Origin: Candidatus Limnocylindria bacterium
GTDB lineage: Bacteria > Chloroflexota > Limnocylindria > QHBO01
DNA: 61,805 bases
NCBI GenBank assembly: GCA_036004845.1
Contig: DASYRA010000003.1
Coordinates: 1-61,805 of the forward strand
Direction: 5' to 3'
Shown here: one piece after another, positions 1-61,805 of the stretch
Layout of the letters: every line of letters starts with the position of its first letter
Numbering within the stretch: the stretch's first letter is position 1
Translations under genes and position numbers: made by a program
Notes under the pieces: model-generated
Told to the model about the DNA's origin: nothing
What the model saw: the letters and a program-made list of their open reading frames with translations, nothing else
Databases searched by the model: none

Positions 1-562
1 CGAGGTCCAGGTGCGCCCGGACGGTATTGACCTTCGGCACCAGCATTCGCTCAAGCATGCCCATGACGAGTGGTCGGGCGACCCAATCGCGGAGACGCCC
101 CAGCGGCCCGCGAGCTGGCGCAAAGCCCGGGCCGAACGGCGGGGCGTCGCGCGAGCTGAGCGCCAGCGGGTAGGGGCAGAAGGTCGCCCACGGGCCACCC
201 CACGCCTCCGCTGCCGCCAGGGCCCCCCAGCAGTTGATGTCGACGATCACCACGTCGGGTCGCACCTCATCGATCGCGCCGCGAATGTCAGGCGCGTCGT
301 GTTGAGCGCGGGCGACGAAGATCGCGACCGCGTGCGCTAGCGCGGCTCTGACGTTCGACGCCCGCCAGTCGTCGTGCTGGATGCCTTCGATGCGCTCGGA
401 GATCGGCATCGCGTCGAGGCCCAGGCTGCGCATGAGCGGCACCTCCGACGCGAGGGTCCGTACGGCCACGAGGTGACCGCGCTGGCGCAGCTCACTGAGG
501 ATCGGCGTGAGCGGATAAAGATGCCCTCGGGCTGGCGAGGTGTAGGCCAGGATTTGCGCCAT
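1..562 (-). CDS. GT1-family (MGT / macrolide-type UDP-) glycosyltransferase, N-terminal ~187 codons; the gene continues beyond the window start
   Basis: Not in the ORF track because there is no stop inside the window. My translation of complement(1..562) from the ATG at 560-562 gives MAQILAYTSPARGHLYPLTPILSELRQRGHLVAVRTLASEVPLMRSLGLDAMP... The ..GH..P...L..RGH.V N-terminus is typical of GT1 MGT enzymes. GC3 is high. The ATG shares one base with the TGA of the upstream TetR gene (TGATG). Confidence 0.7.
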   Translation of the reverse strand, partial: MAQILAYTSPARGHLYPLTPILSELRQRGHLVAVRTLASEVPLMRSLGLDAMPISERIEGIQHDDWRASNVRAALAHAVAIFVARAQHDAPDIRGAIDEVRPDVVIVDINCWGALAAAEAWGGPWATFCPYPLALSSRDAPPFGPGFAPARGPLGRLRDWVARPLVMGMLERMLVPKVNTVRAHLDL

Positions 563-1146
563 CACGGTGCCTCCAGTAGGGGGTCCAGCAGCTCGAGCAA
601 GGCCAGTTCCGTCTGCCGCCGGCTGAGCCCGGCGTCGCGACGGAGCAGCTTCCAGGTGTAGACGTCGCAGACCGTGACGATTTGAGCAAGGCGCCGCTCA
701 TGCTCCACGCCGGTCAGGCGCACGAGTGTCGATGCAAAGGCTTGTGCGCACCAGTAGCGATGCATGCGCCGTCCGCGATCGGCGATCGTCCGGAGAGACG
801 GGAAGCGGACCTCCTCGGCGAGCATTCGGAGCACGCGGTCGCCCATCGCCTCGTAGTGCTTTGTCAGTTGGGCGATCGCGGCCGTCGAATCCGTCACGAC
901 GGATGGGTCCCGTTCCCTGCCGATCTTGGCCGACTCTCGCTCGACGGCCGCTGCGAGCAGCCCCTCCTTGCCGCCGAAGTGCCGGATGACGGTCTGAACC
1001 GAGACGCCGGCGCGCCGAGCCACGTCATCGAGCCTGAGCTGATCGCTGGGCTGGTCCCAGAACGCTGCGACCGCGGCGTCCAGGATGCGTTCGGCCGTTG
1101 CCGCGGCATTCGTGGCGCGAGCCGCCATCCGATAGGGTCGGCGCAT
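562..1146 (-). CDS. TetR-family transcriptional regulator
   Basis: ORF 562..1158(-). The HTH region is AERILDAAVAAFWDQPSDQLRLDDVARRAGVSVQTVIRHFGGKEGLL. The start is set at the first ATG (1144-1146). GTG at 1158 or ATG at 1128 are also possible. Confidence 0.85.
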   Translation of the reverse strand: MRRPYRMAARATNAAATAERILDAAVAAFWDQPSDQLRLDDVARRAGVSVQTVIRHFGGKEGLLAAAVERESAKIGRERDPSVVTDSTAAIAQLTKHYEAMGDRVLRMLAEEVRFPSLRTIADRGRRMHRYWCAQAFASTLVRLTGVEHERRLAQIVTVCDVYTWKLLRRDAGLSRRQTELALLELLDPLLEAP

Positions 1147-1147
1147 A

Positions 1148-1173
1148 GCTAATTTCACGTTAGTAACATTAGC
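1148..1173. promoter_or_regulatory. inverted repeat GCTAAT-N14-ATTAGC in an AT-rich divergent intergenic region (candidate TetR operator)
   Basis: Read directly: GCTAAT at 1148-1153 and ATTAGC at 1168-1173. The inner GTTAgTAAC is itself a half-palindrome. The site lies between the TetR start and the cupin gene. Confidence 0.35.
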
Positions 1174-1227
1174 ACCAATATGCTAGGCTGGGCGGCAACG
1201 AATAACCAACCCATTCCGGAGGTCGCC

Positions 1228-1773
1228 ATGCGGAGCACGAGCCTGCCAGAGACACTCGACTTCAGACCGTCGATAAGACAGACCATGGTGATTACCAGGA
1301 AGTCGCTGGAGACCGACGGGCAGATCTCCCGGGTCGAGATCGACCTAGAAGGGGGTCAAGGCGGCCCTCCCGCCCACATTCATCCCGGGCAACGAGAGAT
1401 CTACACCGTCGACGCCGGAGAGCTGGTCGTAACCATCGATGGCGAGAGTCATGTGATCAGTGGCGGGGAGTCCATCGAGGTCGCAACCGGTTCCGCGCAC
1501 ACGTTCGCCAATCAATCCGACAAGCTGGTGCGGTTCTCCGCGGAGCACCTGCCGGCCCTGCAGATCGAGGAGTACATGCGACTCGTCCACCGGACTGTCG
1601 AAGGTAAGAAACTCACCCTGCCAGTGATCCTGCGCGTCGTTTGCATCGAAAGTTCCTACGGAGACACCATCGTGGCTCCGCCCGGAATGGCTCGAACGGT
1701 GGGCAAGATCATGGCAGGCGTCGGGAGGCTGGTCGGCTACCCCACAGGCGAGGAACTGGCGGCCTCGCTTTAG
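1228..1773 (+). CDS. cupin-domain protein
   Basis: ORF 1180..1773. Cupin motifs: HIHPGQREIYTV..GELVVTIDGESHVISGGESIEVATGSAHTFAN. I prefer the ATG at 1228 because GGAGG (1218-1222) lies 5 nt upstream. Confidence 0.75.
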   Translation: MRSTSLPETLDFRPSIRQTMVITRKSLETDGQISRVEIDLEGGQGGPPAHIHPGQREIYTVDAGELVVTIDGESHVISGGESIEVATGSAHTFANQSDKLVRFSAEHLPALQIEEYMRLVHRTVEGKKLTLPVILRVVCIESSYGDTIVAPPGMARTVGKIMAGVGRLVGYPTGEELAASL

Positions 1774-1781
1774 ACGAAATT

Positions 1782-1858
1782 TGGTACCGCATACCGGATT
1801 CGAACCGGTGATCTCCGCCTTGAGAGGGCGGTGTCCTAGGCCTCTAGACGAATGCGGC
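1782..1858 (-). tRNA. tRNA-Glu: tRNA-Glu (anticodon CUC), CCA encoded
   Basis: The reverse complement folds by hand into a cloverleaf: acceptor GCCGCAT/ATGCGGT, anticodon stem CCGCC/GGCGG with loop CTCTCAA (anticodon CTC), T arm ACCGG-TTCGAAT-CCGGT, discriminator A, then CCA. The D arm GTCTAGAGGCCTAGGAC is Glu-like. Confidence 0.9.
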
Positions 1859-1930
1859 ACGGGTCACGGCACTGGGCCGCGGGACGGGCCGGAGTATAGC
1901 AAGCGACCCTGATCGGGCCCAAACGAGGAC

Positions 1931-2788
1931 CTAGCGGGCTGCGGCTCCGGCCAGCGAGGCGATCATCACGTGCCGCCGCTCCTCGAGCCAGCCGAGGACC
2001 GAGCCGGCAACCTGCGGCCAGCTCTCCGAACCCATCACCAGCCCGAAATGCGATGCGCCGGGGAAGTACTCGTAGGTGGCCCCCAGCAGGTCGGCGGTGC
2101 GCCGCGCCTCCGAGGGATGGACGACGTCGTCCCGCCCGGCCCCGATGACCAGGGCCGGCACGGTGATGCGCTCCGTCTCGACCGGGACGCCGAGCATCCG
2201 CTCACGCCGTGCGCTGCCGGACTCGCGCGCGCCCGCCAGCATCTCCTGCATCTTCTCCAGCTCGTCGTCGTTCATGTCCGGCATCGCCTCGTGGAGCTTC
2301 TCCCAGGGCTGGATCCAGCCCCACCAGGTCGCGTCATAGACGTCGGGAACCAGCTTCAGCTCGTGCTCGATGGGGCGCCGTGGCAGGGCCGCGGCGGGGG
2401 GCGACGGTGCGAGCAGGACGAGGCCCAGGACGCGGTTGTGCTCCGCGTACAGCATCGCCGCCAGGGCGCCGATGCCCCAGCCGATCACAATCGGCGGACG
2501 GCCAAGCTGGCGGATGGCCACGCCGATGTCGGTCGCGTAGTCCCGCATCCGCGTCTCGCTCAGGTCCGCCACGTCCGAGGTGTAGTGCCCGCGCAGGTTC
2601 ATAGCGTGCGCTTCCCACCCGCGCTCCGCGAAGTAGGCTCCAAAGCTCGACCACAGCCACGAGCCGGTGAGGGCGCCATGCACCAGCAGCAGCGGTGGCT
2701 TGCGGCTGCGCCGCTCCGGCTGCTGGGTCTCGACGTAGATCCCCTCCGGATCGATGTAGACCTCGTCGCGTTTAATGGCCTGGACCAC
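1931..2788 (-). CDS. alpha/beta-hydrolase-fold protein (nucleophile position is Gly)
   Basis: 285-aa ORF with a GTG start. LLLVHGALTGSWLW.., elbow VIGWGIGALAA, acid GAGRDDVV, His PGASHFG. It starts 4 nt after the DUF1015 stop. Confidence 0.8.
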   Translation of the reverse strand: MVQAIKRDEVYIDPEGIYVETQQPERRSRKPPLLLVHGALTGSWLWSSFGAYFAERGWEAHAMNLRGHYTSDVADLSETRMRDYATDIGVAIRQLGRPPIVIGWGIGALAAMLYAEHNRVLGLVLLAPSPPAAALPRRPIEHELKLVPDVYDATWWGWIQPWEKLHEAMPDMNDDELEKMQEMLAGARESGSARRERMLGVPVETERITVPALVIGAGRDDVVHPSEARRTADLLGATYEYFPGASHFGLVMGSESWPQVAGSVLGWLEERRHVMIASLAGAAAR

Positions 2789-2792
2789 GCTG

Positions 2793-4103
2793 CTACTCGC
2801 CCTCCAGTGGGTAGAAGACCAAGCCGGTCAGCAGCTTGGGATAGAAGTAGGTCGACTTCTGGGGCATCACGTCGCCGGCGCTGGCCACGGCGGCCAGCTG
2901 CTCGAGTCGGGTGGGACGCACCAGGATCGCGGCCTTCGCCTCGCCGCTCGCCACGGCGCGGATCGCGTCGGCCGCGCTCCTAGTGTAGGCCAGCGCGTCG
3001 CCGGTGGCGATGGTGCCAGGCTCGATCCCGAGCCGATCATCGAGGATCGAGACGTGCAGGATGGCGAGGTCCAGCCCACGGACAGCCGCACTCATCGGCT
3101 CGCGACGCATCCGGTCGTCCGCGGCGTCGGTGTCGCCAACCAGGAGGAAGCCCTCATCGCCAGGCAGCACCAGCCCAAAGACGGGCTGCTCGGCCGCCTG
3201 CAGCTGGGCGAGCCGCGCGGCCAGCTCCCCCGGCGCCACCGGGATCGCCTGCCAGATCGGGTCTGGATCGCGTATCAGCGAACGCAGGGCATCGTCGTCC
3301 GCATTGCGGATGAGCCGATGCGTGGCCTGGATCTCGAGCTCCTCGCGCTCCGCGTTGACGAGCACCACCATGATCCAGTCCGCGGCCAGGGAGCCCGGCT
3401 CGGCATCGGCCATCGCCGGGAGGGATCGGATCGCCGCCTGGTAGGCCAGGGCGGTCTCATACCGATGATGGCCGTCGGCGATGTAGAGCTGTTGGCGCGA
3501 CAGGTGATCGACCAGCCGTGCGTCCGGCTCGATCGCAGCCAGCGAGTGAAGGAGGCCGTCGCCGTCCCGGGCGCGCCATTCATCGCTCCACGGGAGGCCC
3601 AGCAGGTGGTCGTGGTGGGCGGAACGGTCGAAATAGATCGCCAGGATGGGCGAGAGCTGGGTGCGCGTGGCTTCCAGCAGCGCCAGCCGATCGGCCTTCG
3701 GCCCGGCCAGGGTGTGCTCGTGGGCCCGGACGCCCGTCCCGAGGGGCTCGAGCAGGAGCCTGGCCACCACGCCGCTGACCGAAGGCTGATCCGGTGCCGC
3801 CGGGCGCGCGTGACGGTAGTAGTACACCGATGGCTCCGCCCGTCCCTCGAGGGTGCCATCACCCTGCCACGCCCGGAGCGTGGCTGCCGCGGCGGCATGC
3901 GGATCCGGCTGGGCGGAGAGCTCCAGCCGCACCGCGTTGCGCTGGCTGCGCTCCAGCAGCTCGACCTGCTGGGCCGGTGTGATCACGTCGTACGGCGGGC
4001 AGACGACCTCCGTCAGGTCGGCGATGCGCATCCCCGCCGGAGCGGGGCTGGCGTAGCGGTCCAGCGCGTAGCCGAGCCCGCGGAACGGGCGGAGGGTGGG
4101 CAT
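2793..4103 (-). CDS. DUF1015-family protein
   Basis: 436 aa. N-terminus MPTLRPFRGL.., and the YIADGHHRYETALAY signature I associate with DUF1015. Confidence 0.85.
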   Translation of the reverse strand: MPTLRPFRGLGYALDRYASPAPAGMRIADLTEVVCPPYDVITPAQQVELLERSQRNAVRLELSAQPDPHAAAAATLRAWQGDGTLEGRAEPSVYYYRHARPAAPDQPSVSGVVARLLLEPLGTGVRAHEHTLAGPKADRLALLEATRTQLSPILAIYFDRSAHHDHLLGLPWSDEWRARDGDGLLHSLAAIEPDARLVDHLSRQQLYIADGHHRYETALAYQAAIRSLPAMADAEPGSLAADWIMVVLVNAEREELEIQATHRLIRNADDDALRSLIRDPDPIWQAIPVAPGELAARLAQLQAAEQPVFGLVLPGDEGFLLVGDTDAADDRMRREPMSAAVRGLDLAILHVSILDDRLGIEPGTIATGDALAYTRSAADAIRAVASGEAKAAILVRPTRLEQLAAVASAGDVMPQKSTYFYPKLLTGLVFYPLEGE

Positions 4104-4217
4104 CCGCGGAGTGTACCGGTGCCGCCGCCAGGTGCTCGTCAGGCCGGCCTGAAACTGCGGCGCCCCGCGCGGCGTCTACACTCCTGACCACTTGAGTCGC
4201 ACCGTTCGCGAGGTCCG

Positions 4218-6650
4218 ATGACGCACCGTCCCGGCCGCCTGGCTCGTCTCGCCACCGCCGCGTTTCTGGCCGGGCTGATGCTGCCGGCCGTATCGGCCCC
4301 TGCCGGTGCTGCCGACGCGATCACCATGGAGGCTCGCGCCCTGGTCGGCGGCCGTTTCGAGTCCAACGGCTGGATCGCCGTCGCCGCCACCCTGACCAAC
4401 GGGGGCGCTCCCGTCACCGGCTACCTCGCCGCCGACGGCGAGGACGGCACCGTGCGGCGCTTCGTCGAGCTCCCGGCCGGGGCTCACAAGCTCGTCACCC
4501 TCTACCTGCGGCCCGCATCCTTCGTCCGCACGATTGCGCTGCGCTTTGAATCAGTCGCCGGCGCCTCGCTGGCGAATGCCAGTACGGACGCGAAGGTCCT
4601 CGAGCGCACCAGCGGCCACGTGGCAATCGTGGGCGACGGGGCCGGCAACCTCCGGCCACAGCTGATCGCGCGCGGCGGCGGCTTCCCCGAGCCCATCCCG
4701 CTCGCCCCGGCTGACCTGCCGGAGCGACCCGAGCCGTTGCGCGGCATCGAGACGATCCTGTGGGCAGCGGATTCCAGCGGCCTGACCGAGGCGCAGCAGC
4801 GCGCGCTCGAGCGATGGGTCGCGGCGGGCGGGCAGCTCGTCGTGCTGGGTGGGCCGGACTGGCAGGCGCGCTCGGCCGCCTTCGATGCATTGCTCCCGGT
4901 CGACCATCTCGTGTCGCATGACGGCAGCAGCGCCGCCGCCCTGGCTGCCTGGGCCGGCGTCGACGCCCCGGAAGGCACCGATCCGCTCACCACCGCGGTC
5001 GGTGACCTGCGAGCGGGTGCGGTGTCGCTAGTACGCGATGCGTCCGGTGGAACGCTGTTCGCGGCCGTCACCCGCGGGGCCGGGCGGGTCGGCTTCCTGG
5101 GGATCGACCTCGCCACCGAACCGTTCCGCTCGTGGGCCGCGGCGCCGTCGCTCTGGACACGGCTGATCCCCGACGATCGGGTCATCGAGCAGTGGGGCGG
5201 CATGGCGCCCGTCGACGAGGACGTCGCCAACGTGATGAGCCAGGCGCTCGGCAACCTGCCGTCGCTGGCGGTGCCGCCCGCCGAGCTGCTGCTGGTCGTG
5301 ATCGTGGGCTACATCCTCCTCATCGGCCCGTTGAGCTACGTCGTCCTCCGCCGCCTCGACCGTCGCGAGCTCGCCTGGGTTGTGGCGCCGATCTTGGTGA
5401 TCGTCTTCTCCGGGGTGTCGTACGGCATCGGCTCCGCGATGAAGGGCAACCAGATCATCCTCAACCAGATCGCCGTCGTTCGCAGCTCGACCGACGGCAC
5501 CGCCGCATCGGTGTCGACATACGCGGGGATCTTCAGCCCCAACCGGGCGACCTACGACCTGACCGTGCGCGGGGACGCCCTCCTCTCCGCGCTGGTTGTG
5601 AACAACGGTGACCCGTCGCTCGGCGTGCAGGGCGTCAACTACGCCACCGAGCAGGGCGATCCGGCGCACCTGCGCGGGCTGGCGGTCAATGTCTTCGGGC
5701 TCCAGGCCATCCGCGCCGAGGCCGTCATCGCCTACACGCCGTCGCTGCGGGTCACGTGGGCGGTGCTCGAGGCAAACCTCGAGGGTCGGGCGACCAATGA
5801 AGGCACGAAGCCGATGGAGGACGTGGCCGTCATCAGCCAGAGCGGCGGGGTGATGGTCGGCGACCTGGCGCCCGGCGAATCGAAGACCTTCCGCATGCCG
5901 CTGCGCAACCTGAGCGGCGCGCCGGCGTCGCAGCAGGTGTATGGCGACATGAATTTCGACGTCAGCAGCGTCGCGCAGCGCCAGGTGTTCGTCCGCAGCC
6001 AGGTGATCGACTCGCTCGTCGGCTACGGTGGCGGCTTCCCGGGCAAGATGGGGGGTGCCTCGGGTGGCATCGACCGCGGGCCGTACCTCATCGGCTGGGA
6101 GGCTGACGCGTCGCCACTCGAGGTGGAGCTCGACGGGCAGCGCGTCCAGCGCTACGCCCAGGCCGTGGAGGTGGTCTCCGGCCGTGCGGCGCTGGGACCC
6201 GGCGCGGTGACCATCAGCCCAGGCGAGCTGAGCAATGAGATCCTGGGCACCGAGGGAGAGGCGTCGCAGCCGCAGCCGGGCTTCGTGAACCTGGCGAACG
6301 GTGAGGTCACCTTCCGGCTCGGGCTGCCACTCGAAGCGACCGGCCTGGTGCCGAGCAACGTGACGATCCTCGTCGGCAGCGACCCCGGCATGATCTTCTT
6401 CGACCAGGAGAACGTGGGCTCCTTCCTGCCGGGTGGGTATCGCCTCGCCGTGTACGACACCGCCGCGGCCGACTGGATCGACCTGGGCGACCTCGGGCAG
6501 CGCGGCCGCTTCGACGTCGACGATCCGGCCCACGTCTTCGATGCGGCCGGTCGCATCCTGGTGCGGATCAGCGGATCGGGCCTGCCCGCCAACATCGGCC
6601 AGATCCCGGTCTTTGCGGGCGCGCGGGTGACGGGGGTGATCGCCCAATGA
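4218..6650 (+). CDS. 810-aa exported/membrane protein and candidate GldG-type accessory component of the adjacent ABC-2 exporter. It has a signal peptide, a GATase1/ThuA-like stretch, two central TM helices and a large C-terminal extracytoplasmic region
   Basis: Signal peptide LATAAFLAGLMLPAVSAPAGAADA. ILWAADSSGLTEAQQRALERWVAAGGQLVVLGGPDW. TM helices LLLVVIVGYILLIGPLSYVVL and LAWVVAPILVIVFSGVSYGIG. GAGG lies 4 nt before the ATG, and the stop overlaps the next start (ATGA). Confidence 0.8.
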   Translation: MTHRPGRLARLATAAFLAGLMLPAVSAPAGAADAITMEARALVGGRFESNGWIAVAATLTNGGAPVTGYLAADGEDGTVRRFVELPAGAHKLVTLYLRPASFVRTIALRFESVAGASLANASTDAKVLERTSGHVAIVGDGAGNLRPQLIARGGGFPEPIPLAPADLPERPEPLRGIETILWAADSSGLTEAQQRALERWVAAGGQLVVLGGPDWQARSAAFDALLPVDHLVSHDGSSAAALAAWAGVDAPEGTDPLTTAVGDLRAGAVSLVRDASGGTLFAAVTRGAGRVGFLGIDLATEPFRSWAAAPSLWTRLIPDDRVIEQWGGMAPVDEDVANVMSQALGNLPSLAVPPAELLLVVIVGYILLIGPLSYVVLRRLDRRELAWVVAPILVIVFSGVSYGIGSAMKGNQIILNQIAVVRSSTDGTAASVSTYAGIFSPNRATYDLTVRGDALLSALVVNNGDPSLGVQGVNYATEQGDPAHLRGLAVNVFGLQAIRAEAVIAYTPSLRVTWAVLEANLEGRATNEGTKPMEDVAVISQSGGVMVGDLAPGESKTFRMPLRNLSGAPASQQVYGDMNFDVSSVAQRQVFVRSQVIDSLVGYGGGFPGKMGGASGGIDRGPYLIGWEADASPLEVELDGQRVQRYAQAVEVVSGRAALGPGAVTISPGELSNEILGTEGEASQPQPGFVNLANGEVTFRLGLPLEATGLVPSNVTILVGSDPGMIFFDQENVGSFLPGGYRLAVYDTAAADWIDLGDLGQRGRFDVDDPAHVFDAAGRILVRISGSGLPANIGQIPVFAGARVTGVIAQ

Positions 6651-7609
6651 CCGGCATCATCGAGACGCGCGGGCTGGTCAAGCGCTATGACGGCGAGCTC
6701 GCCGTGGCTGGGATCGACCTCGTGGTCGCGGCGGGCGAGATCTACGGCCTGGTGGGGCCAAACGGTGCGGGCAAGACGACCACGATGCGCATCCTGGCCA
6801 CCCTGCTGGCGCCCACCGCCGGAGAGGCGATGGTGTGCGGGGTGGGGGTCACCTCCGACCCGATCGAGGTGCGCCGGCGGATCGGCTACATGCCGGACTT
6901 CTACGGCGTCTATGACGACATGCGGGTCTGGGAGTACCTGGACTTCTTCGCGCGCTGCTACTCCGTGCCGGCGGCACGACGGGTCGGGATGATCGGGGAG
7001 CTCCTCGAGATCGTCGGCCTGGGCGACCGGCGGGATTCGTACGTCGAGGCGCTCTCACGCGGAATGCGACAGCGGCTGTGCCTCGCGCACACGCTCGTCC
7101 ACGACCCCCAGCTGCTCATCCTCGACGAGCCGGCCTCCGGACTCGACCCCCGAGCCCGGGTGGAGATGCGCGAGATCCTGCGCGAGCTGAGCGGGATGGG
7201 CAAGACGATCCTGGTCAGCAGCCACATCCTCCCGGAGCTGGCGGAGCTCTGCACCTCGGTCGGCATCATGGATCACGGCCGCCTGCTGCGCTCGGGTCGC
7301 ATCGAGGACATCGAGCGCTCCCTGCGCGCGACGGCACTCCTCCGCATCGAGGTGCTCTCCGATCCGGCGGCCGCCATCGAATGGCTGGGAACCGATGAGC
7401 GGGTCGGCGACGTCCTTGACGTAAGCGGAGCCGGTCTGACGCGCCTCGATGTGCCGTTTGATGGATCCGCCGACGAGCAGGCAGCCCTCCTGCGGAGCAT
7501 GATCCAGGCCGGCCACTTGGTGAGCAGCTTCAGTCAGACGACCAGCGACCTCGAGGAGATCTTCCTCAAGGTGACCGGCCAGGACGGCAACGAGGAGACG
7601 GCGGCATGA
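6647..7609 (+). CDS. ABC transporter ATP-binding protein (ABC-2 / CcmA-type)
   Basis: Walker A GPNGAGKTT, signature LSRGMRQRL, Walker B LILDEPASGLD. Confidence 0.92.
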   Translation: MTGIIETRGLVKRYDGELAVAGIDLVVAAGEIYGLVGPNGAGKTTTMRILATLLAPTAGEAMVCGVGVTSDPIEVRRRIGYMPDFYGVYDDMRVWEYLDFFARCYSVPAARRVGMIGELLEIVGLGDRRDSYVEALSRGMRQRLCLAHTLVHDPQLLILDEPASGLDPRARVEMREILRELSGMGKTILVSSHILPELAELCTSVGIMDHGRLLRSGRIEDIERSLRATALLRIEVLSDPAAAIEWLGTDERVGDVLDVSGAGLTRLDVPFDGSADEQAALLRSMIQAGHLVSSFSQTTSDLEEIFLKVTGQDGNEETAA

Positions 7610-8781
7610 CGACGGCAACCCTGTCTCGCGAGCCTCGGCTCCCCCGCCTGCGCGAGTTCGGCTGGTCGGTGACGACCATCATGGTCAAGGAGCTGCGCTC
7701 CCGATTCCGCGGCCGGCGGGCATTCGTCATCATCACCGTGTACCTGGGTGTCCTCGCCCTGATCGCGTACGGCGTCTACGCGGTGGTCGCGCCACAGGCG
7801 CAGATGCAGGCCCAGTTCGGCGGCGGCGGCTTTGCCAACGCGTCGGCCACCATCGGCCAGGCGATCTTCCTGCTCCTCTCGATCTTCCAGATGCTGCTGG
7901 TGGGCTTCATCGCGCCGGCCTTCACCTCCGGAGCCATCAGCCTGGAGCGAGAGAAGCAGACCCTCGACCTGCTGGTGACCACGCCGATGCGGCCCGGCGG
8001 CATCATCGTCGGCAAGCTCCTGGCCGCGCTGGCGTTCGTGGGGCTCATGATCGTGGCCGCCATCCCCATCTCGGGGCTGGTGCTGATGTACGGCGGGGCT
8101 GCGATCGACGACATCGTCCGCCAACAGGTGGTCCTGCTGGTCACGGCCCTTGGCCTCGGAGCCATCGGCCTCTTCTGGTCGGCGCTCATCAAGCGCACGC
8201 AGGCCGCCACCGTGCTCACCTACGTGACCGTCCTGGGGCTCGTAGTCGGGACCGCGATGATCTTCATCTTCTGGTCGATCGTCAGCACCCGCGACGCCGA
8301 CAACCAGTTCGGCACGCCCCGCCTCGCGCCGGAGCAGCTGCTGTGGGTCAACCCCGCGGTGGCGATGATGGACGTCGTCGCCAACACCGAGCTCGGCGGC
8401 TTCGGCGCCTTCAGCTCGCTGATGTCCACCCTGCAGGGCGGCGGCAGCTCGGGAGTCGTGTGCGATGGCGACACGTGCTTCCAGGCTGATGGCAGTGGTT
8501 TCGTCAGCGGTCCCGTCGGCGCCGGAGGGGTCGTCGTCCCGCTCGATTGCCCGCCGAACGCTCGCTGTGGCGTCGCCGGGGATGACCTGGCCGTCTTCCA
8601 GCCCCAGCCCGTCAGCGGCCACTTCTGGACTCGGTTCGTGGTCAGCTTCGCCGGCATCTCGCTGCTGCTGACCCTGGCATCGATGCGGCTGGTGGTCCCG
8701 GCGCCGATGCGCTTCGTCTTCCGCCGACGTCGCCCTGCGAAAGCGATGCGAGAGGCGATTCCCCCCGCGGAGGCCGACTGA
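7606..8781 (+). CDS. ABC-2-type permease with a Cys-containing extracytoplasmic insert
   Basis: 391 aa with multiple TM helices (VIITVYLGVLALIAYGVYAVV, AIFLLLSIFQMLLVGFIAPAF, ...). ATGA overlap with the ATPase gene. Confidence 0.8.
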   Translation: MTTATLSREPRLPRLREFGWSVTTIMVKELRSRFRGRRAFVIITVYLGVLALIAYGVYAVVAPQAQMQAQFGGGGFANASATIGQAIFLLLSIFQMLLVGFIAPAFTSGAISLEREKQTLDLLVTTPMRPGGIIVGKLLAALAFVGLMIVAAIPISGLVLMYGGAAIDDIVRQQVVLLVTALGLGAIGLFWSALIKRTQAATVLTYVTVLGLVVGTAMIFIFWSIVSTRDADNQFGTPRLAPEQLLWVNPAVAMMDVVANTELGGFGAFSSLMSTLQGGGSSGVVCDGDTCFQADGSGFVSGPVGAGGVVVPLDCPPNARCGVAGDDLAVFQPQPVSGHFWTRFVVSFAGISLLLTLASMRLVVPAPMRFVFRRRRPAKAMREAIPPAEAD

Positions 8782-10582
8782 TGGCCGACCGCGCGCTGGC
8801 CGCCGCCATCACCGAGCGCCTCGGCCCCGATGCGCTGCGCCGTCTGCGCTCGCTGCGCCGGCGCCTCTGGCTGCGGCGCAGCCTGCGGGTGGCCGCGATC
8901 GCGCTGGCCGCGGCGATCGGCGGCATCGCGCTGGTCCAGCTGGCCGCTCGGACCGTGGCCCTCGAGATCGCGCCGTGGCTGATGGCCGGTGTCGCTGCCG
9001 CGGCTCTCGTCGCGTGGGCGATCGCGAGCTTGCGACTGCGGCCGTCGCTGACCGATGCCGCGCGCGGCGCCGACGCCGAGCTGTCCCTTCGCGAGCGCCT
9101 CGGAACCGCCCTTGAGCTGGTCGTTGAGCCGGATCCAGAGGACCCCCTCGCCGCCGAGCTCGCGGCCCTTCAACTGGTCGACGCCCGCGCCCGGCTGGCA
9201 AGCGCCGACCTCCGCTCGGCGTTCCGACCGCGAATCGCACGACGCCCGATGGGGGCCGGCGGCATCCTCCTCGCCGTGCTGGTCGTGCTCGTCGCCTGGC
9301 CCAACCCGCAGGATGCGGTGCTTCGCGATCGCCAGGCTGCCCGCGACGCGAGCCGCGAGGTGGCCGAACGCATCGAGGAGGTGGCGCGAGAGGCCGAGAA
9401 GGAGGGTGCGGAGGCCCCCGATCCACGCCGCGACGCGCTGCTGGAGCAGCTGCGCCGGCTGGCGCGCCAGCTGCGCGAGGCTGGCGACGACCGGCAGGAC
9501 GTGCTGGCCAAGATCGGAGCGGTGCAGGAGCGGCTGGCGCGCCTGACGGACCCGCAGGCTGCGATGAAGGACGCCGGCCTGACCCAGCTTGCCGAGCAGA
9601 TCTCGAAGGCGGCCACCGGCAAGGAGGACGCCAATCCGGAGGGCGACGCGGAGCAGGCGGCGAAGGACCTCGAGGCCCTCAAGGACCAGATCAACAAGAT
9701 GAGCGGCGCGCAGGCCGCGGCGCGCGCCGAAGCCCTGCAGCGAGCCGCGCAGGGAGCCGCCGGGACGCAGCCGGAGCTCGCGGAGCGTCTGGCCGAGGCC
9801 GCGGACGCGCTCGAGAAGGCGGCCCGCACCGGCAATCGCCAGGATCAGCAGGCGGCAAAGGATGCACTGCAGCGCGCCGCCGATGCGACCCGTCAGTCCG
9901 AGCAGAACCGGCAGCTGCAGCGCACCGTCGCTCGCGCGCAGTCGGCCCTTCAGGACGGAGCGCGCCAGGTGGCCCGGGCCGGCCAGCCGCAGCCGGGTGC
10001 GTCGGGACAGCCGGGGTCATCCGGGCAGCCGCAGCCGGGCGCCTCCGGACAGCCTGGCGGGCAGCCAGGTGCATCGGGCCAGCCGGGCGGACAGCCAGGT
10101 GCATCGGGCCAGCCGGGTGGACAGCCGGGCGGGCAACCGGGCGGTCAGCCCGGGACGCAGCCGGGGACCCAGCCCGGGACGCAGCCCGGGACCCAGCCGG
10201 GAACCGGCGGGCAGCTCGGCGGAGGCGGCGGCACGACCGTGCGCCGCATCCCGGGCGGCGGTGTGCGCATCGGCTCATTCAACGGCCCCACCCTGGGCAA
10301 CAAGGACTACACGGTCTCCGGGCTGGACGACGTGTTCGCGCCCTTCGACCGCATCGGCCAGCCGGGCGACCCGAGCTACATCGCTGGCCAGGGCGGGGAC
10401 GGCGGGCAGGATCAGACCGGGAGCGGCAGCGGGGTCGGCTTCGACAACGACGCGCTGGTGCCGTACAGCTCGGTCCTCGACCTGTTCCGCCAGTTCGCCA
10501 ACTTCCAGCTCGATCGCCAGCAGGTGCCGATCACCCTGAAGGACCTGGTGCGCGACTACTTCTCCAGGCTTGAACCCACGGA

Positions 10583-10586
<4 letters not shown>
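8781..10586 (+). CDS. membrane-anchored coiled-coil protein with a Gln/Pro/Gly tandem repeat (DUF4175-like, unverified)
   Basis: 601 aa. TM helices VAAIALAAAIGGIALVQLAA, PWLMAGVAAAALVAWAIASL and GGILLAVLVVLVAW. A long Ala/Glu/Gln/Arg helical region is followed by GQPG/TQPG repeats. Its ATG shares one base with the previous TGA. Confidence 0.75.
9981..10232 (+). repeat. in-frame tandem repeat encoding (G/T)QPG(AS)-type units
   Basis: The 30-nt units 10062-10091 and 10092-10121 are 29/30 identical, and four 12-nt TQPG units follow (about 10149-10205). The peptide reads GQPQPGASGQPGSSGQPQPGASGQPGGQPGASGQPGGQPGASGQPGGQPGGQPGGQPGTQPGTQPGTQPGTQPGTGGQLGGGGG. Confidence 0.9.
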
Positions 10587-11608
<1,022 letters not shown>

Positions 11609-11614
11609 CCGGGG

Positions 11615-12532
11615 ATGACCGCGCCGGTCGCGCACGCCGCGGAGGCCGGTGCAGGCGCCGATCTCCTCTTCGACGAGGCGTTTCTGCGCCGCCTGGAGCA
11701 GCTCGAGCTCGCGTCGCGGCGCCTGACGGCCGGCCGCATGAAGGGCGAGCGCCGCTCGGTGCGTCGCGGCCAGAGCGTCGAGTTCGCCGACTATCGCAAC
11801 TACAGCGCCGGCGACGACCTGCGGCAGCTCGACTGGAACGTCTACGCCCGCCTCGAGCGGCTCTTCATCAAGCTCTTCGTCGAGGAAGAGGACGTCACTG
11901 TCCACGTCCTGGTCGATGGCAGCCGCAGCATGGATTTCGGTGAGCCCAACAAGCTGACATTCGCCCGCCGCGCCGCCGGCGCGCTCGCCTACCTGGGGCT
12001 GGCCCACCTCGACCGGGTCAGCGTCGCCTTCCTTGGCGAGGGGCGTGCCATCAACCTGCGACCGCTGCGTGGCAAGACACGCGTCTTCGAGGTTTTCCGC
12101 TTCCTCGCCGAGCCTCGCCGCGAACGGCTCACCGGCCTGGCGGCCGCCGCCCGAGACTACGCGGGCAAGCTCCGGGGCCGTGGCCCGCTGATCCTGGTCA
12201 GCGACCTGCTCGATCCGGGTTACCTCGAGGCGCTGCGCGACCTGGCCGGGACGCGCTGCCAGCTCTCGGTGCTCCACGTGCTGGCGCCGGAGGAGCTCGA
12301 CCCGGAGGTCCCCCCTGACGCGCGCCTGGTGGACAACGAGACCGGCCATGGGATCGAGGTGACCGGCGACGACGACCTCGTCGATCGCTATCGCACCCGC
12401 CTGCGCGAGTGGCAGGAAGAGCTGGCGGCGTTCTGCGCACGGCGAGGAGGCGCCTACGTCAGCGTCCCCTCGGATCTCGACCTCTCGGACCTGCTCTTCG
12501 ACGTGCTGCGCCGCAGAAGAGTCATCGAGTGA
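11615..12532 (+). CDS. DUF58-domain protein
   Basis: RRGQSVEFADYRNYSAGDDLRQLDWNVYARLERLFIKLFVEEED matches the DUF58 core motif. Confidence 0.85.
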   Translation: MTAPVAHAAEAGAGADLLFDEAFLRRLEQLELASRRLTAGRMKGERRSVRRGQSVEFADYRNYSAGDDLRQLDWNVYARLERLFIKLFVEEEDVTVHVLVDGSRSMDFGEPNKLTFARRAAGALAYLGLAHLDRVSVAFLGEGRAINLRPLRGKTRVFEVFRFLAEPRRERLTGLAAAARDYAGKLRGRGPLILVSDLLDPGYLEALRDLAGTRCQLSVLHVLAPEELDPEVPPDARLVDNETGHGIEVTGDDDLVDRYRTRLREWQEELAAFCARRGGAYVSVPSDLDLSDLLFDVLRRRRVIE

Positions 12533-12578
12533 CTGCGGCGCAGCTACCCGGTGAGGGGGCGGGCGGGCGGCCCATCCC

Positions 12579-14549
12579 GTGATTGCCCCGCTGGCCCTCA
12601 TCGGCCTCGTCAGCCTCCCGATCATCGTCGCGTACTACATGCTGCGGCTCCGCCGCCGCGACGTGCCGGTCGGCAGCACCTTCCTGTGGCAGCAGCTCGT
12701 GCGCGACGTCGAGGCCAACGCCCCGTGGCAGCGCCTCCGCTTCAGCTGGCTCCTCCTCCTCCAGCTGCTGATTGCGCTGGTGGCGGTCATCGCGGCGGCG
12801 CGCCCGTTCCTGACCGTCAGCTCCGACCTCGCCGCCAACGTAGTGCTGATCGTCGACACGTCGGCCTCGATGGGGACCGTCGAGGGCGAGTCCACCCGCA
12901 TGGCGCAGGCACAGGCCGCTGCGCGCCGCGTGATCGGGGAGCTGCCCGAGGGCGGCCATGTGACGGTGGTGGCGGCCGACGACTCCGCCCATGTGCTGGT
13001 CAGCGACACGGACGACCGCGCCGTCGCCCTGGCGGCGGTCGACCGGATCGTCGCGACCCAGCTGCCGGGCGACCTGACAGATGCCTTCGCGCTCGCCTCG
13101 GCGCTCGCCGCCCGCGACTCGGATTCGACCGTGGTGGTGGTGACCGATGCGAACGCCGACCGCCTGCCGGGCGTCGGCATCGGCGCACCCGTGCAGGTCG
13201 AGCGGGTCGGCGCGACCGACGGCAACCAGGCCGTGGCGGCGCTGTCGCTCCTGAGACGCTCCGGCGGGGCGCAGCTCGACCTGTTCGTCGCGGTCAGCAA
13301 CCCGTCGGGCGCGGATGTGACGCGGCGCCTGGAGATCTATGCCGACGATGTCCTCGTCGACGCGCGCGACCTGGCGATCCCGGCCGAGCAGCGCTCCGAG
13401 GCGCTCATCAGCAGCGTGCCGCAGTCCGCCAGGGTGGTCGAGGCGCGCCTGGCCGGGGAAGACGCGCTGGCGGTCGACGATCGGGCCTTCGCCCTCGTCC
13501 CCGCGGCGGGCGCGGTGCGTGCGCTCCTGGTGGGGCCTGGCAACACCTACCTCGAGAACGCCCTCGCCCTGCTCCCCCGCCTGGAGCTGTACGCGGTGGG
13601 GGCCGACGGCTATGCGGACGCGGTGGATGCCGCCGCCGAGGCGGGCACGCCGTACGGCATCGTCATCTTCGACCGCAACGTGCCGGCCGAGCCGCCCTCC
13701 GTGCCGGCGCTGTACGTGGGGCCGGGCGGCGACGGAGCGTTCGGCGAGGTCGGAGGTGTGCTGGACGGGCCGGTCCTGGACCGCACCGATCCGGCCGATC
13801 CGGTGCTGCGCTTCGTCGACCTCTCCGCGCTCCACATCGGCCGCGCGCGCGCCATCACCCTTGCCGACGGGATGCGCCCCGTCGTGGAGACCGTCGGCGG
13901 GGACCCGCTCGTGGCGACGGGACGGGTGAACGGCCGGGGAATCGGGCTCCTCTCCTTTGCTCTCGGCGACAGCGACCTGCCGCTCCAGGTGGCCTTTCCG
14001 TTGCTCATGAGCAACCTGGTCGACGCCCTGCTGCCGTCGAGCGACGGCATCCTGCCGCCCTCCGTCGAGCTTGGCCAGCCGATCGCCGTCAGCATCGACC
14101 CTGAAATCAGGCGCGTGGCGGCCGTCACGGTCGCGACCGGCGAACGCGTTGAGCTCGACGTGATCGGAGGCCGGCTGACGGTGCCCGGCCCCCGGGTCAC
14201 CGGCCTGGTCGACCTGCGGGTGGTCGACGACGGAACGGGTCAGGCCGGCGACTCACTCGGACGGACCGCGGCCAACCTCTTTGATCCGGGTGAGTCGCGG
14301 GTGACCCCCGGCGACCCTGCCCGCATCACCGACCTGGGTCGGGTCGATCCGGCCACGGGCGGCGATGGCCTGACCGCGCGATCCGAGTGGTGGTGGCCGC
14401 TGGCGCTGGTGGGGCTTGCCCTGCTGCTGGTCGAGTGGTTCCTCTTCCATCGCCCGACCCGGCGCACCGTCTCCCGGCTCCTGCGCCGCGGCAGGCCGTC
14501 GGCCCCGACCCGTCCCAGCGCCTCGCGCGCAGGCAGCGGCTCGCCGTGA
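12579..14549 (+). CDS. BatA-type protein: N-terminal double-TM aerotolerance domain + VWA domain + C-terminal TM helix
   Basis: MIAPLALIGLVSLPIIVAYYMLRLRRRDVPVGSTFLWQQL (BatA_N-like). MIDAS motif VVLIVDTSASMG. C-terminal WWWPLALVGLALLLVEWFLF. GTG start. Confidence 0.85.
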   Translation: MIAPLALIGLVSLPIIVAYYMLRLRRRDVPVGSTFLWQQLVRDVEANAPWQRLRFSWLLLLQLLIALVAVIAAARPFLTVSSDLAANVVLIVDTSASMGTVEGESTRMAQAQAAARRVIGELPEGGHVTVVAADDSAHVLVSDTDDRAVALAAVDRIVATQLPGDLTDAFALASALAARDSDSTVVVVTDANADRLPGVGIGAPVQVERVGATDGNQAVAALSLLRRSGGAQLDLFVAVSNPSGADVTRRLEIYADDVLVDARDLAIPAEQRSEALISSVPQSARVVEARLAGEDALAVDDRAFALVPAAGAVRALLVGPGNTYLENALALLPRLELYAVGADGYADAVDAAAEAGTPYGIVIFDRNVPAEPPSVPALYVGPGGDGAFGEVGGVLDGPVLDRTDPADPVLRFVDLSALHIGRARAITLADGMRPVVETVGGDPLVATGRVNGRGIGLLSFALGDSDLPLQVAFPLLMSNLVDALLPSSDGILPPSVELGQPIAVSIDPEIRRVAAVTVATGERVELDVIGGRLTVPGPRVTGLVDLRVVDDGTGQAGDSLGRTAANLFDPGESRVTPGDPARITDLGRVDPATGGDGLTARSEWWWPLALVGLALLLVEWFLFHRPTRRTVSRLLRRGRPSAPTRPSASRAGSGSP

Positions 14550-17446
14550 TCCCCGTCGCCTTCACCGACCCCATCTGGCTGTGGCTGCTGCTTCCGGCGA
14601 CGCTGCTGGTGATCGGCGGCTGGTGGGCCGCGTCGCGTACCTTGCCGCCCGCCCGCCGGGTGGCCTCGCTCGTCATCCGCCTCGCGTTGGTTGCCTGCAT
14701 CGTGTTCTCGCTGGCCGGCGCTCGGCTCGCCCTCCGATCCGATCGGCTGTCAGTCGTCTTCCTGGTCGACGCTTCCGCCTCGATGCTGGACGCAAGTCGC
14801 GAGGAGCTGCTCGCGTTCGCCCGGGAGGCCGTCAGCCAGATCCCCGAGGGAGACACCGCGGGCGTGGTCGTCTTTGGCGCCAACGCGCTCGTCGATCGGC
14901 TGCCGTCCGACCTCGACGAGCTCCAGGCTCCGGCCTCGGTGCCCGTCGTCAGCGCCACCGACATCGCTGCGGCGGTGCGGCTCGGGACGGCCATCTTCCC
15001 GGCCGGCACCCAGCAGCGCCTCGTGCTCCTCTCCGACGGCAACGACACCAGCGGCCAGGCGGAGGAGGCGATCCTGTCGGCGGCCCAGCACGGCGTGCGG
15101 CTGGACGTGGTGCTGCCGGGTGGCGAGACGTATCCCGAAGCGCTGGTCGATGGGGTCGATGCGCCCTCCGGCGCACGAGTCGGCGAGACGGTTGAGCTGC
15201 AGGTTCGTGTGCGCTCGACCATCGAGACGGCGGCCACCCTCCGCCTGCTGGCGGATGGCGCCACGGTCGCGACGCGCCAGCTGTCGCTCAAGCCCGGCAC
15301 GACCACGGTCTCGTTCAGCATCAGGGCGGACGAGCCCGGCTTCCACGTCTTTCGCGCGGTGCTGGAACCACGCTCCGACCACTTCAGCGAGAACAACGCG
15401 GCCGATGCCTACGTGCTGGTCACCGGCGAGCCACAGGTGCTGGTCGCCACCGACGACCCGGCTCGCGCCGCCGACCTGGTCGAGGCCCTGACCACCGCCC
15501 GCCAGCAGGTGACCGTCGTCCCCGCCGGCGGCGTTCCCTCGTCGATCGCCACCCTCGCCGGCTACGACGCGGTCGTGCTCGACAACGTCTCCGCGGCCGA
15601 GCTGGGCGCCGCCGCCATGGCCAGCCTGCAGGTCTACGTGCGCGACCTCGGCAAGGGGCTGGTGATGCTCGGTGGCCGAAGCAGCTACGGCGCCGGCGGC
15701 TACCTCAACTCGGTCCTCGAGGAGGTGCTGCCGGTGTACATGACGGTGCGCGATCGGGAGCGGTCGCCGGACGTGGCGCTGGTGGCGGTGATCGACAAGA
15801 GCGGCAGCATGGCCGACTGCCACTGCACCAGCGACAACCGCGGCACCGCCACCAGCGGGACCCGCGGCTTCGAGAAGGTGGACATCGCCAAGGAGGCGAT
15901 CCTGCGCGCGGCCGATGCGCTCTCGCCCACCGACCAGCTCGGCGTGGTGGCCTTCGACCAGGGAGCCCACTGGGCCGTGCGCACCGGCCCGATCGACCTG
16001 GCCAGCCTCCAGAACTCGCTCGGCTTTCGCGCCGACGGGCAGACCAACATCTTCGCGGGCCTGAAGGCGGCCTACGACGACCTGATCCGCAACCCCGCCA
16101 AGCTGCGGCACATCATCCTGATCACCGATGGCTGGAGCCAGTCGGGGGCGTATGACCAGCTGCTGGCCGACATGAAGGCGGCGGGGATCACCCTCTCCAC
16201 CATCGGCACCGGCGGCGGATCGGCGCAGATCCTCCGCACCCTGGCGGAGGAGTCCGGCGGGCGCTACTACGAGGCCGACGACGCGACCCGCATCCCCGAC
16301 ATCTTCCTGAAGGAGACGATCCGGACCGCCGGTGAGCAGATCGTCGAGGAGCCGTTCCAGCCGGTCCCGTCCGCGCCGTCCGACATCCTGCGCGGCCTCG
16401 ATCCCGGGCGCCTCCCCGCGCTCCTCGGCTACAACGCGACCACCGCCAAGGGAACCGCGACGGTGGCCCTCCTCACCGGCCGTGACGATCCGCTGCTGGC
16501 GCAGTGGCAATACGGGCTGGGGCGCTCGGTGGCATGGACCAGCGACGCCAGGCAGCAGTGGGCCACGCCCTGGATCGGCACGGAGGCCTTCGGCACGCTG
16601 GCAGCCCAGCTGGTGGCCTGGACTCTGCCACCGCAGGACGAGCAGGGCATCGACGTGCAGTTCTCGCCCGGGCGCGACGGCGAGCTGAACGTCGAGGTCA
16701 CCTCTCTCGACGACGACGGCGCGCCCCGCAACTTCTACCGAACGGTGCTGCGCCTCGTGGCGCCGGACCTGGCACCCCTCCAGACAACGCTGACCCAGGT
16801 CGGACCGGGCCGGTATGCGGGCACGGTGCGCGCCGATCAGCCCGGCGCCTACCTCGTCCGCGTCGCCCAGACCCGCGAGGGGGCGGATGCGGCGAATCGC
16901 ACGCTGGGGGTCGTCTCTCCCGCCGCCGAGGAGTTCCGCCGGCTGGGGGTCGACAGCGAGGCGCTGGCCGGCTACGCCGCCGCCGGGCGGGGACGCCAGA
17001 TCGAGCTCGACCCCGCGGATCCAGACGTCGCCAGGCAGGTCTGGAGCCACGACATCGCGGCCGCCGCCTTCCCCACTCCGATCTGGCCCTGGCTGCTCCT
17101 GCTGGCGATGATCCTGGTCCCGATCGACATCGGGGTGCGCCGTGTCGCGCTGACCCGCGGCGACCTCATCCGGGCCCGAGGCTGGGTCGCTCGGCGCGTG
17201 GGCCTGGGCAAGCCGACGCCAGAGATCGTCCCCGGGCTCGCCGAGCTGCGAGCGGCGAAGGGCCGCAGCGAGCGTCGCGCCGACCGCGCGGCCCGACCCA
17301 AGCCCGAGGCGCGGGCCGCGCCGGCGACTCCCCAAGCCGCAGCGCCGGAATCCGCGCCGGTTGCAGAGCCCGAACCGCCGACCGAGTCAGCCGCCGCCGG
17401 CGAGACGCTCGCCGAACGGCTCGCGCGCCGGCGGCGGGGCGCCTAG
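14546..17446 (+). CDS. 966-aa membrane protein with two VWA domains flanking a GATase1-like module (BatB-like)
   Basis: The start is set at the GTG at 14546 (GTGA overlap with the upstream stop); the track ORF 14387.. is extended upstream. N-terminus DPIWLWLLLPATLLVIGGWW. MIDAS motifs VVFLVDASASM and VAVIDKSGSMAD. YDAVVLDNV...GKGLVMLGG. C-terminal TM PIWPWLLLLAMILVPIDIGV. Confidence 0.8.
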   Translation: MIPVAFTDPIWLWLLLPATLLVIGGWWAASRTLPPARRVASLVIRLALVACIVFSLAGARLALRSDRLSVVFLVDASASMLDASREELLAFAREAVSQIPEGDTAGVVVFGANALVDRLPSDLDELQAPASVPVVSATDIAAAVRLGTAIFPAGTQQRLVLLSDGNDTSGQAEEAILSAAQHGVRLDVVLPGGETYPEALVDGVDAPSGARVGETVELQVRVRSTIETAATLRLLADGATVATRQLSLKPGTTTVSFSIRADEPGFHVFRAVLEPRSDHFSENNAADAYVLVTGEPQVLVATDDPARAADLVEALTTARQQVTVVPAGGVPSSIATLAGYDAVVLDNVSAAELGAAAMASLQVYVRDLGKGLVMLGGRSSYGAGGYLNSVLEEVLPVYMTVRDRERSPDVALVAVIDKSGSMADCHCTSDNRGTATSGTRGFEKVDIAKEAILRAADALSPTDQLGVVAFDQGAHWAVRTGPIDLASLQNSLGFRADGQTNIFAGLKAAYDDLIRNPAKLRHIILITDGWSQSGAYDQLLADMKAAGITLSTIGTGGGSAQILRTLAEESGGRYYEADDATRIPDIFLKETIRTAGEQIVEEPFQPVPSAPSDILRGLDPGRLPALLGYNATTAKGTATVALLTGRDDPLLAQWQYGLGRSVAWTSDARQQWATPWIGTEAFGTLAAQLVAWTLPPQDEQGIDVQFSPGRDGELNVEVTSLDDDGAPRNFYRTVLRLVAPDLAPLQTTLTQVGPGRYAGTVRADQPGAYLVRVAQTREGADAANRTLGVVSPAAEEFRRLGVDSEALAGYAAAGRGRQIELDPADPDVARQVWSHDIAAAAFPTPIWPWLLLLAMILVPIDIGVRRVALTRGDLIRARGWVARRVGLGKPTPEIVPGLAELRAAKGRSERRADRAARPKPEARAAPATPQAAAPESAPVAEPEPPTESAAAGETLAERLARRRRGA

Positions 17447-19410
17447 CCCCCGCGCAGGACCCGGATCGGCTCCAGGGTCGACGCGTCATCGAGCGAGCTG
17501 CTGTCACCGGGCTCGAGCCCCAGGTAGGCGGCGCGGGCCAGGCGCCGCAGGATCTTGCCGTTGCGCGTCTTTGGCAGGCCCGGGACGAGGTGCACCGCTC
17601 CCGGCCTGAACGACTTGCCGAGGTGCTCGACCACGGTCTCGCCGATGTCCGCCGCCAGCCGGTCCCTCGCATCGGCGTCGGGGGGCACCACCGCGAAGAC
17701 CACAATCGTCTCCCCCTTGATCTCGTCGGGCACGCCGACCGCCAGCGCCTCGATCACCAGGGGATGGGCCACGGCCGCCGACTCGACCTCGGCCGGACCG
17801 ATCCGCTTTCCCGCCACCTTGATCGTGTCGTCCGAGCGGCCGGTGATGTACCAGAACCCGGCGTCATCGATGCGGGCCCAGTCGCCATGCACCCAGACCC
17901 CCGGCAGGCGGCTCCAGTACGCCTCCAGGTATCGCTCCCGGTCATGCCAGAAGCCCTGGGTCATCCCCGGCCACGGCTGCCGGATGACCAGCTCACCGAC
18001 CTCCCCGCGCAGCGGCCGGCCGTCCGCGTCCACCACGTCCGCCGCCATGCCGGGAGACGGCCCGGAGAAGGAGCAGGGGGCGATCGGCGAGAGCGTGGTG
18101 CAGCCCAGGATTCCGCCGCTGATCTCCGTCCCGCCGGAGTAGTTGATGATCGGCAGCCGCTCGCCACCGACCTCGCGGAAGAGCCACCACCACGGGTCGG
18201 GGTTCCATGGCTCGCCGGTGGAGCCGAGCACCAGCAGAGAGGATAGGTCGTGCCCCTGCACCGGCCCGTCGCCGTGGGTCATCAGGGCGCGCACCAGGGT
18301 GGGGCTGATCCCCAGGTGCGTGATGTGGTGACGCTCGACCAGGGCCCACAGCCGATCGGGGCCGGGGTAATCCGGCGTCCCTTCGTAGATGAAGAGCGTC
18401 GCGCCCAGCATCGGCGCCCCGGCGACTGCCCACGGACCCATCATCCAGCCCATGTCGGTGAACCAGAAGAGGGTGTCTCCGGCCTGGAGGTCGAAGCCGT
18501 GGGCCAGGTCCACCGCCGCCTTGATCGGGAATCCGGCGTGGACGTGCAAGGCTCCCTTCGGCCGGCCGGTGGTCCCCGAGGTGTAGATGATCATGAACGG
18601 GTCGTTGGCGTCGGTGGCTTCCGTCTCCAGGGGCTCACCCGAGGCCGATGTCACGGCCGCGTCCCACCAGACGTCGCGATCCTCGTTCCAGGCGACGTCG
18701 GCCCCGGTGTGGCGTACGACCAGGCAGCGCTCGACCGACGGAGCCCGTCCCAGCGCCTCGTCGGCGGTCGCCTTCATCGGCACCGGCTTGCCGCGACGGG
18801 CGAACCCGTCGGCGGTGATGAGCAGGCGGGCCTCGCAATCCGCCAGGCGGCTGGCGACCGCATCGGCCCCGTAGCCGGAGAAGATCGGCGAATAGATCGC
18901 CCCGAGCTTGCCGACGGCAAGGACCGCGATCACCGCTTCGGGGATCATCGGGAGGTAGATGCCAACGCGATCGCCGCGCCCCACGCCCAGCGCGGCGATG
19001 GCCCGCGCCGCCCGATCGACCGCCCAGCGCAGCTGCGCCCGGGTGAAGCGGCGCACCTCGCCGTCCTCGCCCTCCCAGACGAGCGCCATCTCGTCCGGCC
19101 GCGCCGCGGCGGGCTCGTCGAGCGCCATGCGCACGTAGTTGAAGCCGGCGCCGCCGAACCAGCGGGCCCATTCGATCCCCCGCGTGGTGTCAAGGACGGT
19201 GCCCGGCTCGGGGTCGAAGCGGACGCCGATGTCGGCCGCTGCGGATTGCCAGAACCAGGTCGGGTCGGCGACCGCGCGCGCCTGGAGCGCCTCGAGGTCG
19301 TCGCAACCGCTGGCGCGCAGGAATCGGGCCAGGCGGCTCCGCTCCAGGTAGGCCGGCGAGGGCCGCCAGGCGGCGGCGTCGGTATCGGTCCCGAACAGCG
19401 GGCCGTTCAC
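17443..19410 (-). CDS. AMP-forming acyl-CoA synthetase (Acs/AacS family)
   Basis: 655 aa. IIYTSGTTGRPKG. WVHGDWARIDDAGFWYITGRSDDTIKVAGKRIGPAEVE. C-terminal LPKTRNGKILRR. Confidence 0.9.
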   Translation of the reverse strand: MNGPLFGTDTDAAAWRPSPAYLERSRLARFLRASGCDDLEALQARAVADPTWFWQSAAADIGVRFDPEPGTVLDTTRGIEWARWFGGAGFNYVRMALDEPAAARPDEMALVWEGEDGEVRRFTRAQLRWAVDRAARAIAALGVGRGDRVGIYLPMIPEAVIAVLAVGKLGAIYSPIFSGYGADAVASRLADCEARLLITADGFARRGKPVPMKATADEALGRAPSVERCLVVRHTGADVAWNEDRDVWWDAAVTSASGEPLETEATDANDPFMIIYTSGTTGRPKGALHVHAGFPIKAAVDLAHGFDLQAGDTLFWFTDMGWMMGPWAVAGAPMLGATLFIYEGTPDYPGPDRLWALVERHHITHLGISPTLVRALMTHGDGPVQGHDLSSLLVLGSTGEPWNPDPWWWLFREVGGERLPIINYSGGTEISGGILGCTTLSPIAPCSFSGPSPGMAADVVDADGRPLRGEVGELVIRQPWPGMTQGFWHDRERYLEAYWSRLPGVWVHGDWARIDDAGFWYITGRSDDTIKVAGKRIGPAEVESAAVAHPLVIEALAVGVPDEIKGETIVVFAVVPPDADARDRLAADIGETVVEHLGKSFRPGAVHLVPGLPKTRNGKILRRLARAAYLGLEPGDSSSLDDASTLEPIRVLRGG

Positions 19411-20558
19411 ATTGCGCGCACGCCGAGCAGGTTGCGCGCGATGACCATGCGCTGGATCTCGCTGGTCCCCTCGCCGATCTCGGTCAGCTTCGCGTCGCGC
19501 AGGTAACGCTCGACCTTGTACTCGGTCACGTAGCCGTAGCCGCCGTGCACCTGGAGCGCATCATTGGTGACCTGGCGTGCCACCTCGCTGGCGAACAGCT
19601 TCGCCATCGCCGCCTCGGTCGAGTATGGCTCGCCGCGGTCCTTCAGCCACGCGGCGCGGTAGACGAGGAGGCGCGCCGCTTCGATCTGGGTGGCCATGTC
19701 GGCAATCTTGAAGGCGATCCCCTGGAAGGAGGCGATCGGCCGCCCAAACTGCTGACGCTCCTTGGCGTACGCGGAGGCCGCCTCGTACGCCGCCTGGGCG
19801 ATTCCCAGCGCCATGGCGCCGATCCCGATCCGGCCCCCGTCGAGCGTCTTCAGGAAGAGCCGATCGCCCTCCCCCTCCTCCCCGAGCAGGTTGGACACCG
19901 GAATCCGGCACTCGTCGAAGAGCAGCTCCCCGGTGTTGCTGGCATGGAGGCCCATCTTCTCCTCCATGCGACCGATGGAGAAGCCCGGCGTCCCCGCCTC
20001 GACGATGAAGGCGCTGATCTTGCCGGAGTCGGCGTTGCGGTCGGTGACCGCGGTGACGATGTACGTCTCCGCCACCCCGGCGTTGGTGATGAAGCGCTTG
20101 CTACCGGAGAGCACCCACTCGTCGCCGTCCCGATGGGCCCGTGTCCGCGTCCCGCGCGAGTCGGAGCCGGCACCCGCCTCGGTGAGGCCATAGGCGCCGA
20201 GCTTGGCGCCGCTGGCCAGCGGTCGAAGGAAGCGCTCCTGCTGCTCGGGGTTGCCGGCGGTGAAGAGCGGCGCGCAGCCGAGGCTGGTGTGGGCGCTGAC
20301 GATGATCCCCACGCTGCCGGAGACCCGTGACAGCTCCTCGATCGTGATCGCATAGGCCAGGGTGTCCAGCCCGGTGCCGCCCACCTCCTCGGGGTAGGGC
20401 ACGCCCAGCAGCCCGAGTCCGGCCGCCTTGCGGATGATCTCGGTGGGGAACTCGCCGCGACGCTCCATCTCATCGGCGACGGGGAGGATTTCACGCTCGG
20501 CGAAGTCGCGAACCGTGCGCCGAATCTCGGTGTGAGGCGCGGAGAGAGCGAAGTCCAT
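19407..20558 (-). CDS. acyl-CoA dehydrogenase (short/branched-chain type)
   Basis: Start at MDFALS (ATG 20556-20558). GAYGLTEAGAGSD. HGGYGYVTEYKVERYLRDAKLTEIGEGTSEIQR. The stop overlaps the GTG of the synthetase gene (GTGA). Confidence 0.92.
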   Translation of the reverse strand: MDFALSAPHTEIRRTVRDFAEREILPVADEMERRGEFPTEIIRKAAGLGLLGVPYPEEVGGTGLDTLAYAITIEELSRVSGSVGIIVSAHTSLGCAPLFTAGNPEQQERFLRPLASGAKLGAYGLTEAGAGSDSRGTRTRAHRDGDEWVLSGSKRFITNAGVAETYIVTAVTDRNADSGKISAFIVEAGTPGFSIGRMEEKMGLHASNTGELLFDECRIPVSNLLGEEGEGDRLFLKTLDGGRIGIGAMALGIAQAAYEAASAYAKERQQFGRPIASFQGIAFKIADMATQIEAARLLVYRAAWLKDRGEPYSTEAAMAKLFASEVARQVTNDALQVHGGYGYVTEYKVERYLRDAKLTEIGEGTSEIQRMVIARNLLGVRAM

Positions 20559-20587
20559 CGGTCGGGCGAGTCTAGCAGCCCGGCACG

Positions 20588-20618
20588 TTGACACCGCTGT
20601 GCGGCGCAGTCCTATACT
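20588..20618 (+). promoter_or_regulatory. sigma70-like promoter candidate (TTGACA-N19-TATACT) upstream of potA
   Basis: TTGACA at 20588-20593 and TATACT at 20613-20618. The 19-nt spacer is long. Confidence 0.4.
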
Positions 20619-20680
20619 CCGATCTGGCCCGCACGGCCGCCCTTCCCGATCAGGTTCCCGCAGCGCACGAGGGACCCCGG

Positions 20681-21838
20681 TTGCCGCAAAGCGTCGACGT
20701 TCGGCTCGACCACATCACCAAGCGCTTCCACGAGGTCGTCGCGGTCGACGACCTCTCGCTGGAGGTCGAACGCGGCGAGTTCTTCTCGATGCTCGGGCCG
20801 TCAGGCTGCGGCAAGACCACGACCCTGCGCATGATCGGCGGCTTCGAGGAGGCAACCTCGGGGACGATCTACCTCGGCGACGCCGATGTGACCGGGCTGC
20901 CGCCCTTCAAGCGCGACGTCAACACCGTCTTCCAGAACTACGCTCTCTTCCCGCACCTCACCGTCTTCGAGAACGTGGCGTTCGGCCTTCGCCGGCGCAA
21001 GGTGGCGGCCGACGACATCGCCAACCAGGTCGGCGCCATGCTCGAGCTGGTGGAGCTGCCGGGCTACGAGGCGCGCAAGCCGTCCCAGCTCTCCGGCGGC
21101 CAGCAGCAGCGCGTGGCCCTGGCGCGCGCCCTCATCAACCACCCCCGCGTCCTTCTCCTCGACGAGCCGCTCGGCGCGCTCGACCTGAAGCTGCGCAAGC
21201 AGATGCAGCTCGAGCTGAAGCGGATCCAGACCGAGGTCGGCATCACCTTCATCTACGTCACCCACGACCAGGAAGAGGCGATGACGATGTCCGACCGCAT
21301 CGCGGTGATGCGCGCCGGGCGGATCGAGCAGCTCGGCAACCCCGAGCAGCTCTACGAGCGGCCGACGACCGCGTTCGTGGCCGGCTTCCTGGGCGTCTCG
21401 AACCTGCTCGAGGGCGAGGTCGCCGGCGCGGACGGCTCGCTCGTCACCGTCAAGCTCGCCGACGGGACACTGCTGCGCGCCCCCACCGCGGGCGCGGCGC
21501 AGAGCGGGCCGGTGCGGGTCGGCGTGCGCCCGGAGAAGCTGCGCGTCGATGCCCGAGCCGAGGCCGGCGCCGGCAACGGCCTGAACACGTTGAGTGGGAT
21601 CGTGCTGGACGCCAGCTACATAGGCGTCAGCACCCAGTATCTCGTGCAGACAGCCGAGGGGCATCGGCTCACGGTGTATGCCCAGAACCTCGACACCGCC
21701 GGAGCCAGCGAGTTGCTGGCCGATGGCCAGCGCGTGACCCTGACATGGAAGCCACAGCACACATTCGTGATCAGCGGCCCGGCCGAGCATGTTGCCGGCG
21801 ATCCGCATACGTCGGAGGAAGGAGAGACCGATGAGTGA
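20681..21838 (+). CDS. potA: spermidine/putrescine ABC importer ATP-binding protein
   Basis: [105 protein letters not shown] closely parallels E. coli PotA. Start is set at the TTG at 20681, with GAGGGA 7 nt upstream. Confidence 0.9.
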
Positions 21839-23081
21839 CCTTGAGGAGCGGGATGAGATCCAGCGGGCCATCGACCGGATCCTGCGGCAGGATCTCATGT
21901 CCCGGCGCACCTTCATGCGCCGCACCGGCAAGGGCGGGCTTGCGCTCGGGGCGATGCTCACGCTTCCGTCGCTCCTCGCCGCCTGCGCGCCTGCCAAGAA
22001 CAAGCTGGAGTGGGCCAACTGGCCGCTCTACATCGACATCGACGAGGAGAGCGCTCCGGACCCGACTCCGTATCCAAGCCTGAATGCCTTCATCAAGGAG
22101 ACAGGAATCGACGTCCACTACGTCGAGGCGATCAACGACAACGAGGAGTTCTACGGCACCATCCAGCCCGACCTGGCCGCGGGAAACGCGACCGATTGGG
22201 ACATCGTCAGCCCCACCAGCTGGATGGTGAAGCGCATGGCCGACGAGGGCTACCTGGAGGAGCTCGACCACAGCAAGCTCCCACTCTGGACGGCAAACTG
22301 CGCCGACTACGCCAAGGGACTCTGGTTCGACCCGGACAACAAGTACAGCGTCTGGTGGCAGGGCGGCATCACCGGCATCGGCTACGACCCAGAGCTGACC
22401 GGGCGCGAGATCACCAAGTTCGACGACCTGCTCGATCCTGCGTTCAAGGGCCATGTCGGCGGTTTCAGCGACATGCGCGACATGATGACCCTCTGCCTGG
22501 CATCGCTGGGCATCGACCCCACGACCGCCACGGTCGCGCAGGCGCAGGAGGCCAGGGATAAGCTGCTCGCCGCGTCCCAGGACGGACAGTTCCGTGGCTT
22601 CTACGGCAACGAGTACTACGACGCGCTGGCGGCCGGCGACCTGTGGGCATCGGTCGCCTGGTCGGGGGACATCACCCAGATGCAACTCAACGACAACGAC
22701 AAGGTCCAATTCGTCGTCCCGGCGGATGGGGCGCCACGCTGGAATGACAACCTCGTCATCCCCAAGAAGGCCGCGTGGAACGACCAGGCGCACAAGCTGA
22801 TCAATTACTGGTACGACCCGACGGCCGCGACCACCCTCTCCGAGTACATCGGGTACTTCACGCCGGTGAAGGGCATCGCCGACCTGATCCAGGCCGATGC
22901 CGATGCCTACCGGGCCGATGGCGACACTGAAGACGCCGACTACTACGACGCGGTGGCGCCGACGGTTGCCCCGACCGAGGACCAGCTGACCGGGACGTTC
23001 GACTATCCGCAGTTCGAGAACCCCGACGACGAGAGGGCCTGGAACGACATGTTCCTGGAGGTCACGACCGCATCCGGATGA
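21831..23081 (+). CDS. polyamine-type (PotD/PotF-like) substrate-binding lipoprotein with a Tat signal
   Basis: The ATG at 21831 is preceded by GGAAGGAGAG. Twin-arginine motif SRRTFMRR and lipobox LLAAC. It sits between potA and the permease genes. Confidence 0.85.
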   Translation: MSDLEERDEIQRAIDRILRQDLMSRRTFMRRTGKGGLALGAMLTLPSLLAACAPAKNKLEWANWPLYIDIDEESAPDPTPYPSLNAFIKETGIDVHYVEAINDNEEFYGTIQPDLAAGNATDWDIVSPTSWMVKRMADEGYLEELDHSKLPLWTANCADYAKGLWFDPDNKYSVWWQGGITGIGYDPELTGREITKFDDLLDPAFKGHVGGFSDMRDMMTLCLASLGIDPTTATVAQAQEARDKLLAASQDGQFRGFYGNEYYDALAAGDLWASVAWSGDITQMQLNDNDKVQFVVPADGAPRWNDNLVIPKKAAWNDQAHKLINYWYDPTAATTLSEYIGYFTPVKGIADLIQADADAYRADGDTEDADYYDAVAPTVAPTEDQLTGTFDYPQFENPDDERAWNDMFLEVTTASG

Positions 23082-23935
23082 ACCGCGCCGGGCGCCGCTT
23101 GGTGCCGTACCTGCTCCTCCTCCCAGGTACGGCCTGGCTCCTGCTCTTCTTCGCCGTGCCCATGGCCTTCATGCTGGTCATGTCGCTGCAGGAAGGGTCG
23201 CTGAGCGCCGGGTACCACCTCACCTGGAACTGGGGGATCTATCCCGAGGTGGCGAAGGAGTACGGGAACCTCTTCGTGCGCTCCGTCGGCTACGCGCTCG
23301 CAACCACGCTCCTGACCATCGCGATCGGCTTCCCGATGGCCTACACCATCGCCTTCTACGGCGGGAGGCTGAAGAACGCGCTGGTCCTGGTCGTGATCAT
23401 GCCGTTCTTCGTCAGCTTCGTGATCCGTACACTCAACTGGCGGATGATCCTCTCCGACAACGGGCTCGTCTTCGGCACGCTCAAGGACGCGGGGATCCTC
23501 GAACAGTCGTTCCGATTCCTGGCAACGCCTGCCTCGGTGATCTTTGGGCTGACCTACAACTTCCTGCCCTTCATGGTGCTGCCGCTCTACGTCGCGCTCG
23601 AGAAGATCGACCGCCGCCTGATCGAGGCCGGCACCGACCTCTATGCCAGCCGGGCCCAGGCCTTCTGGCGCATCACCTTCCCGCTCGCGCTGCCGGGCGT
23701 GGTGGCCGGCTCCCTGCTGACCTTCATCCCAGCCGTCGGCGACTTCATCAACGCTGACATCATCGGCGCCCGCAGCCCGGAGGTCGCGATGGTCGGCAAC
23801 GTCATCCAGCGGCTCTTCCTGAGCGTGAACGACTTCCCAGCCGCAGCCGCGCTTGGCTTCGTACTGGTGGCGGCAACGATGCTCCTGGTCGGCGTCTACA
23901 CACGGCTGGTCGGAACAGATCGGCTGACGAGCTGA
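23078..23935 (+). CDS. ABC permease, PotB-like
   Basis: 285 aa, about 6 TM helices, EAA loop IEAGTDLYASRAQAFWRITFPLALPG. ATGA overlap upstream. Confidence 0.85.
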   Translation: MNRAGRRLVPYLLLLPGTAWLLLFFAVPMAFMLVMSLQEGSLSAGYHLTWNWGIYPEVAKEYGNLFVRSVGYALATTLLTIAIGFPMAYTIAFYGGRLKNALVLVVIMPFFVSFVIRTLNWRMILSDNGLVFGTLKDAGILEQSFRFLATPASVIFGLTYNFLPFMVLPLYVALEKIDRRLIEAGTDLYASRAQAFWRITFPLALPGVVAGSLLTFIPAVGDFINADIIGARSPEVAMVGNVIQRLFLSVNDFPAAAALGFVLVAATMLLVGVYTRLVGTDRLTS

Positions 23936-24762
23936 TGAGCGGCATCACGCGCTGGCTCCTGCCAGGGTTCACGGGCCTTGTCATCGCCTTCCTCTTCGCG
24001 CCGATCGTGGTGATGATCGCCTTCAGCTTCAACGACCCGGCCGGGCACCAGAACATCACCTGGCAGGGCTTCACCCTCGACAACTACCTCACCATCTGGA
24101 ATCGCTCCGACATCACCGACCCGATGGTGACGAGCCTGACCATCGCGGTCCTGTCGACCGTGGTGGCGACTGCCCTCGGCACCATGGTCGCGCTGTCCCT
24201 GACCCGCTACGAGTTCCACGGGCGGGGCATCCTCAACTTGCTGATCTTCATCCCGATGACGGCTCCGGAGATCATTCTCGGCGCGTCGCTGCTGACGCTG
24301 TGGGTGGCGATGGGCTTCGCTCGCGGGCTCCCGACGATCCTGGTGGCACACATCATGTTCAACATCAGCTACGTGGTCGTCACAGTCCGGGCGCGCCTGA
24401 TCGGCTTCAACCGCTCGCTCGAGGAGGCCGGCATGGATCTGTATGCCACCGAATCGACAACCTTCTGGAAGGTTACCTTCCCGCTCATCTTCCCCGGAAT
24501 CCTGGCCGCGGGGCTGCTCGCCTTCGCGCTGTCGATCGATGATTACGTCATCACCCTCTTCAGCGCCGGCCACACCGTGACGTTCCCGCTCTGGGTGTAC
24601 GGGGCCAGCCGGATCGGGATCCCGCCGGAGGTCAATGCGTTGGGCACGATCTTCTTCGGGATCGCCTTCGTCTTCATCATCGTCCAGGTCTGGGCCCAGC
24701 GCCAGGCTGGTCGCGGCCAACAGGGAGCCGAAGCGCCGATCGCGCCGGTGGCGAGCCGATGA
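23935..24762 (+). CDS. ABC permease, PotC-like
   Basis: 275 aa, EAA loop LEEAGMDLYATESTTFWKVTFPLIFPG. TGATG junction. Confidence 0.85.
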   Translation: MSGITRWLLPGFTGLVIAFLFAPIVVMIAFSFNDPAGHQNITWQGFTLDNYLTIWNRSDITDPMVTSLTIAVLSTVVATALGTMVALSLTRYEFHGRGILNLLIFIPMTAPEIILGASLLTLWVAMGFARGLPTILVAHIMFNISYVVVTVRARLIGFNRSLEEAGMDLYATESTTFWKVTFPLIFPGILAAGLLAFALSIDDYVITLFSAGHTVTFPLWVYGASRIGIPPEVNALGTIFFGIAFVFIIVQVWAQRQAGRGQQGAEAPIAPVASR

Positions 24763-26075
24763 CCGGTCGAGCCCAAGAGGCCGCCGACTGGCAGTCGCTC
24801 CGGAGCGGCGTGCCGCCGGTCTGGGCCCGCTACACAGACCTCGTCGTCGAGCGTGGCGTCGGCTCCTGGATCGAGACGATCGACGGCGAGCGCTACCTCG
24901 ACTACACCTGCGGGATCGGAGTCACGAACACCGGGCACGCCCATCCTCGGGTGGCGGCAGCGATCGCCGAGCAGGCCGCCAGGATCATCCACGCCCAGCA
25001 GAACATCCTGTACCACAAGCCGGGCCTCGAGCTGCACGATCGGCTGCCGCGCACCTTCCCCGGCCTGGGCGATGGGGAGACGGCCGGGCTCTTCCTCTCG
25101 AACTCTGGGGCGGAGGCGATCGAGGCGTCGGTCAAGCTGGCGAAGTACGCCACCCGCCGGCCGGCGATCATCGCCTTCCGCGGCGGCTTCCACGGTCGCA
25201 CGCACGGGGCGATGGCGCTCACCAGCTCCGGGGTCAAGTACCGCGGCCACTTCGAGCCGCTCCTTGGCGGGGTCCACTTCGCGCCGTATCCGTACGTGCT
25301 TCGCAACCCAACCGGCCGCGACGCCCAGGCGGCCGTGGCGCACTCCCTGGCGGGGATCGAGGAGCTCTTCGCAACCGTCATCTACCCCGACGACGTGGCC
25401 GCCTTCCTCGTGGAGCCGATCCTGGGCGAGGGCGGCTACGTCGTCCCGCCGGACAGCTTCCTGCCCGCCCTGCGTGAGCTGGCCGACCGCCACGGCATCC
25501 TGCTCATCGCCGACGAGGTGCAGTCCGGGATGGGGCGCACCGGACGGATGTGGGCCACCGAGTGGTACGACGCGCGCCCGGACATCCTGGTCATGGCCAA
25601 GGGAATCGCCTCGGGGATGCCGCTGTCCGGCATCATGGCCCGCCGCGAGCTGCTGGATCGGTTTGGGCCCGGCTCACACGGCGGGACGTACGGCGGCAAC
25701 GCCGTCGCCTGCGCGGCGGCCGTGGCCACCCTCGACGTGATCGAGTCGGAGGGGCTGCTGGCCAACGCGGCACGACAGGGTGAGCGCCTGCTGGCCGGTC
25801 TCCGTGACGCGGCCGAGGGACACAGCTGCGTCGCCGAGGTGCGCGGGCGGGGCCTGATGATCGGGATCGAGCTCGCACAGGGACCGGAGCTGAAGCCGCG
25901 CCCGGACCTCGCCAAGGGGGTCCTGCGCGAGGCCCTCGATCGCAAGCTGCTGCTGCTCAGCTGTGGCACCCATGGGCAGGTGGTGCGGGTCATCCCGCCG
26001 CTGGTGACGACCGATGACGAGGTCGATATGGCGATCGGCGTGATCCGCGAGGCGCTCGCTGCGGTCGGCGCCTAG
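24759..26075 (+). CDS. class-III (omega-amino / GABA- or putrescine-type) aminotransferase
   Basis: 438 aa. SNSGAEAIEASVKLA, LLIADEVQSGMGRTG, ILVMAKGIASGMPLSG (PLP lysine). ATGA overlap with the permease gene. Confidence 0.9.
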   Translation: MTGRAQEAADWQSLRSGVPPVWARYTDLVVERGVGSWIETIDGERYLDYTCGIGVTNTGHAHPRVAAAIAEQAARIIHAQQNILYHKPGLELHDRLPRTFPGLGDGETAGLFLSNSGAEAIEASVKLAKYATRRPAIIAFRGGFHGRTHGAMALTSSGVKYRGHFEPLLGGVHFAPYPYVLRNPTGRDAQAAVAHSLAGIEELFATVIYPDDVAAFLVEPILGEGGYVVPPDSFLPALRELADRHGILLIADEVQSGMGRTGRMWATEWYDARPDILVMAKGIASGMPLSGIMARRELLDRFGPGSHGGTYGGNAVACAAAVATLDVIESEGLLANAARQGERLLAGLRDAAEGHSCVAEVRGRGLMIGIELAQGPELKPRPDLAKGVLREALDRKLLLLSCGTHGQVVRVIPPLVTTDDEVDMAIGVIREALAAVGA

Positions 26076-26578
26076 CCCTCGACCTCGGCTTCGGCCAGGC
26101 GTCGGTATCGCGACCCGAACCAAAGGAGCGGCTCGCCGCTCTCCTCGTAGCCGGCGGCCACGATCTCGCCGATGAAGATCGTGTGCGTGCCGGCCGCGTG
26201 CGACTCGTGCAGCCGGCAGTCGAAGAATGCGATCGCCCCATCCAGGATCGGCGAGCCGGTCTCCGCCTCGTGCCACGGCGCGTCGCAGAAGCGCTGCAGC
26301 TTGGCGGCCGTGGTCGGCAGGGCAAAGCAGTCGGCGATCGCGCGCTGCTCGGCACCGAGGACGCTGACCGCGAACGAGTGGCTGCCGACGATGGCGACAT
26401 GCGTCTCGCTGCCGCGGTTGATGCTGGCCATCAGCAGCGGCGGGTCGAGGCTGATCGAGGCGACGGCGTTGGCGGTCATCCCCGCCAGCAACGGCCCGTG
26501 CCGCGCGGCGACCACCGTCACGCCGGTGGCGAAGCGGCCCATCATCGCCCGCAGCCAGAGGCCGCGATCGTCGTCCAT
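26072..26578 (-). CDS. flavin reductase-like domain protein
   Basis: Start at MDDDRG (ATG 26576-26578). MMGRFATGVTVVAARHGPLLAGMTANAVASISLDPPLLMASINRGSETH. Confidence 0.8.
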   Translation of the reverse strand: MDDDRGLWLRAMMGRFATGVTVVAARHGPLLAGMTANAVASISLDPPLLMASINRGSETHVAIVGSHSFAVSVLGAEQRAIADCFALPTTAAKLQRFCDAPWHEAETGSPILDGAIAFFDCRLHESHAAGTHTIFIGEIVAAGYEESGEPLLWFGSRYRRLAEAEVEG

Positions 26579-26582
26579 CGGC

Positions 26583-26876
26583 TCAGCGGTAGCGCTCCAG
26601 CCGCTCGACGATGGCGTTCGCGACTGCCCAGTCCTCCTCGGTCGGCTGCTGGCCGCGGTGCAGGTGCACAAGTGGGACCGTGTTCCACGATGGACCGTCG
26701 ACCTGCGGAATGTGGGTGGCCAGGTCGCCCCGATCCAGGACCGCAACGATCGTCGCTCCCCGCTCGCCACCTCGCTCGATGGCCAGCTCCAGGGAATGCG
26801 CGAACTGCTCCGGCGGGCCGAACTCCTGGCCGATGCGCATCGCGATCAGCCCCGCGGTGGGTGGCGTCAGACCCAT
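26583..26876 (-). CDS. hypothetical protein (97 aa)
   Basis: MGLTPPTAGLIAMRIGQEFGPPEQFAHSLELAIERGG... GC3 is about 85% (hand count). There is a 4-nt gap to the flavin reductase gene and a 10-nt overlap with the upstream ORF. No family recognised. Confidence 0.5.
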   Translation of the reverse strand: MGLTPPTAGLIAMRIGQEFGPPEQFAHSLELAIERGGERGATIVAVLDRGDLATHIPQVDGPSWNTVPLVHLHRGQQPTEEDWAVANAIVERLERYR

Positions 26877-27244
26877 CCGAGGCTCCGGAACAGCCAGCCG
26901 AAGAAGGTGACGCTGCCGAGCACGACGAAGCCAACCGCCATGATCACGAGCGCGAAGCCGATGAGGTTGGCCCAAGCCGGCACGTTCGAGGCCTGCGGCC
27001 CGACCGAGCCCTGCGACAGCCAGATCGCCAGGGCGTCGCCATCGACCCGCATCTCGACGTCGCTGTCGAGCGGGACGATCACGACCCGATGCCGGTCGGC
27101 ACTCCCCGCTTCCACGGTGACGAGTGCCCTCGGCTGCTCGCCCTCGCGGACCAGCACGGCGTGGTTGCCGACCGCATTGGTCAACGGCCCAGCCTCGAGC
27201 GGGCCATTCGGGCCGAGCGGGAATGGGGCCTGGCTACCCTCCAT
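26867..27244 (-). CDS. hypothetical C-terminally membrane-anchored protein (125 aa)
   Basis: MEGSQAPFPLGPNGPLEAG... with a C-terminal hydrophobic helix WANLIGFALVIMAVGFVVLGSVTFFGWLF. No family recognised. Confidence 0.5.
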   Translation of the reverse strand: MEGSQAPFPLGPNGPLEAGPLTNAVGNHAVLVREGEQPRALVTVEAGSADRHRVVIVPLDSDVEMRVDGDALAIWLSQGSVGPQASNVPAWANLIGFALVIMAVGFVVLGSVTFFGWLFRSLGWV

Positions 27245-27323
27245 GCGCCGAGCATACCTGCCCTTGGCAGGACTTGGGGCGACGGCATACCCTTAGCGCC
27301 CATTCGAGAAGGGGAGGAGTCTC

Positions 27324-27875
27324 GTGCGCCCGACGCCCGCCATCCTGAGCCTGGTCGTGCTGCTCGCCGCCTGCGCGTCGTCACCCGGCGCATCGAACGC
27401 CGAGCCCTCGTCGGGAGCGGTCCCGTCGCAGGCCACCGAGTCGCATCCGGCGTCTGGCGAGCCGACCCCTGGAACCGACCTGACTGCCTGCGAGCTCGTC
27501 ACCGCTGGCGACATCGAGGCAGCCCTGTCGCTGGATCCCGGCACCGTCTCCGAGGGGAGGCTCGAGGAGCAGCCGACCGTCCTCGATCCGGCGACGAATG
27601 AATGCCGCTACCGCGACGACAGCTGGGGCGCCTTGATCATCCATGTGACGCCCACCGATGGCGTCAACACGTGGGACGCGCTCGCCGCCGTCTACAGTGG
27701 GCCGGCCGAGTCACTCAATGTGGGCGACGCGGGCCTCTGGTTCGAGGACGACGACCGCGGCTACTTCCTTAAAGGCTCCGTGATGCTCTTCCTGCAGTTT
27801 CAGTTCATCGCCGATGGCACGCCGTTCCGCGACCCTACCATCGCCCTGGGCGAGGCCGCCGTCGCCAAGATCTAG
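27324..27875 (+). CDS. lipoprotein of unknown function
   Basis: The GTG start is preceded by GGAGGAG. Signal/lipobox ILSLVVLLAACASS. Confidence 0.7.
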   Translation: MRPTPAILSLVVLLAACASSPGASNAEPSSGAVPSQATESHPASGEPTPGTDLTACELVTAGDIEAALSLDPGTVSEGRLEEQPTVLDPATNECRYRDDSWGALIIHVTPTDGVNTWDALAAVYSGPAESLNVGDAGLWFEDDDRGYFLKGSVMLFLQFQFIADGTPFRDPTIALGEAAVAKI

Positions 27876-28783
27876 GGCCGGAGCAGCCCCAGGGCGGGAG
27901 CGAGCCCTTCGATTGTCTCGGCGTTGATCGGGTCCAGCACGAGCTGGACGTGGGCGACACCCTCGGCCTCGAAACCGCGCAGGGTGGCCGCCAGCGTGTC
28001 CGGATCGCTCGGGATCGGCGTCACGCGGGCGTCCTTCATGGAGCCCAACGAGCGGCCGCCGGTGCCCGGGAAGGCGACCAGCAGGGCAATCGTGCGCTCC
28101 ACCTCCTGCGGGTCGCGCCCTGCTGTGCGGCATGCCGCATCGATCGTGTCGCGCAGGCCTCGGTAGCCGTCGATGCTGTTCCCGAACCAGGTGAACCAGG
28201 CGTTCCAGGCCTGCACCCACGGCAGGGTGATCGACAGCATCCGCTCCCCCATCGAGCCGACCATGAGCGGTGGTCCCTCGCCATGCTCGTGGCGAGGTCC
28301 GCGCGGCAGCAGCTCGCACTCCTGCAGCTCGAAGTACGTGCCTTGGAAGTCGCAGCGCCCATCGGCGAGGAGGGTGCGAATGATGGTGAAGGCCTCCTCG
28401 AAGCGGCTGACCCGATGATCGAACGGGAAGCCGTAGGCCAGGTATTCCGCCTCGTTCCAGCCCGCGCCGAGGCCCAGGATCAGGCGCCCGCCGCTGACCT
28501 CGTCCACGGTGGCGGCCTGCTTGGCGAGCATGGCGGGGTTGTGGAAGCTGGCCGAGGCAACCAGCGGCCCGATCTGCACCCGTTCGGTCACGGCCGCGAT
28601 GGCGGCGAGCGTCGTCCAGGCTTCCCATGGGCCCCGCGGCGGCCGGTCATCACCGCGATACAGGAGATGGTCGCCGACCCAGATCGAATCGAGCCCGATC
28701 GCCTCGGCGGTGCGGGCCATCTCGCGCAGGTCCGGCCAGCGCGCCACCCACTCGACCTCGGGCAGCTGGACGCCGACCTTCAT
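27872..28783 (-). CDS. LLM-class (luciferase-like) F420-dependent oxidoreductase
   Basis: 303 aa. MKVGVQLP..GLDSIWVGDHLL.., GGRLILGLGAGWNEAEYLAYGFPFDHRVSRFEE. Its ATG shares one base with the TGA of the VWA gene. Confidence 0.88.
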   Translation of the reverse strand: MKVGVQLPEVEWVARWPDLREMARTAEAIGLDSIWVGDHLLYRGDDRPPRGPWEAWTTLAAIAAVTERVQIGPLVASASFHNPAMLAKQAATVDEVSGGRLILGLGAGWNEAEYLAYGFPFDHRVSRFEEAFTIIRTLLADGRCDFQGTYFELQECELLPRGPRHEHGEGPPLMVGSMGERMLSITLPWVQAWNAWFTWFGNSIDGYRGLRDTIDAACRTAGRDPQEVERTIALLVAFPGTGGRSLGSMKDARVTPIPSDPDTLAATLRGFEAEGVAHVQLVLDPINAETIEGLAPALGLLRP

Positions 28784-30816
28784 CAGGCGACGCGCTTGCG
28801 CTTCTTGCTGACGTAGTCGACCAGGACGTACTCGCCAAGGTGCTCGGGCTCCACGTAGAAAGCTCGACCGCGGTTGATGCGGCTCATCAGGTCGACGAAC
28901 TCGGAGAGGTAGCGGGACCGCTCCAGCATGAAGGTGTTGATCACGATCCCCTCCCGCGTCGCGCGTCCGACCTCGCGCAGCGTCGACTGCATCGTGCGCA
29001 TGGTGGGCGGGTACGCGAACTCGACCTGCCCGTTGGCGATGTGCGCCGTCGGCTCGCCGTCGGTGATCACCACGATCTCCTTGTTTCCGCCGCTGCGCCG
29101 GCCGAGCAGCTGGCGCGCGATGATCAGCGCGTGCTGGAGGTTGGTCCCGTACTCGAACTCGTACGGTGAGAGGGTGGCGATCGCCTCGGGCTTGATCTGG
29201 CGCGCGTAGTACGCGAAGCCGACGACGTACAGCCGATCGCGCGGGTACTTGGTGTGAATGAGGGTGTGCAGCGCCATCGCCACCCGCTTGGCGGCGGTCG
29301 AGCAGCCCCGCAGCAGCATCGATCGGCTCATGTCCAGGAGGAGGACCGTCGAGCTGACGGTGGTCTCCTCGGACCGATGCACCTCGAAGTCGCCGGGCGC
29401 GATGCGCACCGGGGTGCCCGGGCCATTGCGCGCCATGGCGTTGAAGAGGGTGCGGTTGAGATCGACTGCGAACGGGTCGCCGTGCTCGAACGGCTTAGTC
29501 TCGTCGGTGAGCTCCCCGCCGCTGCCCGAGGTTGGCAGCGCGTGGCCCCCGAGCGACTCCCGCCGCAGGCGGCTGAAGATGTCCGTCAGCGCGCGCATCC
29601 CGAGCTTGCGGGCCGCGCGTGGCGTCAGCTCGAGCCGATCGTCGCCGCGTTCCAGGTAGCCGGCCTCCTCGAGGGCGCGGGTCAGCGCGCGGAGCTGCTC
29701 GAGGTCTCCGGTCGCCTCGTCGCCACCGAGCGCCTGGAGCGCCTGGGCGTCGATCTGCTCCAGCGAGTCGGGGTCGCGCGCACCGAGCAGCTCCTCCTCC
29801 ATGGCGTCGAAGCGCTGCTGCCGGTCGATGGCGGCGAGCGCCTCCGGAAGCCCGAGCGGCTCGTCGCCACTGAACGGATATGGCTCGCCGAACGGGGAGT
29901 CGGGTCGCAGGGCCTGCAGCGCGCCGGCCAGTCGGGCCATGTCCCAGCGCAGGCGGTCGTCGCGCAACAGCTCATCCATCATCTCCTGGAGCTCGGCCCG
30001 CATCTCCGGACTCAGCGACGACATCAGCGAGGCCATCTGCGAGGCCTGTCGATGGAGATGGTCGATCAGCTGGTCGACGGTCTCGATCCCGGGTGGGAAG
30101 TAATGCCCGTGGCGGAGCATGAAGCTCGCGAAATCGGCGCGCGTGTCGGAGCCCGCCGCGTGCTTCTCGAGGAGCTTGTTGAGGTCGCGCACCATCGCCC
30201 GGACCCCATCGAGATCCTCGGGCGAGATGCCGGCGACGCCCTCCTTCAGCCCCTGGAAGTAGGTCTGGAGCAGCTGCTGGCGAAGCTCGTCGGTGAGCGC
30301 GTTGAATGCGTCGCGCGCATCGACGTCCATGAACTCGTAGTCGCGCAGAGCGGCAAGCCGCCCGGCCAGGTCGGCCGGAAGGGCATCCAGGCGGTCACGC
30401 CGCTGCTGGGCGGTGCGACCCAGCACCTGCTCCGCCATCCGGGCCTGGTCCTGCGCTGGGCCCGGAGCAGCGTCGAGGGCTCGCTGCTCGGCCTCATGAA
30501 CGCGCCGCGCGATCCCCGCCCGCTCCTGCTCGACAATCTGGTCCAGTCGCTCGCCCAGGTCGTCAAGCATCCCGTCAAGGTTCGCCCGTGACAGCTCCTC
30601 CGCCCGACGAGCACGGAGCTGCTCCACGATGCGCCGCAGCCCCGGCACGTCTCCCCCGCGCGTGCCCCGCATGCCGCGCTGCATCAATCGCTGGAGAGCG
30701 CGCCGGATGTCGCCCTCCGCCAGGATGTCGTCCGAGAGCGCCTCCAGGACGTCATCCGCGTCGAAGGGAGGCAGGCTCTGGCTGCCGTCCCAGTGCGAGT
30801 AGCGGTAGATGCTCAT
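28783..30816 (-). CDS. 677-aa protein with a long helical N-terminal region and a C-terminal VWA domain (ChlD/CoxE-like)
   Basis: Start at MSIYRYSHWDGSQ (ATG 30814-30816). MIDAS motif VLLLDMSRSM ... IVVITDGEPT. Confidence 0.85.
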   Translation of the reverse strand: MSIYRYSHWDGSQSLPPFDADDVLEALSDDILAEGDIRRALQRLMQRGMRGTRGGDVPGLRRIVEQLRARRAEELSRANLDGMLDDLGERLDQIVEQERAGIARRVHEAEQRALDAAPGPAQDQARMAEQVLGRTAQQRRDRLDALPADLAGRLAALRDYEFMDVDARDAFNALTDELRQQLLQTYFQGLKEGVAGISPEDLDGVRAMVRDLNKLLEKHAAGSDTRADFASFMLRHGHYFPPGIETVDQLIDHLHRQASQMASLMSSLSPEMRAELQEMMDELLRDDRLRWDMARLAGALQALRPDSPFGEPYPFSGDEPLGLPEALAAIDRQQRFDAMEEELLGARDPDSLEQIDAQALQALGGDEATGDLEQLRALTRALEEAGYLERGDDRLELTPRAARKLGMRALTDIFSRLRRESLGGHALPTSGSGGELTDETKPFEHGDPFAVDLNRTLFNAMARNGPGTPVRIAPGDFEVHRSEETTVSSTVLLLDMSRSMLLRGCSTAAKRVAMALHTLIHTKYPRDRLYVVGFAYYARQIKPEAIATLSPYEFEYGTNLQHALIIARQLLGRRSGGNKEIVVITDGEPTAHIANGQVEFAYPPTMRTMQSTLREVGRATREGIVINTFMLERSRYLSEFVDLMSRINRGRAFYVEPEHLGEYVLVDYVSKKRKRVA

Positions 30817-30826
30817 CGTCTCGTCA

Positions 30827-31300
30827 TCATCGCAGGCGCCGTGCGGCCATACGCAGACCACGTGCCGCGGCGCGGACCAGCCCCCGCCCGGCCCAGAGGC
30901 CGACCCGACCGCCGCGCCGCAGCAGCCAGGCAGCGCCGATGCGGACGGTCCCGAGGTCGTAATCGAGGTCCTCCGCGGTCAGGCCCGACGCTTCGAGGTG
31001 TGCCTGTCGATCGGCAAACGGGAGGCCGCGGAGCGCGAAGCGCAGTCCCAGCAGGGCAACAGCCGCGTCGTCGAGCTGTCCGGCGAACGGGATGATCCCC
31101 GCCACCGGGTCGACGGGCGAGACGAGGTACGCGGCGGCGGCGGCTACCGCGGTGCGGCGTGGACGGCTCAGGCGCGGATCACGGGCGAGCCGCCAGGCAA
31201 GACGCCCGTAGCCGGGGAGGCGGCGCACGAGGGCGATGAAGCGCCCCCGCGGGAACGCGTCATCGGTCCAACCCTTCGACGTGGCGCCGCGTCGGGGCAT
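30827..31300 (-). CDS. DUF1232 (YkvA-like) membrane protein
   Basis: 157 aa. YLVSPVDPVAGIIPFAGQLDDAAVALLGLRFAL matches the DUF1232 core. Confidence 0.75.
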   Translation of the reverse strand: MPRRGATSKGWTDDAFPRGRFIALVRRLPGYGRLAWRLARDPRLSRPRRTAVAAAAAYLVSPVDPVAGIIPFAGQLDDAAVALLGLRFALRGLPFADRQAHLEASGLTAEDLDYDLGTVRIGAAWLLRRGGRVGLWAGRGLVRAAARGLRMAARRLR

Positions 31301-31303
31301 CGG

Positions 31304-32719
31304 CTATCGCGCGTACCGCACGCCGCCGCCCCGGCGCTCCTTGTTCAGCCGCCGGTTGAGATGGAGCCCCTCCAGCACGAACTCGACCCCGCTGGCAACG
31401 CCGGCCGGTGACTCGCCGAGGTCGAGCCGCCCCACCGCGCGGCTCAGCTCCGGAAGCTCCGCGACCGTTCGCTGCAGGAGGTCCGAAGCCACCGATTCGC
31501 CGACCTCGACCTCCGCACCGGCCTCGAAGCGCTCGACCAGGCCGACCAGCTCCGAGAGTGAGAAGTGCCGGTTGAAGACATTGACGACGGCGCGCTGGAC
31601 CAGCTTCTCGATCACCTTCTCCTCGCGCGTCTCGTCGCCGAGCGTCTCCAGCTCGATCTTGCCGGCGGTCGAGGCCACGATCGCGCCGAGGTCGCTGACG
31701 CGGGGCGCGGCGATCGGCTCGCCCAGGCGAACGGCGCGCTTGAGGGCCGCCGCCACCAATGTCTCGTGGTTGGCGATGGTGACGCGCACGCTCACCCCGG
31801 AGCGCTGGCTCACCTCCGACGAGCGTCGGGCCAGCTGCGACAGCTCGGCCACGATCTCCTTCATGAAGGACGGCACCTGGACCGGGACCGACGCCGCCGT
31901 CTCGTCGTCGAAGGCGAGCCACTCGGCCTCCATGATCGCGATCTCGGTCTCCGGATCCTCGGGGTAGTGGGTCCGGATCTGGGCGCCGAATCGGTCCTTG
32001 AGCGGCGTGATGATGCGTCCCCGGCTGGTGTAGTCCTCCGGGTTGGCGGAGGCCACCACGAACAGGTCCAGGCTGAGGCGGACCTTGTAACCCCGGATCT
32101 GGACGTCGCGCTCCTCCATCAGGTTGAGGAGGCCCACCTGGATCCGCTCGGCCAGGTCGGGCAGCTCGTTGAGGGCGAAGATGCCGCGGTTCGTGCGCGG
32201 CAGGAGGCCGTAGTGGATGGTCAGCTCGTCGGAGAGGTAGCGCCCCTCCGCCACCTTGACCGGATCGACCTCGCCCACCAGGTCGGCGATTGTGATGTCG
32301 GGCGTCGCCAGCTTCTCCCCATAGCGATCCGCGGCCGCCACCCAGCCGACCGGTGTCGCATCTCCCAGCTCCGCCACCAGCGCGCGCGCAAACGGGCTCA
32401 CCGGCCGCAGTGGGTCGTCGTGGAGCTCCGCACCGGCCACGACCGGCATCCACTCGTCGAGGAGTCCCACCAGTGAGCGCGCGATGCGGCTCTTGGCCTG
32501 GCCCCGCTCACCGAGCAGGATGATGTCCTGGCCCGCCAGGATGGCGTTCTCGACCTGCGGCAGGACGGTCTCGTCGTAGCCGATGATCCCGGGCAGGAGC
32601 GACTCCCCGCGGCGCAAGCGATTAACGAGGTTGGCGCGCATCTCCTCTTTGACGCTGCGGGGCCGATAGCCACCGGCGCGCAGCTCGCCCAGGGTGCCGA
32701 TGGTCGGCCGCTCGGTCAT
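31304..32719 (-). CDS. BchI/ChlI-like (Mg-chelatase-type) AAA+ ATPase
   Basis: Start at MTERPTIG (ATG 32717-32719). P-loop GERGQAKS (32489-32512). NRGIFALNELPDL. VVASANPEDYTSRGRIITPLKDRFG. Confidence 0.9.
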   Translation of the reverse strand: MTERPTIGTLGELRAGGYRPRSVKEEMRANLVNRLRRGESLLPGIIGYDETVLPQVENAILAGQDIILLGERGQAKSRIARSLVGLLDEWMPVVAGAELHDDPLRPVSPFARALVAELGDATPVGWVAAADRYGEKLATPDITIADLVGEVDPVKVAEGRYLSDELTIHYGLLPRTNRGIFALNELPDLAERIQVGLLNLMEERDVQIRGYKVRLSLDLFVVASANPEDYTSRGRIITPLKDRFGAQIRTHYPEDPETEIAIMEAEWLAFDDETAASVPVQVPSFMKEIVAELSQLARRSSEVSQRSGVSVRVTIANHETLVAAALKRAVRLGEPIAAPRVSDLGAIVASTAGKIELETLGDETREEKVIEKLVQRAVVNVFNRHFSLSELVGLVERFEAGAEVEVGESVASDLLQRTVAELPELSRAVGRLDLGESPAGVASGVEFVLEGLHLNRRLNKERRGGGVRYAR

Positions 32720-33636
32720 GCGGTGGCTCCTTCGGGTACGGACGGAAAGTGCGTCAGCGCGGACGCCACCGCGGCCGGATCGCACACGCCGCGATCCGCG
32801 AGCGCCGCCAGGTACTCCGAGCGCGCCGCCAGCTCCGCCTCCAGCGCGTCCGCCCCGAGGCCGAGGCTGGCGGCCAGCACAGCGTACGCCGCGATGTCGT
32901 GGACGAGCGGGCGGGTGGAGCGCCCCCCGTCACCCGCCAGCAGCGGCGGCTCCGGCTCACGCTGCGCACCGGTCAGGCTCGGCGAGCGGCCACCCTCGAG
33001 AGCCGCCAGTCGGACGGGGGCGAGGCCCCCCGCGCCATTCAGCCGCAGGTGCCACGCCTCCTCGACACGACGGTACATGCCAGCCGGCGTGCGGTAGGCG
33101 GAGTACTGCAGGTAGATCGTCAGGCCGGCGAGGTCGGCGTCACGTGCGCCGAGCTGATCGCGCAGGAGGGCAATCGCCTCGTCGAGCGAGTCGGCGTGCA
33201 TCGTGGCTCCCATGCCGTAGCCACGGCCCGCCAGCTCCAGGGCTCCGCGCGCATTGCGGCCCCAGACGTAGATCGGCAGGTGATCGCTCATCTCGTTGAC
33301 AAGCAGGTAGCCGCGATCCGGGCCGACCTCATCGGTCCAGTCGAAGTCACCCCGCCAGCCACGGAGGAAGATCCCCACCGTGCCGCGCGGCAGGAAGTCG
33401 ACGAGTGCGGAGAGGGTGGTCGTCTTGCCGGCCATCGGCGCCTCCGAGGCGAGCATGACGCTGCCTCGGCGGCTGGTCACCGCCCAGAGGGTCGCCATCA
33501 GGCGCGCGTCGAGGGCGCCACCGCCCACGATCTCGACGGCACTCATTGGCCGCGGCGGGCTCCAGTGGTAGCCCCACCAGCCCTCCGGGAAGCGGCTGTA
33601 CCACGCTTCCAGGCTGGCGTCGGACGAGGGCTCCAT
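32716..33636 (-). CDS. divergent T2SS/T4SS-E (VirB11/CpaF)-like P-loop NTPase, ATPase domain only
   Basis: SEAPMAGKTT (33418-33447), YLLVNEMSD, GRGYGMGATMHADSLDEAIALL and LTIYLQYSAYRTPAGMYRRVEE parallel the Walker A, Walker B, His-box and tail of secretion ATPases. Start is set at the ATG at 33634-33636, where GC3 rises. The track ORF extends to the GTG at 33783. Confidence 0.7.
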   Translation of the reverse strand: MEPSSDASLEAWYSRFPEGWWGYHWSPPRPMSAVEIVGGGALDARLMATLWAVTSRRGSVMLASEAPMAGKTTTLSALVDFLPRGTVGIFLRGWRGDFDWTDEVGPDRGYLLVNEMSDHLPIYVWGRNARGALELAGRGYGMGATMHADSLDEAIALLRDQLGARDADLAGLTIYLQYSAYRTPAGMYRRVEEAWHLRLNGAGGLAPVRLAALEGGRSPSLTGAQREPEPPLLAGDGGRSTRPLVHDIAAYAVLAASLGLGADALEAELAARSEYLAALADRGVCDPAAVASALTHFPSVPEGATA

Positions 33637-33825
33637 GGTCGCGGCCACGGTACGCGGGGCAGGCGCACGACGCAACCGCCGCGCATCGGGGCCCTGGCAG
33701 GACTTCCGTACCAGGCCTCGATGGTCCATCGCCGTTGATTGGAAGCACCATTCGGCCAGATCGGTGATGTCTGGTGGAGTCACTGGTACTTGTCAAGTCC
33801 TGGCCACCGTGCATGTCATGCAGGG

Positions 33826-34512
33826 ATGACCAATCTGGCGCGCAGGTCGAGGCCGGGCGACGGAGGCGGAGAGGCGTACCGCTCGTTCTCGATTGCGGTC
33901 GACCAGATGCGGCGCGGCGAGCAGGTGGTCGCGCTCATCAACCCGGATGCCCGGCCTCCCGACGCGCCGGCATCGGGCATCTGGCTGAGTGCCCGCCTCT
34001 CGATCAGCGAGCTGCCGCGGGTGCTCCTGCCGCGCTGCGATGATCGCTGTCGAGACGAGCCGCATGACGCGCACGCCTTCGTGGTGCTCGCCGATCTCGC
34101 CCTCGATGTGGCCGAGCCGCGACGGACGTCGTGGTGGGAATCGTGGAACGACACGCTGCAGCGCGATCTGCGCGCCTCCCGCGTGTGGTACGCCGGCTCC
34201 CCCGCGCTCCCCGACGTCGCCGTAGCGCGCCAGCTGCGAGCAGGAACGCGCCTGCGGCGCCTGGCCGCGACCGACCCCTACTGGGTCCACTACGACACCA
34301 TGGACCAGGAGGTCCTGTTCCGGATCGAGTCCGGCCCTCACGAGGGCGACGCGGTGATCGCCGTCTCGTTCGGCCTGTCGCCGCTGCTGCCCGGCCTGGC
34401 CGGGGCGCTGATCGCGCCGGACCACCCGCCCGTCCGAGATCCCGACGTCGGGACGCGACTCCTGGCCGTGGGCTGGGCAACCGTCGAGCGCGGCCTCCCG
34501 TTCGAGGGCTGA
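33826..34512 (+). CDS. hypothetical protein (228 aa)
   Basis: MTNLARRSRPGDGGGEAYRSFSIAVDQMRRGEQVVALINPD... High GC3 throughout. No family recognised. Divergent from the ATPase operon. Confidence 0.55.
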   Translation: MTNLARRSRPGDGGGEAYRSFSIAVDQMRRGEQVVALINPDARPPDAPASGIWLSARLSISELPRVLLPRCDDRCRDEPHDAHAFVVLADLALDVAEPRRTSWWESWNDTLQRDLRASRVWYAGSPALPDVAVARQLRAGTRLRRLAATDPYWVHYDTMDQEVLFRIESGPHEGDAVIAVSFGLSPLLPGLAGALIAPDHPPVRDPDVGTRLLAVGWATVERGLPFEG

Positions 34513-34533
34513 CTCGAGTCGATCGTCGGTATC

Positions 34534-35142
34534 ATGCGCGCCATGACCGACGAGGAGATGCCCGCCCCGCGCCCGATGATCCGTGGAGAGCGAGTCTGGC
34601 TGCGGCCCACCGAGCCCTCCGACATCATCGAGGACGTCCCCTACTCGGGCGATATCGAGATCGGTCACTTCGGCGGCGGCAAGACGCCGTGGAGCCGCGC
34701 CTCGGCCGAGCGCTTCTCCACGGAGTTCCAGGCCCAGATCGGCGAGACGAGCTACCCGTACACGATCTGCCTGCTCGGTGAGCAGCGGGGCATCGGCGCG
34801 ATCTTTCTCCGCAACGTGGACAAGGTCAACGGCAGCGCGATCGTCGGCATCTTCATCAGCGACCGCCGCTACCTGGGCAAGGGGTACGGCACCGATGCGC
34901 TCAATGCCCTGGTCGACTTCGGCTTCGGCGAGCTGCGGCTCGAGCGGATCGAGCTGGAGGTGTTCGACTACAACCTGCGTGCCATCCGCTCGTACGAGAA
35001 GGCCGGCTTCAAGACCGATGCGATCCTGCGGCGCTCGCGATTCCACCGCGGCGCGCATCACGACGTGCACTTGATGTCGATCCTGCAGGGCGACTGGCAG
35101 GCGCTGCCCCGCAAGCGCAGCTGGGAGCTGTCCGAGGTCTAG
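34534..35142 (+). CDS. GNAT-family N-acetyltransferase (RimJ/RimL-like)
   Basis: ERVWLRPTEPSDI.., YLGKGYGTDALNALVDFGFGELRLERIELEVFDYNLRAIRSYEKAGFK. Confidence 0.88.
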   Translation: MRAMTDEEMPAPRPMIRGERVWLRPTEPSDIIEDVPYSGDIEIGHFGGGKTPWSRASAERFSTEFQAQIGETSYPYTICLLGEQRGIGAIFLRNVDKVNGSAIVGIFISDRRYLGKGYGTDALNALVDFGFGELRLERIELEVFDYNLRAIRSYEKAGFKTDAILRRSRFHRGAHHDVHLMSILQGDWQALPRKRSWELSEV

Positions 35143-36473
35143 CTCGCGCGGGGAAGCCCAATCAGGAATGTGGTTCCATCGGGGCCGGTTCGCTCGACGC
35201 CGATGCGACCGCCGTTGGCCGCCAGCAGCTCCCGCGCAATGGTCAGGCCGATGCCGCTGCCACTCCGCGGCTCACCCGCGCCGCGCGCCTGGTCCGCCCG
35301 GTAGAAGCGCTCGAAGACGTGGGCCCGGTCCTCGGGAGCGATCCCCGGCCCCGCGTCGGTGACCCTGACCAGCGCCTCGGTCGCCGCCGTCTCGACGCCC
35401 ACCTGTACGGTCGCTCCCCCGGGGGAGTGCTGGGCCGCATTGGCGAGGACGTTGCGGAGCGCGCGGCCGACCTGCGTGGGATCGACCTCCACCTTCAGCG
35501 AGCTGGGGGCCGGATCAACCACGATGCCAACCCCCTGCTGCCGGAAGAGCGGCTCGATGGCGCGCTGGACCTCTCCCAGCAGCTCGCTCAGCGACATCAC
35601 CCGCGGCCGGCGCTGGAGCACCCCGGACTCGGCGTCGACCAGCTCTCCGAGCTGCACGATCACGCCCGACAGCGCGCCCGCCGCGGCCCGGGCGCGATCG
35701 AGCTGCTCACGGTCGGCGGGCACCACGCCGTCGACCATCGCCTGCAGCTGCGACTCGAGCACGGTGGCCGGGGTCGCCAAATCGTGGGCCATGTCGCTGG
35801 CCGCGCGGCGGCGCAGCATCTCGGATCGCTGGACTCGCTCGGCCATCGCGTTGAAGGCGCCCGCCAGCTCCCGCGACTCGCGGTCGGGACCGCCCTGGGC
35901 TCGGGCGCTGAGGTCGCCATGCCCCAACCGCCGCGCGGCGGCGGCCACCCCCTGGAGGGGACGGGTCAGGCGCGACGAGAGGAGGAGCGCGATCATCCCG
36001 ACCGCCACGATCGCCAGCAGGCCGGCGACCAGCAGCGTCACGTTGAAGACGCGCAGGAAGCCCCGGTCGGCGCGCGGCACGTCGATCAGGAGGCTCGCGT
36101 CCGACCCGGGGATCGGCTCGGAGATCGTCTCGGTTGCAACCCCCGGCGGCAGCCTTCCGACGTCCACCAGCGGCTCGCCGTCGGCGCCGACCAGCTGGAC
36201 GCGCCCGTGCATCGCGTTGGCGACCCGACGCAGCACGATCTCGACCCCGTGCTTCGCGCGCGGCCCCTCCAGGTCGACCGCTCCGATCGCCCCGGCCACG
36301 ACCGTGATGCGGTCCCGCTCGGCGGCGCTCAGCTCCTCCTCCAGCGACCCGCTGACGATCCGGTTGACGGCAAGGCCGGCCACCAGGAGGACCGCCAGCA
36401 CGGCGAGGGAAAGCATCAGGGCCAGCCGAAGGCCGAGCGGCTGGCCGCGCGCCACGTCGTCGCTCTCGGTCAC
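35139..36473 (-). CDS. sensor histidine kinase (2 TM, HAMP, HisKA, HATPase_c)
   Basis: H-box ASDMAHDLATPATVL, N-box LRNVLANAAQHSP, G1 DAGPGI, G2 GSGIGLTIAREL. Confidence 0.9.
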   Translation of the reverse strand: MTESDDVARGQPLGLRLALMLSLAVLAVLLVAGLAVNRIVSGSLEEELSAAERDRITVVAGAIGAVDLEGPRAKHGVEIVLRRVANAMHGRVQLVGADGEPLVDVGRLPPGVATETISEPIPGSDASLLIDVPRADRGFLRVFNVTLLVAGLLAIVAVGMIALLLSSRLTRPLQGVAAAARRLGHGDLSARAQGGPDRESRELAGAFNAMAERVQRSEMLRRRAASDMAHDLATPATVLESQLQAMVDGVVPADREQLDRARAAAGALSGVIVQLGELVDAESGVLQRRPRVMSLSELLGEVQRAIEPLFRQQGVGIVVDPAPSSLKVEVDPTQVGRALRNVLANAAQHSPGGATVQVGVETAATEALVRVTDAGPGIAPEDRAHVFERFYRADQARGAGEPRSGSGIGLTIARELLAANGGRIGVERTGPDGTTFLIGLPRAS

Positions 36474-37183
36474 GCTGGGTCCTTCGTCGCCACCAGCCGG
36501 TAGCCGGTGCTGGGGATCGTCTCGATCAGCCAGGGATCGCCGGCGTCGTCGCCCAGCTTCCGTCGCAGGTTGGCGACATGGACGTCGACGACGCGCTCGT
36601 AGACCTCGTCGGGACGCCGCGCGACGGCCTCCAGCAGCTGCTCGCGCGCCAGGACGGCACCCGGGCGGCGCGCCAGCGCGACCAGGAGGGCGGCCTCGCC
36701 GGGCGTCAGGCGTCCTCCCTCCCCGTCCGACAGCGTGTATCGCCGCGAGGCGGGATCGAGGACCAGGCGGCCGGCCCCCAGCGAGATGATCTCGTCGCCC
36801 TCCTTGGCCACGCCCGCGCGCGAGCGCCGCAGGATCGCCGCCACGCGAGCGGTCAGCTCGTGCGGGTTGAAGGGCTTGGCGAGGTAGTCATCGGCCCCCA
36901 GGCGAAGCCCGGCGATGCGCTCGGCATCGGAGCGCTTCGCGCTGGTGATCAGGATCGGAACGTCCGCCTCCTCGCGCAGTGCCTCGAGCACCGCCTCGCC
37001 CTGCATCCCCGGCAGCATCAGGTCAAGGACCACCAGGTCCGCGCCATCGGCCGCGAAGGCGGCCAGGGCGGCCGCGCCATCCCCGGCGTCGCTCACCACG
37101 TAGCCGGCCCGCTCCAGGTACAGCCGCAGAAGACCGCGCAGCTGCGGCTCATCCTCCACGATCAGGATCCTGGCGCGCCCCAT
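36470..37183 (-). CDS. OmpR/PhoB-family response regulator
   Basis: ILIVEDEP..DLVVLDLMLPG..AKP receiver domain. C-terminal winged helix VDVHVANLRRKL...TIPSTGYRL. Confidence 0.92.
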   Translation of the reverse strand: MGRARILIVEDEPQLRGLLRLYLERAGYVVSDAGDGAAALAAFAADGADLVVLDLMLPGMQGEAVLEALREEADVPILITSAKRSDAERIAGLRLGADDYLAKPFNPHELTARVAAILRRSRAGVAKEGDEIISLGAGRLVLDPASRRYTLSDGEGGRLTPGEAALLVALARRPGAVLAREQLLEAVARRPDEVYERVVDVHVANLRRKLGDDAGDPWLIETIPSTGYRLVATKDPA

Positions 37184-37217
37184 CGGGCCATGCTAGTGGC
37201 AGGCCGATTCAGAGGAT

Positions 37218-37255
37218 GTCAAGACCGATCGGCGCGATCTTGACGCGTTCTTGAC
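37218..37255. promoter_or_regulatory. three copies of heptamer TCTTGAC (two direct copies 11 bp apart, one inverted): candidate response-regulator binding sites
   Basis: GTCAAGA at 37218-37224, TCTTGAC at 37238-37244, TCTTGAC at 37249-37255. They lie in the divergent region between the regulator gene (37183) and the secreted-protein gene (37319). Confidence 0.4.
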
Positions 37256-37318
37256 CGCCGAGACCGATGCTCCGCCCTACCGAGTCGCAGCAAGCGACAA
37301 TCCAGTGAGGACACGCAC

Positions 37319-38035
37319 GTGAGGAAGATGAAGACCCTGGGCATCGCCGGCGGCATGGTCGCTGCGGCGCTCGTGGGTGGAACCCTGATCAGCGCCGCGT
37401 TGGCGGCACCCTCGTCACCCAGTGCCAGTGCATCGGCGGCCGATCTCGCCAACGGCGAGTACTGCGACGCCTGGCAGGAGGCGTTCGCCAAGGAGCTCGG
37501 TGTCTCTGTGGACGACCTCCTGCCCGCCGCCAAGGCTGCGAGCATCGCCGCCATCGACGCAGCCGTCGCGGCCGGCGACCTGAGCGAGGAGCGCGCGACC
37601 GCGCTGAAGGAGAAGATCGAGGCGGCCGAAGGAGATGGCTGCCGATTCTTCGGCCATCCGTTCGGCGGAATGGGGCACGGGCTCAAGGGCCACTTCGGCG
37701 GTCCGCTGCTGAGCGTGGCAGCCGAGGCCCTCGGCATCGAGCCGGGCGAGCTGCTCCAGGCGCTGCGCAGTGGCGACTCGCTGCAGGACGTCGCGAGCGC
37801 GCAGGGCAAGGACTACGACGCCGTCAGCCAGGCGATCCACGACGCGGTGAAGACGAGGCTGGATGCGGCGGTGGCGGATGGTCTCGACGAGGCACGCGCC
37901 GACGAGATCCTCTCGAAGCTGGACGAGGCACTTGCCTCCGGGGACTTCCCGCAATGGGGACGGGGCCATGGTGGCTTCGGCGGGTTTGACCACGATGACG
38001 CAGACGAGTCACCGGACGAGTCTTCCGCCAGCTGA
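37319..38035 (+). CDS. secreted protein with an internal duplication and Gly/His-rich motifs
   Basis: Signal peptide MRKMKTLGIAGGMVAAALVGGTLISAALA. GTG start with GAGGAC upstream. See findings. Confidence 0.7.
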   Translation: MRKMKTLGIAGGMVAAALVGGTLISAALAAPSSPSASASAADLANGEYCDAWQEAFAKELGVSVDDLLPAAKAASIAAIDAAVAAGDLSEERATALKEKIEAAEGDGCRFFGHPFGGMGHGLKGHFGGPLLSVAAEALGIEPGELLQALRSGDSLQDVASAQGKDYDAVSQAIHDAVKTRLDAAVADGLDEARADEILSKLDEALASGDFPQWGRGHGGFGGFDHDDADESPDESSAS

Positions 38036-38054
38036 ACGTTCGCGTTCCCGACTG

Positions 38055-38083
38055 AGGCCGTCCCGCATGGCGCGGGGCGGCCT
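38055..38083 (+). terminator. GC-rich hairpin 20 nt after the stop codon (candidate intrinsic terminator, weak U-tract)
   Basis: AGGCCGTCCCGC-atgg-GCGGGGCGGCCT forms a 12-bp stem with one G-U pair, followed by TTCGCC. Confidence 0.45.
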
Positions 38084-38280
38084 TCGCCATGAAACGAGGG
38101 TGGACCGTGGGCGCCTGACGATGCAGGATGCGGCGATCAGGACCGTGGACCGCAGCCTCGAGACCTGGCATTGATCGCGCTGGCCGGAGTTGGGCTATGT
38201 GTGGCGGGCTCGCGTCCGCAGCACCGCCCCGTGCGACGAGTGCCTGACGACTTGGGGACGCGGACCTGTAGGCTGTTGCG

Positions 38281-39270
38281 GTGACGAAGATCGGCTACGC
38301 CGCCATGCTGGAGCAGTTCCACCCGACCGACCTGCTCGAGTGGTGCCCGCAGGCGGAGGCCGCGGGATTCTCAGCCGGATTCATGGTCAGCGAGCACTTC
38401 CAGCCGTGGACCCCGCAGCAGGGCAACGCCGCGTTCGCCTGGACGTTCATGGGGGCCCTGGGAGAGCGCACCACGCTGCCCATCGGCCTCGCCGTCACGG
38501 CCCCGGGCTTCCGCTTCCACCCCGCGGTGATCGCGCATGCGGCGGCCACCATGGGGGCGATGTATCCGGGCCGCTTCTGGCTCGGGCTGGGTGCCGGCGA
38601 GGCGCTCAACGAGCACGTCATCGGTGGCAGATGGCCCGAGATCGGTGTTCGCAGCCACATGCTCTTCGAAGCGATCGAGATCATCAACAAGCTTTTCAGC
38701 GGCGAGGTGGTGCGGCACTCGGGCGAGTACTTCACGCTTGAGTCGGCCAAGCTCTACACGCGACCCGAGACCCCGGTCCCGATCTACGTGGCCACTGCCG
38801 GACCGATCAACGCCAAGCGCACCGGACGCCATGCCGACGGGATGATCACGGTCGGGGCGGCGGACGAGAAGATCAAGATGCTGTGGGCCAAGTTCGGGGA
38901 AGGGGCCCTGGCGGCGGGGCGGGACCCGCACTCGATGCCGAAGCTGCTCCAGATCCACGTCTCCTGGGCCGAGACAGGGGCGGTGGCCGAGGCGAACGCC
39001 GTCCGCGAGTGGCCGAACGGCGGCATGCCGTTCCCGAAGCAGGACGTTCGCCATCCGGAGGACTTCGCCAACATGGCGATGCTCGTTCGGCCGGAGCACT
39101 TCACGGACCGGGTCCTGATCTCTGCCGACCTAGACGAGCACGCCGCCCACATCCAGCGGTTCGTGGACATGGGCTTCGACGAGGTCCACGTCCACAACGT
39201 GGGTCGCAACCAGGCGGAGTTCATCGCCGCCTTCGGCGAGAAGGTCCTGCCGCAGCTCCGCCTGGGCTAG
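38281..39270 (+). CDS. F420-dependent oxidoreductase, glucose-6-phosphate dehydrogenase family (LLM class)
   Basis: The GTG start gives MTKIGYAAMLEQFHPTDLLEWCPQAEAAGFSAGFMVSEHFQPWTPQQGNAAFAW, typical of this family. Confidence 0.88.
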   Translation: MTKIGYAAMLEQFHPTDLLEWCPQAEAAGFSAGFMVSEHFQPWTPQQGNAAFAWTFMGALGERTTLPIGLAVTAPGFRFHPAVIAHAAATMGAMYPGRFWLGLGAGEALNEHVIGGRWPEIGVRSHMLFEAIEIINKLFSGEVVRHSGEYFTLESAKLYTRPETPVPIYVATAGPINAKRTGRHADGMITVGAADEKIKMLWAKFGEGALAAGRDPHSMPKLLQIHVSWAETGAVAEANAVREWPNGGMPFPKQDVRHPEDFANMAMLVRPEHFTDRVLISADLDEHAAHIQRFVDMGFDEVHVHNVGRNQAEFIAAFGEKVLPQLRLG

Positions 39271-39272
39271 CC

Positions 39273-40499
<1,227 letters not shown>

Positions 40500-40507
40500 C
40501 AGGCGTG

Positions 40508-40530
40508 GATGCTAGCACCGGGTTAGCATC
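40508..40530. promoter_or_regulatory. inverted repeat GATGCTA-N9-TAGCATC in the 38-nt divergent gap
   Basis: Read directly at 40508-40514 and 40524-40530, between the thiolase ATG (40499) and the oxidoreductase GTG (40538). Confidence 0.3.
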
Positions 40531-40537
40531 GCGCGAC

Positions 40538-41974
40538 GTGACCCCCCCAGCGCCCCCGGAGCTTCCGATCCCCGGCCGACGCCGTGCCTGGTGGCTGCGC
40601 GAGGCCCTGGCCGCCGAGGCGCCGAGCCTGCTGGCGCCATCGCTCTTCGGCGACGCGCATGCCGACGTCGCCATCGTCGGCGGCGGCTACACCGGGATGT
40701 GGACCGCCTACTTCCTGACCGAGCTCGCGCCCGAGACCCGGATCGTCCTGCTCGAGGCGGACATCTGCGGCGGCGGGCCTAGCGGCCGCAACGGCGGCTT
40801 CCTGCACGGCTGGTGGGAGTACCTCCCCTACCTGGCCAGGCGCTACGGGCCGGCCCACGGCCTGCGCATCGCGGAGGCGGCCGACGAGGTGGTGGGCGGC
40901 ATCGGCGAGTGGTGCCGGCGTCACGCGGTCGATGCCTGGTTCACGCCGCGCGGCTACCTCCGAGTCAACGCCTTCCCGAAGGTCGGCAACGACTGGGGCA
41001 AGACGACCTCCGAGATGGATCGGCTCGGCGCCACCGGGAAGCTGGTGCCCATCGACCGTCAGACGGTGCAGACGATCTGCGCCTCGCCCGCCTTCGGCGA
41101 TGGCCTCTTCATGCCCAGCGCGGCGACCGTTCAGCCTGCCCTCCTGGCCCGCGGACTGCGGCGCGTGCTCATCGAGCGCGGCGTCAGGATCCACGAGGGG
41201 ACAGCGGTGGAACGGATCGACACGCACCCGAGCGGACGGCGACTGACGACGGCCCGCGGGAGCGTGACCGCGGACCGCGTCGTGATGGCGGTGAACGCGT
41301 GGGCGGCGGGCTGGCCGGGCTTTCGGACCCGCGTCCTGGCCTGGGGCAGCTACATGGTGCTGACGGAGCCGATCCCGGAGCGGCTGGGCGAGCTGGGGTG
41401 GACCGGGGGCGAGGCGATCGCAGACTCGCGCTTCACGATCAGCTACTTCCGAACCACCCGCGACGGGCGCATCGCCTTCGGCGCCGGCGTCGGCGCCGCA
41501 GGCTTCGGCGGGCGCATCGGTCCGATCTTCACCCACGACCGGCACGCGATCGAGCGGGTGGTCGCCAACTTTCGACACCTCTTCCCGATGCTCGCGGACG
41601 TTCGGATCGACGATGCCTGGGGTGGGCCGATCGACATCACCGCGGATCGGTTCCCCGAGATCGGCTCACGGGAGGGTGGGCGCGTGCTGTACGCCCATGG
41701 TTTCGCCGGCAACGGGGTTGGCCCCGCTCGGCTGGCGGGGCGCATCCTCGCGGCCCGAATCGCCGGCGGTGGCGACCCTGTCGCCTTCCTCCCCCTGTTC
41801 GGCCGGCGCCAGCGATTCCTGCCGCCCGAGCCATTTCGATTCGTTGGGGCGCGCGCCATCCGGGAGGCGCTGATTCAGCAGGACGACGCCCTGGATGCCG
41901 GCCGTCGGCCGGGACTCCTGACCCGACTGGTGGCGCGGGTTCCCAGCCTGCTCGGCTATCGCTTCAGGCACTGA
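40538..41974 (+). CDS. FAD-dependent oxidoreductase (DAO family, PuuB/gamma-glutamylputrescine-oxidase-like)
   Basis: DVAIVGGGYTGMWTAYFL dinucleotide fold. Start is set at the GTG at 40538 (the track ORF begins at 40478). Confidence 0.85.
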   Translation: MTPPAPPELPIPGRRRAWWLREALAAEAPSLLAPSLFGDAHADVAIVGGGYTGMWTAYFLTELAPETRIVLLEADICGGGPSGRNGGFLHGWWEYLPYLARRYGPAHGLRIAEAADEVVGGIGEWCRRHAVDAWFTPRGYLRVNAFPKVGNDWGKTTSEMDRLGATGKLVPIDRQTVQTICASPAFGDGLFMPSAATVQPALLARGLRRVLIERGVRIHEGTAVERIDTHPSGRRLTTARGSVTADRVVMAVNAWAAGWPGFRTRVLAWGSYMVLTEPIPERLGELGWTGGEAIADSRFTISYFRTTRDGRIAFGAGVGAAGFGGRIGPIFTHDRHAIERVVANFRHLFPMLADVRIDDAWGGPIDITADRFPEIGSREGGRVLYAHGFAGNGVGPARLAGRILAARIAGGGDPVAFLPLFGRRQRFLPPEPFRFVGARAIREALIQQDDALDAGRRPGLLTRLVARVPSLLGYRFRH

Positions 41975-42044
41975 TGCCGGAATCGTTGACCGCGCGGATC
42001 GGCGCAGCGTAGGATCCCGCAATCCAACCTTGAGGAGACCGCCC

Positions 42045-43169
42045 GTGCCCGCACGCCCTTCACGCTTTCCGGCGTGGTTCATCGCCTTCGCCAGCGCCGC
42101 CCTGCTGCTGGCAGCCTGCCAGCCCGCGTCATCGGGCTCGCCGGGAGCGTCAGCCGGCGCGACCGAGTCGCCCGCGGCGTCCGTCGTTGAGCCGAACGAG
42201 CTGACGGTCCTGGAGTGGAGCGGCTACGAGGCCGAGGACTTCTGGACCGACTTCAAGACCGCCAGTCCCGATACTGCGGTCGACTTCGAGTTCGGGATCA
42301 GCGACGCGGACATCCTTGCCAAGATGGAGGGCGGCAGCGAGTCCGATGTCTTCCATTTCTACACCGGCTGGCAGCAGTTCTACGTCGACGAGGGCCTCGT
42401 GCAGGAGATCGACACCAGCAAGCTGTCCAACTGGGACAAGGTCCCCGACAGCTTCAAGGAGCTGGGGAAGGTCGACGGCAAGCAGTACTTCCTGCCCTGG
42501 GACTGGGGATTCACCTCGATCCTGTACAACACCGATCACGTCGACGGCGAGATCACCAGCTGGGATGCGCTGTTCGACGACACCTACTCGGGCCACATCT
42601 CGATGTGGGACGACGGCCCAGCGGCGGTGACGACCTCGTCATACATCCACGGCTGGGACGAGACGGCGATCACCGACGCCCAGCTGGCCACGATCGAGGA
42701 GGAGTGGAAGGCGCAGAAGCCACTCAACCTGCTGTACTGGACCGGCGAGTACGACGACTTCTGCCCCGCGGTGCAGAGCGGCGACATCTGGGTCGCTTAC
42801 GCCTGGCAGGGGTGCTACGCGACAGTGCTGTACGACGAGAGCCAGCCGGTCGCCTACGCCAACCCGACCGAGGGGCGCAACTCGTGGGTCGGCCTGTACG
42901 GCATCAGCACCGGGACCGACAGCTACCAGCTGGCGCTCGAGTTCCTGGACAACAAGCTGGCAACCCTGACCTGCAGCAACGCCGTCACCCTCTTCTACTA
43001 CGGCTGCGCCAACCAGGAGGTCATGGATGGGGTGACCGATCCCGTCCTGATCCAGGCCTTCGGGATCGACGACCCGGCCATCCTGGAGAGCACGAACTTC
43101 ACTCCGCCCGTCACCCAGGCGCAGAGGGACGCCTGGACGGCGATGTGGGCCCGCGTGAAGGCCGAGTAG
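42045..43169 (+). CDS. polyamine-type (PotD/PotF-like) substrate-binding lipoprotein
   Basis: The GTG at 42045 lies 7 nt after GAGGAG. Lipobox LLLAACQP. Confidence 0.85.
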   Translation: MPARPSRFPAWFIAFASAALLLAACQPASSGSPGASAGATESPAASVVEPNELTVLEWSGYEAEDFWTDFKTASPDTAVDFEFGISDADILAKMEGGSESDVFHFYTGWQQFYVDEGLVQEIDTSKLSNWDKVPDSFKELGKVDGKQYFLPWDWGFTSILYNTDHVDGEITSWDALFDDTYSGHISMWDDGPAAVTTSSYIHGWDETAITDAQLATIEEEWKAQKPLNLLYWTGEYDDFCPAVQSGDIWVAYAWQGCYATVLYDESQPVAYANPTEGRNSWVGLYGISTGTDSYQLALEFLDNKLATLTCSNAVTLFYYGCANQEVMDGVTDPVLIQAFGIDDPAILESTNFTPPVTQAQRDAWTAMWARVKAE

Positions 43170-43208
43170 CCTCGGCACCCTGACCCGGCGCACCAGGCGC
43201 CAACGGCG

Positions 43209-44066
43209 ATGCTCGGACGGCGAGGAAGCCTCTGGTTCCTCGCCGTCCCGCCGTATCTGTGGCTGCTCCTCCTCTTCGTGGTGCCCTTGGGGGTCGTGGT
43301 GGCCATCAGCCTCCTCCCCGGCTCCGGCCGCATCAACTTCGGCGCCGGCTGGCCGTCGCTCAATCACTACCAGGAGGTGCTTGACACTGCCGCCTACCTG
43401 CGGCGACTGGGCATCTCGCTGGCCATGGCCTTCGTCATCGCCGCATCGGCCACGATCCTCGCCTACCCGATCGCCTATTTTCTCGCCTTTCGAGCGCGCC
43501 GGCGGGCAACGATCTTCCTGATCCTCCTCCTCATCCCATTCGCGTCGAGCTACCTGCTGCGGGTTATGGCCTGGAAGCTGCTGCTGGGGCGCGAGGGAGC
43601 GATCAACTGGTTGCTCACCTCAACCGGGCTGACCCAGGAGCCGGCCGGGTTGCTGACCTACTCGCAGGCGGCGGTCGTGATCACCCTGATCTACGTCTGG
43701 ATCCCGTTCGCAGCCCTGCCGATCTACGCGGCGCTGCAACGGGTCGACCGTTCGCACCTCGAGGCGGCGGCTGACCTGGGCGCTGGCCCCTGGACGCGCT
43801 TCGCACGGGTCACCATCCCGATGAGCCTGCCGGGGGCGCTCGCCACCTTCTTCATGGTCTTCATCCCGACCGTCGGCGAGTACGTCACCCCGTCGCTGGT
43901 CGGTGGCACGGGCGGGATCATGTACGGGAACCTGATCCAGGACTTCTTCAGCCGCGCGGGGAACTGGCCGCTCGGCTCGGCGATGGCGGTCCTGATGCTG
44001 CTGGCCGTGCTGGTGCTGGTGGCGCTGGCCCTGCGGTTGGTCGACCTGCGCCGGATGGCGACATGA
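43209..44066 (+). CDS. ABC permease (PotB-like)
   Basis: 285 aa, EAA loop LEAAADLGAGPWTRFARVTIPMSLPG. Confidence 0.85.
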   Translation: MLGRRGSLWFLAVPPYLWLLLLFVVPLGVVVAISLLPGSGRINFGAGWPSLNHYQEVLDTAAYLRRLGISLAMAFVIAASATILAYPIAYFLAFRARRRATIFLILLLIPFASSYLLRVMAWKLLLGREGAINWLLTSTGLTQEPAGLLTYSQAAVVITLIYVWIPFAALPIYAALQRVDRSHLEAAADLGAGPWTRFARVTIPMSLPGALATFFMVFIPTVGEYVTPSLVGGTGGIMYGNLIQDFFSRAGNWPLGSAMAVLMLLAVLVLVALALRLVDLRRMAT

Positions 44067-44884
44067 CCGCGCAGACCGGGGTGCGGCGGGCCAGCCCTGC
44101 CATCGGCGTCGGGCGCACGCGCCTTCCGCTGGGCCCCGTCTACCTGCTGATGATCGTCTTCCTGTACCTGCCCATCGCTGTCCTCTTCGTCTTCTCGTTC
44201 AGCACGAACACCACGCTGCGGTTCCCGATCGAGGGCTATACGACCGACTGGTACGGCGAGATCTTCGAGAACAGGCAGCTCCTGACCGCTGCCCGCAACA
44301 GCCTGGTGGTGGGCTTCCTGGCCGCCACCGTCGCGACCGGCCTCGGCCTTGCCGCGGGGATCGCGGTGGTGCGGCTGCGGTTCGCCGGACGGGGGCTCCT
44401 GCTCGCCTTGGCCGGGGCACCGCTGGTCGTCCCGTTCATCATGCTGGCGGTCGCTCTCTTCCTCCTCTTCAACCTCCTGGACGTGCCACGCTCGATCTTC
44501 ACGATCGCCGCCGGCCACAGCGTGATCGCGCTGCCCTACGCGACCCTCATCCTGGTGTCGAGGCTGATCGGGCTCGATCCGGCCCTGGAGGACGCGGCGA
44601 TGGACCTGGGCGCCAGCTATCCGACGACGCTGCGCCGGATCGTGCTGCCCCTGCTCGGGCCGTCGCTTCTCTCGGCCTGGCTGACGTGCTTCATCGTCTC
44701 GTTCGACGAGGTCGCGCTGGCGGTCTTCCTGGCCGGTGGCGACCAGACCTTCCCGGTCTTCCTGTACGGCCAGCTGCGCTTCGCCCAGACGCTGCCGGTG
44801 ATGATCGCGATGGCCGTGCTGCTGATGCTCGGCACCGTGGTGTTGACCCTCGTCGCATTCCTGGTCAGGTCGCGGAGCGAATGA
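44063..44884 (+). CDS. ABC permease (PotC-like)
   Basis: 273 aa, EAA loop LEDAAMDLGASYPTTLRRIVLPLLGP. ATGA overlap upstream. Confidence 0.85.
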   Translation: MTAQTGVRRASPAIGVGRTRLPLGPVYLLMIVFLYLPIAVLFVFSFSTNTTLRFPIEGYTTDWYGEIFENRQLLTAARNSLVVGFLAATVATGLGLAAGIAVVRLRFAGRGLLLALAGAPLVVPFIMLAVALFLLFNLLDVPRSIFTIAAGHSVIALPYATLILVSRLIGLDPALEDAAMDLGASYPTTLRRIVLPLLGPSLLSAWLTCFIVSFDEVALAVFLAGGDQTFPVFLYGQLRFAQTLPVMIAMAVLLMLGTVVLTLVAFLVRSRSE

Positions 44885-44888
44885 GGCG

Positions 44889-45110
44889 CTAGCTCGCTCG
44901 GCGGGCGGGGTGAGTGGCGGTCACCGCCTGAAGCAGCCGGCTCGAGGCACGGGCGATCTCGTCGACGGCGTGGTTAAAGGCGTGCTCGTTCGCCGGCGAG
45001 GGCTTCCGATAGCCGCTCACCTTGCGCACATACTGGAGGGCGGCCGCGCGCACCTCGTCGTCGGGAGCCGGCTCATCGAGGATTCGGAGGGTCTTGATGC
45101 TTCGACACAT
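44889..45110 (-). CDS. DUF2277-domain protein
   Basis: MCRSIKTLRILDEPAPDDEVRAAALQYVRKVSGYRKPS matches the DUF2277 pattern. Confidence 0.75.
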   Translation of the reverse strand: MCRSIKTLRILDEPAPDDEVRAAALQYVRKVSGYRKPSPANEHAFNHAVDEIARASSRLLQAVTATHPARRAS

Positions 45111-45137
45111 GCCGAGAGGGTACCCCGCGGCCGATGA

Positions 45138-45785
45138 TCACGCCTCGGCCAGCAGCTCGTCGAGCGAGGCGATGACCCGATCCGCCGCCGACACATCGGT
45201 CTCGTCGAACTGCGGGACGGCGATGCAGGTCAGGCCAGCCGCCTTGGCCGACGAGATCCCCGAGGCGGTGTCCTCCAGCGCCAGCGTCTCTGCCGGATCG
45301 ACGCCGAGCCGCTCGCAGGCGAGCAGGTAGAGGTCCGGAGCCGGCTTGTGGTGCGCCACGTCGTCGGAGCTGACCACCGCGTCGAACGCATCGGCGAAGC
45401 CGCCGCTCTGGAGCGCGGCATCCACGAGGTAGCGCGGGGAGTTCGAGGCAAGACCCAGCGGCACGCGACCCCACAGCTGCCCGACGAGCTCGACGGCGCC
45501 CGGGCGGGCAGCGACCCCGGCCTGCAGCTCCTCGTGCATCAGCTCGGTGACCTCGCGAATCAGTGGTGCGGCCCGTTCAGCCGCATAGCCGAGACGCCGG
45601 GCGAAGAATTCGCCGGTGAACGCCGCGCTCGTGCCCATCACCGTCAGCTTGTCCTCGAAGGTGAACTCGGCGCCGTGCCTGGCGAAGAGACGCTGCTCGG
45701 CCCGATGCCAGAGCACCTCGGTCTCCAGCAGCAGACCGTCCAGGTCGAAGACGACCGCCCGATAGCGCTGCAGCGGCTCGCTCAC
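45138..45785 (-). CDS. HAD-superfamily hydrolase (beta-phosphoglucomutase-like subfamily IA)
   Basis: AVVFDLDGLLLETE (DxDG). LASNSP. The GTG start at 45785 overlaps the upstream TGA (GTGA). Confidence 0.85.
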   Translation of the reverse strand: MSEPLQRYRAVVFDLDGLLLETEVLWHRAEQRLFARHGAEFTFEDKLTVMGTSAAFTGEFFARRLGYAAERAAPLIREVTELMHEELQAGVAARPGAVELVGQLWGRVPLGLASNSPRYLVDAALQSGGFADAFDAVVSSDDVAHHKPAPDLYLLACERLGVDPAETLALEDTASGISSAKAAGLTCIAVPQFDETDVSAADRVIASLDELLAEA

Positions 45786-47008
45786 GGGCGCTTGGCGAAG
45801 AAGGATCCGCCGCCTTCGGCCAGCGAGCGCAGCAGCGGGACCACTCGATACCGGCCATCCGGCGAAGCTACCGCCAGCGCGTCGAGCGTTCGCACCGCCG
45901 TCGCCAGCCCGACCCGCTCGCCCCACTCGAGGGGTCCCGACGGGTAGTTGGCTCCGAGCCGCATGGCAACGTCGATCGACTCCGGCGCGGCGACGCCATC
46001 CGCCACGGCGGACGCCGCCTCGTTCACGATCGTGGCCAGCAGGCGCTCTGCGATCTGCGCATCGCTCAAACCCGCCCCGGGCGCTGCGGAACCGGTCGGC
46101 AACCCCGACCAGGGGTTGCCGCGCGAGCCATCGGGCGCGTAGTCGTAGAAGCCGCCGGACGTCTTGCGGCCGAGGCGGCCAGCCGAGACGAGGACCTCCT
46201 GCATCTCCTGCGGCTCGTAGCGAGGATCCCTGCCGAACGCCTCGTACACGCTCAGGCTCACCGCCAGGTTGACGTCGGCGCCGATCGTGTCGACCAGCTC
46301 GAACGGCCCCATCCGGAAGCCCATCCCGCGGGCTGCGGCATCGATCGCCTCGATCCCCGCCGCGCCGTCCGCCGCCATCCGCATCGCTTCGAGGTAGAAG
46401 GGGCGCGCGACACGGTTGACGATGAAGCCAGGCGTGTCGGCTGCCACCACGGGGGTCTTCCCCAGGCGACGTGCCGCGGAGACGGCTGCCTCGGCAACGT
46501 CCGGCGCGGTGCGCGGCCCGGGGACCACCTCGACCAGCGCCATCAGCGGGACCGGGTTGAAGAAGTGCATCCCGACCACCCGCTCGGGGTGCCCCGTGGC
46601 CGAGGCGATGCGCGCCACCGACAGGCTGCTCGTGTTGGTGGCGAGGACCGTCTCTGGCTCGGCAGCGGCGTCGAGGCGCCGAAACGCGTCTCGCTTCAGC
46701 TCGAGCTCCTCCGGGATGGCCTCCACCACGAGGTCAACGGCTGCAAGCTCCTCGACGGAGGCGGCCGGGTTGAGCCGATCGAGGGCAGCCGCCGCAGCGG
46801 CGGCGTCCAGCTGGCCCTTCTCCACCTTGCGGGCCAGGAAGCCGGCGATTCGCTCGTGCGCCCGCCGGTACGCGCCCTCGATCGGGTCGTGCACGACGGC
46901 CTCGATGCCCGCCTCGGCCACGATCTGCGCGATCCCCGACCCCATCGTCCCGGCGCCCAGGATCCCGACGCGTTCGAGCGCCCGAGACGGTTCGACGTCA
47001 GCGCCCAA
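45782..47008 (-). CDS. 3-hydroxyacyl-CoA dehydrogenase with an extra C-terminal 3HCDH_C-like domain
   Basis: Rossmann motif GILGAGTMGSGIAQ. Start is tentatively the TTG at 47006-47008, overlapping the crotonase stop. The track ORF is extended to 47161. Confidence 0.88.
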   Translation of the reverse strand: MGADVEPSRALERVGILGAGTMGSGIAQIVAEAGIEAVVHDPIEGAYRRAHERIAGFLARKVEKGQLDAAAAAAALDRLNPAASVEELAAVDLVVEAIPEELELKRDAFRRLDAAAEPETVLATNTSSLSVARIASATGHPERVVGMHFFNPVPLMALVEVVPGPRTAPDVAEAAVSAARRLGKTPVVAADTPGFIVNRVARPFYLEAMRMAADGAAGIEAIDAAARGMGFRMGPFELVDTIGADVNLAVSLSVYEAFGRDPRYEPQEMQEVLVSAGRLGRKTSGGFYDYAPDGSRGNPWSGLPTGSAAPGAGLSDAQIAERLLATIVNEAASAVADGVAAPESIDVAMRLGANYPSGPLEWGERVGLATAVRTLDALAVASPDGRYRVVPLLRSLAEGGGSFFAKRP

Positions 47009-47783
47009 GAAAGCGCGGCTCCCGCTTCTCGGCAAACGCCGCGCTGCCCTCGGCATGATCCTCGGTGCGGCCCGCCAGCTCCTGCATCGCCGCCTCCATC
47101 GCCAGGCTCTCGGAGAGGAGCGCGTCCTCGGCGTGGTTGATGGCGCGCTTGGCCAGCCCAATCGCCCGCGTCGGGGCAGCGGCCAGGCCGGCGGCCGCGG
47201 CGCGCACCGTGGCGGACAGCTGGTCGCCGGGCACCACCACGTTCACGAGGCCGGCCGCGTGGGCCTCCCCGGCACCCAACGGCTCGCCACTGAAGACGAG
47301 CGCCGAGGCGCGATGGCGTCCCAGCGCACGGACGAGGGTTCGGGTCGATCCGGAGTCCGGCACCAGCCCGATGCGCACGAAGGCCTGGATGAAGCGCGCC
47401 TCCTCGGCGGCGTAGATCAGGTCGCACGCCAGCGCCAGGGAGACGCCGGCACCGGCGGCGACACCGTTGACCGCCGCGATCACGGGCTTCGGCAGGTCGC
47501 GGATCGCGACCATCAGCGGGTTGTATTCGTCGGTCAGGAGGCGGCGGAAAGCCCGCTCCGCGGCACCGCCGCGCAGGTCGGCACCGCTGCAGAAGCCGCG
47601 GCCCTCCCCGGTCAGGACGACGGCTCGGACCGCCTCGTCGCGCCCCGCGGCCTTGAACGCGACCAGCAGCTCACGCCGCATCGGCCCGTTCAGGGCGTTG
47701 AGAGACTCCGGACGGTTGAGGGAGATCGTGGCGACGCCATCGGCCACCTCAACCTTGATCGTCTCGTAGCTGGCCACGGGCAT
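46998..47783 (-). CDS. enoyl-CoA hydratase/isomerase (crotonase)
   Basis: VVLTGEGRGFCSGADL. PVIAAVNGVAAGAGVSLALACDL. Confidence 0.9.
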   Translation of the reverse strand: MPVASYETIKVEVADGVATISLNRPESLNALNGPMRRELLVAFKAAGRDEAVRAVVLTGEGRGFCSGADLRGGAAERAFRRLLTDEYNPLMVAIRDLPKPVIAAVNGVAAGAGVSLALACDLIYAAEEARFIQAFVRIGLVPDSGSTRTLVRALGRHRASALVFSGEPLGAGEAHAAGLVNVVVPGDQLSATVRAAAAGLAAAPTRAIGLAKRAINHAEDALLSESLAMEAAMQELAGRTEDHAEGSAAFAEKREPRFLGR

Positions 47784-47806
47784 GTCCGGATTCTATCGGT
47801 CGCCCG

Positions 47807-49060
47807 TCAGTCCGGCGGTTGCAGGCCGTCGAGGGTGCGAACCCGGATGATCGGTGAGCCGACCAGCCACAGCACCGCGAGCAGACCACCGGCCGATGAG
47901 ATCAGCAGCGTCTCGCGGACGCCGAGCCAGGTTCCCAGCAGCCCGCCGACCACGGCACCGAGCGGCCGCACCCCGTAGTTGATGCTGCTGAACGCTCCCG
48001 ACACGCGGCTTCGCATCGTGTCGTGGGTCACCGAGGCCTGCAGCGCGTTGAGCGGGACGTCGAAGCACATCACGGCGAAGGCGGCGACGAATTCCGCGGC
48101 CGCGAGCGCCGCCGCGCGCACGAGGACCGGGCCCGATGCCAGGGCCGCGATGGCGATGGCCGCGGGAAAGACGACCGCCGCGATGGCGATCAGCCGGCCG
48201 GCGCCGATCAGGCGGGTCAGCGGCGTCGCCGCAAGCGCTCCCAGCAGGCCGCCGGACGCGCCGATGCCGAACGCGAGCCCAATCGTCCCTGCCGAGAGCT
48301 CAAGGTTCCTGCTCGCGTAGAGGATCAGCAACGCCGACCCCATCAGGGTGAAGAAGTTCACCGTCGTCGCGCAGCCGAGGCTGGATCGCAGGTACGGGTG
48401 ACGCAGCAGGTAGCCCATCCCTGCGCGGGCCCGCCGCAGCAGCGACTCGGTGGCGAGGTCCGGCTCCACCACCGGCGTCCTCAGCCGGCCGACCTGGATC
48501 GCGGAGAAGACGAACGAGGCGGCGTCGACCAGGATCGCGACCGGCGCAGTCAGCCGCTGGATCAGCACGCCGCCGGCCGCGGGGCCGGCGATGAACGAGA
48601 TCGACCTCGTCGCCGAGAGCTTGCTGCTCGCCTCGAGGAAGTGGTCGCGCGACACCAGCCGCACGAAGAACGACGCATAGGCGGTGTTGAAGACGACGTG
48701 CGCCGTTCCGGCCAGGATCGCCATGGCGTAGAGCTGGCCGAGGGTCAGGACGTCGAGCCAGTACGCCACGGGCAACGACAGCAGGACCACCATGCGAAAC
48801 AGGTCGGCCGCGACCATCAACGGGCGCTTGTCCCGGCGCTGGTCGACCCAGGTGCCGATGAACAGCGAGGCCAGGTTCGGCAGCCAGACGGCGGCGGTCA
48901 GCAGCCCAACCTGGCCGGGTGTTGCGTCGAGCAGCGTGACGGCGATCAGCGGCAGGGCCAGCTCGGTGATCCGATCGCCGAATTCGGAGACGGACTGCGC
49001 GGACCAGAAGGTCCGGAACTGCCGGTCGCGCCACAGGCTGGCCGCGGGCACATTCATCAT
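47807..49060 (-). CDS. MFS transporter (EntS / MFS_3-like)
   Basis: Start at MMNVPAASLWRDRQFRTFW (ATG 49058-49060). About 12 TM helices. Confidence 0.85.
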   Translation of the reverse strand: MMNVPAASLWRDRQFRTFWSAQSVSEFGDRITELALPLIAVTLLDATPGQVGLLTAAVWLPNLASLFIGTWVDQRRDKRPLMVAADLFRMVVLLSLPVAYWLDVLTLGQLYAMAILAGTAHVVFNTAYASFFVRLVSRDHFLEASSKLSATRSISFIAGPAAGGVLIQRLTAPVAILVDAASFVFSAIQVGRLRTPVVEPDLATESLLRRARAGMGYLLRHPYLRSSLGCATTVNFFTLMGSALLILYASRNLELSAGTIGLAFGIGASGGLLGALAATPLTRLIGAGRLIAIAAVVFPAAIAIAALASGPVLVRAAALAAAEFVAAFAVMCFDVPLNALQASVTHDTMRSRVSGAFSSINYGVRPLGAVVGGLLGTWLGVRETLLISSAGGLLAVLWLVGSPIIRVRTLDGLQPPD

Positions 49061-49152
49061 GGCCACAGAGCTCCGAGGGGCATCGTCCGGAGAGTAGCCT
49101 CTCGGGGTCCGATCCGTACCGCAACCGCGGCTTGCCGCCGCGGCGCCGTCGG

Positions 49153-49749
49153 TCAGCCGGCGGTGGCCCGCGTCGGACGCCGGCGACGGAAGGCGCGCCC
49201 CTTCATCCGGTTGCCGCAGACCGCCATCGTGCACCACGTCCCGGATCGGTTGCGCGACGAGTCGTAGAAGGCCCAGCGACAGGTGTCACTGCGGCACACC
49301 TTGAGGCGCCGCCAGGTGCCCTCGATCGCCGCCTCGTAGGCGATGCCGAGGAGCCGACCGATGGCGGCGTGGATGCCCTCCCTGCCCACGGGTTCGACGC
49401 GGGGCTGACCCCCCAGCTGCACCCGCAATGGGATGCGCTCGGCGATGGCATCCAATCGACGCAGCGCCGCCTCCGCGTCACCGTGGCCGGCGTTCGATTC
49501 CAGCACGTCGCGGAGCGTCTCGCGAAACGCGATCGCCTCCGCCAGGTCGCCAGGCCCGAGCCGGGCGTCGCGGGCCAGAAGGCCGCGCTCCACCAGCCAG
49601 TCGGCCAGCAACGCGGGCGTCGAGAAATCCTCCTCCTCGGACTCGAGGTCCACGCTGTTCAGGAACGTTCGCACCAGCTCCAGCCGGCCGGGCGCCGGCG
49701 GACGGCGGCCGGCGTCGGACGCGGGTGGCGACACGATGGTGGCAGGCAA
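49153..49749 (-). CDS. CGNR zinc-finger (ABATE-domain) putative regulator
   Basis: C-terminus CRSDTCRWAFYDSSRNRSGTWCTMAVCGNRMKGRAFRRR. TTG start (GTG at 49734 is an alternative). Confidence 0.85.
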   Translation of the reverse strand: MPATIVSPPASDAGRRPPAPGRLELVRTFLNSVDLESEEEDFSTPALLADWLVERGLLARDARLGPGDLAEAIAFRETLRDVLESNAGHGDAEAALRRLDAIAERIPLRVQLGGQPRVEPVGREGIHAAIGRLLGIAYEAAIEGTWRRLKVCRSDTCRWAFYDSSRNRSGTWCTMAVCGNRMKGRAFRRRRPTRATAG

Positions 49750-49767
49750 ACTAACTTCCGTTCTGAC

Positions 49768-49809
49768 TTGACAGGTTATCCATAACTAGCGTAGAGTATA
49801 CACTAGTTA
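49768..49809 (+). promoter_or_regulatory. promoter candidate TTGACA-N18-TAGAGT, overlapped by inverted repeat TAACTAG-N13-CTAGTTA
   Basis: TTGACA at 49768-49773, TAGAGT at 49792-49797, repeat arms at 49783-49789 and 49803-49809. It lies in a conspicuously AT-rich 63-nt gap. Confidence 0.45.
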
Positions 49810-49812
49810 GCA

Positions 49813-50100
49813 ATGGCTGTGGCAGTCGCCAGCCCTGAGGAGACCGACATGTTCCCGTACTACCGTGAGGACGTCATCCGCGCCGAGGCCGAGGAGCGGC
49901 AGCGGCTGGAGCGCCGCAACCTCCTGCTCCGCCAGCTGCGCGGCGCCACTCCCCCGTTCGACGGCGGCGTCGCCCGGCGCCTCGTCGCGGCGCTGGCCGA
50001 GCAGGCCGGTACCGTTCGCGTTCCCAACAACGGCAGGCGAGTCGACACGCCAACATTGAGCGTGCCGTCCCCTGATGCAACGGAGGCGATGAGCTCATGA
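49813..50100 (+). CDS. small hypothetical protein (95 aa, or 83 aa from the ATG at 49849)
   Basis: High GC3. GAGGAG lies 6 nt before the ATG at 49849. MFPYYREDVIRAEAEERQRLERRNLLLRQLRG. The stop overlaps the next ATG (ATGA). Confidence 0.55.
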   Translation: MAVAVASPEETDMFPYYREDVIRAEAEERQRLERRNLLLRQLRGATPPFDGGVARRLVAALAEQAGTVRVPNNGRRVDTPTLSVPSPDATEAMSS

Positions 50101-50474
50101 CCCGCGGAGACTTCGAGCAATGGCTGGAGCGGTATCGAGCGGCGTGGACGACGGACGACCCGCAGCAGATCGGCGCCCTCTTCACCGAGGACGCGACCTA
50201 CTCGCCCTGGCCGTTCAGCAAGCCGTGGGAGGGTCGCGAGGCGATCGTCGCGAAGTGGATCGAGCGAGGCGATTCGAAGGATCCCTGGCAGTTCGAGTCG
50301 GAGCTGGTGGCGGTCGAGGGAGACACCGGCGTGGTCAAGGGACTGACCACCTATCCCGCTCACGACGACGAGCCGGAGGACGCGTACAGCAACATCTGGG
50401 TGATCCGGCTGGAGCCCGACGGGCGTGCTCGGTCGTTCGCCGAGTGGTGGATCCAACGCCCGAAGCCGGAGTGA
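50097..50474 (+). CDS. SnoaL-like / NTF2-fold protein
   Basis: MTRGDFEQWLERYRAAWTTDDPQQIGALFTEDATYSPWPF. Confidence 0.75.
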   Translation: MTRGDFEQWLERYRAAWTTDDPQQIGALFTEDATYSPWPFSKPWEGREAIVAKWIERGDSKDPWQFESELVAVEGDTGVVKGLTTYPAHDDEPEDAYSNIWVIRLEPDGRARSFAEWWIQRPKPE

Positions 50475-50478
50475 GCTG

Positions 50479-51261
50479 CTAGCGCCCGGTGAAGTCCGGG
50501 TCGCGCTTCTCCAGGAAGGCCGCCATCCCCTCCTTCTGATCCTCCGACCCGAACAGGAGATAGAAGAGGCGGCGCTCGTGCGCGAGCGCATCGGTCAGGC
50601 TCATCTCATAGGCGGCGTTGACCGCTTCCTTGGCCAGCCGCAGCGCCAGCGGCGACTTGGTGGCGATTGTGGCCGCCAGCGCCAGCGCATCCTCCACGAC
50701 CAGCTCGTTCGGCACGACGCGCGCGACCAGACCGAGCCGATGCGCCTCGCGCGCGTCGATCGGCTCGCCGGTCAGGATCATCTCCATCGCCGCGCTCTTG
50801 CCCACCGCCCGCGTCAGGCGCTGCGTCCCGCCGGCTCCCGGGATGACGCCCAGGTTGATCTCCGGCTGACCGAATCGGGCGCCCTCGGCGGCGACGATCA
50901 GGTCGAGGGCCATGGCCAGCTCGCACCCGCCACCCAGGCACCAGCCCGCCACGGCGGCGATCACCGGCTTGCCGATGCGGCGCACGCGGTCCCACTGGGC
51001 GATGCGGTTGGTGCGCAGCATGTCGATGGGGCTGGCATCCGCCATCTCGCCGATGTCCGCGCCCGCGGCAAACGCCCGCTCATTGCCGGTCACCACCAGC
51101 ACGCGGATCGCCTCGTCACGGTCGAGCGCCTCCAGCGCGTTGCACAGCTCGTCCATGACCTGGCCGTTCAGGGCGTTCAGCTGCTTGGGGCGGTTGAAGC
51201 GGAGCAGCGCCACGCGCCGCTCCTCGTCGCGCTCGATCAGGATCAGCGGCTCGTCGGTCAC
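50479..51261 (-). CDS. enoyl-CoA hydratase (crotonase)
   Basis: The GTG at 51261 overlaps the upstream TGA. VVTGNERAFAAGADI. PVIAAVAGWCLGGGCELAMALDL. Confidence 0.9.
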   Translation of the reverse strand: MTDEPLILIERDEERRVALLRFNRPKQLNALNGQVMDELCNALEALDRDEAIRVLVVTGNERAFAAGADIGEMADASPIDMLRTNRIAQWDRVRRIGKPVIAAVAGWCLGGGCELAMALDLIVAAEGARFGQPEINLGVIPGAGGTQRLTRAVGKSAAMEMILTGEPIDAREAHRLGLVARVVPNELVVEDALALAATIATKSPLALRLAKEAVNAAYEMSLTDALAHERRLFYLLFGSEDQKEGMAAFLEKRDPDFTGR

Positions 51262-52217
51262 GGGATCGCCTCGAAGACATCTGGCAGCTGCGCCGCACAG
51301 CCCGGGCAATAGGTTGCGTACGCGGAGATGCCCCTCTCGCCGCACGAGGCGCAGACGCGACCACCACCGGCCTGCAGGCGTCGCAGCTCCTCGTAGCGCG
51401 GGGTCCGCTTCTCGTGGAAGGCAGCCACCGCCTCCCGCGTCTCGTCGGCGGTGGAGTGCACGGCCAGCCAGTCACGCGCGTGGGTCACCGTCTGCGACCA
51501 GGCGAGGTCACGCCACCAGTTGAGCTGCGTCTTCGTGTAGCGCAGCGCTTCCGGCAGCTTGGCGCGCAGGCTGGCCGCCAGCATCGCGACCGTCTCGTCC
51601 AGATCCTCTCGCGGCACCACCCGGTTGACGAGGCCCCAATCCAGGGCCTGGATAGGGCGGATCGGCTCGCACAGCATCAGGATCTCGCGGGCCCGTCGGT
51701 CGCCGACCAGGATCGGCAGCCACTGGGTCGCTCCGCCGGCCGGGACGGAGCCGTGCTCGGGTCCAACGTGACGGATGTAGGCATCGTCGACGAGCACCGA
51801 AAGGTCGCAGGCCATCTGCAGCTCGTTGCCGCCGCCGACGCAGATCCCGTTGATCCGGGCGATGGTCGGCTTGCCGATGTTGCGCAGCCGGTCGTGCATC
51901 TCGATGAAGGCACCCATCCAGCGCCAGTACTGGCCGCTGGTGGCGCCCATCGTCGCCTGCTCATCGAGGTCGGCGCCGGTACAGAATGCCCGATCCCCCG
52001 CCCCGGTGACCACCACCACCGCGATGGCGTCGTCCCATGACGCGTCCTCGAAGGCGCGGCCCAGCTCGCGCAGCGTCTGGAAGTCGAAGGCGTTGAGGAC
52101 CGGCTGCCGGTCGATCGTCACCATCGCCACGCCGCTGGCCGCGTCCTTGTCATAGCGGACCCGCTCGAAGCCGAGCGTCTGCGGATCGACCGCCAGTGGG
52201 GCGCTCGGCTCAGCCAT
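51258..52217 (-). CDS. crotonase-fold (MenB/HCHL-like) enzyme with a C-terminal CxxC-X11-CxxC zinc ribbon
   Basis: Start at MAEPSAPL (ATG 52215-52217). VVTGAGDRAFCTGADL. ARINGICVGGGNELQMACDL. Tail RVCASCGERGISAYATYCPGCAAQL. Confidence 0.85.
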   Translation of the reverse strand: MAEPSAPLAVDPQTLGFERVRYDKDAASGVAMVTIDRQPVLNAFDFQTLRELGRAFEDASWDDAIAVVVVTGAGDRAFCTGADLDEQATMGATSGQYWRWMGAFIEMHDRLRNIGKPTIARINGICVGGGNELQMACDLSVLVDDAYIRHVGPEHGSVPAGGATQWLPILVGDRRAREILMLCEPIRPIQALDWGLVNRVVPREDLDETVAMLAASLRAKLPEALRYTKTQLNWWRDLAWSQTVTHARDWLAVHSTADETREAVAAFHEKRTPRYEELRRLQAGGGRVCASCGERGISAYATYCPGCAAQLPDVFEAIP

Positions 52218-52524
52218 CGGTGGCGGCCTCGTCGTCGACCACGAATAGGGTGACGCCGGCCTGGGCGAAGTTGCGCAGGTCGCGACCGGACTCCCGTCCC
52301 GCATCGGAGGCCAGCGCCTCGTCGAGATCGGCGCGTGAGGCGAAGCTCATCTCGGCCATGAGGTAGTAGTCGGCCGGGCGACCGGCCACCCCGTCGGTCC
52401 TGGTCAGGCGCAGGCCGCGAAGCCCGGGATAGCGGCGCACGATCGGCGCATGCACGTCGCGGTAGTGCGCGTCGAAAGCGGAGGGATCGTCCGGTTGGCT
52501 GTAGAGGGCGATCAGGCGGACCAC
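52210..52524 (-). CDS. EthD-family protein
   Basis: MVRLIALYSQPDDPSAFDAHYRDVHAPIVRRYPGLRGLRL. Confidence 0.75.
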   Translation of the reverse strand: MVRLIALYSQPDDPSAFDAHYRDVHAPIVRRYPGLRGLRLTRTDGVAGRPADYYLMAEMSFASRADLDEALASDAGRESGRDLRNFAQAGVTLFVVDDEAATDG

Positions 52525-52530
52525 GATCCG

Positions 52531-52773
<243 letters not shown>

Positions 52774-52842
52774 CTGCTGGTCGAGCCCTCCGGCCGAGAC
52801 GGGTCTTGGCGCGGTTGAGGATACACCGACGAGGTGGGTCGC

Positions 52843-53955
52843 TCAGCCGACGGTGAGGTCCGGCGAGGACGCCTCGGCCCGCAGGCGGGCATAGCCGGGT
52901 TTCACCTGCTCGTTGATGATCCGCAGCCGCCCGTCGAACGGCAGGAAGGCACTCTTGATCGCGTTGAGAGTGACCCACTCCATGTCCGCCAGGTCCCAGC
53001 CAAAGGTGGCGACCATGCTGGCGAACTCGTCCGACAGGCTGATGTTGCTCATCAGCCGGTTGTCGGTGTTGAGGGTCACCCGGAAGCGGAGGCGCTTCAG
53101 GAGGTCGATCGGGTGGTCCGCGAGCAAGGCCACGGCCCCGGTGTCGACGTTCGAGGTGGGGCACATCTCGAGCGGGATGCGCCGATCGCGGACGTAGGCA
53201 GCCAGTCGCCCCATCGCAATCCGGCCGTCGGGCTGGGTGACGATGTCGTCGACGATCCGCACCCCGTGCCCCAGGCGTTCGGCGCCGCAGAACTGGAGCG
53301 CCTCCCAGATGGACGGCAGCCCGAAGGCCTCGCCGGCGTGGATGGTGAAGTGGAAGTTCTCATGCGCGATCAGCTGAAAGGCATCCAGGTAGCGGGTTGG
53401 CGGGTAGCCCGCCTCCGGCCCGGCCACGTCGAATCCCAGGACGCCGCCCTCGCGATGACGGACGGCGAGCTCCGCGATCTCGACGGAGCGAGCGGCCTGG
53501 CGCATGGCGCTGAGCAGGAGGCCGACCACGATCGGCCGCCCCTCCGTCGCCCGCCGCACCCCTGCGGCAGCTGCCTCGACCACCTGGTCGAGCGTCAACC
53601 CTTCACGCAGGTGCTGTTCGGGTGCGAACCGCACCTCGGCGTACACGATCCCATCCGCGGCGAGGTCCTCGACCTCCTCCGCGGCCACGCGCTCGATGTT
53701 CGGAGCGCTCTGCATGACCGCCACGGTGTGGTCGAAGGCCTCCAGGTAGCGCACCAGCGACCGGCCGCCCTCGCCCGGCGCCGGCTTGAACCAGCCGGCG
53801 AGCTCCTCGGGGTCCCGCGTCGGCAGCGCGGCGTAGCCGATCTCGTCGGCGAGCTCGATGAGCGTCGACGGTCGCAGGCCTCCGTCGAGATGCTCGTGCA
53901 GCAGCACCTTCGGCGCGCGGCGGATGGTGGCGAGGTTGAGTGGAACGGGTGCCAT
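52843..53955 (-). CDS. add: adenosine deaminase
   Basis: Start at MAPVPLNL (ATG 53953-53955). [38 protein letters not shown]. Confidence 0.9.
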
Positions 53956-54019
53956 CGTGCCGGGCAGCCTAGCCCGCGGCCTGCTCGTCCACAAGGGCAA
54001 AGCCGCTACCCTTCCGCGC

Positions 54020-54892
54020 ATGCCGGAACGCCCACCCCTCATCGTGGCTGCGGCCACGCCGCTGGCACCCGGAGGTGACGCGCTCGACGAGGCGGCGATC
54101 TGGCCGATGGTCCGCTTCCTCGAGGATCGGGGTGCCGACGGCGTCTTCGCCTGCGGCACCACCGGTGAGGGCGTCCTCCTCAGCGCCGATGAGCGGACGC
54201 GGGCGGCGGTCGTCTTCCGGGCGGCGGTTCGCGGACGGCTGATCGTCCATTGCGGGGCGCAGACGACGGCCGAGACCGTGGCGCTCGCGGCTCATGCCCG
54301 CGAGATTGCCGCCGACGCCGTCGCCGTCATCCCGCCGCCCTACTTCCCGCTCGACGCCGATGCGCTGACCGCGCACCTGCTGGCGGCCGCCGAGGCCTGC
54401 GCGCCGCTGCCCTTCTACATCTACGCCTTTGCCGCCCGGAGCGGGTATCCGGTCCCGCCGGAGGTGGTGGCGCGCGTCCGCGACGCGGCATCGAATCTGG
54501 CCGGGCTGAAGGTCAGCGAGTCGCCCTTCCTCAAGGTCGAGCCATTCCTCGATCTCGGCCTGCCTGTCTTCATCGGCTCCGAGCCGTTGATCCCGGCTGC
54601 CATGGCCCGTGGCGCGCTCGGCGCCGTGTCCGGGCTGGCCGCCGCCTTCCCGGAGGTGGTGCGTGCCGCGCTCGACGCGCCGGACACCGCGGCCGAGGCA
54701 CGCCTCCGCACGCTGCGCTCAGCGATGGAGACCCATCCCTTCATCGCCTCGGTGAAGCACGTGCTGCGGCGCCGGGGAGTCCCCATCAACCCGGACCTGC
54801 GTGCGCCGCTTCGCGCCCTGACCGAGGCGGAGTGCGCGGCCCTGGACTCGGTCCTCGGCGAGCTGGACCCCGCCGTCCCGCTCGAAGCCTAG
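54020..54892 (+). CDS. dihydrodipicolinate synthase / N-acetylneuraminate lyase family (DapA-like) enzyme
   Basis: Start at [11 protein letters not shown] (ATG 54020). [22 protein letters not shown]. Confidence 0.85.
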
Positions 54893-55515
54893 CCCGACTC
54901 CCCGGCGTCACCGGCCGCGGGCTGCGGGCTGCCGGTCGCGATCCCCGTCTCGCGGTGCAGCGGGGCGGTTGCGGCGTCGTTCATCTCGAACCGGCTTGGC
55001 GGCGCCGCGGCGGCCAGCCGCGCGATCTCTTCAGGGCTGAGCTGGTAGCCGAAGCGGATCGCCGCCACGTTCTCGTCCTGGTAGCGGCGCGGGAGGGATT
55101 CGCGGATCGCGGCGTCGTCGAAGTCGATCTCGGCCAGGCGCAGGAGCCGGCCCAGCGCGATCATGTTGCCGAACAGCTCCTTGCCGAAGTGCTCCGAGCC
55201 GAGCGAGCCGAACGGGATCTGCTCGTCACCCGGCCGACCCAGGCCGAGGTCCGTCACCACCTTACGGCCGCTGATGCGCAGGTGACCCTTGTCGGCCAGC
55301 TTGAGCATGATGTCCGCCTCCTCGACCACCGGATTGGCGATCGGCACGTCGTCGAAGATGACGAAGGCGTCGGACATGCTGCCGCGCACGCTCGAGTCGT
55401 AGTCGAACAGGACGGTCACCTGCTTTCCCATCCGCGCCAGCAGGGCGCCCAGCACGCCGGCGATGACGCGCACCCCCTGGCCGCCCACGCCGTCCAGCGC
55501 GATGCGCGTCGTCAC
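54889..55515 (-). CDS. 2-oxoacid:ferredoxin oxidoreductase, gamma subunit
   Basis: The GTG start overlaps the beta-subunit stop. IALDGVGGQGVRVIAGVLGALLARMG. Confidence 0.85.
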   Translation of the reverse strand: MTTRIALDGVGGQGVRVIAGVLGALLARMGKQVTVLFDYDSSVRGSMSDAFVIFDDVPIANPVVEEADIMLKLADKGHLRISGRKVVTDLGLGRPGDEQIPFGSLGSEHFGKELFGNMIALGRLLRLAEIDFDDAAIRESLPRRYQDENVAAIRFGYQLSPEEIARLAAAAPPSRFEMNDAATAPLHRETGIATGSPQPAAGDAGESG

Positions 55516-56945
55516 GCGATCGACTCGGGGTCGATCCCTGCCTCTCGCAACGCGTCGGCGAGGGTGATCTCCCCCTTGGCGACGCGCAGCTTCACCTCCG
55601 AGGGGAGGCGCTGCATCAGCGCCAGCTTGCGCTGGGCCTCCGCGCGCTTGGCCTCCCTGGGATCCAGCTGGACGGAGGGGGCCGCCGCGTCGTGCGCCGT
55701 TATCGGAGCGGCCGGTTGCGTGTCACTGCCCAATGTCCCGCCGATCAGGTTGCGCTCCTCGGCCGCGGCCTCCCCCTTCTGCGCGTCGAGCTCGGTCGGC
55801 TGCTCCTGGGTGCGCGGATCCTCGCCGGAGGCGCTGATCTGCACGTCGCTCGGCGCAATGGGGGCACCGGCCGGGGCGCTGGCACCGGTGCGAAGCCACT
55901 CCGGGATCGGGATGCCGGCCTGGGTCAGCGCCTCGGTCAGCGTCAGCTCCTGCTTCGCGACCGCGAGCTTCACCTCCGCGGAGAGCTGGGCCATGACCGC
56001 TGCGCGCTCCTTTGACTCTGCCCGGCGCCGAGCCTTCTCGTCGTCGCCCGCCGGCGGCGCCGCAGCCGTGGCGCCGGACGCGCCGGGCGACTCGGTGGCG
56101 GACGCCATTGGGCCCGATGGCTGCGCCGGCAGCGCCTCGGGGCGTTGGGGAGTGCTCGTCATGCCGCTGCCGTTGGTCACGCCCTCGCGGGGCGCCAGGA
56201 TGCCGATCTCGAACGGGTTCAGGTGCTCGGCGTCCTTGGCGGCGCGCTTGTAGGTCTTCCTATAGAAGTTGAGCATGTCGTTGGCGCTGGCAAAGCCGAT
56301 CCGCCGTCCGTTGTTCTCGATGCACTGGCTGGTGATGTCGACGAAGCTGAATCCGTCATGCTCGATCGCCTCGCGAATCGCGTTGCGCATGTGCAGCTGG
56401 TGATAGACGGTGGTCTTCGCGTAGAGCGCGTGCGCAGAGGAGCGGACCAGGCCCTGCAGGTTGATCGGCGTGTTCGGGTTGCCCGCCGGCGAGGAGAGCG
56501 TCTTCGTGCCGGTCGGCGTGGTCGGGCCCGTCTGCCCGCCGGTCAGGCCGTAAATCTCGTTGTTGTTGCAGAGCACGGTCAGCGGGGCGTTGCGACGGAT
56601 GGCGTGGATCAGGTGGTTGCCCCCGATGCTCGCCGTGTCGCCGTCCCCGGCCACCACCACCACGTGCATCTCGGGGCGAACCGCCTTGATCGCCTCTGCG
56701 ACCGGCAGGGTCCGACCATGGAGGGTGTACACGCTTTCGTACTTCATGTAGCTCCCCATCCGGCCGGTGCAGCCGATACCGGTGACCAGGATGGTGTTCG
56801 TGTCGTCCATCCCCATCTCGTCGAGGACCATGGCCAGCTCGATCATGATCGTGCCGATCCCGCATCCCGGACACCAGATCGTGGGGAAGAGATCGACCTT
56901 CAGCCGTCCCTTGAAGCCAAGCTCCGCGAAGGCCAGCTCCGGCAT
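55512..56945 (-). CDS. 2-oxoacid:ferredoxin oxidoreductase, beta (TPP) subunit with a 222-aa C-terminal extension
   Basis: WCPGCG, GIGCTGR, VVAGDGDTASIGGNHLIHAIRRN. The canonical core ends near residue 255 of 477. Confidence 0.88.
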   Translation of the reverse strand: MPELAFAELGFKGRLKVDLFPTIWCPGCGIGTIMIELAMVLDEMGMDDTNTILVTGIGCTGRMGSYMKYESVYTLHGRTLPVAEAIKAVRPEMHVVVVAGDGDTASIGGNHLIHAIRRNAPLTVLCNNNEIYGLTGGQTGPTTPTGTKTLSSPAGNPNTPINLQGLVRSSAHALYAKTTVYHQLHMRNAIREAIEHDGFSFVDITSQCIENNGRRIGFASANDMLNFYRKTYKRAAKDAEHLNPFEIGILAPREGVTNGSGMTSTPQRPEALPAQPSGPMASATESPGASGATAAAPPAGDDEKARRRAESKERAAVMAQLSAEVKLAVAKQELTLTEALTQAGIPIPEWLRTGASAPAGAPIAPSDVQISASGEDPRTQEQPTELDAQKGEAAAEERNLIGGTLGSDTQPAAPITAHDAAAPSVQLDPREAKRAEAQRKLALMQRLPSEVKLRVAKGEITLADALREAGIDPESIA

Positions 56946-58081
56946 CAGCCGATCCCCAGCGGCGAGCGCTCGACCGGCTCGGTGGGTGCGGGGGGGATCG
57001 GCGGCTCTGAGGGACCGTCACCCAGCACCCGGTCGAGTCCGTCGCGCACCGCCTCGAGGCTGATGCGCCCGCCGAGCAGCGGGACGCGCTTCACCTCGCG
57101 GCGGAGCGCCAGCTCGAGCATATCGGCGTATTGCCCGTCGTTCGCCTCGATGCACACGATCTGCTCGTAGCCATCGGCGATGGCGCGCGCCTCGTCGGTC
57201 AGCATCGGGTGGATCCGGATCGGGCGGAAGAGCGCGTAGTCGGGTGCGAGCGGGGAAGCGACGCGGCTGACGATGCCGTAGCAGACGATCAGGACCCTGG
57301 CGTCGCGGTTCCAGCCGTGCTCGTAGAGCGCGTAGCGCTGGGCCACCTCAATGTGCCGATGCTTCGCGTCGTAGTACTGACGCAGATACTCGTCGGCATC
57401 GGCGGTGGCCGGCTCTCCGGCATTCGGCCCCTGCTCGTACATCACCACGCCCGCGAAGAAGCGCGGCTTTCCCGCCTCGTGCTTCCCCAGCGGGACGAGG
57501 CTTCGCGGCACGATCTCGACGCCGGCCGCCACCTCGTCCAGGTCGACAACCTCGTTGAGGTGCGCCACGAAGGTGTCCGAAAGGACGATCACCGGGGAGA
57601 GCGACTCCTCGGCGGCGTTGAACGCCTGCACCGTCACCCGGAAGGCCTCCTCGACCCCGTTCGGGTAGAAGGCCAGCGGGGTGTAGTCGCCCGTGCTCCC
57701 GTAGCGGACCTGCATGATGTCCCCCTGGCCGGGCATCGTCGGCATGCCGGTCGCGGGCCCGACGCGCTGAACGTCGACGAAGACGCACGGCACCCCGACC
57801 TTCTGGGCGTAGCCGACCGCCTCCTGCATCAGGCTGAAGCCCGGTCCGCTGGTCGCGGTGAATGCCTTGGCGCCGGCCAGGCTGGCGCCGATGATCGCGT
57901 TCGCGCTGGCGATCTCGTCCTCGGCCTGGAGGAAGCGGAACTGCGGATGCTCGGCAGCCCAACCGGAGGCGACGTTGAGGATCTCGGTCGAGGGTGAGAT
58001 CGGATAGCCGGCGTAGTAGCTCGCTCCCGCGGCGACCGCTCCGCGGAAGACGGCCTCGTTCCCCTGTGTCAGCTTCCGCAT
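56945..58081 (-). CDS. 2-oxoacid:ferredoxin oxidoreductase, alpha subunit
   Basis: Start at MRKLTQGNEAVFRGAVAAGASYYAGYPISPSTEIL (ATG 58079-58081). TATSGPGFSLMQE. Confidence 0.9.
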   Translation of the reverse strand: MRKLTQGNEAVFRGAVAAGASYYAGYPISPSTEILNVASGWAAEHPQFRFLQAEDEIASANAIIGASLAGAKAFTATSGPGFSLMQEAVGYAQKVGVPCVFVDVQRVGPATGMPTMPGQGDIMQVRYGSTGDYTPLAFYPNGVEEAFRVTVQAFNAAEESLSPVIVLSDTFVAHLNEVVDLDEVAAGVEIVPRSLVPLGKHEAGKPRFFAGVVMYEQGPNAGEPATADADEYLRQYYDAKHRHIEVAQRYALYEHGWNRDARVLIVCYGIVSRVASPLAPDYALFRPIRIHPMLTDEARAIADGYEQIVCIEANDGQYADMLELALRREVKRVPLLGGRISLEAVRDGLDRVLGDGPSEPPIPPAPTEPVERSPLGIG

Positions 58082-58085
58082 CGGC

Positions 58086-58397
58086 CTAGGAGGACTCTGC
58101 CGGCGTGCCGCCCCGAGCCGCATGCGCGGCAACCGCCTCAGGCAGCATCTCGATGGCGATGTCCGGGCAGTACCGCTCGCAGAGGCCGCACAGGATGCAG
58201 TCCTGCTCCTCGATGATGGCGTCGTTGCGCAGGACGAGCGTGTTCTTGGGGCAGATGTCGACGCAGATGTCGCAGCGCTTGCAGAAGACGGGGTTCCAGC
58301 TGATGTTCGTGTAGTCGACCCACCGGATGCCGTCCTTGTGGTCGGAAGAGATCCCGCTTCCGAAGCCGATTGGGTCCGAGGCGCGTTCGCGAGTCAT
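58086..58397 (-). CDS. 2x[4Fe-4S] ferredoxin-type delta subunit of the oxidoreductase
   Basis: CKRCDICVDICP and CILCGLCERYCP. Confidence 0.85.
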   Translation of the reverse strand: MTRERASDPIGFGSGISSDHKDGIRWVDYTNISWNPVFCKRCDICVDICPKNTLVLRNDAIIEEQDCILCGLCERYCPDIAIEMLPEAVAAHAARGGTPAESS

Positions 58398-58409
58398 GGG
58401 AGGGCGATT

Positions 58410-59447
58410 CTACGCGGGTCGTCCACCATCCGGGCGTTTGGGGGCGGTCCACCGAGGCTCGGCCCCAGGGTCGAGCTTGGCGACGTCGGGTGAGGAGCTG
58501 GAGTCCTCAGCCTCGCGAGGCCTGCCGCTGACCATCGCCACCACCGCACCGATGATCAGCGCCGTCGCGAGCAGGGACCGCGGCGAGAGGGTCTCACCCC
58601 GGAAGGCGACGCCAAGAGCCACCGCCACGACCGGATTCACGTACGCGTACGTGGCAACGGTCGTCACCGCGACATGGTTCAACAGCCAGACGTACGCGGT
58701 GAAGGCCGCCAACGACCCGAAGATGACCAGGAAGGCGAATCCCAGCAGAGATGCGGTCGTCACCGAGCCAGGGTCGAAGCGGCCAATCTCGCCGATCGAG
58801 GCACCCACGGCCACCAGCACCAGGCCGCCGGCCAGCTGCTCCATCCCGGTCCCGAGCAGGTGGCTGCGTGGCAGAGGTCCGCGGCGTGCGTAGAGCGAGC
58901 CTGACGCCCAGCACACCTCGGCGAGCACGAGGATGCCGATGCCGAGCGGATCGAAGGCGTCGACGCCGGTCGACGGCATCAACAGGATCCCGACGCCGGC
59001 CAGGCCGACCAACAGCCCGCCGATTGCCAGCCGGCTCGGCATGCGTCGCGTCAGCAGGGCGTCGAAGAGGCTCAGCCAGAGGGGCGTCATGGCGATCATG
59101 ACGGCGGCGATACTGGACGGGATCGTCTGCTCGGCGATCATGACCATCCCATTCCCGCCGAGCAGCAGGAGCGCGCCGATGATGAAGGCGGTGCGCCATT
59201 GGATCGCGGACGGCCACGGCAGGCCTTCGGTAGCCATGCCGCGCCGTCGTCGCCACCGCTCGCGCGCGACGAGGAACGTGGTCAGCATCGCCCCGGCCAG
59301 CAGGAAGCGGGCGCCCGCCGCGAGCAGCGGCGGCATGCTCTCGACCACGTAGGCAATCGCCAGGTAGGTCGAGCCCCAGACGACATACACCGTTCCGAGA
59401 GCGACGGCCACCGCAAGGGTCGAGGGACGTCGGCCTGCCGGGGTCAT
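58410..59447 (-). CDS. EamA/DMT-family transporter
   Basis: Start at MTPAGRRPSTLAVAVALGTVYVVWGSTYLAI (ATG 59445-59447). About 10 TM helices. The track ORF is extended to 59756. Confidence 0.85.
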   Translation of the reverse strand: MTPAGRRPSTLAVAVALGTVYVVWGSTYLAIAYVVESMPPLLAAGARFLLAGAMLTTFLVARERWRRRRGMATEGLPWPSAIQWRTAFIIGALLLLGGNGMVMIAEQTIPSSIAAVMIAMTPLWLSLFDALLTRRMPSRLAIGGLLVGLAGVGILLMPSTGVDAFDPLGIGILVLAEVCWASGSLYARRGPLPRSHLLGTGMEQLAGGLVLVAVGASIGEIGRFDPGSVTTASLLGFAFLVIFGSLAAFTAYVWLLNHVAVTTVATYAYVNPVVAVALGVAFRGETLSPRSLLATALIIGAVVAMVSGRPREAEDSSSSPDVAKLDPGAEPRWTAPKRPDGGRPA

Positions 59448-59555
59448 CGGTGCATTGTGAAGTAACCGGCCATCAGGCGTTGAATGGTGTCGGGCCGGCA
59501 TTCGTGAGGTCGAGGTCGAAAAGCGGGACCCGCCGTTCGTCGTCATCATGAGAGG

Positions 59556-59572
59556 GTCACGCCTGCCGTGAC
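59556..59572. promoter_or_regulatory. inverted repeat GTCACG-N5-CGTGAC just upstream of the YCII ribosome-binding site
   Basis: Read directly. GGAGG at 59582-59586 and ATG at 59594. Confidence 0.3.
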
Positions 59573-59593
59573 CGATGCACCGGAGGTGGCGCG

Positions 59594-59947
59594 ATGAAGT
59601 ACATGCTCCTGATCGGCGGTGCCGAGGACGGCTGGGACCATCTGGATGAGGCCGGCCAGCGTGCGCTGTACGCCCGCATCGAGACCTGGTGGGACGAGCG
59701 GAAGGCCGCGGGCGAGCTCCTGGAAGGTGCTCAGCTCCAGCCGTCGACCACGGCAACGACGGTTCGACGCGGCATCGACGGCGACGTGACGGTCACTGAC
59801 GGCCCGTTCGTCGAGGGCAAGGAGATGATCGGCGGCTACGGAGTCATCGACGTGCCCGATCTGGATGCCGCGATCAGCCTCGCCTCCTCGTGGCCCGCGC
59901 CCGACACGCTCGAGATTCGGCCGCTCGTCACGGGGGAGATGGGGTAG
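59594..59947 (+). CDS. YCII-related (DGPF) domain protein
   Basis: MKYMLLIGG..., [33 protein letters not shown]. Confidence 0.85.
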
Positions 59948-59955
59948 CGGCTGGC

Positions 59956-61200
59956 TTGACTCCGCGCCGGACGGTCGACAGCTCGCTCGAGCGAGTCCTA
60001 CGCGAGGAGCGGACCCGTCTGATCGCGTCGCTGGTCCGCATCCTGGGGGACTGGGACCTGGCCGAGGAGCTGGTCCAGGAGGCGGCCGTGGCGGCGCTCG
60101 AGCACTGGCCAACCGATGGCCTGCCACGAAATCCCGGCGCCTGGCTGATGACGACGGCGCGGCGTCGCGCCATCGACCGGCTGCGGCGCGACGCGAGATT
60201 CCGGCAGCGGCTGGAGCAGCTTGGAGAGGAGGCTGACGAGATGGAGCGACCGATCGCGACCGGCGGGCCACTCGCGGCAGACGATCGGCTGCGCCTCCTC
60301 TTCACCTGCTGCCACCCCGCCCTGTCCCGCGAGGCGCAGGTGGCGCTCACCCTGCGAACCATTGGCGGCCTCGACTCGGCGCAGGTGGCGCGTGCCTTCC
60401 TCGTCCCCGAGGCGACCGTCGCCCAGCGGCTCGTGCGAGCCAAGCGCAAGATCCGGGATGCGGGCATCCCCTTCCGGGTTCCCGACGAGGGGGAGCTGCC
60501 ACAACGCCTGGAGCAGGTGCTCGCCGTCCTGTACCTCGTCTTCAACGAGGGGTACCTGGCCTCTGACGGCGAGGTCGCCGATCGTCGCGAGCTGGCGCGT
60601 GACGCGGAGTGGCTCACGTCGCTGCTCGTTCGCCTCATGCCGGACGAGTCCGAGCCGCTCGGGCTGCTGGCCCTGATGCGCCTGCACCTGGCCCGGGTCG
60701 AGGCACGTTTCGCCGCGGATGGATCCCTGGTCCTCCTCCCCGACCAGGATCGCGGGCAATGGGACTCGCCGGCGATCGCCGAAGCTGCCGCGCTCGTCGA
60801 GCGGGCCCTCCGGATGGGCCGTCCGGGTCCCTATCTGCTGCAGGCCGCGATCGTGGCGGTGCACGCCACCGCGACGTCGTACGCGGCCACGGACTGGACG
60901 GAGATCGTGGCTCTGTACGACCGTCTGCTGCAGCTGCAGCCGACGCCGGTCGTGGCGCTGAACCGCGCCCTTGCGCTTGCCGAGCTGGACGGCCCTGCGG
61001 CCGCTCTTGACGAGATCGACCCGCTGGCCGCGCGGCTGGAGGGCTATCACCTCTTCCACGCGGCGCGCGGCGAGCTCCTGCGCAGGCTTGGACGCCTCGA
61101 CGAAGCCCGCGAGGCGGATCATCGCGCCCTCTCCCTCACTGACAATCCCGCCGAGCGACGCCTCCTCGCGACGCGGCTCGAGCTGCCGCGGGGCGGATGA
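59956..61200 (+). CDS. ECF-type RNA polymerase sigma factor with a long C-terminal TPR-like extension (COG4941-type)
   Basis: [62 protein letters not shown]. Region 4: [25 protein letters not shown]. Start is tentatively the TTG at 59956 (the track ATG at 59890 would overlap YCII by 58 nt). Confidence 0.85.
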
Positions 61201-61287
61201 TGGCTCCGTAACAATTGGGCCGGCGGCGGCGTCGGAGAGGTGGCCGGACGCATCCAGCGCCCAAGCCCAATGAATGGAGCCTCGCAC

Positions 61288-61805
61288 ATGACCCGCCAGC
61301 CACTCTCGCGCCTCACGCTCGGCGCGCTCGGCCTGATCGCAAGCATCGTCCTCGCCGGCTGCACCGCCGGCAGCCCGTCGGCTGAGCCCAACGGTTCCTC
61401 CGCCCCGAGCAGCGTCAAGCCTTCAGTGGCGGCCTCGGGGAACGCCAGCGTCGAGCCGTCGGCCGGCGAGTCTGCAACGGAGCCGACCGAGAGCCTCCCG
61501 CCATTTGCCTGCACCCCGTCCGTCAGCATCACCTCGACCACCGATCGGGCGCAGATCACGGACGTCAGGGTCGGGACGCACGACGGGTACGACCGCGTCG
61601 TCTTCGAGTTCGCCGCCGGACTCCCGGATGCCGTCATCGAAGGGGCCCTGCGACCCTTCTACGCCGATCCCAGCGGCCTGGAGATCGACGTGGCGGGGAC
61701 CGCCTTCCTGAAGGTCACCATGCATGGCGCGAGCAAGGTCTCGCCCGACGGCGGCGTGACCTACAGCGGGGCGACCGACTTCGAGCCGGGGTTCGACCAG
61801 CTCGT
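61288..61805 (+). CDS. lipoprotein of unknown function, 5' part (runs off the window end)
   Basis: Not in the track because there is no stop. ATG at 61288 with GGAG 8 nt upstream. MTRQPLSRLTLGALGLIASIVLAGCTAGS (lipobox), a Ser/Pro/Ala linker, then DVRVGTHDGYDRVVFEF. Confidence 0.6.
   Translation, partial: MTRQPLSRLTLGALGLIASIVLAGCTAGSPSAEPNGSSAPSSVKPSVAASGNASVEPSAGESATEPTESLPPFACTPSVSITSTTDRAQITDVRVGTHDGYDRVVFEFAAGLPDAVIEGALRPFYADPSGLEIDVAGTAFLKVTMHGASKVSPDGGVTYSGATDFEPGFDQL

Follow-up and report, generated by a model that had tools for sequence, protein, structure and literature searches.

The window, i.e., the whole stretch of 61,805 nucleotides analysed in this work, harbors five packed minus-strand open reading frames between positions 27872 and 33636, whose coordinates were confirmed by an ORF check of the sequence. 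The genes and the features discussed below are the following:

32716–33636, minus strand: FlaI/GspE-like NTPase, 306 aa; lineage-specific accessory gene
31304–32719, minus strand: predicted ChlI-like AAA+ ATPase of the Rv0958 type, 471 aa; core gene 1
32489–32512, minus strand: Walker A of the AAA+ protein (GERGQAKS, residues 70–77)
32165–32170, minus strand: Walker B of the AAA+ protein (Asn184-Glu185)
30827–31300, minus strand: DUF1232 protein, 157 aa; sporadic insert between the two core genes
28783–30816, minus strand: Rv0959-family VWA/MIDAS protein, 677 aa; core gene 2
29662–30816, minus strand: helical N-terminal region of the VWA protein (residues 1–385)
29356–29661, minus strand: "third" domain of the VWA protein (residues 386–487)
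29467–29550, minus strand: candidate pore-inserting "finger" loop of the VWA protein (residues 423–450)
28801–29355, minus strand: VWA domain (residues 488–672)
29320–29334, minus strand: MIDAS DxSxS (residues 495–499)
27872–28783, minus strand: luciferase-like (LLM) oxidoreductase, 303 aa; downstream neighbor of the VWA gene

The packing described in the initial annotation was found again at each junction. The NTPase-like and AAA+ genes overlap in the stop-start sequence ATGA (32716–32719); the TAG of the AAA+ gene is separated by 3 nt from the ATG of the DUF1232 gene, whose TGA in turn lies 10 nt from the ATG of the VWA gene at 30816; lastly, the VWA and LLM genes meet in TGATG at 28783, the A of TGA being common to the LLM start codon. 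The lengths of the homologues agree with the chosen starts (306 aa for the NTPase-like protein, 463–478 aa for the AAA+ protein, and 677 aa for the VWA protein). Four of the ORFs have a GC3 of about 0.85–0.91, i.e., a high-GC coding pattern; the DUF1232 ORF falls outside this scoring and was called by a second gene-calling scheme. The cluster is bordered upstream by a divergent plus-strand gene (33739–34512) and downstream by a convergent plus-strand gene (27324–27875), and we infer that the five genes form a single transcript. The gene calls, motifs, and domain assignments proposed earlier were likewise upheld.

The motif likeness of the AAA+ protein to BchI/ChlI, pointed out in the initial annotation, was corroborated: its best relative in the PDB is ChlI (8osf, 5.5e-08), and it matches the TIGR02442 (1.1e-09) and BchI-ChlI (2.1e-08) profiles, both well under the family cut-offs. 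In Pfam, it is matched weakly by AAA_5, Sigma54_activat, and Mg_chelatase. Conservation among 37 homologues extends over Walker A as well as over sensor 1 and the Arg-finger region, the latter two represented by SANPEDY...PLKDRFG. The Walker B of the family carries an Asn in place of the usual Asp; thus, its ATPase activity is to be regarded as predicted.

Similarly, the 677-aa protein does possess a MIDAS-bearing VWA domain, with a VWA_2 match (6.4e-09) at residues 490–588 and MIDAS residues (D495, S497, S499, T558, and D586) that are invariant in sets of 42 and 51 diverse homologues. Homologues 82–96% identical to it carry PF27532 (Mb0984_helical) and PF27098 (Rv0959_3rd), the whole architecture being Mb0984_helical, Rv0959_3rd, and VWA_2; this confirmed the link to the mycobacterial Rv0958/Rv0959 pair suggested in the initial annotation. 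The AF2 model of the protein (pLDDT 80.8) retrieved as top Foldseek matches the VWA domain of NorD bound to NorQ (9qh8, 9qhe, and 9qhg; E ~2e-6) and the MIDAS domain of Rea1 (6qt8 and 8ql1), with alignments covering 275–316 columns versus ~200 for a plain VWA core. Just before this core lies the loop of residues 423–450, invariant or nearly so in 51 homologues (G423, H425, G431, K441, Y443, G446, D447, P448, and F449); its residues 423–436 have a pLDDT below 50 within an otherwise confident model. By analogy, this loop may represent a NorD-like finger.

The survey of homologue neighborhoods, which the initial annotation had proposed, covered 80 species-representative genomes. The only partner of the VWA gene kept across phyla is the AAA+ gene, so that these two represent the only unit of the cluster conserved across phyla. 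In most genomes it lies upstream of the VWA gene. Of 61 loci outside the close clade, 34 have it directly next to the VWA gene in the same orientation, and in another 11 it is located 0.6–8 kb upstream. Among the 49 distant loci whose upstream sequence spans 7 kb or more, 13 have no AAA+ gene nearby, including those of Dehalococcoidia, where the VWA gene lies beside pyrR-pyrB-pyrC-carAB; hence, the two genes are not always physically linked. Stand-alone pairs among unrelated or opposite-strand genes also occur (L083 and L164–L166). The loci come from Chloroflexota, Dormibacterota, Rokubacteria, Acidimicrobiia, Rubrobacter, and Acidobacteriota, and the family comprises 3972 representative clusters at E ≤ 1e-3 (662 at E ≤ 1e-30), with a median identity across phyla of 63% for the AAA+ protein and 45% for the VWA protein.

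What might such a pair do? One possibility is that it represents the ATPase/VWA motor of a class I metal chelatase, inserting Mg or Co into a tetrapyrrole, with the ChlH/CobN-type subunit encoded elsewhere in the genome. The BchI/ChlI-BchD/ChlD-BchH, CobS-CobT-CobN, and TIGR02442 (putative cobaltochelatase) systems do contain the proteins closest in sequence to the AAA+ module and share the same logic of a VWA/MIDAS partner; the VWA protein itself matches the C-terminal part of TIGR02442, and one transposon that appeared in a screen for B12 resistance lay 49 bp upstream of the M. marinum orthologue (PMC11237697). However, the scores remain far under the family thresholds (37 versus 779 bits and 34 versus 467 bits), and the N-terminus of the VWA partner is helical, not AAA-like as in ChlD/BchD. 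In agreement with the initial annotation, no ChlH/CobN was found in the window, nor was any other gene of at least 950 aa, and no gene of that size recurs near the pair in the 80 genomes; a cobalamin riboswitch or other RNA element was not found in the window either. We consider this possibility very unlikely.

The other three genes have a much narrower distribution. The DUF1232 gene (Pfam match 3.7e-10) is found between the AAA+ and VWA genes in some close relatives (L003, L006, L011, L091, L093, L142, L144, L149, and L152), is absent in L002 and L004, is replaced by a hexapeptide acetyltransferase gene in L001, and beyond the close clade occurs in 0 of 71 loci; it is therefore not a conserved partner.

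The LLM oxidoreductase (Bac_luciferase, 1.7e-49; 192.9 bits against TIGR03560, whose cut-off is 231.4) is probably of the F420 type. It had been proposed as the coupled client of the unit, in which case the five genes would encode one machine, with the AAA+/VWA motor maturing or remodeling the LLM enzyme and the NTPase and DUF1232 proteins acting as helpers. The TGATG overlap speaks for this, as does the presence of an LLM orthologue downstream of the VWA gene in 9/9 close-clade genomes, at a distance of 2 bp to ~3 kb, and in many metagenome contigs. Moreover, L007–L010 retain the LLM gene next to the VWA gene though neither an AAA+ nor an NTPase gene was found upstream (with 7 kb or more of upstream sequence in three of these four loci), and one Rokubacteria locus as well as some Acidimicrobiia have LLM genes 1–4 kb from the VWA gene. 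On the other hand, outside the close clade the first 1 kb downstream of the VWA gene contained an LLM gene in 0/60 loci, and a sensitive HMM detected only eight LLM genes in the flanks of the 71 loci. Even within the clade the gap varies from 0 to ~3 kb and is filled by different, unrelated genes (APH, hydrolase, and AlkZ in L001; TetR and ABC genes in L002), with ~1.8 kb between VWA and LLM in L100, L106, L116, and L118; L121, L122, and L135 retain NTPase-LLM without the AAA+/VWA pair in between. Furthermore, LLM paralogues are dense in these genomes, a second one lying in the window itself (38281–39270), and the AAA+/VWA pair is much better conserved than the LLM gene. A single five-gene machine thus appears unlikely; the LLM and VWA genes may nevertheless have a clade-specific functional tie within the Limnocylindria-type clade, where they remain neighbors even in L007–L010.

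As for the 306-aa NTPase, its Pfam search gave no match, including none to T2SSE, and its sequence similarity is weak (FlaI 1.2e-05, 24 bits; GspE 2oap 1.3e-03). Nevertheless, the earlier "secretion-ATPase-like" call was substantiated by structure: the AF2 model (pLDDT 59.7, pTM 0.64) matched 2oap and 4ihq in Foldseek (E ~5e-10, TMq 0.54), confirming the FlaI/GspE likeness. With FlaI, archaeal GspE, and PilT it shares the NTPase fold, Walker A (G70-K71-T72-T73), the Walker B glutamate (Walker-B-like N114-E115), and a His-box-like motif (T145-M146-H147), all conserved among homologues; unlike them, it corresponds only to the C-terminal ATPase domain and lacks the N-terminal one, and five copies are without the P-loop half, the conserved part being the C-terminal half. 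No platform, pilin, or archaellin genes were found near it. Of the 80 genome loci, 20 have the gene upstream of the AAA+ gene; 19 of these are labeled Chloroflexota and one is a MAG labeled Verrucomicrobiia. It is a real but Chloroflexota-restricted companion of the AAA+/VWA pair, an accessory whose role is possibly regulatory.

An NTPase of this kind could also act as the sensor or effector of a conflict or anti-phage system of the MoxR-VWA type, ternary systems of this kind being known (PMC7159879); a weak bpMoxR match (2.3e-03) was obtained as well. Against this, PADLOC gave no meaningful matches, no effector domains were found, no composition anomaly was seen, and sequence conservation is high, with housekeeping-like contexts across phyla. 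This reading of the cluster seems extremely improbable.

The five-gene unit is, in conclusion, a lineage-specific arrangement, in which the DUF1232 and LLM genes are lineage-specific neighbors, packed closely because the genome is locally compact and not because they share a mechanism. What is conserved as a functional unit is likely to be the AAA+ protein (31304–32719) together with the VWA/MIDAS adaptor (28783–30816), a NorQD-like remodeling module of the Rv0958/Rv0959 family. A finger-in-pore and twisting model has been proposed for NorQD (PMC13036017). By analogy with NorQ-NorD, CbbQ-CbbO, ChlI-ChlD, and Rea1, the AAA+ protein would form a hexameric ring, on which the VWA domain would dock, probably by inserting loop 423–450 into the pore; ATP-driven movements of the ring might then be transmitted by the long helical N-terminal region of the VWA protein, while the invariant MIDAS would grip an acidic residue of the client, which would be remodeled or loaded with a cofactor. 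The client would be encoded outside the unit. Given the strong conservation of the pair across phyla in shifting gene contexts, a cellular component of broad conservation is a likelier client than the neighboring LLM enzyme.

As initially suggested, the pair falls outside any characterized AAA+/VWA system. Its closest counterparts are M. tuberculosis Rv0958/Rv0959, the former being annotated as a "possible magnesium chelatase", and M. smegmatis MSMEG_5512/MSMEG_5511: the Pfam architecture of the VWA protein is the same (the comparison being by domains), and a ChlI-like AAA+ gene of ~460–470 aa adjoins the VWA gene, as here. The host here is not an actinobacterium but a member of the Limnocylindria group of Chloroflexota, and the pair is embedded among FlaI-like NTPase, DUF1232, and LLM genes. 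MSMEG_5512 ("magnesium chelatase") and MSMEG_5511 ("von Willebrand factor, type A") bear consecutive tags, and both are part of the ClpC1 interactome (PMC10433963). The family is widespread, and no functional study of the Rv0958/Rv0959 pair was found in the searched literature.

NorQ-NorD inserts iron into nitric oxide reductase, and CbbQ-CbbO is related to it. Both likewise combine an AAA+ ring with a VWA/MIDAS partner composed of an N-terminal domain, a linker, and a VWA domain; NorD in its complexes with NorQ is the best structural match of the VWA model, and loop 423–450 could take the part of the NorD finger. Compared with NorQ, the AAA+ protein is not of the MoxR type (AAA_3, 21.2 bits with a cut-off of 27), is closer to ChlI, and has a C-terminal extension of 140 aa and the Walker B Asn; compared with NorD/CbbO, the VWA protein differs in its N-terminal 385 residues, which form an unrelated helical region. 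The neighborhood contains no nor or cbb client genes. Lastly, Rea1/Midasin is a eukaryotic AAA+ protein that bears a MIDAS domain and remodels pre-60S ribosomes. It is one giant polypeptide with six AAA modules and acts on UBL-domain clients, but the best structural matches of the VWA model include its MIDAS-domain fold together with the extension, and the principle is alike: an AAA+ ring working through a MIDAS domain.

All five minus-strand ORFs claimed in the initial annotation are present as described; their products are the following:

27872-28783 (-), LLM oxidoreductase
28783-30816 (-), 677-aa VWA protein
30827-31300 (-), DUF1232 protein
31304-32719 (-), AAA+ protein (471 aa)
32716-33636 (-), 306-aa NTPase-like protein

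Four of the five ORFs show a GC3 of 0.85-0.91, which is the expected coding signature in a window whose DNA is about 70% GC, and the DUF1232 ORF was also recovered by a second gene-calling scheme. Reading the junctions from the sequence revealed an ATGA overlap between the NTPase-like and AAA+ genes, gaps of 3 nt and 10 nt ahead of the DUF1232 and VWA genes, respectively, and a TGATG overlap joining the VWA stop to the LLM start, all as reported; moreover, the proposed starts agree with the lengths of the homologues (306 aa, 463-478 aa, and 677 aa). The cluster is bordered by a divergent plus-strand gene upstream and a convergent plus-strand gene downstream. According to this layout, a single transcript for the five genes is plausible. 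The scan for promoter and terminator consensus sequences between 27200 and 34600 gave no more matches than expected by chance and no usable signal, and is thus uninformative on transcript boundaries. The Rfam scan of the whole window did not retrieve any riboswitch upstream of the cluster; the sole match at the gathering threshold is a tRNA gene at 1785-1858 (-).

Just upstream of the cluster lie a two-component system (35139-37183, -) and, beside it, two plus-strand genes (33739-35142):

33739-34512 (+), 257-aa ORF without a Pfam match
34534-35142 (+), GNAT acetyltransferase
35139-36473 (-), HAMP histidine kinase
36470-37183 (-), response regulator

The two-component system and the GNAT gene are syntenic in three of the related loci (L002-L004).

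The conservation of the five genes was then checked in a species scan retaining one genome per species, which yielded 80 loci from Chloroflexota (several classes), Dormibacterota, Rokubacteria, Acidimicrobiia, Rubrobacter, Acidobacteriota, and others. The ORFs of these loci were searched with the five window proteins, and our own gene calls and clusters were also made; a first clustering of raw ORFs was spoiled by high-GC shadow ORFs, and a GC3-based gene call, with occasional errors (e.g., at 26072-27296 of the window), was used instead. Nine species genomes with a VWA identity of 78-95% constitute the close clade, while the VWA proteins of the distant loci share 40-56% identity with that of the window.

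The AAA+ gene, which in the window lies directly upstream of the VWA gene on the same strand, is co-oriented and adjacent in 34 of the 61 distant loci with enough upstream sequence, and it is located 0.6-8 kb upstream in another 11 of them; no AAA+ gene was found within at least 7 kb in 13 out of 49 distant loci. None of the 71 distant loci harbors a DUF1232 gene, and none of 60 has an LLM gene within 1 kb downstream. Probing the flanks of the 71 distant loci with a sensitive LLM HMM retrieved eight LLM genes, none of which was both adjacent and co-oriented. In four Pfam-annotated loci (L083, L164, L165, and L166), the AAA+/VWA pair stands alone between unrelated or opposite-strand genes. Hence, the five genes, proposed at first to be one functional unit, represent a lineage-specific arrangement; the association of the AAA+ and VWA genes is the only one kept across phyla.

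The neighbors of the pair vary by lineage; in Acidimicrobiia, for instance, they form a whiB / FTCD / tatA / ECF-sigma block (part of these neighbor annotations were made by eye). In six Dehalococcoidia loci (L042, L045, L062, L065, L072, and L076), no AAA+ gene occurs within 8 kb of the VWA gene, which is flanked by a cysteine-hydrolase-like gene and by pyrR-pyrB-pyrC-carA-carB-like genes (by eye). The M. tuberculosis pair adjoins purN-purH. The repeated nearness of the VWA gene, or of the pair, to nucleotide-biosynthesis genes may be a coincidence.

The LLM protein is a clear luciferase-like oxidoreductase (Bac_luciferase, 1.7e-49, 169 bits), whose best F420-type subfamily, TIGR03560, scores 192.9 bits versus a cut-off of 231.4. 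In the close clade, its orthologue lies downstream of the VWA gene in all nine genomes, with a spacing ranging from 2 bp to about 850 bp. In other relatives, the region between the VWA and LLM genes embeds unrelated inserted genes: it contains APH, hydrolase, and AlkZ genes in L001 and inserted TetR and ABC transporter genes in L002, and it spans about 1.8 kb in L100, L106, L116, and L118. The DUF1232 gene (domain match 3.7e-10) is found between the AAA+ and VWA genes in some close relatives only; it is missing from L002 and L004, and in L001 its position is occupied by a hexapeptide-repeat acetyltransferase gene. Partial arrangements also exist. Four genomes (L007-L010) harbor VWA-LLM, and their upstream sequence (at least 7 kb in three of them and about 4.7 kb in L008) yielded neither an AAA+ nor an NTPase gene; four contigs (L120, L124, L131, and L141) harbor NTPase-AAA+ with no VWA gene downstream; and in three metagenome contigs (L121, L122, and L135) the LLM gene comes immediately after the NTPase gene, the AAA+ and VWA genes being absent between them. 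The tblastx comparison of L120, L124, and L141 with L007-L010 did not reveal any shared flanks.

Since the locus is plastic and genes have been inserted among close relatives, the LLM gene most plausibly persists because synteny is shared within a young clade in which LLM paralogues are numerous. A functional tie between the LLM enzyme and the pair, specific to this clade, is possible. That the LLM enzyme is the client of the pair, as the initial annotation suggested, is unlikely in view of the 60 distant loci without an adjacent LLM gene.

This genome region is, moreover, dense in LLM-type genes: a second luciferase-like oxidoreductase is encoded at 38281-39270 (+; 6.1e-51), at a distance of 4.6 kb on the upstream side of the cluster. 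On the downstream side, 1.1 kb past the LLM gene, there is a flavin reductase gene (26072-26770, -; 6.2e-43), and in close relatives a flavin reductase gene likewise follows the LLM gene (cluster c11).

The 306-aa protein did not match any Pfam family, and its alignment with the FlaI profile (24.3 bits over 57 residues) did not reach the cut-off of 550. Its AF2 model, of moderate confidence (pLDDT 59.7, pTM 0.64), retrieved with Foldseek the archaeal GspE (2oap) and FlaI (4ihq) over nearly the whole length (E ~5e-10, TMq 0.54). The protein corresponds to the C-terminal ATPase domain of FlaI/GspE only, whose N-terminal domain is absent. The alignments revealed a conserved Walker A GKT, a Walker-B-like Asn-Glu, and a His-box-like TMH; no platform or pilin gene is present near the gene, whose neighbors in the window are unrelated genes.

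A metagenome scan with the NTPase alignment retrieved almost only close relatives; the distant view comes from an HMM search of the genome loci. In 20 of these 80 loci, the HMM, built from diverse copies, detected an NTPase-like gene ahead of the AAA+ gene; 19 of the 20 are labeled Chloroflexota, the exception being L020, a MAG labeled Verrucomicrobiia. The identity of these genes with the copy in the window is as low as about 34%. Three Chloroflexia-type loci harbor two extra co-oriented genes between the NTPase-like and AAA+ genes, spanning the following positions:

L019, 3671-6373, co-oriented
L020, 2378-6043, co-oriented
L030, 2695-6262, co-oriented

One of them codes for a protein of about 900-950 aa with an N-terminal adenylate-cyclase-like motif and the other for a VOC/glyoxalase-like protein of about 265 aa (both assigned by eye). 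In L015, L026, L033, L037, and L050, the NTPase-like gene is recognizable in its C-terminal half only, the half with the Walker A/P-loop being lost or unrecognizable. In L001 (a 2.2-Mb contig), it is split into pieces of 232 aa and 64 aa (5075-5978 and 7433-7963), and is probably frameshifted or a pseudogene. The phylum labels (19 out of 20), together with the lost P-loop halves, indicate that the NTPase-like gene is a genuine accessory restricted to one phylum and that its conservation concerns a part other than the ATPase site. The loss of Walker A in five loci, in turn, suggests that ATP binding may be dispensable for the role of this protein with the pair. This Chloroflexota-specific FlaI-like accessory is the most original detail of the locus.

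As for the pair itself, the 677-aa protein carries at its C-terminus a VWA domain with a complete MIDAS motif (DxSxS...T...D), whose residues D495, S497, S499, T558, and D586 do not vary in either of two independent alignments built from diverse homologues. The source names borne by close homologues assign the window to Candidatus Limnocylindria (Chloroflexota), and not to an actinobacterium. According to the precomputed Pfam annotation, every homologue listed, including proteins of the same length with 93-96% identity, harbors Mb0984_helical (PF27532), Rv0959_3rd (PF27098), and VWA_2; the window protein itself was assigned VWA_2 only, with a Pfam set that does not include the PF27532 and PF27098 models. 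The presence of these two domains in the homologues implies that the tie to the mycobacterial Rv0958/Rv0959 proposed in the initial annotation is correct at the family level. The pair is therefore assigned to the Rv0958/Rv0959 family on the basis of the Pfam family names and of the annotation of MSMEG_5512 and MSMEG_5511 in the literature. Overall, the initial interpretation is partly supported: it stands for this family link, and is not supported for the LLM enzyme as client.

The family of the 677-aa protein is large, numbering 3972 representative clusters at a threshold of E<=1e-3 and 662 at the stricter E<=1e-30. The median identity of the VWA proteins across phyla is 45%. Probing the PDB sequences with the protein and with its family profile retrieved generic VWA matches only. 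The model built from a diverse alignment (pLDDT 80.8) consists of long helices (residues 20-385), a small alpha/beta 'third' domain (about 386-480), and the VWA domain (488-672). The stretch 423-449 is invariant or nearly so (G423, H425, G431, K441, Y443, G446, D447, P448, and F449), and the loop 423-436 has a pLDDT below 50. The top structural matches are the NorD VWA domains in the NorQ-NorD cryo-EM complexes (9qh8, 9qhe, 9qhg, and 9qh6; E ~2e-6), and the MIDAS domain of Rea1/MDN1 (6qt8 and 8ql1) is also among the best; the alignments to NorD and Rea1 extend past the bare VWA core.

The AAA+ protein gives weak Pfam matches to AAA_5, Sigma54_activat, AAA_3, and Mg_chelatase, and has a median identity across phyla of 63%. 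The multialignment of 37 family members revealed that the Walker A GERGQAK[ST], the sensor-1 SANPEDY, and PLKDRFG are essentially invariant, and that the Walker B holds an invariant Asn-Glu (FALNE) in place of the usual Asp-Glu:

32165-32170 (-), Asn-Glu of the AAA+ Walker B (residues 184-185), aligned with ADE of the MoxR encoded in the window

The family spans thousands of clusters in Actinomycetota (including M. tuberculosis Rv0958/Rv0959), Chloroflexota, Rokubacteria, Dormibacterota, and others, with no client or phenotype assigned so far. The literature retrieved on Rv0958/Rv0959 and their orthologues consists of entries in screens and proteomics lists, and did not include any functional study. 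After cross-linking, the M. smegmatis MSMEG_5512 protein was purified along with the RNA polymerase complex, and its association with DNA was not detected (PMC7092591); the ClpC1 interactome contains both MSMEG_5512 and MSMEG_5511 (PMC10433963); MSMEG_5511 is lower in a pafBC mutant (PMC5656591); a B12-resistance screen retrieved a transposon upstream of mmar_4541 (PMC11237697); and a host-QTL TnSeq table lists Rv0959 (PMC10468300).

In NorQD, a finger of the VWA domain enters the AAA+ pore, the C-terminus of the partner touches the ring, and an ATP-driven rotation stretches the linker, so that the client is remodeled; the authors presume that this mode is general to AAA+/VWA pairs (PMC13036017). 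The pair belongs to a catalogued, functionally uncharacterized AAA+/VWA family and, by analogy, most likely acts on some client in a NorQD-like manner. The VWA loop 423-450 would be the candidate finger entering the AAA+ pore, the MIDAS site would grip the client, and the helical N-terminal region of the VWA protein would act as a lever. The client is probably conserved, given that the pair is strongly conserved across phyla while its contexts change.

The same data could be read differently, i.e., the pair might be the bacterial counterpart of Rea1/Midasin, remodeling a large and universally conserved assembly (such as RNA polymerase or a ribosomal particle) instead of maturing a metalloenzyme, with a stripped-down FlaI-like NTPase recruited as a third subunit in Chloroflexota. 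The unusually high cross-phylum conservation in changing gene contexts, the resemblance of the VWA fold to the Rea1 MIDAS domain, the recovery of MSMEG_5512 with the RNA polymerase complex (PMC7092591), and the occurrence of both mycobacterial proteins in the ClpC1 interactome (PMC10433963) are indirect hints in its favor; we consider it doubtful, and the NorQD-like reading is preferred.

Since the AAA+ and VWA genes alone remain associated and the LLM gene is a local neighbor, the search for the client shifts from operon partners to conserved cell components. The invariant MIDAS, the candidate pore finger, the Walker B Asn, and the Chloroflexota-specific FlaI-like accessory provide experimental handles. 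The main value of these data lies in sharpening the planning of experiments on a family including functionally uncharacterized M. tuberculosis genes, for which M. smegmatis is a tractable relative.

Concerning the known systems, the PADLOC scan of the five proteins did not retrieve anything meaningful, and the reading as a recognized defense system was thus dropped. The nearest profile relatives of the AAA+ protein are ChlI/BchI and a putative cobaltochelatase family, and its best PDB relative is ChlI (5.5e-08). A Mg-/Co-chelatase was rejected on the defining tests, the profile scores being far under the cut-offs: the AAA+ protein reaches neither the BchI-ChlI equivalog TIGR02030 (33.7 bits, cut-off 466.95) nor the Pfam Mg_chelatase (17.1 bits, cut-off 20.3). 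BchD/ChlD have an AAA-like domain at the N-terminus, connected through a linker to a VWA domain, whereas the N-terminal 385 residues of the 677-aa protein are modeled as long helices; the latter thus has no counterpart of the AAA-like part of ChlD, and it does not match TIGR02031 (D subunit). In agreement with the initial annotation, no ChlH/BchH/CobN-like large subunit is encoded within the window, and no gene of at least 950 aa recurs near the pair in the 80 related loci; a copy elsewhere in the genome is possible.

A strict MoxR-type system was also ruled out, the match to the Pfam AAA_3 (MoxR) being under the cut-off (21.2 bits versus 27), and the AAA+ protein shares 26% identity over 182 residues with the canonical MoxR of the window. 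The latter belongs to a separate MoxR-DUF58-BatA-VWA operon (10583-17446, +), upstream of which lie an ABC transporter and a DUF4350 gene (4218-8781):

10583-11608 (+), MoxR (AAA_3, 3e-63, 212 bits)
11615-12532 (+), DUF58
12579-14549 (+), BatA + VWA_2
14387-17446 (+), 1019-aa VWA + GATase1_like protein

In addition to the Rv0958/Rv0959-type pair, this genome thus harbors a MoxR/VWA system of the classical kind. The MoxR-type systems (NorQD, CbbQO, and RavA-ViaA) have a VWA partner with an intact MIDAS, a feature that they have in common with the 677-aa protein.
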